A DNA stretch of 63,817 bases, filler included, from Octopus bimaculoides (lineage: Eukaryota), in NCBI RefSeq assembly GCF_001194135.2. It is 6 parts of 5 records of this genome, joined end to end, with 100 filler letters (N's around TTAATTAATTAA, not from the genome) between each part and the next. Parts side by side here need not be neighbours in the genome. Positions count along the whole stretch, not along the records: positions 1 to 27,376 come from NC_068984.1; 5 more parts are not named here. One strand, given 5' to 3'. The translations under genes and the position numbers were made by a program. Positions 1-63,817 of the stretch are shown one piece after another (position 1 is the first letter of the stretch; every line of letters begins with the position of its first letter). A model generated the notes under the pieces. That model searched no databases and was not told where the DNA came from. It saw only the letters and a program-made list of their open reading frames with translations.

Positions 1-231
1 TAACCTCTGTGAATTCGAGGAACAATGTGTCTGTAGATGGCATGCCACGACATGTTTTGGATGTGCGCAGGATCATCACTGCGACGGAGGATGGGGCCAA
101 CAGTAACGGACAAGAGAACGAAGCCGGCAGCAACATGCCAGGAACTGAGGCCAGTCCTGAAGTCCTACGGCAGTCACAGAGGGAGTGGTGCCCTCCTCAC
201 TGGTTGGCTGATTACGAGACAAGTTAAGGCG
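1..231 (+). mobile_element. Ty3/Gypsy-type LTR retrotransposon, integrase C-terminal tail (left copy, runs off the window start)
   Basis: Encodes ...SVNSRNNVSVDGMPRHVLDVRRI...PPHWLADYETS*. It is the reverse complement of 4141-4371 (5 differences in 231 bp by my comparison), which continues into a DDE integrase. Confidence 0.88.
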
Positions 232-510
232 TGTGGTCGGGGTTGAGAAGAGTGTGCACCCTTAACGCAGTTCTCGGGTAGATTCAGCGTGACACAGAAT
301 GTGACAAGGTTGGCGTTTTGAAATACAGGTACAACAGAAACAGAAAGAAAAAGGAAAAGAATACAGTAGGGTTCGCTACAACGCCTTGACGGAGCCTTGT
401 GGAGGTATTTTTCGCTCAATAAACACTCACAACGCCTGATCTAGGATTCGAAAAGCGATCCTATGATCGTCAGTCCGCTGCCCTAACCACTAGGCCATTG
501 CACTTCCACG
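232..510 (-). mobile_element. tRNA-derived SINE (5' part, antisense) fused to the first ~21 bp of the Gypsy 3' LTR; mirror copy about 3847-4140
   Basis: TGTGGTCGGGGTTGAGAAGAG directly follows the Gypsy stop codon, then joins the reverse complement of the SINE body and tRNA-like head (A- and B-box-like motifs). Confidence 0.75.
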
Positions 511-656
511 TAAGCATGTCTAGATATGCAACTATATGCATGAGAGTACATACATAAAACATACAAATCTACACATACATACAAACATGCATACATACAT
601 ACATACACACATACACATACATACATACATACATACATGCATTTGATCATTTAAAC

Positions 657-979
657 TTAACAGCCTGCTCGTGCAAGTGACTGAGAACTCCACAGACACG
701 TGTACCCATAACGTAGTTCTCGGGTAGATTCAGCGTGACACAGAGTGTGACAAGGCTGGCGCTTTAAAATACAGGTACAACAGAAACAGGAAGAAAGAGT
801 GAGAGAAAGTTGTAGTAAAAGAATACAGCAGGGTTCGCCACCATCCCCTGCCGGATCCTCGTGGGGCTTTAGGTGTTTTTCGCTCAATATACACTCACAA
901 GGCCTGGTCTGGGAATCGAAACCGCGATCCTATGCCCGCGAGTCCGCTGCCCTATCTACTGGGCCATTGCGCCTCCACA
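657..979 (-). mobile_element. tRNA-derived SINE; mirror copy 3481-3800 (+)
   Basis: On the plus-strand copy the head reads GGAGGCGCAATGGCCCAGTAG...GGTTTCGATTCCC (A-box and B-box-like), followed by a non-tRNA body. Confidence 0.85.
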
Positions 980-1094
980 TGAGCATGTCTAGATATGCAA
1001 TTATATGCATGAGAATATACACATAAAACATACAAATCTGCACATACATACATACACACATACAGACAGACAGACATACATACATACATACATA

Positions 1095-1330
1095 TGTTAA
1101 CATATGATAAATGTGCAGTTAATCTATTCAGATTACAAGTTAAGGTTTTTACCTGTAATTATTGGGGACCTGGGATATGTAACACACTGCCTAAATACCA
1201 ATCTTGAGAAATTGGGCTTTTCAGGACTAGAAAGGAGAAAGCCAATTCGAAGATTACAAATCCGATCCATCACTGGAACTGTAAAAATCTGTAAATCCTT
1301 CCAGAAGTTTATCAATTAAATATATATGGG
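1095..1330 (+). mobile_element. R4/Dong-like non-LTR retrotransposon, C-terminal RLE fragment; mirror copy about 3160-3410
   Basis: INVQLIYSDYKLRFLPVIIGDLGYVTHCLNTNLEKLGF..., paralogous to 1625-2195. Confidence 0.8.
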
Positions 1331-1624
1331 CATGTCTCGTGGCACTCTGTCGGTTACGACGACTAGGAATCCAGTTGATCCAATCAGCGGAACAGCTTGC
1401 TCGTGAAATTAACGTGCGAGTGGCTGAGCACTTCACAGACACGTGTACCCTTAACGTAGTTCTCGGGCATGATAATACATATGAATGAGAATACATACAT
1501 AAAACATACATGTCTGCACATACATAAATACATACATACATACATACATACATACATACATACATACATACCCTGTTGTTGATGTTGAAATTCCAATGAA
1601 GGAACCTTGGATCTAGGTTAGAAA

Positions 1625-2195
1625 TCCGTCGGAAGGATAATCCCGAGGACAAAGAAATAAAAACCCACAATATGTTAGAAGCCATAGTCACTCATAATAA
1701 AAAGGAATACTTGTGGAATGTACCAGTGAAGACCTCAATAAAATGTAAGCGCAACAGACCTGATATAATGATTTGGGATAGAGAAGAGAAACTGTTCATA
1801 GCCGTAGAAATTAGCTGCTCAGCGGATGCTAACATAAAGCTGAAGATCTGTGAAAAAGAGAACATCTATACTGAACTATTGATAAATGTGTAGTTACTCT
1901 ATCCAGATTACAAGTTCAGGTTTATACCTGTAATTATTGGGCCCTGTAACACACTGCTTAAATACCAATCTTGAGAAATTGGGCTTCTCAGGAGTAGACA
2001 GGGGAATGCTAATTTGCAGACTACAGATCCTATCCATCACTGGAACCGTAAAAATCTGTAAATTTTTCCAGAAGTTTAACATTGAAATATATATGAGCAT
2101 GTCTAGATATGTAACTATATGCATGAGAATACATACACAAAGCACACAAATCTGCACATATGTACATACATACATACATACATACATACATACAT
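1625..2195 (+). mobile_element. R4/Dong-like LINE 3' end: PD-(D/E)xK endonuclease, 3' UTR and (TACA)n tail; mirror copy about 2431-2890
   Basis: KEYLWNVPVKTSIKCKRNRPDIMIWDREEKLFIAVEISCSADANI...IPVIIGP. The RPD...E motif is typical of RLE LINEs. In-frame stops are present. Confidence 0.85.
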
Positions 2196-4140
2196 AGGGC
2201 GATCAGCGACGAGTCGCATTTTTGGCGTGAGGGACTAGTTATCGAGAATACGATGAATATTATCCCTGACATTGAAGCCACAAATATCNNNNNNNNNNNN
2301 NNNNNNNNNNNNNNNNNNNNNNNNNNNNNNNNNNNNNNNNNNNNNNNNNNNNNNNNNNNNNNNNNNNNNNNNNNNNNNNNNNNNNNNNCATTCGTCACCG
2401 TTTCTCCTTTTGGGTTCGCACGGTCGTTCTTACATATACTTCTGGAAAGATTTACAGATTTTTACGGTTCCAGTGATGGATAGGATCTGTAGTCTGCAAA
2501 TTAGCTTTCCCCTGTCTATTCCTGAGAAGCCCAATTTCTCAAGATTGGTATTTAGGCAGTGTGTTACATATCCCATGGACCAATAATTACAAGTATAAAC
2601 CTGAACTTGTAATCTGGATAGAGTAACTACACATTTATCAATAGTTCAGTATAGATGTTCTCTTTTCACAGATCTTCAGCTTTATGTTAGCATCTGCTGA
2701 GCAGCTAATTTCTACGACTATGAACAGTTTCTCTTCTCTATCCCAAATCATTATATCAGGTCTGTTGCGCTTACATTTTATTGAGGTCTTCACTGGTACA
2801 TTCCACAAGTATTCCTTTTTATTATGAGTGACTATGGCTTCTAACATATTGTGGGTTTTTATTTCGTTGTCCTCGGGATTATCCTTCCGACGGATTTCTA
2901 ACCTAGACCCAAGGTTCCTTCATTGGAATTTCAACATCAACAACAGGGTATGTATGTATGTATGTATGTATGTATGTATGTGCAGGCATGTATATTTTAT
3001 GTATGTATTCTCATGCATATGTATTATCATGACCGAGAACTACGTTAAGGGTACACGTGTCTGTGAAGTGCTCAGCCACTCGCACGTTAATTTCACGAGC
3101 AAGCTGTTCCGCTGATCGGATCAACTGGATTCCTAGTCGTTGTAACTGACGGAGTGCCACGAGACATGCCCATATATATTTAAATGAATGATAAACTTCT
3201 GGAAGGTTTTAAAGATTTTTACAGTTCCAGTGATGGATCGGATTTGTAGTCTTCGAATTGGCTTTCTCCTTTCTAGTCCTGAAAAGCCCAATTTCTCAAG
3301 ATTGGTATTTAGGCAGTATGTTACATATCCCAGGGCCCAATAATTACAGGTATATACCTTAACTTGTAATCTGGATAGATTAACTGCACATTTATCATAT
3401 GTTAACATATGTATGTATGTGCAGATTTGTATGTTTTATGTGTATTCTCATGCATATAATTGCATATCTAGACATGCTCATGTGGAGGCGCAATGGCCCA
3501 GTAGATAGGGCAGCGGACTCGCGGGCATAGGATCGCGGTTTCGATTCCCAGATCAGGCCTTGTGAGTGTATATTGAGCGAAAAACACCTAAAGCCCCACG
3601 AGGATCCGGCAGGGGATGGTGGCGAACCCTGCTGTATTCTTTTACTACAACTTTCTCTCACTCTTTCTTCCTGTTTCTGTTGTACCAGTATTTCAAAGCG
3701 CCAGCCTTGTCACATTGTGTCACGCTGAATGTGCCCGAGAACTACGTTATGGGTACACGTGTCTGTGGAGTTCTCAGCCACTTGCACGAGCTGGCTGTTA
3801 AGTTTAAATGATCAAATGCATATAGTTGCATATCTAGACATGCTTACGTGGAGGTGCAATGGCCTAGTGGGTAGGGCAGTGGACTGGCGATCATAGTGTC
3901 GCTTTTCGAATCCTAGATCAGGCGTTGTGAGTGTTTATTGAGCGAAAAATACCTCCACAAGGCTCCGTCAAGGCGTTGTGGCGAACCCTACTGTATTCTT
4001 TCACCACAACTTTCTCTCCTCTTTCTTTCTGTTTCTGTTGTACCTGTATTTTAAAGCGCCAGCCTTGTCACACTCTGTGTCACGCTGAATCTACCCGAGA
4101 ACTGCGTTAAGGGTACACCCTCTTCTCAACCCCGACCACA

Positions 4141-5754
4141 AGCCTTAACTTGTCTCGTAATCAGCCAACCAGTGAGGAGAGCACCACTCCCTCTGTGACT
4201 GCCGTAGGACTTCAGGACTGGCCTCAGTTCCTGGCATGTTGCTGCCGGCTTCGTTCTCTTGTCCGTTACTTTTGGCCCCATCCTCCGTCGCAGTGATGAT
4301 CCTGCACACATCCAAAACATATCGTGGCATGCCATCTACAGACACATTGTTCCTCGAATTCACAGAGGTTATTGTCCCATTTCCCCACTGTGATGTGCAC
4401 CGCGCATTTGGGGGTTTAACCCAGACTTCTCCCCGACCTGCACAAAAGCATGCTCTTTTTTTCTGCGGGATGCGTCGATGCGATACATGGATGTCTCCAC
4501 TCGTACTTGAATATTGCCTTGTGTGGCACTGACTCCTCAGCCTGTCCCCTCCTGGGCGATATATTATATCAAAAAACGGTCTCAACCGATGAAATGTGGC
4601 CCCTCTCTGCTATGGTCTTGATGGTACGATGATGCCTCTCCACAACCCCATTGCCACTTGACCGGTATGCAGCCCTGAAGAAACGGCTGACATACCACTT
4701 GTCAAGCATTTCCCCCAGCACCTCCGAGCGAAACACAGTGCCATTGTTTATAAGCACCTCATCCACGGGGCCTCGTTCTAGGAATATCTCATTCAGTATT
4801 CTTGTGATTTCCTCCGCGGTCCCCGTCTTCATCTCCCTCCATATGGCCAACCGTCCTGGTCCGCATCGAGAAGTATGTCCCCTGCCAGTAGTGCGTCACG
4901 TCCACTGCCAGTCGTTTCCATTTGTGTTCCACTTGAATGCTTCCTGCCTCATGCACACCCGGAGCAAAGTCAATGGGCTGGAACCTGCTGCAGCTCCCAA
5001 CTGCTCTTTGCACACTCTGCCTGCTCACGTCAGAGTCGACTTTCCTGGCTAGGAACAGGGTCCTGTCCACCCCCATATGATGCATGGTATGTAATCTACT
5101 CCAGGCCTGGGTTCCTTGCAGTCTCTCGCTTTGTGCAAACCCTGACACCGAAAACACTGCCCTTTGAAGGGTCGCACACGTTCCTTGTTTGACTCCTCTC
5201 CGCCGCTCTTTGTTTGACCCCTTTTCGGTGTTGCAGTCGCTGCTAAAGGTGTCGTCCTGCAACACGAGACGATGGCTCTAGCCCGAGATATTACCTCTCC
5301 CATCACCATGGAGTGAATATTCCGCAGCTTTTGCAGTTCGACCGACACGTAGTAAGGAAATCCTGTGACAAAGGCTAATTTAACGGTTTGTTCCAACGCG
5401 TCATCTCTATATCCCACGAGTCTAGCCAATCTCCTGATTTCGTTGGAAAACACATCGACCTGTTTGCCCATCCACTTCGCTTTCCCAGTCGACCAAATGC
5501 CATAAATGGCCCTTCTGCGAAAGCCTCCATCAGCTGGCCTTCTATTTTTTCTGCGCTCAACTGGTCCTTCTCTTCCATTTCCAGTTATAGCGCCATCGAG
5601 GTACAGCAATATGAAACTCACTAGATCATCTATACCTTGGATTCTTGCCACCAATGTAACCTTTTGCAGCCAAGCAGTGACATCTCTCTCGCCACAAAAT
5701 GGCCTAACCGTCTCATTTGAAACATGGACCATACCCATCATTTTTTTCTCTTGA
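4141..5754 (-). mobile_element. Internally deleted Ty3/Gypsy element: gag (zinc knuckle) joined directly to integrase, with protease, RT and RNase H missing; frameshifted
   Basis: gag ...VRPFCGERDVTAWLQKV..., knuckle CFRCQGLHKARDC; integrase HTMHHMGVDRT, LAVDVTHY, DEVLINNGTVF, AYRSSGNGVVERHHRTIK, VWVKPPNARCTSQWG. Confidence 0.9.
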
Positions 5755-7699
5755 GCACATCACAGTGGGGAAATGGGACAATAACCACCACCACCACCAC
5801 AATTGCTGTAAAACCACCCAGTCACAAAACTCACTACCAGTATTACTTACTCTTGATGTTTATATTTAACTAAGCCTATTAAATATAACAATATTTACAG
5901 TGGATTAAAGAGCTAACACAATTTTTAAAGTAGGCTCTTTATTCATCTCTCCACTATTTTCATTCAATTCCTTTCTCCTCAGAACAAACAATTTTGAATC
6001 TTCACCTTGATCATATCTTTTCTGCTGGTGTTAACTGAAAATTTAAGGCATCAGCCATCATGATCTCAGAAAGCCTGCAAAGATCAGAGGCATTGTCCTT
6101 TTCTAGACTCAGCAAGTAAAAAAGTGACATTCAATTTTTAATTTCCATAATATATTTTAACCATAATATAAAACAGTAATTGCACATCATAGAAATTTTA
6201 TTATAAAATTATATGTTCTATAATATAGTTAATAATGTTTTGTATCTTATAATAATTCTGCTTATTCCTCTGTTACTTAGCCTGTCCATAACACTTTCAT
6301 GTGGTTAGTTGAAAGGAAAGACGAAGGGCAAGAGAAAAAGAGGGTAAGGTGAAGACTGAGAGAGAAAGAGTGAGAGTGCTATAAAATTGTGCATAAAGTA
6401 TATAATATAAAGTGTATATATAAAGTACATTAAGTAATCACCATGTTTCAATTACCTTCACTTTTTAATGAATAGCAGATGAGCAATTATCTTTTGATAC
6501 AGACACAACATAGACTATACTCTCAGATTTTTTGGATGAAGTTTTCAGAAATAACCCAATAAGTTTACCATTAACTCCATAAAATATTCTCAGGTCCTAC
6601 TAGTTTGAATACAAATGATACTCAAATAATAATATAATTTTATACAAAGAAAAAAAAAACCCAATGCAATCACAAAAGCTTGTAATTTATTTCAACATAA
6701 TATTTATGGGCACTGGAGGATTTCTGTTTGTGACTAATACAGATGACACCAAAACTAATAGCATAATCCATAGATGCCTTTGAAGTAATAATAAAAATGG
6801 TATGAAAGATAAAAGATGGCATTGAAAAAGTGGATGATTAGAAAAAGAATAAAGTGCATAATTAGTCAGATACTAATATATTGAAAGCCTTCTTGCTGTA
6901 CATGCAGGAACATATTTTAAAATGATGGGCAATTAATAACTAGCCTTATGAGTAATCATTGTAAAGTTATATTATTTGTGATGAAAGCAGCAGATATTTT
7001 GAGAATTATGTGAACTTTTGATTCAATTGTAGTAACTGTCTTTTAGGAGAATTGTGTTTAATTATATAATTGCAGCTAAAAGCATTTTTGCTAGATGAAC
7101 ATAGAATAAAACTAGATGAAAAAAATACAAGAGGAAACAAGAATAATTTGTAAAATGGCATAAATAAAGAAATGTTGACAGTCAATCCCAGACCACTAAA
7201 ATATAAAGTTCCCTGGTGGTATAAACTTAGAGCATAAATGGCATGGTATTTTCTTATCCTATCAACAACAAAAGCAGCAACAACATTAATATCCACAGCA
7301 AGAAAACAAAGAATATGAATAAGAATATTAGCAAATTTTTATTGGCTCAAAATAGGGATAGTTCAAAGACTAAATAAGAATGAAAACTAAAGTTAAAAAA
7401 GAAACACTTAGAGTTTACATTCATTAAAAGGGTCAGGTCAGCAATAACAATAAAAGCTTTAATAAACAGATGAGAAAAACAATAATAACAATGTAGAAAA
7501 ACAGTAATAAAAGTAATAACTTGTAGAGACATTTAACATACTTGAATGGTCAGAATGCTATCCATTGGCACAGACTAAATAACCATGGATTAAATCAAAT
7601 AAATTATGAAAGTATAGAAAAATAACTGTGTAAACAAATGAAGTATTAATTTGCTTATAAAACTGACTGATTTATAAGTTACATAATCAAGGTATTACA

Positions 7700-8640
7700 A
7701 ATATTGGCCAGGTGATCATCAAACATCCTAACTGCCTTTTCCCCTCTGAATTTCAATGAAATATTTGCCTTGGTCTTCTTAACGTACGACCGACCCACTG
7801 ATTACATTTTGCTATTTCTTGGTGATGGATTCCTTGGTGTTTGACATTCACAGGTTTTTAATATCTAATTTTTAGAATGGTTTTGAGGCACCTTTTTTGT
7901 GACTGGAACTTTCTGAGGAGATTTGTTCATTTGTCATGATTTAGTAACCTGTAGTTGGATGGTTTAATGTTGTTAAAGAAAATTCTCAGCTTACTATGCC
8001 TGGACAAAGCCTTGAAGCCTGACTAACTTTTCAAAACTCAGATGTCCTTTTCTGTACTTTCAGTTACAGTACATGCATGAAACACTTAATTTCATTCAAC
8101 ATGTAATTTTCATGGTTTGAATTTTTATGATTTCTGTCTTCCAAATGTTAACCCTCAGTTTAGTTTTCACTACTTTCTCTGTTAGCTTGTCTGTCTTTCT
8201 CTGTATGTCTTGAACTTTTGAGACCTCAAGAAATGTCTTGATTCTCTAAGCCAGGGGTTTTCAAACTGTGGTCCGCGGACCACAGGGAGTCCGCAAGGAC
8301 AAGACAGGGGGTCCGTGGACAGCAAATACTTTTTATGGGCAATTTGATTTTATATATGTTTTTTAATCGAAATCTTTTAATTGACAATAAACCTATTTGT
8401 TAAATACTGTTAAATAAATAAATGAAAAAATATATGTTATTTTAAGCAAATGTTTATGTATAAATTTCATAAGTGTTTATCAAGGGGTCTCTAAGGTAAA
8501 GCCTGAAATATAAAGGGGTCCACGAGTCAAAAAGTTTGAAAACCCCTGCTCTAAGCTACTTTTCTACCTATTATATGCTTTCTCTTTTGGTCTATGTAGT
8601 TTGATGCAATATCAAGAAGATCATTGACAATAATAAACAT
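7700..8640 (-). mobile_element. Degraded RTE-type LINE RT C-terminal fragment, interrupted by a hAT MITE
   Basis: Hand translation of the minus strand gives ...KRCLKTILKIRY*...NQWVGRTLRRP, resembling the RTE CLR.IL.I.W and WIGHTLR motifs, with many stops. Confidence 0.5.
8252..8548. mobile_element. hAT (Charlie-like) MITE, 297 bp
   Basis: Perfect 16-bp TIRs CAGGGGTTTTCAAACT and perfect 8-bp TSD CTCTAAGC (8244-8251 and 8549-8556). Confidence 0.95.
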
Positions 8641-9027
8641 CCAGCTTTTACCTCAAGAGGTTTCAGCCATTAGGCAACACTTGACAAGAGGCGTCTTTAT
8701 AAAGCTTCTGAATGAACATTTTGAGGATTCCACTGTGGTGGAATTGACCCTAAATTACTTTGCTATGGTGGTCATCAATTTGTAGTACAGAAATGCATAT
8801 TATTGAGTAAATAACAAATCGGTACTATCATTTCCTGTTCAATAATTACATATTTATTATTTTTCATTGTGTCAGTTTAACCAAACAGCTTCTGACAAAT
8901 TACAAATACTAGATGTTTCCAAGTGTTGCAATCAGTTGTTCTTTTTGCTGTTGCTCACTGATCAAACCTAATCAAGCAGATCTATGATTGAAACATTCTA
9001 GCTGTGACCATCCTGTATTTTCATATA

Positions 9028-9500
9028 TCATTTACCACATTCTCCAATGTAACTTTGTTTTGGGATGATATATAGTGATTTGAAGGAGGGTTGGATGCTA
9101 TCTTTTGCAGGTTGACTGATTGAAAAGAGGATCCTTGCTTGCATGTAAGAAGTATGATTGTCTAATTGCTCAAGGACATCATCTGCATAAAGGAATATGC
9201 GGTTGAATGGAGGCTGGGAGTTGATGAAGTTTATCGCAGAATATGCAAAGATATCAAGTTTTGAAGAACTCATTAGCAAATTGCCAATAAATAAACTTTT
9301 GCTGAAAATGTCAACAGAAATCTTGTGGAGTGGCCTTTTAAAGACACCCACACCACCAAAATGACTGGATTATTCTCCTCCATGTATAAAGTATGTAACA
9401 TTTCCCGCACTATTTTTCTGATCAACATGGTCATATTCAGAATAGGCTGTGTAAATGTATATATCTGAGGATGGCTTGGAAGCAAGGCCACTTGTTCAAT
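9028..9500 (-). mobile_element. Possible decayed non-LTR RT fragment
   Basis: The RIFLYADDVL (YADD) motif is present in a broken frame. No other RT motif was confidently recognised. Confidence 0.35.
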
Positions 9501-9814
9501 AACGTTAAGACACTAGATTTTCATGTTGCCAACAGTAAGACCAGCACTTTTGGGTTGTATGCAGCTGATCCCATATCTGCAGTTTAATCTAAGACCAAAA
9601 CATGTCAGGAGTAGTCCTTCTTAGCTGCCAGGAAACATTATAATAATATTAATATTATCCTTTCATCACTGTGTACTTATCTGTAATTAGCTTTTTAATG
9701 CTCAAAGTATTAGATATATTCACACTAGCTTAATTATTGCTTTTATGTACATAGCATTTCAGTAATTTCTCTGAATAATTTACTTTCTAAAAGGCAAAAA
9801 GGCAATTTGTAGTA

Positions 9815-10433
9815 CCGTATATACTTGGCTATAAGTTGCACTTTTTTCCCTGAAATTTTTGCCTGAAGTTGGGGGTGTGACTTTTAAGCGTATCCTATAA
9901 AAATATCTTTAGATATTTTCTAGGTACAAGCCATGTTAGAAGTTCCAACACTTGGAATAATTGAAAAAACCCGAACCGCTAATTCTGAAGTCAAGAAGTA
10001 CACGGAAGATAATCTTTAGATATTTCTTTATATCTTTCATTACTTCTGTTAGTATGAAATAAACAATTAATTTTAAAAAAGTGAGTTTAATGCTTGTTTT
10101 TTTTTTGTACCATAACTGTCTTTCTTTAATTCGATATAAGGCATAAATCAGAAAGTAAAGGGAAAGTATCGAAGCAATTAAGTCTCAGTATGATGAACAA
10201 GTCAGCTAGCATAATCAGCGGTTTGTAAAATGCATGGGCTTAATGGGATAACAGTTGTTGTAAGTCATCTTCAGCTTACTGAAAGCTCACGAACAACAAC
10301 TATGTCTGTGTGATTCCTAATAGAACTTTGCTCTTCAACATCAAAAATGTTGCTGCAACTTATAGTCAGGTCAGTGATAAAATTCCTGATCTGAACCAAG
10401 TTGGAGGTGCATCTTATAGATGAGTATATATGG
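9815..10433. mobile_element. Tc1/mariner-superfamily (pogo-like) non-autonomous element, about 620 bp
   Basis: Imperfect ~21-bp TIRs (CCGTATATACTTGGCTATAAG and CTTATAGATGAGTATATATGG) with TA dinucleotides at 9813-9814 and 10434-10435. Confidence 0.75.
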
Positions 10434-10522
10434 TATTTATAGTTGTGTATATATGGTATTTTGATTTTAGAAAATAAATGTTAACATACATACACACCAC
10501 CCATATGTGTGTGTGTGTTCCT

Positions 10523-10528
10523 TTTATT
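10523..10528 (-). terminator. Candidate polyadenylation signal (AATAAA) of the HtrL-like gene
   Basis: AATAAA on the minus strand about 30 nt after the TAA stop. The context is AT-rich, so chance occurrence is possible. Confidence 0.35.
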
Positions 10529-10558
10529 TTATATACATATATGTACATATTAATCAAA

Positions 10559-11452
10559 TTAGTTCTTTCCAGCTGCATAACATACATAACCCAATTCAAA
10601 CCAACCTGATTTGTAAAGTTGAAGCTTTGTTTCTGGTTTATGTTTATCCAAATACATTCCATATATGATCTGTTGATCTGTACTTATTAGTTTTATAGAC
10701 AAAGACTTGTTAACAAAGTTCAAATACTCTTGAGTAAATTTGTACAAAACATCATATTTACCAAGATTGCTAGCACCTCCTATCCACACCATATTGTCAT
10801 AAATAATGTCTTTATATGTTACATCCTTCTGGAAATCATCTACCTGGGCATAGGCAACTTTTGTATCATCAAAATCTGTAGGTTTTGCCAATTTAAATTT
10901 TGGGTCATCATGGAGATATCGAAAAAGTCCAATATCTAACCACATAAAGTATTTAGTATGAAAATAGTTCTTTCTTATAACCTGGTTAAGAAGTTCAAAT
11001 TTTGCATGCATGGCACAAGAATATCCAGGTACAACAGTATTGGGAAGATGTTTTGGGTAATCAGGCTGTGTATATATTTGAGAAATATTTTCTTGTATCT
11101 TAAATGACCACAATTCCTTCTTGTTTATCAGAAATGTCTTGGTTCGTTCTTTAGGAAACTTTTCCCTTAACTTTTGAAAATATTTGTATGCAATCATATC
11201 ATTTGTATAAAAAATTACATTATTGGTCATGTTGCGAAATACAGACATCCATTTGTAATAGATATTTGGGTTATACTGATGTCTAAAAACTCCTTTTGCA
11301 AAGGATCCTATATTGAAATAAGCAGTCAAGACTGTGATTTCATTGGAAAGATTCATAGTCTTCTTTGAAAGGTCACTTTTAAAAGCGAGAATGTTTTCCT
11401 CGATTGATGATATTTCTGTAGAGTTTTGAATAACATATTCAATTTGAAGATC
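10559..11452 (-). CDS. htrL: HtrL/YibB (WlaTC/HtrL) family putative glycosyltransferase, terminal coding exon of 297 codons plus stop; upstream exon(s) not located
   Basis: Colinear family motifs TVLTAYFNIG, NNVIFYT, PGYSCAMHAKF, WLDIG, WIGGA, TDQ and GWFEL match recalled E. coli HtrL motifs (TIITAYFDIG, WIDFG, IIGGA, DDQ, KWFDL). The frame stays open 32 codons upstream of the ORF-track Met, to an acceptor TATTTATTTAACAG|GAT at 11452. No stops or frameshifts. Confidence 0.9.
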   Translation of the reverse strand, partial: DLQIEYVIQNSTEISSIEENILAFKSDLSKKTMNLSNEITVLTAYFNIGSFAKGVFRHQYNPNIYYKWMSVFRNMTNNVIFYTNDMIAYKYFQKLREKFPKERTKTFLINKKELWSFKIQENISQIYTQPDYPKHLPNTVVPGYSCAMHAKFELLNQVIRKNYFHTKYFMWLDIGLFRYLHDDPKFKLAKPTDFDDTKVAYAQVDDFQKDVTYKDIIYDNMVWIGGASNLGKYDVLYKFTQEYLNFVNKSLSIKLISTDQQIIYGMYLDKHKPETKLQLYKSGWFELGYVCYAAGKN

Positions 11453-11723
11453 CTGTTAAATAAATAATATATAAAATTATGAAGGACCAAAATAATATGC
11501 AAAATAAATGAATAAATAAATAAATAAAGTTTATATTTTACTGGGGCATATTCACTGTGATACAAATCTTAAATCTGCACATTCCTTTAAAATTTGTTTG
11601 TTATTAGTGCTCTGGTCCATATTGAAGCAGTAGATTTCTTGATTCTGCTGTAATGGAACTTCAGACTATTTCCCATAAATTAATTGTCTTAACAATGACT
11701 TAACAATTGAGTAAATGAGTCTA

Positions 11724-11853
11724 GGACATTTACCCCCACCCCATGGACAATTACCCCTGAGAACAACAGATGATGATTTAAAGCTTCTTAATATATTGGA
11801 GAGGGTGTAATTAACCAAGTGGGGTAATTGTCCTGGGGGTGAGTAATTGTCCT
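11724..11853. mobile_element. Small MITE-like relic with inverted subterminal repeats
   Basis: Two GGACA(A/T)TTACCCC copies face two G(G/A)GTAATTGTCC copies. Confidence 0.55.
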
Positions 11854-12613
11854 GATATTAACTAAATTATTATCCTGTACCTAAGCTATTTATGATAATA
11901 AAATAGAAGGAAAGAGTAGATTGACCTTTCTCTATTCTTATAATTTCTTGTCACAGTTGACAATTCCAGGAGTATGTGATGTGTCTTTGAGTGTATGCTT
12001 AATTGCTGCCTAGCTTTGCCATGTCCACTGCCATTTATTATGCACACAAATGACGCGAAATCTCTGAAGGATGTAACCCACTGTACGGCTATAAACACAG
12101 CAGCATCAACAAGTTACACCTCTTTCAACCAGTTGCATGCACAATGGCTCATTGGATGATAGGGTGTACAGACATAACAATAGCTATTACAAATTACACT
12201 GTCTTTAAACTGGTTGCATGCTCAAACCTTTTCTGTAGACTAGCTCTGCAGTTAGTCACATGTCAATAGCAATAACACATTGCTTTCTACATCCTACACA
12301 TATTTTGGTACAAGGAACTGACAATGTGAGTATATAATAAAATATAACGTATATTATCACTTGTAATAACCAACTTTACATAAAAATTTCGGAATGCTAT
12401 TTTAGAATAAATATACTCTTTTTATATATGAATTGCCTCCTAATTTGCAGAATGTTATTTTTGCATCATTAGTCATATTGCTTAATTTCATAAAAATCCT
12501 CCTATAGGTTATTGTGAAATAGTTGGAGGAAAGGAAGTGATGTTGGTCAAGCCAATGTAAAAATATTGGGCAATTCAAGCTAATGTATCAATGAAATCAT
12601 TTTTCTTTCTTAC

Positions 12614-12648
<35 letters not shown>

Positions 12649-12679
12649 CATTTTTATGGATTTAAATAGCTGCAGGAAT

Positions 12680-12820
12680 AGCTGTGTAGGGAAGAAGTTT
12701 GCTTTGTAACCACATGTTTTCGGTTCAGTCCCACTGTACAACACCTTGAGCAAGTGTCTTGTACTATAGCCTCAGATTAATCAATGCTTTGTGAATGAAT
12801 TTGGTAGACAGGAACTGTGT
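12680..12820 (+). mobile_element. tRNA-derived SINE head (CORE-like family A)
   Basis: GCTGTGTAGGGAAGAAGTTTGCTT...GGTTCAGTCCCACTG...CCTTGAGCAAGTGTCTT, a family repeated many times in this window. Confidence 0.75.
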
Positions 12821-13679
12821 ATATATACTTACATACAAAGGAGTATCTACAAGCTATAGACCAATGCTTGGTCATGGCATATAAACATGTTTGTGTGTGT
12901 GCATGTGCATGTGTCTGTGTGCATATATACTTATGTTGTTACTACAGGTGTGAAGTGTATGTATGTGTGTGTATGTGAGTGCATGAATGCGTATGTATAC
13001 TGTGACATAGACCAATGGTTAACAGTACCAGCACCAACTATCCACTAAAAAATCAATACTTTGGGGTCAGCTAGTCTCTATCTTTACCCATCCCAGTTAA
13101 ATATTCGTAACAACCATTTTTGACCCTTAACAACAGTAATTATCTGTTCTTGTCTCTCCCTCTTTCTTCCCCATTTTGTATTATTCCCACTCCCACATAT
13201 TTGACCTCATCTTTCTATTTCTTACTTCTTCAAACATTTGTTTTCTTTCTTCTGTTCTTCCAGTTTCACTATTCATTTCAAGTCACATCTGCAGTGAATT
13301 AACTTGGAAATTTTAATTCTATGCTACCTTCATATAATTAAGGTATCCTCAGCCTGGTGATTAGTTAAGTTGAGTATTCTTCATTGAATAATTATTACAT
13401 CAGAGAATCAGCTAGTTAAGAAACATATGTTGCCTGGATTTTATCCATTCCACTCCCTCAATTTGGACTTTTAGTCATATTCATAGTAAGTCTAGTAGCT
13501 AACTGTGAATTATACAGAAACTTTCAGTTTATTGAATGTCTTAGTAATTTTGATATTGGAAAAAGTGTGTAACATTTGACACCGATAGATTGTTATGGCT
13601 CCTGACTATACACTGTCCACTCTTGTTTTCTATATTTTCCATGGACTGCTTGAAGCTTACAAACTATCTCCACTTGAGT

Positions 13680-14340
13680 CCCTAACATTCCTTTTCCATG
13701 CTGGCATGGTTTGGATAGTTTGACAGAAGCTAGCTAGGCTGGGAGCCACACCAGCCTCCATTCTCTGTTTTGGCATGGTTTCTACAACTTGATGCACTTC
13801 CTAATGCCATCTATTTTACAGGGTGTAGTGGATGCTTTTTACATGGCTCTAGCATCAGTGCATTCTATGTGGCACCATCACTGACAGGGTCCCCAAGTAA
13901 CTTGCAAGATGAAGCCCTGTCAACTGAGAGTGAGGGGTAGTATTGAGGTGTTAGGCTAGTGGCTTTGTGTCAGTAGAGATTAAAGGTATAGAGGGACAGA
14001 GATAGGTGTCTTGCTGTAGAATAAATTCCTGGATACCCCAGTTGGAAAAGAAAGGAGAATGAGTGAGCGAGTAAGATAAAGAGAGTGCAGACAAGTGAGT
14101 GTTAATGATGGAGAACAGCACAAAAAGTAGATGATTGGTGGAGACAGTAGGCAGGGGAAGATAATGAGAAATAGAATGGTTTGGGGGTGGAGGACGGAAG
14201 GTAACTGAGAAAGTGGAGGAATGTAGAACATGCCTATTCTGCTGTCAGGTGATAGAGAAGTGATGGGTGTTAGGGGGTGAAATGTGGGAGAGAAATGGTT
14301 GATGGTGCAGAGAGGATAGAGGTGGGGGTGAGGCAAAGCT
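13680..14340 (-). mobile_element. Long SINE-like composite repeat (family C); similar copy about 17205-17760
   Basis: Degenerate GATGC(C)CTTCCTAATGCCA core and a shared GGTGTCTTGCTGTAGA segment in both copies. Confidence 0.6.
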
Positions 14341-14394
14341 TCTCACAGACAAGCATTACCAAGGTGGTTTAGGATATAAATTCTGGTGTGGTGG

Positions 14395-14830
14395 ATGAGT
14401 CTTCTTGGGTATAACAAGGTGCCATATATCTCAGTCCTTTGTCATCTTCTTTGTGAGGTCCAGTGTCTTGAGATCAGCCATCAATACTTTGCCCACTGTC
14501 TTCCTGGGTCACCCTCTTCTCCAAGTTTGACCCGCTTTAAGTGATCAGCACTTCTTTATGCAACTGTTCACATCTATATGCATCACATGATTAAACCAGT
14601 GCTGTCTTCTCTATTGCAAACTACATTTAATTCCTCTTATGTCTAACTTTTCACTCAATACACTAGTGCTCTGTTGCACATGCACAAAGACACTGTACAT
14701 CGAGCAGAACATACTAGCTTCATTCCTCTCTAATCTTTGCATGTCCTCTGCATTCAGGGAACCCGTTTCACTACCATATGACATTGGTGTTCACACACAT
14801 GCATCATTCAATCATTCAATTTTCCTTTCG

Positions 14831-14865
<35 letters not shown>

Positions 14866-14945
14866 AGACCTTTGGTTGCCAACAGAGGCAAAAGCTCTTT
14901 GAATTTTCTCCAACCTATTTTTATTCTAGCTATTACACCTTTAGT
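14395..14945 (-). mobile_element. RTE LINE, RT C-terminal fragment (decayed)
   Basis: Minus strand resembles RTE ...LYDACV...GRPRKTW..V..DL..L.L...MT.D, and is paralogous to 18050-18420. Confidence 0.75.
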
Positions 14946-15221
14946 ACATCTGCCTCTACTGCTAATAAGTTACCTAGGTAGCAGAAATTATCTACAACTT
15001 CTGGAGAACATTCGAGGGGGTGTGCAATTTTAAAAAATCAATTTCCTATGTGTCTGTAGATTTTATGGCTACTGTGAGAGATAGGAAAATGGAGGAGAGG
15101 GATGTGGGTGACACCTGTTGAGAGGAGGACGTGTAGTAGTTTGGGAGGGATGATACAGTTGACAAGGGGAAGAGAGAGAGATGACGTATTTGGGTAGGCT
15201 GAAAGAGTAAGGGATAGAGAG

Positions 15222-15256
<35 letters not shown>

Positions 15257-16665
15257 TAGTGCATGAGGAGAGATAAATTGGTGATTTGAGGGAGGATGGA
15301 GTTGTCAATGTAACATGCAAATATAAATCCACATGTAGAACACACGCACACAGACAAATACACATAATATTAAAATAACTAACAAAGGATGGTGAGTTTG
15401 TTAGTTCAAATACATACAGCTGTTTCCAGTATTTGTTCTCAACATATAGGCTTAAACTTTATACTTTTTTAATCCAGAAGGTCAGTAAGTGCTGATACCT
15501 AATGAACGAACAGTTACTTATCCTGCTATAGACTAAGCAGAATTATAACACACACACACACACACAGATACACAGACAGACACACACATACACATACACA
15601 CACACACAAGCACAGACATACACACACAGAGACATACAAACACATACACACAGAGACACATACACAACAACAAAATATGTATACTCTACTACACAATGCA
15701 GTTTGAATTAGAAGAACTGAAAATAATTGTAAATATTTGAAAGCTTTTGTTTTGACAGGAAGTTATAAGAATGTAAACACTTTGGTTCTATACTTCTGTT
15801 GAACAATAACAAGGGCATTGTGAGACATGACAGACATGTTTCACAATTTGATTATCACTCATACACACATACATGTATATACATACTCACACACACACAC
15901 ACACACACATGCATACAGAGGTTAATTTATGCATATATGGCATTATGGAGTACTAAAGAAGACCTGCCCACCAACATACACATGGCAAAACATGCATTGA
16001 AATAAGAGTAGCGTTAGAATATTGAATCTATGGAGTTGTAGCCGGGCAGTTGAATTATTTCATCCCAGGGTAACAGCACACTTGCGCTGTGTTCCTCTGT
16101 CATTTAGAAGCTGGTGGTGGAAGAATACACTGGACGGCTTCTACCCAGCCGGACTGGTGTGAATCTGAAGAGAACGACTTTAGTTGCTGTCCAGATGCCG
16201 AAAAGCAAATGCCATTATTGACTGTCTAGTGACTGTTGGTCATACGGAACAGCACATTGATATACTGCTTATATACTCACATGGGCAACAACTCAATGCA
16301 TTTTCTATTGCATGCAATGTGTGGATATTATTACTGACTATCTAGTTTAGTAAGTGTGTTAACTCCTCTCCGCCTACATCACTCAAGTGGATTCTCATCT
16401 CTATCATCACACACATTCTGATACACAGCAATAGAAATCACAATTATTTGGCTTGGTTCATTTGTTATACTGTGTTAACTTCTACCTATATAAATCTGTG
16501 ATATGTTAACCTAAAGAAAAAAAATGCCTTCTGATCTAACTTTATTCCAACATACACTCATGTACAACACTTGTATCTTAACTACATACTAAAGTGGTTA
16601 TGCAACACCTTGATAGCCTAGTAAACTCCTGTTACAGAGTCACTTTATGTTTATGTGTATGTATA

Positions 16666-17210
16666 CGAGGTCTGATCAATAAGTATCCAAACGTAGTAAT
16701 GAGTAATGTAGTAATGAGCTGTAGTAATGAGGCTATAGTAACGAGCTGTAGTAATGAGGCTAAAGCATACAGACTGAAGCCATTTGGCAAAGATTGACCT
16801 TGAACTATGCTGTGCAAGCATACTAAGTTTTAACATTCTAGTTCACTTCTGCTGTTTACAGCAGTGCTTGGAAGGAAGGTGTGTAGCGTGTGATCATCAC
16901 ATTGACCATGACAAAGAAAGTTGTCATGGCAATACCTACTCAGAGGCCTACACAAAGCTGCAGAAAGCATATGGAGAGGGGATGTATGAACCGTACACAA
17001 GTGTACGAGTAGTTCAGATGTTTCCAAGATGGCCCAAAAAGTATCAATATTGATGAACACTCTGGGAGACCAGCAACCGGCAGAACTGAGAAAACCATCA
17101 CAGATGTGCATGCAGCTGTGAGAGGAAATTGTCAAATCACCATCCATGAGTTATCAGAGGATGTGCAGATTAGTTACGGTTCAGTTCAATCTATTACCAC
17201 TGAAGTTTTG
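16666..17210 (+). mobile_element. mariner transposon 5' half (TIR plus HTH DNA-binding region), truncated
   Basis: TA|CGAGGTCTGATCAATAAGTATCC terminus. Broken-frame translation ...SEAYTKLQKAYGE.CMNRTQVYE*FRCFQDG...DEHSGRPAT...QITIHELSEDVQISYGSVQSI. Confidence 0.85.
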
Positions 17211-18049
17211 GCAAGGGTTTTACAGCTAGATGCCCTTCGAAACGCCAACAACTTTACAATATGGATTGGGTGCTTTTAAGTGGCGCCTGCACTGAGAGGG
17301 TCACCAAGTACTTGCAAGACAAAAAAAAATCTCTTTTGAGAGGGAATTGGAGGAGGTAATCTTGTGTCAGGTGATGAAAGGTTATAGTGAGACAGAAAAA
17401 CAGAAACAGGTGTCTTGCTGTAGAGAAGATACAAGGTTATCCAGCCCGGGGTGGGGGTGGGGGAAGAGGAGATCAGAAATGATGACAGAAGCAGGTGCAC
17501 TGCAACAAAGGAAATACATGGTTACCCAACTTGAGGGAAGTGCAGGGGAAGGAGAGAGAGACTGGGTGACAGCAGGACAGAGATGGTGCTAAAGTGCCGG
17601 ACATGCTCAAAAGGGATGGGGATCAGGATATAAATGGGATGGTTGAGTAAAGGAAGAAAGAGATATAGTTGATGGCAAGTGCCAGGGCATACCCTTGAGG
17701 TTCAAAGGTCATAAGATAAATGGCAGTATATTGCGATAAAGCATGATTAGAGTGTGCAGAGAGGTGGGGGGTGGCAAAAACCTGGGTATATATAGTGTTG
17801 GGGGGGGGTGCTACTGGATAGCAATGATACAGAGGAACAGGGCCATGAGAACAGGATTTGGGAGTGAGAGGTAGGTATAATGTATGAAGGAAGAAATGTG
17901 AGGAAGAGAAATGTAAAGATGTAGATTGGTTTGTTGGGGCAGTGTGTGTGAAAAGTTTTTTTGTTATGTGTTGGTGGAATACGCAGATCAGGAGCTAGCA
18001 GATATCAATGATACAGTGAGACAGGGTGTGTGGGTGGAACACACAAGTT

Positions 18050-18335
18050 GAGGGCTTTCAGTGATTGGCGCTTCTTTATGCAGCTGTCCTCATTCATACA
18101 CATCACATGTCCAAACCAATGTAGTTTTCTCTCTTGCATACTACATGTAATTTCTCTCATGCCTAATTTCTTTCTCAATACATCTGCACTTTGTTGTATA
18201 TGCGCACATCCAACAGAGCATACTACCTTCATTTCTCTCCAGTCTACACATGTCTTCTGCATTCAGACCCCATGTCTCACTACCATGGAGTATAGCCATT
18301 CGCACACAAACATCATACAGTCTACCTTTCACTCT

Positions 18336-18372
<37 letters not shown>

Positions 18373-19262
18373 TCCTTTTGTTGCCAACTGAGGTAGTAGC
18401 TCTCTGAACTTCCTCCACCCAATTCTTATCTTAAAAACAAGACTTTCAGTGCATCATCCACCATTGCTAATTTAGTCACCTAGGTAACAAAAACTATCTA
18501 TAACCTTAAGAGAGCCTCTTGGGCATTTGAGAGAATCTTGGTCGTGTGTGCTCTTAGTGCTTATTGTTTCTGCACATACATACTGTTCCTGCCACATACA
18601 AAGACGACTTTATCTGTTAATCTACTTATGATTCCTCTGCACCTCTTATGTGTCCATAGTTTACACTGGGTGCAGAAACTCCTTTCCTACTTATTGAGCA
18701 GGGCCATTTACTTGATGGAAAGAGAGTTTCATCATTTTTCTTACTAACAACAACTTTGGTCTTTGTTAGGTTGACTTTAAGGCCCTTTGATTCCAGATTT
18801 TGTTTCCATACTTGGAATTTCTTCTCCAATTCTGCTAAAGATTCTGCAGTAAGAGCAAGGTCATCAGTATATAGCAGTTCCCACGGGCACCCAGTTTTGA
18901 ATTCCTCTGTTATGGCCTGGAGGACTATAATGAATAAGAGTGGGCTGAGAACTGAGCCTGGTGAACCCCTACCTGTATGCTAAATTTATCACTGTATTCA
19001 TGGCCAACTCTCACCTTACTGACAACACCACAGCACATGGCTTGTACAGCTTTAACAAGTCATTCCTCTACTCCTAACTTCCTTAGAGATCACCATGTAA
19101 CAGAGTAGAGAACTTTGTCGAAAGCTTTCTTCAGGTTGACGAAAGCTAAGTACAATGGCTTACTTTTGACCAAGTGATTTTCCTACAGTTGTCTCACTAG
19201 GAAGATGGAATTTGTGGTACTCTTCCCAGGTACAAAATCAAACTGCATCTCATCTAGTTTAA
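18050..19262 (-). mobile_element. RTE LINE reverse transcriptase region (pseudogenised)
   Basis: KLDEMQFDFVPGKSTTNSIFLVRQL, GCPWELLYTDDLALTAESLAELEKKFQVWKQNLESKGLKVNL, LRVKGRLYDVCVR, LHGSETW, LHWFGHV. Confidence 0.92.
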
Positions 19263-19854
19263 TTCTATTTCTAATCAATTGAACTATAACTCTCTCTCTC
19301 TCTGTATATATACATATATATTTATATATATAAATGTATATGTGTGTGTGTATGTGTCTTATGTATAGATGTGTATATATATATATTATATATATAAGGC
19401 TGGCCCATCCTAATCTTTTTTGTTAATTATATGCAATTATGGAATGCAGAGGGGGTAAGGGTGAGATGGAAAGAGTAGGGGAAAAATTGAAAAAGAGAGA
19501 TAAAGCTTGGAAGAAAGGAGGGGCTGAGGATTTTTGAAAGATATGTGTGGAAGGTTCTTCAACATGAAACCATTTGGTAACATGAATTGGCTGCCTTGTG
19601 CCTAGAGTAAAAAAAAATATTTCTTTACACAAATTTACCTGTTAAATAGAACCTGTTTCATGAAACAGTCATTTTTAATTAAATATCCAAGTTAGTTTGT
19701 GATAAAAATTTTGGACAAGTTAAAACTTTGTGTATGTTTATGCTTACATTTCTTTAATTAGAGTTCTTTCTGTTTGCTATATACAAGCTGTTGCTTGAAT
19801 TTATACACATATCGCAATACAATTTAGAGACAATGTATATTTGTATTTCCATTA

Positions 19855-20360
19855 TTGACAGAATTGTTAGTACACTGGAAAAATGCTTAGCAGCATTTCT
19901 TCTGATTCTTTCATCCTGAGTTCAAATTTGACTGAGGTGAAATTTGCCTTTCATTTCTTCAGAGCTGATGAAATAAATATCAGCTAAGCATTGGGTTGAT
20001 ATAATTGACTAATTCTCTCTTCACAAACTGTTGGTCTTGTGCCAAAGTTTGAGACAATTACTGTTGTTATTAGTGTAATGAATGGTAGAATTGATAGAGT
20101 AGTAGATAGAATACTCTACACAACTTAATTTCAATATTTTACTCCTTGAATTCAAATTAGATTTGACCATTTGTTTGTTCAGGGTGGTAAGCTGGCAAAA
20201 TGCTTAGGAGCATTTCTTCTGCCTCTTTATATTCTGAGTCCAAATCCAGCTGAGGTCAACTTGGCCTTTCTTTCTTACAATCTTGATAAAATAAAGTACC
20301 AGTCAAGTACTGGAGTTGATGTAATTAACTTGTCCCTTTCCCTGAAAATTGCTAACCTTC
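19855..20360 (+). mobile_element. Two degenerate SINEs of family B
   Basis: AAATGCTTAGC...TGAGTTCAAA...GAGGT...GCCTTTC...GATAAAATAAAGTACCAG motifs. Confidence 0.7.
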
Positions 20361-20742
20361 AATCCTGCAATAGACCAGCATTCTGTTCAGAGGGCATATT
20401 GTGATCTCAGTCACTCTTAACTAGCCTTATGAATCCTATTGCTCAAGAAAAAAAAGAAGAAAACTCATTTGTTCATGGTTTGTAAAACAAGAATCACTAA
20501 AGTACACATCAATATAATTAATTGTACCCTTTCCTCACAATTTATGGCTTTGTGTCTATATATGAAACCATTAATATTATTGTTACATTAAAAAAAAAGT
20601 TACTTAAAATATTGTTACATTTTACTGATTTAAACATTGTTGGAAAATGAAACCAATTGCAAATGTTTCTTTGTGTTGACATTTATATAAAGAAAATTTA
20701 GCTGATGCCATATAAAAAGCACCCACTACACCCTGTAAAGTA

Positions 20743-22690
20743 TTGGGTCACCCCATAAATAATGCAATTTTTTCAATTACATAAACTAAGTCAGAGGGAG
20801 ACAGGATAAACTACTTGCATCAGCTTGCAATAAAAGTAGGCAGTAATTTTACCTGGTACTTATTCTTAGTGCAAGTTTTGAAGAGTACAGTTCGATTTTA
20901 ACAGTTATTTTTCCAAAGCTATAGTGAAAATGATGAAGGAGCATATTTGGCATATTTTGCTTTATGAGTTCAATCATCATCATCATCATCGTCGTTTAAC
21001 GTCCGCTTTCCATGCTAGCATGGGTTGGACGATTTGACTGAGGACTGGTGAAACCAGATGGCTACACCAGGCTCCAATCTGATTTGGCAGAGTTTCTACA
21101 GCTGCATGCCCTTCCTAACGCCAACCACTCAGAGAGTGTAGTGGGTGCTTTTTATGTGCCACCAGCATGAAGGCCAGTCAGGTGGTACTGACAACGGCCA
21201 CGCTCAAAATGGTGTATTTTATGTGCCACCCGCACAAGAGCCAGTCCAGGGGCACTGGCAATGATCTCGCTCGAAAGTCCTTACACATGCCGCGGGCACA
21301 GGTACCATCATAATTTCGCTTCCGCTTGCCCCAATAAGTCTTCGCAAGCTGAGTTTCGTGTCCAATGAGGGAGACGACGTTNNNNNNNNNNNNNNNNNNN
21401 NNNNNNNNNNNNNNNNNNNNNNNNNNNNNNNNNNNNNNNNNNNGACGTCAAATTTAACTCGATTTCGATTTCACTTACCTCAACAGGTCTTCGCAAGTGG
21501 AGTTTAGTGTCCAATTTAACTTGATTTCGATTTCACTTGCCTCAACAGGTCTTTGCAAGTGGAGTTTAGTGTCCAATGAAGGAAGGAAGGTACGCATAAG
21601 TGGACTGGCTGAGGCCTTAGATTTAGGTCAATAAAGGTGATAATGCAATGAAAAGTGTGAGGAATATTAATGCAGTATTTGGGGATTGGATATTAAGCAT
21701 AAGCCAGTATCAGTGGTGGTTCCAGAAATTCCAAGCCAGAAACTACAGCCTGGAAGACAAGCCTCATCCTGGAAGATCTGTAGAGCTCAACAAGGATGTC
21801 TTGCAGACCTGGGTGGAACAAAATCCCATTGTAACTGTTGAGGAACTAGCAGAGAAGCTTGGATTCGGTCATTCAATCATTCATTGACACTTGTATGCCA
21901 TCTGAAAAGTCAGCAAATTTGGTCAATGGGTTCCTCACAAACTTTCCGAGTCTAATCACGTGTGGAGAGTGAATGTGTGCTCTTCTTTGCTGTCACATCT
22001 CATGAATGAACCTTTTTTGAACTTAATAGTGACTGGTGACAAGAAATGAGTTTTCTATAAGAATGTCAAGTGCCAAAAACAGTGGGTAGGGAAAGGAGAA
22101 ACACCAGCACCCCAGGCTAAAGAAGGTTTTCACCCACATAAGGTGTTGCTATCTATTTGGTGGGATATTAAAGGCTTAGTCCACTTTGAACATTTAAATC
22201 CAAACCAAACAATAAAAAAGATCAACTGTGAGCAGCTTGTGCAGTTTAAGTCAGTGCTAGAAGAAAAACAATCATCTTTGGTTTCAAGACAAAAGGTGTT
22301 CTTCTATCAGGATAATGCTCAGCCACATACAGTGAGGATGACATTCCAAAGGCTGGAGCAGTTTGAATGGGAATCGATGCCCCCACCACCATATTTGCCG
22401 GACATTGCCCCATCTGATTATCATTTATTCCGCACCCTTCCAAATCATTTGGATGAAAAAAAATATGAATTCTGTAGGTCAGAACAGTACTGGAGGAGCA
22501 TTTTTCATTATAGACAAGTGAATTTTGGAAGCGGTTGGAGGTGGGGGGGGGGCTTGCAAGTCTACCAGATAGATGAAAGAGCATTGTACAAAATGAAGGA
22601 GAATATATTTTAGATTAAAAAAGAACTTTGTTCATCTCAATTTTGAAAAATAAAGTATAAAAAAACCACATTATTTATGGAATGACCCAA
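20743..22690 (+). mobile_element. Full-length but inactivated mariner transposon, interrupted by a SINE at 20975-21627
   Basis: TIRs TTGGGTCA(CC/TT)CCATAAATAATG with TA TSDs at 20741-20742 and 22691-22692. Transposase motifs WVPHKL, VTGD, QDNA and PYLPDIAPSDY, with stops and frameshifts. Confidence 0.93.
20975..21627 (-). mobile_element. Family C SINE-like element with internal 62-bp repeats, inserted in the mariner ORF
   Basis: (CAT)n tail end, TGCCCTTCCTAACGCCAACC core and TCAAT TSD (20970-20974 and 21628-21632). Close relative of 48465-49100. Confidence 0.88.
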
Positions 22691-22692
22691 TA

Positions 22693-22845
22693 CTTGATGT
22701 TAGGGGTGGCAGCCAGTCATAGAAATCATGCCAAAGTCGACAGCAGAGCTTGATGAAGTCATCTGACTTGCCAGTTCCTATCAAACTATCCAACCCATAG
22801 CACCATGGAAAACCGATGTTAAATGATGATGATGATGACAAAACT
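22693..22845 (+). mobile_element. Older family C SINE split by the mariner insertion (5' part at about 20700-20740)
   Basis: AAAAGCACCCACTACACCCTGTAAAG[TA] left of the mariner rejoins CTTGATGTTAGGGGTGGCAGCCAG...GTTAAATGATGATG to its right. Confidence 0.75.
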
Positions 22846-23055
22846 TTCCAAACAGTGTAACAATATTTTCATTTTTATGATTCAAAGTTTTTTTTTTTTT
22901 TTACTTAGATATATAAAGTAAACATATTAGAAAGACTTACATATAAATCTAATGGGTTAAAATTTCTCTCTTCTATATACCACTGGTCTGTAAAATAAAA
23001 GTAGTTGTCAGAAAAATAACACATACTGATATTATACTTAAATATTTTTAGATGT

Positions 23056-23590
23056 AGATATGTATGTGGTGTTAAGAAGTTCACATTGCAACCATATGTT
23101 TCTGGGTTACATCTCACAGCATAGTGCCTAAGGCAAGTTTCTTCTACTTTAGTCTTGGACTGACCAATGCCTTGTCAGTAAAAATTGGTAGACAGAAACT
23201 GTACAGAAAGCCTATTGTTTTCACATACAAGAAGGCCAATCTCTAAATGCTGAGCCTTACGAAGGAGATGACTGAAGACCCACCCCTCACAACAGAATTG
23301 ATGTCCTAAAACCAAAGTTCCATGTACAAAGCATTGACGTTGGAGCTGGTACCACGTAAAAAAAGCATTGATGTTTGTGCTGGTGTCATGTAAAAAGCAC
23401 TGGTGTCAGAGCCATGTAAAAAGCTCTGATGGTAGTGCCACATAAAAAGCACCGAGTACACTCTGTAAATAGTTTAGCATTAGGAAGGGCATCAAATTAT
23501 AGAAACCAAGCCAAAACAGAATGTGGAACCTGATGCAGTCCCTGTCAAGCTGTCCAACCCATGCCAGCATGTAAATGGATGTTAAATGAT
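23056..23590 (+). mobile_element. Cluster of SINE fragments (family A head, family C 3' half)
   Basis: Family A head at about 23056-23210. AAAAAGCACC...TAGGAAGGGCATC...GTTAAATGATGAT at about 23395-23590. Confidence 0.7.
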
Positions 23591-23602
23591 GATAATGCAT
23601 GT

Positions 23603-23633
<31 letters not shown>

Positions 23634-23660
23634 TATACAGACAGACAGACAGACACAAAG

Positions 23661-25055
23661 ACGTGGACAACAATTCTTACCCTTAGAACTGAGAACAGAA
23701 TAATTGTTTCTGATAGTATAGGCATTTCAAAGGGAATATTTCAGAGAAATAGTCTTTCTGTACATCTTTTTATTTTAGCACTGAATCCATTATCGTTCCT
23801 TCTGCAGAAAACAAATGGTTACATGCTAGGATCTTCAACTGCTAAAAATATCAGTGTAACTCATAATTTCTTTGTAGACGACTTGAAGATTTATGTTAAT
23901 AGTGTTAACTATGCAAAAAAAAAAAAACAACTGGAATTAATAACAACATTTTCAGCTGATAAAGGCATGGAATTTGACCAAAAGAAATGTTCATATTTAG
24001 TTATAGAACAAGGAAAGTCAGTCCCCCAAATCCAAAATCTGTGCATCAACGGTCTCTCTATCGCCCCCATTCCACACAAAGAATGTTACAAGTACCTAGG
24101 CATCAACAAAAATATATCATATGAAGCCACTGTGAATAAAGAGTGACCTGAGAATATTATACCAGACTTAGGAAAATATGGCAGTTGGAACTCTCCTTTA
24201 ACAACAAAACAATATCCCACAATGCATTTGCAGTACCAGTGCTGATCCCAGCATTTGGGATACTTGATTGGCCTGTAGAGAAAATCTGTAGAAAAAAAAA
24301 GACGACTATTCATGGGTATGTTACCTGGGAAGCTTGAAGAAGACAGACAAATTGACACGAAGTGCAGCTTCTCTTGGACACAAGATCACTACATCACATC
24401 ACACTTTGAGGGCTATGCATTTACAATCCAGGAACAGGAAATTGTCCCTAAGTACCTGGTGAACAAGAGAGACAGTGATGTTCTTGCAATTCCAAGGTAC
24501 AACTGCATGTGTAGGCTATGTCATGTTTCTGTGGAAGATACTATGCATGTGATTATCAGCTGTCCTAAAATGTCATCATGGAATTACCTCCCTATGCAGC
24601 ACAATATTGTTGCTAAAACAATTTACAATGCTATTCACAAAAAAGACTGTCCTGAAATAAACTTAGAAAATCCCTGTTATGGAATACATTCATAAACACT
24701 AACTCAAGGAATACTGGTGGAATATTCTCATCAAAACTTCTGTCAAATGTAAACATAACAGGCCAGATATTGTTGTTTGAGACAGAGGGGCAAAGGTATG
24801 TACCGTCACAGAGGTCAGATGCCCTGCAGATAAAAATGTCTCTTTGAAAATAAGATATCTATGGACAACTGCTTTGAAACCTCCAGTTTCTATATGCAGA
24901 TTATGAATTCATATTCATACCAATAATAATTGGAACACTAGGTTTTGTTAGTAAATGCTTAAAGGAGATTTTCAGAAAGAGAAATCAACCAGCTAATTCA
25001 TGTAGTCTGTGAGTGGAACAGTAAAAATATACAAGACTGTTATGTGAATTTGTCT
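23661..25055 (+). mobile_element. R4/Dong-like LINE: RT, CCHC zinc finger and RLE, internally deleted and inactivated
   Basis: KGIFQRNSLSVHLFILALNPLS, HNFFVDDLKIY, YKYLG, CRLCHVSVEDTMHVIISC, KHNRPDIVV. Confidence 0.92.
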
Positions 25056-25259
25056 GTGTTAACTACATGCCACAAAGATGGAGCCTTGTATCTTAGTTGC
25101 AAACCAGCTCTCTCCTCAGTGGAAGATTTATAATAATTAAAAAATAGAAGAAACACAGACACAAACACACACAGACAGACACAGTCACACACACACACAC
25201 GCACACAAACCATAGAAGGGATTGATCATGTCAAAAGCATGGCATGGAGTACCAACAAG

Positions 25260-25860
25260 TTTATGACATCCTACTTTGAAAGCTACCTCCATGCAATTCA
25301 AAAACAAGAGATCCCCATCATCTACAGCATAAAACTTTGACAGACAATAAATGAAGGCTGTGTAAGACCAAGACTGAAGATATCAACCATATTATTACCA
25401 ACTGCAAGATAATATCTTGCAGATATCTCTTTCCATGATGCAGCAGCCAGAACAGTCTGGAACAAGATAACAAGGAAAAAAAACACCTACTGAAGAAGGT
25501 GACTATGTTGAAACCAATGAGTGAAAAGAATACTGGTGGAACCTATAAATTAAAACAGTTTCCAAGGTAAAACACAATCAGCCAAATATAGATCTGTGGG
25601 ATCATAAGGAAAAGATATGTTCTGTTGTGGAAATCAGCTGTCTCTGGACACCAATGTGGTTAGAAAAACATAAGAGAAAGAGGACATCTATTGATAAGGA
25701 GTTTGCAAATCCAATACCCAAGATACACTTTCAACTTCATTTCTGTTATTATTGGAGCAACAAGGCACATAAAATCTCACCTAGAGCAAAGTATGGCTGA
25801 ATTTGGATTTTGAGAAGAGAACACAAATCCCTAATCTATATGCTACAAATTTTCACAATT
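25260..25860 (+). mobile_element. Second, more decayed RLE-LINE C-terminal fragment
   Basis: ...EYWWNL*IKTVSKVKHNQPNIDLWDHKEKICSVVEISC..., homologous to the RLE region at 1672-1893. Confidence 0.75.
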
Positions 25861-25987
25861 TGTTTTAATTTATAGGTTCCACCAGTATTCTTTTCACTCA
25901 TTGGTTTCAACATAGTCACCTTCTTCAGTAGGTGTTTTTTTTCCTTGTTATCTTGTTCCAGACTGTTCTGGCTGCTGCATCATGGAA
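25431..25987. repeat. Perfect 127-bp inverted duplication (25431-25557 and 25861-25987)
   Basis: Base-by-base comparison shows no mismatch, including the 8-A/8-T run. The loop is 303 nt. Confidence 0.93.
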
Positions 25988-27476
25988 CTATAAAATTCTG
26001 TAAGGCCTTCTTAAGATTTAAAAGATGATGGTTAAAACAAGATGCTCTCTTTCACAACCTTGCTATCAAGTAGGTGGCTGGTCAAAATTTATTCTAAATT
26101 AAAAAGACAAAGAGAACAGGCATACATAAATATTTACATGTATATACATGTAAATATCTACGTATGCACACACACACACACTTAAAATATATATGAAATG
26201 CACATAATTTTGCATATATCATTTCTCATTAGGAAATAAGTTAATGTGAAAGACTTTAAATAAATCTTTGACACTAAATTAAATGCTACATTCATATACT
26301 TAGTGTTGCTTGTTAGCATATAGTTTGCTTTTATATTTAGAGTCATGCTTGTTACTTATTTTTTCGTGTGTGTTGGAAGGAATTCTGAACAAGGTGGTAA
26401 GTAACCATTAATAAAACAGGTTTCAAGAAATGACTTGGGATTTATCAAAGAAAAAATGCAAAAATAAGTCTGAGAAGATATTTGAGATAACACAAAATTA
26501 AAAAACAATTAAGATATCTATCAGGGAAACATGAAAAAAGAAAGTTCCAAAACACAAATGTTCAAAGAAATTAGTAGAGTAGAAAATCTTACAACATGGG
26601 ACAACAACTGTGAAAGGATAAGGAATTGTAGAAAGAGAAATCAATTAATAATTTAAGAAGAAAATCAGAAGAAAATTTGGCAGAACAACAACCATAGAAG
26701 TATTTGTAGAATTAAGATAAAGAAGTAATATTTTGGCAATGAGAGGAGGGTTAAGATTTAGCAGTCAAAACAAAACAAACAGTTAGTAACTTGCTTTTAT
26801 GCTTAATGAAAGAGAGCAAGAATGCCAGTTGAAGTGCCAACCCAGATATGATAAGTGAATTCCATGCAACACAAATAAAAAAAACATATAAAGATGAAGG
26901 ACACGTTCAAAGGAAAGATAATGAACTTGAGATAGAGAACTAACTTTCATAGCAGTTGATCTAGGAGTAAAGACAAACTTATGCATATATATATATATGC
27001 ATATATATATACATACATATATATATATAAGAATTTAAGGATTGGAGAAAACGCATGTTATAATTGCATACTTTATTCCTACATATGTTTCAAAGGATTA
27101 CACCCTGTGTGATCCATAGGGATCTTTGATATTAAAATTGTAACCTTCTCATCAGGGAAAGCATGGGAATCATCTTAAACGTAAGACATTATGACCGATT
27201 ATGAAAACAATAGATGGATAAGGTTATGACTTGATTCATTTGAAAAAAACCGTTACAGAATTGGACGCTGCCGGATAGTGGGTTGGACAACACATACCAA
27301 TAAATGTGTGAGAGCGTACATGCATACATAAATACACATACACAAACACACACATATACATGCATACTGATACATANNNNNNNNNNNNNNNNNNNNNNNN
27401 NNNNNNNNNNNNNNNNNNNNTTAATTAATTAANNNNNNNNNNNNNNNNNNNNNNNNNNNNNNNNNNNNNNNNNNNN

Positions 27477-27715
27477 TATATACATATATATATATAAATG
27501 TATATATATACATATATATATATAAATGTATATATATACATATATATATATAAATGTATATATATACATATATATATATAAATGTATATATATACATATA
27601 TATATATAATACATATATATATATATATATATATACATACATATATATATAATACATAAAAATATATGCATATATATATAATACATAAAAATATATGCAT
27701 ATATATATATATAAA
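27477..27715. repeat. TA-rich micro/minisatellite (about 26-bp TATATATACATATATATATATAAATG units)
   Basis: Direct inspection. It abuts an assembly gap. Confidence 0.85.
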
Positions 27716-28177
27716 TTACATACAGATATATGTATGTAGTTTGGCAGGTAGGTACATGTATATACTTATGCATACCCAGTAGATACAAATTGTGCACCTG
27801 TTTATATGTGGAGGAAGAGTTTAATGTATTCCTGAACTATTTAAACTTTTTGTCACTTTGTAATGTTTGTGAAACAAAAAAAAACCTATATTGTTCATTT
27901 GTATAATTGTTTTCTGTACCGTTTTATACATACACATCTATATATGTATATGTTTGTGTGTGTGTGTTTGTGTGCGTACTTGATATGTATGTAAGAATAT
28001 TAGACATATTACATGAATGTGAATAAAAATTTATATATGTCCGTTGATACTTTATCCATGTATGTTTAAGTGCTAACAAATATTTATATATGCACAAATC
28101 AAGACATGTTTATACACATACATATTATGCATGTATACATGTATAGACACTTCAAAATACACCTGTAATTACACACA

Positions 28178-28238
<61 letters not shown>

Positions 28239-28324
28239 TGTTTTCATTTAATATACAAATGCATTATATATGCACATAACTGTGTATACATATTTTCTTA
28301 TATGTATACATTTCTTCATTTTTC

Positions 28325-28355
<31 letters not shown>

Positions 28356-28977
28356 CATACATCAATATTTTCTCTCATATATTCTCTCATTATATATATA
28401 TAATGTGTATATATAGATAGGTAGAGGGAGATAGATATAAATATATATATATATGTAATGTCCATACATGAATATATATGTTTGTACTTTTATGTTAGTA
28501 GATATATATTGAATATATAATTTTGCTATGTAGGTGTATCGAAATTTGTTTATGGATATAATATTGTCATGCTTATAGAGAAAAAATAAATAAAATTCAT
28601 GCCCTCAAGCTATGCTACGAGATCCTTGCCTGAGGTTTCATGTAATAGGACTAACTCATAAAGCACGTGGCGGCAGACAAAACTTCTTAAGCACACAGAT
28701 ACATCTGTGACTATTTTACTAATGTGTGTGCGTGCATACATACACACACATATATATATATTTCTAAATCTGTGCGTATTTATATATATATGTGTGTGTG
28801 TACATATGCATGATATATATATATATTTAGTTACATTCTCATGCATGTGTATATAAATATTGTTATGCATTCATATAAAAATATATGTATATCGAATTGA
28901 TATTTGATTTTATGTCAACTCATAAGAACCTTTGAACATTAAACTCTTTTGTAGATTACATATTTATTAGACTTTTA

Positions 28978-29087
28978 CAAGAAGTGGGCTGACAGTGACT
29001 TCGAAGTATCAGCCTGCTGGCGATCTTTGAACAGTACAACGAACTTTAGCTGGCTGAAATTACTTAATCACTGCCACCCTCTTCTTG
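28978..29087. mobile_element. 110-bp hairpin element, probable TA-flanked MITE
   Basis: TTT[TA]CAAGAAG...CTTCTTG[TA]AAA termini, with complementarity extending inward (CAGTGA/TCACTG, AAGTA/TACTT, TCAGCC/GGCTGA). Confidence 0.6.
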
Positions 29088-29271
29088 TAAAAATATAAAA
29101 TATATATATGAAGTAGAGAAATTTGAAAAGACAAGACGAAACCGGTTATTTCTCCAAATACAATGTTTATATACCAAAAAAATTTTATAACATTTTTCTG
29201 ACATAATTTAAATATATACTTTAACCATGTAACACAAGCCTTCTGTAGTTTTTTCACTCTTATTATCTTTT

Positions 29272-29303
<32 letters not shown>

Positions 29304-29404
29304 GCTTGTATGTATGTAGGTATGTGTATCTATGTGTGTGCATGTCTTTGTATATGTATATATATATGTATATATATGTCTTTGTATATATATGTATATG
29401 TATA

Positions 29405-29775
29405 TATATGGTTCCGGATTGAGTCCCACTGCGTTGCACCTTGGGCAAGTGTCTTCTACTATAGCCTCAGACCGACCAAAGCCCTGAGTGGATTTGGTTG
29501 AATGAAACTGAAAGAAGCCCGCCATATATATGTGTGTGTGTGTGTGTGTGTATGTATGTGTTTCTGTTCGTTCCCCCCGCCCCCCAACATCACTTGACAA
29601 CCAATGCTGGTGTGTTTACATCCCCGTAACTTAGCAGTTTGGCAAAAGACACCGATAGAATAAGTACTAGGCTTACAAAGAATAAGTCCTGGGGTCGATT
29701 TCTTCAACTTAAAGGTGGTGCTCGACTAAAGGCGGTGCTCCACCATGGCCGCAGTCAAAATGACTGAAACAGATT
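29405..29775 (+). mobile_element. Family A SINE with central (TG)n and 3' tail
   Basis: GGTTCCGGATTGAGTCCCACTGCG...CCTTGGGCAAGTG...GAATAAGTCCTGGGGTCGATT...GCAGTCAAAATGACTGAAAC. Confidence 0.85.
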
Positions 29776-30770
29776 AAAGTATATGCATGCGTGTGTGTGT
29801 GTGTGTATGTATGTTATATTGTGTGATGGTCTTTTTATCAAGGAAATCATGCATGACTCCTTTTCATTGTTATTAATTGATTAGTTAAAGACATAACCAA
29901 TTAAGCCTTGGATACTGTCACTAACCATTTGATTGCTCAAGCAAAGCCTGTAAGGAGAGAAGTTTATGTATAAATATAGGTAGGTTTTTAAAGCGTGTGT
30001 GGTTTGTATGTGTTGAGACTCATATTCATACATATTCATAGATATACATTTACATAATTGAATATCAATGTGTTTATTTAACCACTTGATATAGTTAAAT
30101 AAATATATTATTCACTTCTCATGCCTCTTGAATTTTTACTGATTAAGTAATTTTGTAGATTTGATTTCCTGGATTTCGGCTGCATAGAGCTTTGCATTAT
30201 GCGCCTCTGATTTGGATTACTTTGTGATTTGCTAGCCGGGTCCAGCAGAGGAGCTTACTGTGATAACCATAGGATTCTATGAATCCGTATATTACTCACA
30301 CATATGTTTGTGTGTGTGTGTGTATTTGGATCTCCTTGTCTCAGCATCACATGACATGTAAAATAATTGTCACTGTCATATATTTGGTGTCATTCATTTC
30401 TAATATCCCCTGCATGAACATACATAGAGTAAGTACTAGGCTTACAAAGAATAAGTCCTGGGGTCGATTTGCTCGACTAAAGGTGGTGCTCCAGCATGGC
30501 CATAGTCAAATGACTGAAACAAGTAAAAGAGTAAAGAGTAACTGATTGTGTATTTATGTGTGTATTTATGTGTGTGTGTGTGTGTGAAGACATCTAAGTC
30601 TATGTATATGTAATCTGGAAGCATGTCTGCTGAAGCCAAATGTCTGATTTAATCGACAGTAGGGGTTAACGGCGTAAATATATATGATATCGGAGATATT
30701 TATACTATATGTTGAATACGATAACCAGTAACCCAATTATGGAAAATACTAGAAAGGTCATATTTTTATG

Positions 30771-30842
30771 TAAAATGTAAATATTTTCTAAAATTATTGA
30801 AAGTTATAAAATGTAAATATTTTCTAAAATTATTGAAAGTTA
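30771..30842. repeat. Perfect 36-bp tandem duplication
   Basis: TAAAATGTAAATATTTTCTAAAATTATTGAAAGTTA occurs twice in tandem. Confidence 0.9.
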
Positions 30843-31157
30843 CAGTGGAGACAGAAATTTTGAAAAAGACAGTTCTGTAAATCATTAAATTCCTTCACCT
30901 ATGGTTGATGACACACTAACTCAATATGCTAGAGGTTTTCCATGCTTGCATGGGATAGACAGCATTTCCCATGGCTGGATGTTCTTCCAGTTGCTAACGC
31001 TTACCTGTTTCCAAGTAAGGTCATTTTTCTCCATGCCTGGACATGTTTTCTTAAAAAATTGGTAACAAAGGACACTGCTTGTATGTTGGTGACACTCGTT
31101 TACAATAAGTGCAAGATGTCAAGACAAACACCAACTCTCTCTCTCACACACACACAC

Positions 31158-31210
<53 letters not shown>

Positions 31211-31239
31211 CACGCACACACACACGCACACGATAGGCC

Positions 31240-31647
31240 TCTTTTAGTTTCTGACTACCAAATCCACTTATAAGGTTTTGGTTAGAAGGGGACTAGGAGT
31301 AGAAGACACTTGCCCAAGGTGCCACACAATAGGATTGAACCCGTAACCAAGTAGGTTGGGAAGCAGGCTTCTTGACCACAGGACCATTCTGTGCCTTTAA
31401 AGGGTAGAGATGATAAATTGTCATTAGGAATCAATATAAGATGGTGAGCAGGCAGAATCGTTAACATGTCGGGCAAAATGCTTATGGCATCTTGTTCACC
31501 TTTATGTTCCGAGTTCTAATTCCACCGAGGTTGACTTTGCCTTTCATCCTTCCAGGGTCAATAAAATAAGTACTAGTTGAGTACTAAGGTCGATGGAATC
31601 GACTCCTCCTCTACCCCAAAATTGCTGCCCTTGAGGCAAAATTTGAA

Positions 31648-31718
<71 letters not shown>

Positions 31719-31950
31719 CATTGTCATTAAGGCAGCAAGCTGGCAGAATCGTTAGCACGCCGGGCAAATTGTTTAGGGGTATTTCGCCTGTTGCTACCTT
31801 CTGAGTTCAAATTTCGACGAGGTTGGCTTTGCTTTTAATCCTTTCGGGTTCGTTAAATTAAGTACCAGTTGAACACTGGGGTTGATGTAATCAACTAGCC
31901 CCCTCCCCTCCAAATTTCGGACCTTGTGCCTATAGCAGAAAGAATTATGA
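31240..31950. mobile_element. SINE cluster: family A (-) at 31240-31385, two family B (+) at about 31442-31650 and 31732-31950, separated by (ATT)n
   Basis: GGCAGAATCGTTA(A/G)CA heads and GCCTTTCATCCTT...GATAAAATAAGTAC core. ATT repeat at 31648-31718. Confidence 0.8.
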
Positions 31951-32420
31951 ATCAGTATAGCTATGATATTTCACTGTTCATTATCCTCCTGCAGAAATCC
32001 GAGGTGATTAAAGGGGGACTGGGTCAATAACAGGTGGATCAAGATCAACAATAGCCCTTAACAGCTGCTGCATCATTTGGGACAAAATGGCCTTGAAGGT
32101 TTAGTGAAGTTTCAGTTGTTTACTTCGTTAATACCAATTTTTGATGAGTGGCATTAAACTTTTGACTGAGGACTGGCGAACCAGATGGCTGCACCAGGCT
32201 CCAATCTGATCTGGCAGAGTTTCTACAGATTGATGCCGTTCCTAACGCCAACCACTCAGAGAGTGTAGTGGGTGCTTTTATGTGCCACCGGCACGAGGGC
32301 CAGGCAGGCGGTACTGGCATTGATCACATTCAGATGGTGCTTTTTATGATGTGCCACCTGCACAGGAGCCAGTCCAGCAGCATTGGCAACGACCCTGCTC
32401 AAATGTTTGTTTTGAATTAA

Positions 32421-32760
32421 CCCTTTAATTACCAACCTGGCTGAAACCGGCTCTGGCTCTGAGCAAAAATGTCTTGTTTTCATAAGATTTGGATTAAAAT
32501 CTTCCACCAAACCTTAGTTGTAATTTAAGTTCCTAACACTAGTTTAATGATAACTAAGTTATTTAACTAAATTCTTTGTCATATGTAAAATTAATTGAAA
32601 GAAACACAGAACATCTCAACAGAAATACAGTAACAAAAGGGTGAAATTTCCACGATATGATTGTTCACTTTCACAATGACATTGTAGGGTAGGTGTGAGA
32701 GGCTGGATCTGGTCAGTTTGAATATAAAACAGAATATTTTGGTCTGATATGGCTAAAGGG
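32421..32760. mobile_element. piggyBac-like MITE, 340 bp, inserted next to a family C SINE relic (about 32150-32410)
   Basis: TTAA|CCCTTT...AAAGGG|TTAA, i.e. a TTAA TSD on both sides and CCC-initiated TIRs. Confidence 0.85.
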
Positions 32761-33079
32761 TTAAGGCTCTTGGATATTGTTAATATCGCAACACCTCAGC
32801 TTCAATTACCATATCTATGTACATATCAACGTTATCTTGGGAACCTTGTATAACGAAGGGTTTCTATTTCTTAAGTTGTGACCCATAACTTTCATCTTCT
32901 TCACTGCCTCCATCATCAATGAGAACTTCACCCACTTTTTCTTCGTCTGTTGACCCCTTTGTGTTTTCTGTGTGGCACATTTACTAAACAGGACAGATTT
33001 CCCTGGCATCTATGGACCCTGGTTGAGAACCAATGTCATAGACTCTTGGAAGCTATATTTATATATCTGTTCAGGCACA

Positions 33080-33740
33080 GGCATGATTCATCATCATGAT
33101 CATCATTATTATTTAACATCCACTTTCCAAGCTGGCATGGGTTGGACGGTTTGACCAGAGCTGGTAAGCTGAGGAGCTGCTCTATACTCTGATCTGATTT
33201 GGCCCGATTTCTACAGCTGGATGCCCTTTGACTATGATTTCACTTGATTTGATGGGTCTTCTACTCAAGCATGGCATATTGCCAAAGGTTTTGGTCATTG
33301 GTCATTGCCTTCATGAGACAATGACAAATGTGTGGTTAAACTGCTTGCGTCCTAACTATAGTCTTGAGTTTAGTCCCACTATGTGGCACCTTTGGCAAGA
33401 GTTTTCTACTTTAGTCCCGGACCAATCAAAGCTTTAGGAAACTGCAAGAAGCCTGTTGTGTGTATGTGTTTGTGTGTGCTCTTCTCTTGACATCATGTAA
33501 TGGTTGTAAACGAGCATCGTCATCATAAAGGCGGATTTGTTTGCTTCTAGCCTTCCATGAAAATCCTCTCCGTCCACAAGGAAATACTACTTTGCTTGGA
33601 AGCAGGTGAGGGTTGGTGACAGGAAGGACATCTGGGCTGTAGAAAATCTGCCTCAAAAGATTCGATTTGACCAAAGTGCCACACAGTGAGAACGGACCCC
33701 AAACCATGTGGTTGGGAAGCAACACAGTCATGCCTGCACA
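33080..33740. mobile_element. Cluster of family A and C SINE fragments
   Basis: CATCATTATTATTTAACATCCACTTTCC...CTGGATGCCC; TGTGGTTAAACTGCTTGC...; CAGGTGAGGGTTGGTGACAGGAAGG. Confidence 0.7.
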
Positions 33741-35559
33741 AATATATATAAATGTGTGTGTGTGTAATACATATATATATATATATAATATAGGATAAAT
33801 TCTTTATAAGAATTTATCAAGTAGTCAACGTGAAAAAACCTCATAATGAAAAAATAACGAAAAATTTCGTAATGAAAAAATTCATTGTTTCTTCATAGAT
33901 ATATTTAATAATATATAAGGGCATTAACTGTGCATCAATGCCTCACGCTATCGAGGGACTAAATAAGTAAAAAAACTACCAAAAATAAGTAACATATTTA
34001 CCGAAAGCGAGGGAATGCAGCTTTTCAAAATTTATCTCTTAAAAACATTGAACTCATAATCATTGTTTTATACAGCTTTTCCATATGTGCATGGGTTGGA
34101 CAATTCATTGCTGTATTCCTAGATATACTAGAGGACATGTCACTTGTAAGTTGCATTTTAGCTTGGTTTCTAATGCCGGATGCCATTCTTAACACCAATC
34201 ACACACACACATTGTGAACCCACGTTAAACTGTACCCCCCCCCCACCTTTAAACTAGAAATCAGATAAACCAGATGAAATTCGAATTAACAAGTGACTGG
34301 CTGTGTTGACTTCTATCACCATCCTCTGTATGTATCAGTGTTGTAGATGTCTATAGTCTCGGTATGCTTGTTGTGTGCTGCACATCCAAAGATTGTAAAT
34401 TCGTTATAAATATTAAGCTCACTCAATAATATAATTGCAGATCATTGTGGGAAAACTAATTTTTCTTGTTCCTTGTAGTGAGATGTTGAAGTGGTTATAG
34501 TACTGCACACAGCTAGTTGTATTCGTAGTGAGCAGGAAAGTAACAAAAATAAGAATCAAAGATAAGCAACATTTCACCAGTTAATTATTATTCACTTTTT
34601 CACTCCTTTCTAAGAATTACATTCATCATTCTAGCACCCAGCTGCACTCTTCTCTGACTAATTAGTCTCCTCATTCATCGCCTCCTTACCCTGTTCCTTT
34701 CTATCTATATTTAACCTGTTATTCATGTAAAACTTAGTGTTTATTAGAGGGGATTGTGAATGTAAATAACTGTTTTTGTGATGAGGAGTTGTTTGTATGA
34801 ATTTATTGAAACTTACATCAACTGAAACTAATTATCTTCATAATAATTCTGTTCTTGCAATATCATGTTATAATCTAGCTATAATTTGTTTCTCGAGTCT
34901 AATAATACACACTCAGAAACAAAGATTAAATCAACTCAAAGTAGCCTAAAGTTTGTTTGCTTAATTCTGTGCAATACTTATAGCAGATTAGAAGGTTCTA
35001 TGTGATAGTGGTTATTGCGATACTACACTATGTGCAATACAACACAATTTATGTTGCCTTGCCAACCTTCGTTTATATTTCAGTGATTAGGTATCTTCTG
35101 CTTCGTATTTTCCATTTTGGCTTCAAGGGAGAATAATAATCAATGCAGGGGGGGGGGGGGTCAAACACGTGGCCCCTTCTGTGAAGTAGAAAATAGAACT
35201 GGAACTTCTAAAGAAGTCAGAAGATTGCTTCAGCGTTGAGGCTTTTTGAAGGGTTATGCAGTCGAAAAGCAAACGGCTTTGGACATATGCAAAGATTATG
35301 AAAGAGTCACTGAATTTTCTTTGATACAATGTTGAAATCCTCATCTGTTGGTGCCAAAAGATGTAAAACATTAGGAGACAGTGTTGAAGTTGTTTGCTCA
35401 TCAACAACCCTGTTGATAACATTGTAGGATAGAAATTCATAGTAGTAGTAGCGGTAGTGGTTGTATTGGTAGTTGTGGCAGTAGTAGTAGTAGTAGTTTT
35501 TGTATGGGGACGTGTGCTGTGACAGTGTGTTGTTGCACCCATCATTTATTGGTGATTTT

Positions 35560-36790
35560 CTGCTCCTGGCTGATGGACACCTTTGCACCACTCAGGTGAC
35601 ACCCTTCCAACCCATGGGTCTGTTTGAGTAGTCGTTATTGGCTAGGGTTTTACGAGGTTAGGGTGCAAATCCTACCTCAACTCCTTTTCGTTGTCTTTTT
35701 ATGACATGCAGAGGAAACACTGGATCTGTGCTTTGACATGTCAGATCCTACACAATACTTGAACAATGTCAAATGAAGTGTTTTGCTCAAGGACACAACA
35801 CACTGCCCGGTCTGGGAATTGAACCCACGATCTGGCACTCATGAGTGCAACACCCTGACCACCAAGCTACGTGCCTTCATGATCCAGTACTGTTACCAAA
35901 CTAGTTTATTGTATGGACATGGAAAATTTCAAAAAGTAGTTCCTGATGGTTATGGAGATTTAGAAATTACCATGCCAGTGGCACATAAAAACACCCCAGT
36001 GTCATGCAAATGGCACCCATGCCGGTGGCACGTAAAAACACCCATTACACTCTCAGAGTGGTTGGCATTAGGAAGGGCATCCAGCCATAGAAAACCATGC
36101 CAAATCAAACTGGAGTTTGGTGCAGCCTTCCAGCATGCTGGCCCAGTCAAACCGTCCAACCCATGCCTGCATGGACAACAGACGTTAAATGATGATGATA
36201 TGACAAATAGAATTAGCCATGCTGGAGCAGGCAGCAAACCTCGAAGAGTGCAAACCTTTGAAAGAGAGGTTAAATAACTAAAATATAAAGAGATTCAAAT
36301 TTCCTAATTACATAATGAGAATGAAATTGTATTAACTGTCATTATCTCAGAATGCCCAGACCTTCATATTTAATTATGAATTATGGAATGTTTTTTTTTG
36401 GTATTGTGGTTACGGTACAGGTGTGGCTATGTGGTGAACAAACTTCCTTTCTTAGGTTTAGTCCCTCTGTGCAGAACCTTGGGCAAGCGAGTTCTACTAT
36501 AGCCCAGGACTGACCAAAACCTTGTGAGTGGATTTAGTAGATGGAAACTGTCGTGTGTGTGTGTGTGTGTTTGTGCCCCTGTCTTGATGTCTTGTGAAAG
36601 TCGCAAGTGTCATTGTCATGCAGGTTGTATCCTTCCTTTCCAATCTTCCATGAAAACATGTCTGGCCATGGAGGCAATATTACTTGGCTTGGGAACAGGT
36701 GAGGGTTGGCAGCAGGAAGGGCGTCCAGCTTCACCAAATTCTGTCCAATCCATGCAAAACAGGGAAAGCTGTTTGTATCCATACATAGTT
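35560..36790. mobile_element. SINE cluster (minus-strand tRNA-head SINE at about 35560-35880, similar to 57410-57750; family C at 35960-36200; family A at 36420-36790)
   Basis: GAAGTGTTTTGCTCAAG..CACAAC...GGAATTGAACC...GCTAC is shared with 57640-57745. TTAGGAAGGGCATCCAGC core. Confidence 0.72.
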
Positions 36791-37077
36791 TGTCATAGAT
36801 ACATTTTATATCATCTTCATTGAGTTATAATGCTTGTGTCTGGTTTTATGCTGTTTGATTTGAATCTTATTCCTTCCTTCAATCTATATTTCCCTTGTTG
36901 GTGAAGGCATGTAGGTTGGTGTAGGCATGAAGGCTCATGATCATAAGATTCTGAGTTCAATTCCCGGCGACTTATTGTGTCCTATATTTCATGTTACTCC
37001 AGTTCACTCACCTGGCAAAAATGAGTCGTACCTGTATCTCCAAGGGCCAGCATTGTCACATTCTGTGCCATGCTGAG

Positions 37078-37249
37078 CACTAGTGCAGCTATAGTGTGTT
37101 CTACCTGGGGTGGCCCTTCCATTTGCCGCCCTCGGACTCCACAAAAAACACATATTGCCTACAACAATAGCCTGCAACAGGATGAAAAGTGTTGCCCCTT
37201 TAAAAGTGCCACCCATGGCGGACCACTCCTACCCCCAGCTACACTAATG
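37078..37249. mobile_element. hAT-like MITE (172 bp) inserted into a SINE
   Basis: TIRs CA(C/T)TAGTG(C/T)AGCT and 8-bp TSD ATGCTGAG/ATGCTGAA. The host SINE rejoins as GCCATGCTGA|ATCTCC. Confidence 0.75.
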
Positions 37250-38029
37250 ATGCTGAATCTCCTTGAGGTTGCGTGTATCTGTGGAGTGCTCAGCTACTTG
37301 CACTTTAATTTCACAAGCTGGCCGTTTTGTTGATTGGATCACCTGAAACCCTTGTCTTCGTAACTGTAACATTGCCAATTATTTCCTTTGCTACAAAAGT
37401 GTTTTCTTGGAATTTTGTCAGTCATTACAAATACACAAGTAGAATGGACCCATGGTAAGAGCTCAGTACTCTGCTCAGCTTGCATACGTACACATGCACA
37501 CATGAGCGCATACATATGCACACGCATATGAATGCATACACACATACACATGAATGCATCCATACACACATACATCAATGCACACACACAATGACATCCG
37601 CACAGTTTCCGTCTACCAAATTCACTCACAAGGCATTGGTCAACCCAGGGCTATAACAGAAGACATTTCCGCCAAGGTGCCACACAAAGGGACTGAACTC
37701 AAAACCGTGTGATTTACAAAAGGAAGCTTTTCAACAACACAGCCATGCCTGCACCTTTGTGTATTTATTATGTTAAATGATTTTACAGATTCTGTAAGAA
37801 AATTTAAAACTCTAAGAATATCATGAAAATAAATGAAGAATTACATTTTAGAATGGAGACCACCCGAAGAGTTAAGAAATAGAAATTATTCATAGGCGCC
37901 TGAGATTTTGCCAATAGTTTAACTCCTCCCCTCCTCTTCACCATTTTTTGTTTTCATTTTAATAAATCAACATGTTTGTGTTGTATTAACACAATATTAA
38001 ACAGTACATTTGTTAATATAATTGCCCCA

Positions 38030-38760
38030 ATGAAGTCTTGTGAGTGAGTGAATTTGGTCGATGGAAACTGAAAGAAGCCTGTCATATAAGCGCAGATGTG
38101 GCTGTGTGGTAAGAAGCTTGCTTCACAGCCACATGGTTCTGGGTTCAGTCCCACTGTGTGGATTCTTGGGCAAGTGTCTTCTACTAGAGCCTCAGACTGA
38201 CCAAAGTCTTGTGAGTGTACCTGGTAGACGGAAACTGAAAGAAGCCTGTCATAGAGGTGCAGATGTGGTTGTGTGGTAAAAAGCTTGCTTCACAACCATA
38301 TGGTTCTAGGCTCAGTCCCATTGCATAGCACCTTGGGCAAGTGTTTTCTACTGTAGCCTCGGGCTGACCAAAGCCTTGTGAGTGGACCTGGTAGACGGAA
38401 ACTGAAAGAAGCCCATAGTGTGTGCGTGTTTATGTCTGTGTTTACCACTTACCACTGCTTGACAACTAGGGTTGGTGTGTTTATTTCTCCATAACTTAGC
38501 AGTTCAGTGAAAAAACCAATAAAGTAAGTACCAGGCTTTAAAAAAATAAAAGTGCTGAGGTTGATTTGTTCAACTAAAACCCTTGAAGGTGGTGCCCCAG
38601 CATGGTTGCAGTCTGATGACTGATATAAACAATATGTATGTGTGTGTGTATATATGTATATATGTGTCTTCACTTGTCTAGACATAGTTATCGTAAATGA
38701 GCATCATTGTCATATAAGCGAGGTTGTTTTGTTCCCAGTCATTAATTAAAACATGTCTGG
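38030..38760 (+). mobile_element. Family A SINE with head-to-tail triplicated 5' region (167-bp period)
   Basis: Units start GCAGATGTGG at 38092 and 38259, with a partial unit upstream. The single body and tail follow 38420. Confidence 0.85.
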
Positions 38761-39009
38761 GGGGGGGGGGAAGACGAGGCAGCATAGCCGTGGTCCGGGG
38801 GCTGGAGTGTGTTTCTTTGTGATTTAATGGCAACCAGTCTAGTATCCCTATGTCCATAGCAGCAACACTGGTCCCTAATGTGGGACCTCATTCAGCTTTG
38901 TAGAGTGTCACTGATTGTTGGGAACTGAAATGTTTTCTGGCCCTAAAGAGAGGAACCGGTCTTTAGGATGTGGTCCTATCTTTGGTTACTGCTTTTATAG
39001 CAACCTGTT

Positions 39010-39540
39010 CGAGACTGCTCCTTCTATCACACCTGCCTGCTAGAGACTGCCCCTACTGTGCTACCAATATACCAGACACCCCAATTTTTATCATATCAGT
39101 CTACTAGAGACCGCCCCTTCAATGCTATCAACCTGTCAGAGACCGCCCCTTTTGTGCTATCAACCTGTCAGAGACCGCCCCTTCAATGCTATCAACCTGT
39201 CAGAGACCGCCCCTTCAATGCTATCAACCTGTCAGAGACCGCCCCTTCAATGCTATCAACCTGTCAGAGACCGNNNNNNNNNNNNNNNNNNNNNNNNNNN
39301 NNNNNNNNNNNNNNNNNNNNNNNNNNNNNNAGAGACCGCCCCTTCAATGCTATCAACCTGTCAGAGACCGCCCCTTCAATGCTATCAACCTGTCAGAGAC
39401 CGCCCCTTCAATGCTATCAACCTGTCAGAGACCGCCCCTTCAATGCTATCAACCTGTAAGAGACCGCCCCTTCAATGCTACCAACCTGTAAGAGACCGCC
39501 TCTTCTGTGCTACCAATTTGTCAGAGATCGCCCTTTCCTG
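39010..39540. repeat. 32-bp minisatellite (AGAGACCGCCCCTTCAATGCTATCAACCTGTC)n with degenerate edge units
   Basis: Exact 32-bp period at 39106, 39138, 39170 and onward, with no spacers. N gap at 39274-39330. Confidence 0.95.
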
Positions 39541-40208
39541 TTGTGAGGTAAATAAATGAAACTTATAAAAACTTAAAAGTTAGTGGTCGTTCTGAAGATA
39601 TCGAAGAGAGCAGTGGTGAGATGTCCTTCCGAGAGAACGTCTACAAGTCTATGTATTAACATTTTGCTATGCTCCTGTAGTGGGATAGTCACTTTCTGCA
39701 GTACAAAAGCCTGTGAAATTAATGGTATAATTGCAGCATTTTGCATCCGCTACTCACATTCTTTTTGTTTCCAGTTCCCTTACTTCTCTCATTCCTCTTT
39801 TAAATTAGTTTATTTCCTGGTCCTTGTCTGTTCCATTTTCTTGTGTACGCAATACTGTGCGACTGGAAGGAAGTCCAGATGGAAAATAAATTAAAAACGT
39901 GGACAATATTCTATCATTGTTGTTTATCCTGAGGCTTGTCTCACAAGTGCTGTTTTATGGTAAACAATGCTTAAGTGGTGACCTTCTCATCATTTTGTTT
40001 TTCAGACTCTGTGTTGTTCGCATTTTATACCGTTGTTTCTCATGGCGCATGCGTGGCTGTGTGGTAAGAAGTTTACTTCCCAACCACGTGGTTCTGAGTT
40101 CAGTCCCATTGCGTGGCATTTTGGGCAAATGTCTTTTACCGATCACAGCCCTGTGAGTGGATTTGATAGACAGAAGCTAGAAAAGCCCAACGTGTGTATG
40201 TATGTATG

Positions 40209-40258
<50 letters not shown>

Positions 40259-40852
40259 GCGTATATACATAGGTACAGGAGTGGCTGTGTGGTAAGAAGC
40301 TTGTTTCCCAATCACATGGTTCTGGGTTCAGTCCCACTGCGTGGCACCTTGGGTAAAAAGAGACCGGTAGAATAAGTCCTAGGGTCGATTTGTTCGACTG
40401 AAGGTAGTGTTTCAACATGGCTGCAGTCAAATGACTGAAACAAATAAAAGAATGTGTGTGTGTGTGTGTGTGCGTCCCAACCGCTGTTGGTTTGTTTACG
40501 TCCCTGTAACTGAGTGGTACGACAAAAGAGATCGTAGGCTTATATATATGTGTGTGTGTATATATATGTATATATAACCCTTGATTCAATAACACTGTAT
40601 AAACTCTGTATTTGGAATGACCAATTTCAAAGACTGTTGGATTTTACTCATAGGGTATTGGATTCTTAATAATGGATTTACAAATGCAATGACCAATCTT
40701 AAAGACTATTGGATTTTACTCACAAGCTATTGGAATCTTATATGTATACCATTCTGTCTAAACAATGGATTTACAACTACAATATTCCCTACATTCACTC
40801 TCTATTTCCTATCTTATCTAAACTAACTATTGCTTAACCATCCTCTCACACC

Positions 40853-40900
40853 GTTTCCGATGAAGGGATATAATAAATATCCTGGAAACAACTGTAAGAC
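40853..40900 (+). ncRNA. Minimal type I hammerhead-ribozyme-like motif (Penelope-associated type), with a core substitution
   Basis: GTTT-CCGATGA-A-GGGATAT(AATAA)ATATCCT-G-GAAA-C(AACT)G-TA-AGAC. Stems I, II and III and a GUA triplet are all present, with CCGA in place of CUGA. Confidence 0.5.
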
Positions 40901-40924
40901 CTATTTATAAATGTTCTATATTGT

Positions 40925-42660
40925 ACACAGACGAAATACCTATAAGCATTTCGCCCGGCGTGCTAACGTTTCTTATTTCTTTATTGCCCACAAGGGGCTA
41001 AACATAGAGGGGACAAACAAGGACAGACAAAGGGATTAAGTCGATTATATCGACCCCAGTACTTAACTGGTACTTAATTTATCGACACCGAAAGGATGAA
41101 AGGCAAAGTCGACTTCGTCGGAATTTGAATTCAGAACGTAAAGACAGACGAAATACCGTTATGCATTTCGCCCGGCGTGCTAACGTTTCTGCCAAGCTCC
41201 TCGCTGCATTGCTGTTTTAGAAGACTGAATCAAACTTTCGTTTCTTACATCGACCACAAAATGTGTGAGCATGAGTTCCCGTCGACGAAATCGGCTACGA
41301 GGATATTTCCCACCAAATATCATAACTCTACCTGAGCTTTAGCAACTACATTCTTTTTTTTTTTTTTCTGAGATAAAGTGGAAATGTCTTTGGTAGAATG
41401 GAATTCTGTGTGATCTTGCATGTCCTTCACATACATAATATATCGCAGCGGGTTCTGTGAGGGAGTAGAGAGATCTATCTCACAATTCGAATGGTACTTT
41501 ATTTTATTTATCTCCGAGGTTTGTAAGGCAAAGTTTACCTTCCTAATAATGGTTTCAAATTTTGGCACAGAGCCAGCAGTTTTTGGAGGGAAGTGGAAGT
41601 CGGTTACATCGACTCCAGTACCTGACAAGTACATATTTTTATCACTGCAGAATTTGAAATACTTAAGGCCTCTCGTCTGTAAATGCTGCGAAGCATTTTG
41701 CCCGGCGTGTTACTGGTCCTGCCAGCTCGCTGTCTTAATAATAATAATAATAATTCCAAATTTTTGCACAAGGTCAGCAATTCCGAAGGTGGGGGCTAGT
41801 CGATTGTATCAACCCAGAGTTCAACTGGTACTTGTCTTAGCGTTCTCAAAAGGCTGAAAAGCAAAGTCGACCTCGGCGGAATTTGAACTCAGAGCGTAAC
41901 GGGCCAGAAGAACTACCGCTAAACATTTTGTCCGACGCTCTAAACTTCTGCCAAATCACTCCTGCTTTAACAATTTCTAACATAGACAGAGAGCCCATAT
42001 ACTTTGTGAGACTGGTCTAGTCGATTGTCTGTTATTTTATCAACCTGTTCCTTTCCGAAAAGAAAAACAAACATACAAAAACGAAGACAACCACAGCTCA
42101 AATTGAACTCTAGCCTAAATACCACTTCTTATTGCGATGGTGGTGGTAGTGATGATGATGAATTTAAATTTAAGCACAAGGCCAGCACATCTTAGAGGAA
42201 GGAGTAATTCGATTCTATAAAACCCAGGGCTGCGAGCTGGCATCATCGTTATTACGCCGGGCGAAATGCTTAGCGGTATTTCATCTGCCGCTACGTTCTG
42301 AGTTCAAATTCCGCCGAGGTCGACATAGCCTTTCGTCCTCTCGGGGTCGATAAATTATGTGCTAGTTACGCACTGGGGTCGATCTAATCGACTTAATCCT
42401 TTTGTCTGTCCTTGTTTGTCCCCTCTATGTTTAGCCCCTTGTGGGCAATAAAGAAATAAGAAACGTTAGCACGCCGGGCGAATTGCTTAGCGGTATTTCG
42501 TCTGTCTCATGCTTTCGGGGTCGATAAATTAAGTACCACTCTCCAAATATTTCGGGCCTTGTGCCTAGAGTAGAAAAAATTGTATAGAACAAACTGTGAG
42601 TACTTGACTGGTACTTTACTTTTATCGATCCCGGACCCATGAAAAGCAAAATTGAAATTT
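40925..42660. mobile_element. Dense cluster of family B SINEs in both orientations
   Basis: Repeated GCCGGGCGAAATGCTTAGCGGTATTTC...GAGTTCAAATTCCGCCGAGGTCGAC...GGGGTCGATAAATT and its reverse complement. Confidence 0.88.
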
Positions 42661-43172
42661 AGAATGAATCGACCCCAGCATTTAATTTTGTTCTTAAAGC
42701 CTGGAAGTCAGTACTTTATGTCGATCTGCCGTGCTAACCACAGTTTAAAACACTGTATTTATGATTTGAGGGATATTTGGCTGTTATTTATGCTATTCAA
42801 TTGACTTTCGTAGAAGCTTCTCATGCTCTTAGGGGCAAGTATAAACGCCACGGCAATCCGTATTCTTTTTCTCATATAAAATCATTGTTTCTTGTTAATA
42901 AAGAAAAAAACAAACAGACAAAATAAAATACTACAGAAAAAAAAAGCCCCGATCTGTAATAATGATTTAAAAATATAAAATAAGTGAGAAATAAAACAAG
43001 AAAAGTTTCTACTTGGAGAAAATGAGACAATGAACAGAAATTAGAAGGAAAAAAAGTGGGGGTGGTTGAGAAGGTGAAAAGAATAAGGAATGAATGGGGA
43101 AAGTGTGTGTGTGTGTGTGTGTGCGTGTGATTGTATGTGTTTGCTGCTGGATTGATTCCACTTGATTCCGCC

Positions 43173-43200
43173 ATGTCTGCCTCTAGCTACGATCCTAAAG
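43173..43200 (+). CDS. Candidate first coding exon of an unidentified gene (MSASSYDPK, phase 1)
   Basis: Strong Kozak context TTCCGCCATGT, followed after 28 nt by the donor-like AAG|GTGAAT, in non-repeat sequence. No homology recognised. Confidence 0.4.
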
Positions 43201-44821
43201 GTGAATANNNNNNNNNNNNNNNNNNNNNNNNNNNNNNNNNNNNNNNNNNNNNNNNNNNNNNNNNNNNNNNNNNNNNNNNNNNNNNNNNNNNNNNNNNNNN
43301 NNNNNNNNNNNNNNNNNNNNNNNNNNNNNNNNNNNNNNNNNNNNNNNNNNNNNNNNNNNNNNNNNNNNNNNNNNNNNNNNNNNNNNNNNNNNNNNNNNNN
43401 NNNNNNNNNNNNNNNNNNNNNNNNNNNNNNNNNNNNNNNNNNNNNNNNNNNNNNNNNNNNNNNNNNNNNNNNNNNNNNNNNNNNNNNNNNNNNNNNNNNN
43501 NNNNNNNNNNNNNNNNNNNNNNNNNNNNNNNNNNNNNNNNNNNNNNNNNNNNNNNNNNNNNNNNNNNNNNNNNNNNNNNNNNNNNNNNNNNNNNNNNNNN
43601 NNNNNNNNNNNNNNNNNNNNNNNNNNNNNNNNNNNNNNNNNNNNNNNNNNNNNNNNNNNNNNNNNNNNNNNNNNNNNNNNNNNNNNNNNNNNNNNNNNNN
43701 NNNNNNNNNNNNNNNNNNNNNNNNNNNNNNNNNNNNNNNNNNNNNNNNNNNNNNNNNNNNNNNNATATACAGTAATAATAATGTCATACTTGGTATGCAC
43801 TTTGACAAGCTATCACATACGGATATATCCGCCCCCCCCCCACCTTTTCTGTCCCCTTTTCCGACGCCTCATTGATCTCCTTTATATCTGCTTTTTAACT
43901 CCTGCTAAATACATATTTATTGTGCGTCTGGTTCGTGGTTTTTGGCCATTCTGGGGCACGGCTATACATTCCAATCTCTTTTTTTTCGTATGTAATATGT
44001 TCATATGTGTGGGATCAAACAGGATTCTTTGTCTCTGTGTGTGTGTATATATGTGTGCATACATACATATATATGCATGTGTGTGTGTATATGTATAAAT
44101 ATATATGTGTATAAGTGAATATATATAAAGTGTATACTTTTATATATATGTATATATATTTATACCTGCATGTTATTTACGCGTATATTTATTTATTCTT
44201 GTATATACTTCGTGTATTTATTTTTGCTCATATCTTGCGCACACACATACACACACAAAATAATTACACGCACACCTCTCACGGCACATCTTAATTGGAA
44301 AAAATATAATCGAGGCGCCTCTAGGTATTATTTAATGAGAGTAAAGTGCGCCCTACAATTAATCTGAAGTTAGTTGAGAGAGCTGTGACTAAATATGTCC
44401 ATATGAAGATGGATAAACATTTAATCTGACATTCTGAATTAGTCACATGACGAAAACATGCTTATGTTTCTACCTAACTAGCTCCCTTCATCACATATCT
44501 GGCTACGGGTACTGCCATCACTTAATATAAAGAATATACTCGTATTTTTGTGAGGTAATAAGTTTCCTTCCCAACCACATTGGTTCCGTGTTCAGTCCCA
44601 CTGCGTGGCACCTTGGACAAGTGTCTTCTACTTTAGCCTCAGGCCGACCAAAGCCTTGAGAATGAATGTGGTAGACAGAAACTGAAAGAGGCCTATATAT
44701 ATATATATATGTGTATATATANNNNNNNNNNNNNNNNNNNNNNNNNNNNNNNNNNNNNNNNNNNNTTAATTAATTAANNNNNNNNNNNNNNNNNNNNNNN
44801 NNNNNNNNNNNNNNNNNNNNN

Positions 44822-45190
44822 AAAAGACCAGACTTAGTCATATGGAACACAGAACGGAGAATAGGAATCTTGCTAGAACTGACAGTACCATGGGAAGAGA
44901 ATATCGACAATGCAGAGAAACAAAACGAGAAGAGATACGAGAAACTAATCGAAGAGTGCAGAGAACAGGGATGGAATGTCGAGTACTACCATCTGTCAGT
45001 GGGGGCTAGAGGCTTCATTGAAAGAAAAATGACAGCGCTATTCAAAAGAAGATTTGCGTTTTCAAGCTCGGAACTGAGAAAACTGGTAAGGAGGATACAG
45101 GAGGCGGTCGAAAAAGCCAGCTTCTATATATGGCTGAAGCGGGAAGACCAAATATGGCTTGAAAGTCATAACATGCCGGCAGGAAAATAA
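44822..45190 (+). mobile_element. HERO-like RLE non-LTR retrotransposon, C-terminal endonuclease (5' part lost in a gap)
   Basis: KRPDLVIWN...LLELTVPWEENI...RYEKLIEECREQGW...VGARGF...AVEKASFYIWLKR. The frame is intact to the stop. Confidence 0.85.
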
Positions 45191-45250
45191 CATCACTAGG
45201 TGAGACAGGCTGACACTGAAGTAGCTTCGCGCCCTCCATTGTCAGTTAAA

Positions 45251-45460
45251 GTTTAGACAGTGTCACATGACAACTTGCTGGGGCTACTTGCTGGAGCCTA
45301 GCAGCGGGAGGTTTAGACAGTGTCATGTGACAACTTGCTGGGGTTGCCTACTGGACCCTAGCAGCGGGAAATTTAGACAGTGTCACGTGACAACTTGCTG
45401 GGAAGCCTGCTGGAGCCTAGCAGCAGGTATAAAAGGGGGAATTTGACATGACAATCAGTC
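45251..45460 (+). promoter_or_regulatory. TE/LTR-like Pol II promoter: three 60-bp E-box repeats, TATA box and Inr
   Basis: Repeats at 45251, 45311 and 45371 carry GTCACATGAC, GTCATGTGAC and GTCACGTGAC. TATAAAAG is at 45428 and TCAGT at 45455 (its A is 29 nt after the TATA start). Confidence 0.65.
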
Positions 45461-46588
45461 GGCCGCTGACACTCGTTGATACTGCATCGAAGAGGCCAGG
45501 GAATAGAAGAAAGAAGACATGCACCCAACACCAGAGCTGAAGACACCTCCGAAAGGGGGGGGGCCACGTCAAAACGGTAGAGGAGTACGGGCCGAAACCG
45601 AACGTGGATCCTCCTGATGATGTCTTGAGCTAACTGGATCCTATAAAGGAGCTGTTGTGGTAGCAGACCACGAAACATGGTTGAAATTCCTCAGAAACTA
45701 TAGAGAAAAAACAAAGAAAAATAGAGAAAAACTATAGAGAATTAGTCCACAAGACTGGAAGACTGATCAGCATAAACAAGCAAATAAATAAATGTGTGTC
45801 TAAATGAAATTTGTAAATGTAATACTCTGTGTTAATTCAAAGGTATAAATTTATAAATTCATGAATTTATGAAAATATGCACATAGAATAGCAAAATATG
45901 TAGGTATCATTTAATTATTTGTAAGAATGTATGAGTTGAAATTTCAGATCTCACTTGAAAAAGTAAATCAGAACTGATAAATAAACAGAAAGATATTATA
46001 TCAGTCAAAATATTACTTGGAATTCAATCAAAATCATACAGTTTAGTATCAAGTCAAAATATGACTTAATGATCAAAGAAAGGTTGAGGGGGATAAATGA
46101 AGAAATTTAAGAAGTATTTATAAGAACTATAAGCATTATAGAGGTCATAACACAATCAATTTTAAGAGAATATCTAGGACAATACCACATTAGGGTGAAT
46201 TTAATATTTGTGATTAGGGAAGATATCCCAATGCTAAAATTTAAATTAAAGTTTAAAATAATATGAAAATATACCTTACAGTCAGTATCAGTTGCTAGGG
46301 CTAAGGTAGGCAAGAGTAGCTTGAATATGATCCATTGCAATGATAATGATATTAAGGTATAAAATACTACATAAAGATAATTCAATAATCTTATTATAAT
46401 CAATATCATAGCTACATAGATACTTATACAACATTCAGGAAAGACCCATAGAAAGAGATTTTCATACAGAATGTGAGTATTTGATCCTTATTTTGTCCAA
46501 TCTATTGACAACTTCACCTGTGCATTTCAACATTTCTAACAATTCAATACAGCAGAGATTACTACAATATCTACCACTAACAAATGGC

Positions 46589-46860
46589 TTAGTGTGTTTT
46601 ATAATGCTCCACTGTTAGATGAAGACTGACATCTTTGTCCTTTAATTCCCAAACTTCCACAGAGAGTGATGTTGCTTTAGCTTTATCACTTCTAAAGATG
46701 TGAAAATGATTACATAATCTTAGTTTGAAAGAAGAAGAAACAGAACCTATGTAAGAAAACATAAGTAGCTTAGATCTAACATTACAGTTATACACAATAT
46801 TTTTGATCAGGCATCTGTTATCTAATGAGGATTCAATTTTATTCCAACAGTTAAATAGTC
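46589..46860 (-). mobile_element. Penelope-like element, GIY-YIG endonuclease fragment
   Basis: RCLIKNIVYNCNV...SYIGSVSSSFKLRLCNHFHIF...TSLSVEVWELK. Confidence 0.75.
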
Positions 46861-47487
46861 TAGGTGATTCCGAGATAAGAGTATCATGGATTATATGATT
46901 CATACCATTATGTTGTACCTAGCTATAATCATTAGAATCATTATCAATGTTTGCCACTCCATTGACACCGGCATTATCAAGGTTCCTATTAGAGTAAATA
47001 TAAGCATCATTAAGGTCTACAGGTACTTTGAAATAATTATACATGTCTTCATCATTAATACAATTACCGGTCGCAGTCATGATTATTACCACAACCATTC
47101 ACACTATTATAAACAGAACTATTTCTGTTGCTGTTATTATTAGTGTTAATATTATTAACACTAAGAAAATTATTGATTACCCATTATACTATTGCTACAG
47201 TTAATATCAGTGTTAACATGACTCAGCATTATTCAAATATCATTGTTGCTATTATAATTATCATGCACATTTTTATTACACTTATTATTATTGTTATTAT
47301 TAAAAAGGATTGACGTAACTTCACAAAAGTAAACAGTCAAGAAAAAGAGCGCAATTCGATTGTAATAGATATTTTATTGGTTGAACGATATTTCAACAAT
47401 AAGTCTGTCTTTGTCGAGTTCAAAATAAGAAGTGATAAAAATTCAAAATTATAGAAATTTAAATGTAAAGTATGAACGAGAGCAACC

Positions 47488-47930
47488 AGCGTCCACACGT
47501 TGATGGAATGACATCATCAGTCTTCAAGTTTCAATTTTATAACAGGCGAAAAGAAAAAGACAGAAAAAAGAAGACAAGAAAAAGGAGGAAAGAAAAAAAT
47601 AAAAAGAAGAATATTTAATCAAACAGTTTTGTATAAATTTGATGATATTCTCCTGTCATCTTATTCATTCCTCCAAGGCGTGATGTTAATAATCCGCAAA
47701 TATATTTCTCCTCATACATTCTGAGAAGAGAAAGTGAAGCAGATTCAAAGTATTTTCTGAGAATATGCTCTTTCAAGTCTTTTTCAAAATTGCAGCCATT
47801 TGCAATGAAATGCTTGGCAAGTTCTGTCGAACTACTGTTATTGTGCCTGACGTTGAATCTGTGCCAATTAAAACTTTTGTTTAATTGTTCTGTTGTACAA
47901 CCAACATAAATCAAGTTGGGTTTCATGCAA
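47488..47930 (-). mobile_element. Second Penelope-like element 3' end: GIY-YIG domain plus terminal region with a broken hammerhead core
   Basis: NLIYVGCTTEQLNKSFNWHRFNVRH...TELAKHF...EEKYICGLLT..GGMNK, then CTGATGA-TGTC...GAC lacking GAAA at 47488-47524. Confidence 0.82.
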
Positions 47931-48464
47931 ATCAGACTGGAACCTGGTACAGTTCTCTGGCTTACCAATTCTCTGGAAACCAGACACTAAATGGTGGCGG
48001 CGGCGGCGGTGGTGGTGGTGAGGAGGAGGAGGAGGAGGAGGGGGAGGATTTATTCCATCTGGTTTCCCTTTTAAAGCTAGTTTAACCCTAACCCTAATTT
48101 GCATTGAAATTTGGCAGGTTTGATGAGTAAACCTACAAATGTTCAAATTAATCTTATTACTATGGGAGTGGACACCAACTAAAATATAGATACAGTAGTC
48201 TATCATATTCACACAACAAAATGAATGAAACATACTGAGAATTATGCTGTAGCTGTACTGCAAGTCAAATGTTTGTGTACGACTTAAAAAATATACAAAA
48301 ATCAATGTATCAGAACAATTTAGTGAGATGGAATTCTAATATGATTTGTACAGCTTCTTGAGAAGTGTTTAGGAAATATTTCTTTCATGTCATTACGTCT
48401 TGTAATGACTTCTAATTAGTTTAAATTCTATTGAATAAAACATTAATGTAAATCTTATTATCAT

Positions 48465-61929: not shown

Positions 61930-62150
61930 TGCACCAACTAATGGTATTTCGTATGGTAATTGTCTTTATTAACGATGATTTATAACCCCTACGCATACCT
62001 TAGGAATGAGAACCCAGGTTCGAAATTTCCCCCAAGATACTTGATGTAGGCTGGAGGGTATATCGGCCGAAACTTTGTGTTAACAAGATGAGGACAAATA
62101 TTCGTCAAATGTAAATAATATAAATAATGTACATAAATCCGCTTCTCTTA
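61930..62150 (+). mobile_element. Probable Penelope-like terminal-repeat relic with a degenerate hammerhead core
   Basis: TTGATGT-A-GGCTG(GAGGGTATAT)CGGCC-GAAAC at 62041-62073. The core is mutated from CTGATGA. Confidence 0.5.
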
Positions 62151-62644
62151 AATACAGAACTGTAATATCAGGAATGATCGTCAATAATTACTTGCTTCAT
62201 AAAACTAAGTGTTTTTCCTGCCACAATACTTATTTTTATGATTTCAGTAAAGCGGAAACTTTATTTTTCTTTATCTGGTACATCACTATTCCATTAGCAT
62301 TCAGGTCAGGATTTTATTGTTGTATTTATTTCATTTCACATCAACAAGCAGAATATATTGTTTGGAAATCTTCTAGATAAGAACCACGTGTATCATATAT
62401 ATATATATATATATANNNNNNNNNNNNNNNNNNNNNNNNNNNNNNNNNNNNNNNNNNNNTTAATTAATTAANNNNNNNNNNNNNNNNNNNNNNNNNNNNN
62501 NNNNNNNNNNNNNNNTTGCTTTTTTTTGTTTTTGCGCATGCGTGTGTCTCAGTGTGTGCGTATGTATGTATGCATGTATGTGTGCATGCGCGTGTATGCT
62601 GTAAAGTAGAAGAGTTGTGGACTGTTCTGCTAATCTATGTTTGA

Positions 62645-63817
62645 GTTTTCTGTCCCACCAACAACAATAGTGACAATAACAACAACGACATTCCTCACTC
62701 AGACAACCATAACAATAACAACACAAGTGTACGAAACAGAAACAGAAACAACTATCATAATAGCAACAATGGTAACGATGATGATAACAGCAACAACAAT
62801 AGTGACAATAACAATAACAACAACATTCAGCACTCAGACAACTATAGCAATAACAATAACAGCACAAGTGTTCGAAACGGGAACAACTATTATAATAACA
62901 ACAATAGTAACGATGATGATAGCAACAATAATAACAACATCCCACACACAGACAATGATACCAACCACGTCAACCACACAACTACCAACTACACCACCCA
63001 CAACAATAACAACCACATGCACAACACAAGCACTACCAACACCAACACCAACAACAACAACAACACCAGCAACTATAACAACAACAACAACCACAATGAT
63101 AATAACACCCTACACTCTGCCTTCTACAACCCTAACAACAAATCTTATGACATGACAAGGACCTCCCCCACAAACTTACCCTTTAACAAAATCGACAGTG
63201 AAACAGAAGCAAAGATCTCCTTAGCTAGAAATAGACTCCGACATATCTTAGACCGATACAACAAATCCACTAAAAAACATAGTGAGGAGGGGACCCACCA
63301 GATCAGCTCATCTGTTGACAGAGGCCTACATAAACCGAGACAGCGAATTAGGAACAGAGAATTAGTGTGTCTCCCTACGGACAAGTCTGGCAGACTGTCA
63401 ATAGACAGCCGTCAGAACTATGTCCAGACCATGCAACAACACATCAGTAACATGAGAGAAGTTGCACCACAAGAACATGATAAAGTGGAAAAATCCTCAA
63501 CGCACACATGGGAATGTGGTGCAACATACTCCAACCTACAAAAAGGACAGCACACAATTTCCAAGCTACCAACAACAACAACATTCCTACACTATACGGG
63601 TTACGCAAAGACCACAAACCCTACATAAACCCTGTCATGGGGCCTCCAACCAGACCAGTTTGTGGAGCAAATATCTCCAGCAACTATAGACTGTCCTACT
63701 TCCTCTCACAGGTATTATGACCTCTCATAGAGATGTCTCCAGATGTCTGTGTGAGCACGGAAGATCTTCTCAGTAAAATCAGTACTTGCAACCACTCCAA
63801 CGACCTCACAGGTTGTG
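62645..63817 (+). mobile_element. Penelope-like element RT N-terminal region (pseudogenised), preceded in frame by an Asn-rich low-complexity domain; runs off the window end
   Basis: LVCLPTDKSG, LYGLRKDHK, GPPTRPVCGA, STEDLL. One-base frameshift in the A-run near 63490 and an in-frame TGA at 63718. The reading frame is open from 62645. Confidence 0.85.

What the first reader, a model, noticed from the sequence alone, without database searches (positions are those of the whole stretch)
10559..11452. Intact bacterial-type HtrL/YibB glycosyltransferase-like gene in an animal genome
Seen: the only clean long ORF in the window, with the whole domain in one exon, embedded without assembly gaps among host SINEs and MITEs. 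Known: HtrL/YibB lies at the E. coli LPS (rfa/waa) locus, the family is functionally uncharacterised and only putatively a glycosyltransferase, and it is mainly bacterial. Inference: a horizontally acquired or patchily retained enzyme now adapted to the secretory pathway (NST, NLS, NMT, NIS and NKS sequons), possibly making an undescribed mucus or surface glycan. The acidic DDQ motif appears as TDQ.
Basis: partly seen in the sequence, partly recalled or inferred. Interest (0 to 1): 0.75.

Follow-up and report, generated by a model that had tools for sequence, protein, structure and literature searches.

The report
Octopus HtrL-like Golgi glycosyltransferase gene
The open reading frame is the last exon of an ordinary, already annotated octopus gene (Octopus bimaculoides LOC106879412) for a membrane-anchored, glycosyltransferase-fold enzyme of unknown specificity, which belongs to an old, multi-copy animal branch of the "bacterial" HtrL/YibB family and is not a recent bacterial import.

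Summary
A 297-codon open frame lies on the minus strand at 11452..10559. It matches Pfam HtrL_YibB above threshold (48.5 bits against a cut-off of 24.1).

It is not a single-exon gene. RNA contigs from four runs splice 11452 to a 47-nt exon at 22987..22941, and from there to an exon outside the window. The mRNA ends at a poly(A) site near 7320.

The window is 100% identical to O. bimaculoides chromosome CM046604.1. The gene is LOC106879412 (XP_014784452.1, 341 aa), with a short N-terminus, a 19-residue signal anchor, a stem and the HtrL_YibB domain.

The gene is under purifying selection. Against the syntenic O. vulgaris ortholog, dN/dS is 0.26 in the domain and dS is 0.09.

Homologs occur as several octopus paralogs and in cuttlefish, gastropods, bivalves, annelids, nematodes and cnidarians. 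Gammaproteobacterial YibB is about 22% identical and forms a separate clade with 100% bootstrap support. Recent horizontal transfer and contamination are therefore refuted. An ancient inter-domain origin stays open.

The AlphaFold2 model (pLDDT 92) has a GT-A fold. Its nearest solved structures are GT6 enzymes, and giant-virus proteins match it more closely. The canonical DXD motif is reduced to one invariant Asp.

The likely function is a lumenal sugar-nucleotide glycosyltransferase with unknown donor and acceptor. Interest is low to moderate.

The parts
10562..11452 (-). Coding part of the terminal exon (coding exon 3). It encodes 297 codons, residues 45-341 of XP_014784452.1: the stem region followed by the complete HtrL_YibB / GT-A-fold domain.
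   Evidence: Translation. Pfam PF09612 at 48.5 bits. 100% tblastn match to P0346 residues 45-341. AF2 model with pLDDT 92.3.
10559..10561 (-). TAA stop codon
   Evidence: The same stop after GYVCYAAGKN is present in the O. vulgaris genome.
11453..11475 (-). 3' splice site of intron 2: a polypyrimidine tract followed by the AG at 11454..11453.
   Evidence: Sequence. RNA contigs of 4 runs stop matching exactly at 11452 and continue with the exon 2 sequence. RNA depth upstream of the site is zero.
7320..10558 (-). 3' UTR of about 3.2 kb, ending at a poly(A) site near 7320. It contains a high-copy SINE-like repeat at about 8260-8525.
   Evidence: Continuous RNA contigs cover 11452 down to about 7320-7437 in 4 runs. 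One contig carries a run of 19 T on the + strand before 7320, which is the poly(A) tail. There is no RNA at 6600-7000.
7338..7343 (-). AATAAA polyadenylation signal, 18 nt upstream of the cleavage site
   Evidence: Sequence together with the poly(A) loose end.
22941..22987 (-). Coding exon 2, 47 nt, encoding (D)QWYIEERNFNPLDLY in the stem region. It is flanked by the acceptor cAG| and the donor |GTAAGT.
   Evidence: Sequence. RNA contigs in 3 runs (X2, X3, X19) cover exactly 22940-22989. The loose end at 11452 is the reverse complement of this exon's 3' end. tblastn match to P0346 residues 29-44.
11453..22940 (-). Intron 2 (11,488 nt). It holds a mariner transposase fragment, SINE-like repeats and a 62-N assembly gap at 21382-21443.
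   Evidence: Splice junction in RNA contigs. N run. PF01359 hit.
22988..27376 (-). The 3' part of intron 1 (about 22 kb in all). Exon 1 lies 17.8 kb beyond the window end. It encodes MRPIQKWFIIISILGIISCILIMILKVQ, that is, the start codon and the signal anchor.
   Evidence: The RNA loose end at 22989 is not found in the window. It is found at L006 10054-10083 in the O. bimaculoides chromosome, to which the window is 100% identical.
23682..23711 (-). Part of a minor alternative upstream exon, joined to exon 2 in one RNA run. It lies inside a reverse-transcriptase (LINE-like) fragment.
   Evidence: Loose end of an X3 contig at depth 4, located. RVT_1 hit at 23586-24146.

Best explanation
The ORF is the last and largest coding exon of Octopus bimaculoides LOC106879412. 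This is a vertically inherited, expressed gene with three coding exons. It is one of a small cluster of octopod paralogs.

It encodes a 341-aa type II membrane protein:
- a 6-residue cytosolic N-terminus (MRPIQK);
- a 19-residue signal anchor (WFIIISILGIISCILIMIL);
- a stem of about 45 residues;
- a domain of about 260 residues with a GT-A (nucleotide-diphospho-sugar transferase) fold, of the HtrL_YibB family.

Inferred mechanism: the anchor places the catalytic domain in the Golgi/ER lumen. There it transfers a sugar from a nucleotide-sugar donor to a glycan, glycoprotein or glycolipid acceptor.

The nucleotide-sugar pocket is probably formed by residues invariant from E. coli to octopus (exon numbering). 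These are the beta1 'TAYF' strand (T40), Y65, K151 and the W171-x-D173-x-G175 turn at the end of the central strand. That turn occupies the usual DXD position, but only one Asp is kept. R178 is invariant across the animal clade. The D259-Q260 pair at a helix N-terminus is kept in nearly all animal members and in E. coli HtrL. With a single Asp, the enzyme may bind metal weakly or be metal-independent, with K151 and R178 neutralising the diphosphate.

Shown: gene structure, expression, selection, family membership, fold, topology signal and phylogenetic position. Inferred: enzymatic activity, lumenal location and residue roles. Unknown: donor, acceptor and stereochemistry.

The confidence given covers the whole statement. 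The gene-identity and vertical-inheritance part is near certain (above 0.95). The glycosyltransferase activity is about 0.65.
For: Family: PF09612 at 48.5 bits against a cut-off of 24.1. All 40 aligned relatives hit PF09612 and no other family recurrently.

Gene structure and expression:
- RNA contigs of 4 runs from 3 studies join 11452 to 22941, and 22987 to an exon outside the window.
- The poly(A) tail is at about 7320, with AATAAA at 7343..7338.

Identity: the window is 100% identical to O. bimaculoides CM046604.1. XP_014784452.1 (P0346) matches exons 2 and 3 exactly and supplies the anchor.

Host origin:
- DNA runs from 3 further studies hold 90-100% of the ORF's words.
- The locus is collinear with O. 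vulgaris; most aligned non-coding blocks are 87-96% identical.
- The exon is 95.6% identical to O. vulgaris with no indel.
- GC is 0.31, the same as the flanks.

Selection: dN/dS is 0.37 overall and 0.26 in the domain, with dS 0.093. The excess of synonymous changes gives P = 6e-4.

Conservation: every invariant and nearly invariant column of the 40-sequence alignment is kept in this protein.

Fold:
- The AF2 model has pLDDT 92.3 and pTM 0.89.
- Foldseek against PDB returns GT-A enzymes as top hits: bovine alpha-1,3-GalT, human ABO GTA/GTB and Bacteroides BoGT6a (E 1e-6, probability 1.0, TM 0.40-0.55).
- Foldseek against BFVD returns giant-virus glycosyltransferase-like proteins (E 1e-15, TMq 0.65).

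Topology: strong N-terminal hydrophobic 17-mers occur in 61 of 109 full-length animal relatives and in 0 of 87 bacterial ones.

Phylogeny: the split between bacteria and animals has bootstrap 1.0. Window plus O. vulgaris has 1.0, and the octopod cluster 0.91-1.0.
Against: - No member of the family has a demonstrated activity in the literature I could search. A. baumannii HtrL is listed as 'hypothetical' and E. coli HtrL as function unknown.
- There is no sequence-level link to any CAZy-type GT family.
- Similarity to solved GT-A structures is only moderate (TM 0.40-0.55, rmsd 6-9 A).
- The canonical DXD is absent; the motif reads LDIG.
- N-glycosylation sequons are not enriched beyond chance (P = 0.06).
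- Tissue of expression could not be read, because run metadata were coded.
- I could not inspect model coordinates, so the assignment of D173 and D259-Q260 to the active site rests on secondary-structure position and conservation only.
Confidence: 0.65

Rival explanations
1. Recent horizontal transfer: a bacterial htrL/yibB gene entered the cephalopod (or octopod) lineage and was domesticated.
For: The Pfam family is named and seeded from bacterial LPS-locus proteins, and E. coli htrL sits beside rfaD-waaFCL. The whole domain lies in a single exon.
Against: - Homologs at 28-50% identity occur in cuttlefish, gastropods, bivalves, annelids, nematodes and cnidarians.
- The best sampled bacterial relatives are about 22% identical and form a separate clade with 100% bootstrap support and a long branch.
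- The octopus gene groups with other octopod copies, and every other named relative in the tree is an animal.
- It has two further coding exons, introns of 11 and 22 kb, a eukaryotic signal anchor and host-like base composition.
Confidence: 0.02
2. Ancient inter-domain transfer with patchy retention: the animal HtrL_YibB clade descends from a single old transfer before the cnidarian-bilaterian split. The partner could be a bacterium or a giant virus, in either direction. The family was then lost in many lineages. The octopus gene is a vertical descendant of that event. This is compatible with the best explanation for the gene itself; it concerns only the deep origin.
For: - Named animal hits come only from cnidarians, molluscs, annelids and nematodes. 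No vertebrate or arthropod name appeared among the hits I could identify.
- The family is abundant in Gammaproteobacteria.
- Giant viruses (pithovirus-like, Bodo saltans virus, Solumvirus) have the closest predicted structures, closer than any solved cellular GT.
- The single-exon catalytic domain is compatible with an intron-less ancestor.
Against: - It could not be tested properly. Most of the 476 representative hits are unnamed metagenome or transcriptome proteins.
- Only gammaproteobacterial bacteria were sampled for the tree.
- Non-animal eukaryotes were not identified or excluded.
- A vertical origin in early eukaryotes followed by losses predicts the same picture.
Confidence: 0.3
3. Bacterial or other contamination, or an assembly artefact, placed in an octopus scaffold.
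For: The family name is bacterial. The window contains two N gaps.
Against: - The ORF is in DNA runs of the same organism from three studies (2015, 2022, 2025) and in RNA runs from three studies.
- It is spliced to host exons and polyadenylated.
- It is collinear over about 27 kb with O. vulgaris, including introns.
- Its GC matches the flanks.
- The nearest gap is more than 8 kb away.
Confidence: 0.005
4. A decaying or non-functional young duplicate: the copy is transcribed but no longer makes a working enzyme.
For: - It is a member of a tandem paralog cluster. LOC106877989 lies about 66 kb away on the same chromosome.
- The stem region evolves fast (8 nonsynonymous against 1 synonymous change).
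- RNA contig depth is modest, at 5-60.
Against: - The frame is intact in O. bimaculoides, O. vulgaris and O. sinensis.
- There are no indels in 891 nt, whereas introns have many.
- Domain dN/dS is 0.26, with P = 6e-4 against neutrality.
- All family-invariant residues are retained.
- Splicing and polyadenylation are correct.
Confidence: 0.04
5. A GT-A-like fold that is not a glycosyltransferase. Examples would be a secreted or anchored binding protein, a hydrolase, another group transferase, or an immune effector, as was speculated for the C. elegans PF09612 protein HTRL-1.
For: - No biochemical activity is known for any family member.
- DXD is non-canonical.
- The eLife paper PMC8989417 groups HTRL-1 with antimicrobial defence genes, on expression and a PANTHER pattern.
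Against: - The strict conservation of a small set of polar residues from E. coli to octopus (T40, K53, Y65, N77, R96, K151, D173) points to catalysis or ligand binding rather than a scaffold.
- The bacterial members sit in LPS/LOS core loci among glycosyltransferases.
- NCBI names relatives 'WlaTC/HtrL family glycosyltransferase'.
- All top structural neighbours are nucleotide-sugar transferases.
Confidence: 0.15

Closest known systems
E. coli HtrL / YibB (b3618) and the 'WlaTC/HtrL family glycosyltransferase' proteins of Gammaproteobacteria (Pfam PF09612, TIGR02192)
   Same: It is homologous over the whole domain: 22% identity over 278 residues (E 3e-8 pairwise), with Pfam model positions 2-261 of 267 covered. 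Shared invariant positions include the TAYF strand, K, Y, N, R, W-x-D-x-G and the D-Q motif. The size of the catalytic domain is the same.
   Different: - It is far below the equivalog cut-offs (62.8 against 264.9 bits; 48.8 against 342).
- It forms a separate clade (bootstrap 1.0).
- The octopus protein has an N-terminal signal anchor and stem, which none of 87 bacterial members has.
- It is intron-containing and is not in an LPS locus.
- It has TDQQ in place of DDDQ.
Uncharacterised animal HtrL_YibB proteins, e.g. O. bimaculoides LOC106877989, O. sinensis LOC115211102, LOC115210944 and LOC115210785, Haliotis LOC124147819, Aplysia LOC101862011, Capitella CAPTEDRAFT_199538, Exaiptasia AIPGENE29247 and Nematostella LOC125562987
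   Same: They share the same architecture: signal anchor, stem and one HtrL_YibB domain. Identity is 28-91%. They share the motifs YSCAMHAK, WLDIGxFR and NTDQQVIY. The window gene IS one of these: XP_014784452.1.
   Different: There is nothing categorical. This copy, with its O. vulgaris and O. sinensis orthologs, is a distinct octopodid paralog lineage with a shorter stem.
C. elegans HTRL-1 (T11F9.12)
   Same: It carries a PF09612 domain and is predicted to be secreted. It is the only animal family member I found discussed in the literature (PMC8989417).
   Different: - It is 736 aa and is described there as nematode-specific.
- It is pharynx-restricted and was interpreted as saposin-related.
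- It was not compared here at sequence level.
- The paper's statement that the domain is otherwise only bacterial is contradicted.
CAZy family GT6 retaining glycosyltransferases (bovine alpha-1,3-GalT 1g8o, human ABO GTA/GTB, Bacteroides ovatus BoGT6a 4cj8)
   Same: They are the best solved-structure matches to the AF2 model (Foldseek E 1e-6, probability 1.0). They have a GT-A fold of similar size, and the animal members are type II Golgi proteins. From memory only, as a lead: GT6 has a catalytic Glu in an 'HDES' motif at a helix start, reminiscent of TDQQ, and BoGT6a also lacks a canonical DXD.
   Different: - TM-scores are only 0.40-0.55, rmsd is 6-9 A and identity is 10-14%.
- There is no sequence-profile match to any PDB chain or to Pfam Glyco_transf_6.
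- The residue-level correspondence was not tested.
- This is resemblance at fold level, not family membership.
Giant-virus (NCLDV) glycosyltransferase-like proteins: Pithovirus LCPAC202 A0A481Z629, Bodo saltans virus A0A2H4UUS7, Solumvirus A0A3G5AJT7
   Same: They are the closest predicted structures overall (E 1e-15 to 1e-13, TMq 0.63-0.66, rmsd 3.7-5). They are probably true family members.
   Different: Identity is 12-19%. They are larger multi-domain proteins (377-625 aa). Their Pfam membership was not tested here.

Membership tests
Pfam PF09612 HtrL_YibB | Score against the family HMM above the curated gathering threshold, over most of the model | tested here: met
   48.5 bits against 24.1, E 1.2e-12, model positions 2-261 of 267. 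All 40 aligned relatives also match.
Pfam PF09612 HtrL_YibB | Conserved residues shared with the founding member, E. coli HtrL | tested here: met
   18 columns are invariant across E. coli HtrL and 8 animal proteins. They include T40, G49, K53, Y65, N77, R96, K151, W171-D173-G175, P191 and G226 (window-exon numbering). The D-Q of DDDQ/TDQQ is retained.
YibB proper (NCBIfam equivalogs TIGR02192 / NF008462) | Score above the equivalog cut-off (same function as E. coli YibB) | tested here: not met
   62.8 against 264.9 bits and 48.8 against 342 bits. It is a distant homolog, not an ortholog or equivalog.
YibB proper (NCBIfam equivalogs TIGR02192 / NF008462) | Location in an LPS/LOS core biosynthesis locus | tested here: not met
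   The E. coli gene lies next to rfaD-waaF-waaC-waaL. The octopus gene lies among transposon remnants, with a paralog about 66 kb away.
GT-A fold nucleotide-sugar glycosyltransferases | Single Rossmann-like alpha/beta/alpha domain superposable on solved GT-A enzymes | tested here: met
   The AF2 model has pLDDT 92.3 and pTM 0.89. 150 PDB matches have E <= 0.001, and the top 50 are all GT6 GT-A enzymes (probability 1.0, TM 0.40-0.55). The viral matches are annotated glycosyltransferases.
GT-A fold nucleotide-sugar glycosyltransferases | DXD metal-binding motif after the central beta-strand | tested here: not met
   Strand 166-172 is followed by D173-I-G175 (WLDIG; WIDFG in E. coli). Only one Asp is present, and it is invariant. 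Some GT-A families also lack DXD, so this lowers but does not exclude the functional analogy.
GT-A fold nucleotide-sugar glycosyltransferases | Demonstrated transfer of a sugar from a nucleotide-sugar donor | not testable with these tools
   No biochemical report for any PF09612 member was found in the paper library.
CAZy GT6 | Sequence-profile similarity to GT6 (Pfam Glyco_transf_6 or GT6 PDB chains) | tested here: not met
   A profile of 40 relatives finds no PDB chain at E <= 10. No Glyco_transf_6 hit appears at E <= 10 in any of the 40 members.
CAZy GT6 | Catalytic Glu (E317 in alpha3GalT, E303 in GTA) at the equivalent structural position | not tested
   Model coordinates and residue-level structural alignments were not available. 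The TDQQ/HDES resemblance is from memory only.
Type II Golgi/ER membrane glycosyltransferase architecture | Short cytosolic N-terminus, one uncleaved signal anchor, stem, C-terminal catalytic domain | tested here: met
   XP_014784452.1 has MRPIQK, then WFIIISILGIISCILIMIL, then the stem. Exon 1 was found in the chromosome, and its last 10 codons were confirmed by RNA contigs. Paralogs score a Kyte-Doolittle mean of 2.7-2.9 over 17 residues. Localisation itself was not tested.
Horizontally transferred gene (recent, bacterial donor) | Closest relatives are bacterial, and homologs are absent from sister animal lineages | tested here: not met
   The closest relatives are animal proteins at 28-91% identity in four phyla. 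Bacteria are about 22% identical and form a separate clade.

The most novel reading that the evidence does not exclude
The animal HtrL_YibB proteins are a glycosyltransferase family that I found neither biochemically characterised nor tied to any known GT family. Its absence from CAZy rests on my own recollection. The family shares ancestry with bacterial LPS-core enzymes and giant-virus enzymes through an ancient inter-domain transfer. It was lost from many animal lineages; no vertebrate or arthropod name appeared among the identified hits. It expanded in molluscs, with at least 5 copies in octopus. The octopod-specific paralog in this window would make a lineage-specific surface or mucus glycan linkage using an unusual single-Asp, possibly metal-independent, GT-A active site.
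Probability: 0.2. Interest if true: 0.5.

Novelty: already known. Interest (0 to 1): 0.22.

Why it matters
For the scan, this removes a false lead. A 'bacterial' Pfam name on an animal ORF is not evidence of horizontal transfer. This gene is an annotated RefSeq locus (LOC106879412) in a family spread over at least four animal phyla.

The residual value is for glycobiology. PF09612 has no member with a known activity in any organism. The animal branch has the full look of Golgi glycosyltransferases: signal anchor, stem and GT-A fold. It is multi-copy in molluscs. The family's fold assignment and its invariant residues (single Asp at the DXD position, K151, R178, D259-Q260) give concrete mutagenesis targets. 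An activity found for one member would also annotate E. coli HtrL, the A. baumannii OCL5 HtrL and C. elegans HTRL-1.

The data also correct a statement in the literature (PMC8989417) that the domain occurs, outside nematodes, only in bacteria.

Tried and rejected
1. I searched the window for the TM-encoding first exon by pattern and hydrophobicity and by the RNA loose-end sequence. It is absent. It was later located 17.8 kb beyond the window in the chromosome.

2. The search for related loci with the 40-sequence alignment, in genome contigs and viral contigs, failed for lack of a sufficiently conserved 7-10 column stretch. Bacterial sampling therefore came only from the profile search seeded with E. 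coli HtrL and is limited to Gammaproteobacteria.

4. I suspected that ENA hits of 264-272 aa on Mb-size contigs were bacterial genomes. Their neighbourhoods are gene-poor, with tandem HtrL copies, which marks them as eukaryotic contigs.

5. I suspected that this paralog lineage had lost its start codon and anchor, because O. vulgaris CAI9720700.1 starts at MTLKAQ and no in-frame ATG precedes the anchor in that exon. This was rejected. O. sinensis and O. bimaculoides models, and the O. bimaculoides genome, carry MRPIQK plus the anchor.

6. The C-terminal 35 residues of O. vulgaris CAI9720700.1 map to window 6777..6673. I rejected this as a real coding exon. There is no RNA there, poly(A) is at 7320, and the O. 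vulgaris genome itself encodes ...GYVCYAAGKN* in the main exon.

7. The sequon enrichment is not significant.

8. The first bootstrap script timed out. I redid it with a faster distance routine.

9. A second round of cluster look-ups to name deep-branching representatives returned almost only unnamed metagenome or transcriptome proteins.
Full report
**What is there.**
On the minus strand an open frame runs from 11452 to the TAA at 10561..10559: 297 sense codons, with the first ATG at 11356. It is the longest stop-free frame in the window: 298 codons, against a mean of 126 and a maximum of 256 in 200 shuffles. The next ORF is 230 aa, in a retroelement-like GC-rich block.

Its product matches Pfam PF09612 HtrL_YibB at 48.5 bits (gathering score 24.1, E 1.2e-12) over model positions 2-261 of 267. 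It is far below the NCBIfam equivalog cut-offs for YibB itself (62.8 against 264.9 bits).

The observation and the family call are therefore confirmed. The protein is a distant homolog of bacterial YibB, not an ortholog.

**Gene structure and expression.**
The frame starts directly after a polypyrimidine tract and AG (…tttatttaacAG|GAT), not at a start codon. Logan contigs of four RNA runs from three studies of one organism cover 11452 downwards without a break and stop matching exactly at 11452. Their continuation is the reverse complement of a 47-nt exon at 22987..22941 (acceptor cAG|, donor |GTAAGT).

That exon is in turn joined to a sequence that is not in the window. RNA depth is zero immediately upstream of 11452.

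Downstream, coverage continues for 3.2 kb past the stop. It ends at about 7320, where one contig carries a poly(A) tail, 18 nt after an AATAAA at 7343..7338.

Intron 2 is 11.5 kb long and contains one of the window's two N gaps (21382-21443; the other is at 2289-2388). The claim 'without assembly gaps' therefore holds only for the exon's immediate surroundings.

**Identity of the gene.**
The 265-aa ATG-to-stop product is in the protein collection, in the same 90% cluster as XP_014784452.1, 'uncharacterized protein LOC106879412 [Octopus bimaculoides]' (341 aa).

That protein reads MRPIQKWFIIISILGIISCILIMILKVQ|DQWYIEERNFNPLDLY|DLQIEY…AAGKN. It matches exons 2 and 3 of the window exactly. It also matches the ten codons (…CILIMILKVQ) that I had read from the RNA loose end.

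The window is 100% identical to O. bimaculoides chromosome CM046604.1. Exon 1, which carries the ATG, the signal anchor and a GTGAGT donor, lies 17.8 kb beyond the window end. A paralog, LOC106877989 (78% identical), lies about 66 kb away on the same chromosome.

The gene is therefore already annotated, with PF09612 precomputed.

**Host gene, not contaminant.**
DNA runs of the same organism from three studies (2015, 2022, 2025) hold 90-100% of the ORF's sampled words. GC is 0.31, the same as the flanks.

The whole window is collinear with the O. vulgaris locus of CAI9720700.1. Most aligned non-coding blocks are 87-96% identical and are interrupted by many gaps. The coding exon is 95.6% identical over 892 nt without a single indel.

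**Selection.**
The Nei-Gojobori comparison with O. vulgaris gives dS 0.093 and dN 0.034, so dN/dS is 0.37. In the catalytic domain dN/dS is 0.26 (14 synonymous and 16 nonsynonymous changes, where neutrality predicts about 1:4.2; binomial P = 6e-4). The 32-codon stem evolves freely.

Every invariant or nearly invariant column of a 40-sequence family alignment is retained in this protein. The copy is maintained by selection.

**Distribution and phylogeny.**
Named relatives are all animals:
- several octopod paralogs on two chromosomes: O. bimaculoides LOC106877989, LOC106879582 and LOC106879588; O. sinensis LOC115211102, LOC115210944, LOC115210785, LOC115220341 and LOC115220539;
- other cephalopods: Argonauta and the cuttlefish Acanthosepion;
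- gastropods: Haliotis, Patella, Aplysia, Elysia, Nucella, Biomphalaria, Bulinus and Lymnaea;
- bivalves: Mya, Mytilus and Ylistrum;
- annelids: Capitella and Owenia;
- a nematode: Soboliphyme;
- cnidarians: Exaiptasia and Nematostella.

An exhaustive HMMER scan finds 476 50%-identity representatives at E <= 1e-3, of which 185 are at E <= 1e-30. Suspiciously short ENA hits on Mb-size contigs turned out to be single-exon copies in gene-poor eukaryotic contigs, sometimes in tandem.

E. coli HtrL is 22% identical. In neighbour-joining trees the gammaproteobacterial YibB sequences form one clade, separated from all animal sequences (bootstrap 1.0). The window gene pairs with its O. vulgaris ortholog (1.0), inside an octopod cluster (0.91-1.0). 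The octopod copies are not recovered as one clade (bootstrap 0.28), and the deeper order among the animal sequences is unresolved and does not track phyla.

What cannot be decided here is the deep origin of the animal clade. Bacterial sampling was limited to Gammaproteobacteria. Most deep-branching representatives are unnamed. No vertebrate or arthropod name turned up, so ancient transfer with patchy retention remains possible.

**Fold and mechanism.**
AlphaFold2 with the 40-sequence alignment gives a confident model (pLDDT 92.3, pTM 0.89; only the first 12 stem residues are disordered).

Foldseek against the PDB returns 150 matches at E <= 1e-3. The top fifty are all GT-A enzymes of family GT6: bovine alpha-1,3-galactosyltransferase, human ABO GTA/GTB and Bacteroides BoGT6a. 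They have E about 1e-6 and probability 1.0, but TM-scores of only 0.40-0.55.

Predicted giant-virus proteins match better (pithovirus-like, Bodo saltans virus 'glycosyltransferase', Solumvirus), with E 1e-15 and TMq 0.65.

At sequence level there is no link to any solved structure or to any other Pfam GT family. The GT-A assignment therefore rests on structure alone.

The central strand 166-172 ends in W171-L-D173-I-G175 (WIDFG in E. coli). This is the position where GT-A enzymes carry DXD, but only one Asp, an invariant one, is present. T40, K53, Y65, N77, R96 and K151 are also invariant from E. coli to octopus. R178 is invariant within the animal clade. The D259-Q260 of TDQQ (DDDQ in E. coli) starts a helix.

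My best reading is a lumenal, possibly metal-independent, nucleotide-sugar transferase. The residue roles, the donor and the acceptor are inferences or unknown.

**Topology.**
The signal anchor (Kyte-Doolittle mean of about 2.7-2.9 over 17 residues in the octopod copies) is seen in 61 of 109 full-length animal representatives and in none of 87 bacterial proteins. This is the real mark of adaptation to the secretory pathway.

On their own they are not more than chance (2.25 expected, P = 0.06).

**Literature.**
I found no biochemical characterisation of any PF09612 protein. A. baumannii OCL5 HtrL is listed as hypothetical (PMC10327509). The domain is listed among coral lineage-specific domains (PMC6214176). 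C. elegans T11F9.12 was named HTRL-1 because of the domain, with the statement that outside nematodes it occurs only in bacteria (PMC8989417). The present data contradict that statement.

**Verdict.**
The family, the host origin, the secretory adaptation and the putative glycosyltransferase nature hold. Recent horizontal acquisition does not. The object is an annotated member of a known but functionally uncharacterised family. It is ordinary for this genome, with residual interest as an entry point to an unstudied GT-A family.

Noticed in passing
window 2289-2388 and 21382-21443: There are two runs of N (100 and 62 bases), which are assembly gaps. The second lies inside intron 2 of the gene. 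This contradicts 'without assembly gaps' for the window as a whole.
   Followed up: yes
window 1082-2075 vs 2435-3420: An inverted repeat of about 1 kb, 94% identical, flanks the 100-N gap. It could be a foldback-type element or a local assembly artefact around the gap.
   Followed up: no
window 22143-22613 (+): A mariner/Tc1-type transposase fragment (Pfam Transposase_1 PF01359, 34 bits) sits inside intron 2.
   Followed up: partly
window 23586-24146 (+) and 23682-23711: A reverse-transcriptase fragment (RVT_1, 32.9 bits) sits in intron 1. Part of it, on the antisense strand, is used as a minor alternative upstream exon joined to exon 2 in one RNA run at depth about 4.
   Followed up: partly
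window 4000-6000, ORF 5049-5741 (-): A GC-rich block (GC 0.45-0.52, against about 0.31 around it) holds a 230-aa ORF with a CCHC zinc-knuckle-like motif (CFRCQGLHKARDC). It looks like a retroelement gag remnant. It has no Pfam hit at E <= 0.01.
   Followed up: partly
window 6673-6777 (-): The last 35 residues of the O. vulgaris model CAI9720700.1 map here. O. bimaculoides RNA shows no coverage there, and the mRNA ends at about 7320. The O. vulgaris genome itself encodes the normal ...GYVCYAAGKN* end, so that model's C-terminus is probably a mis-annotation.
   Followed up: yes
window 8260-8525, 15100-16400, 18336-19600, 20920-21565, 23504-24149, 26734-27376: Short segments show very high RNA-contig depth (up to 1e5) and many chimeric 'joints'. 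These are high-copy SINE-like or other repeats expressed from many loci. One lies inside the 3' UTR.
   Followed up: no
L005 / L006 (O. bimaculoides CM046604.1, 39.21-39.35 Mb): The paralog LOC106877989 lies about 66 kb from this gene on the same chromosome, on the opposite strand. Further paralogs (LOC106879582 and LOC106879588) are on another chromosome. The family is a small tandem-plus-dispersed expansion in octopods.
   Followed up: partly
L004 3031-3732 and 6001-6819: An unnamed eukaryotic contig from an ENA metagenome assembly carries two HtrL_YibB single-exon copies 2.3 kb apart. Tandem duplication of the family therefore also occurs outside octopods.
   Followed up: no
literature (PMC8989417): The paper naming C. 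elegans HTRL-1 states that PF09612 occurs, outside nematodes, only in a bacterial protein. The mollusc, annelid and cnidarian homologs found here contradict this.
   Followed up: partly
P0006/P0007 (O. sinensis LOC115210785): The stem region of this paralog carries a short precomputed pyruvate-kinase-barrel match (PF00224; the motif 'AQDTKGPEIRTGLLKG', duplicated in isoform X2). This is an odd exon-sized insertion in the stem, perhaps an exonised fragment of a PK gene or pseudogene.
   Followed up: no
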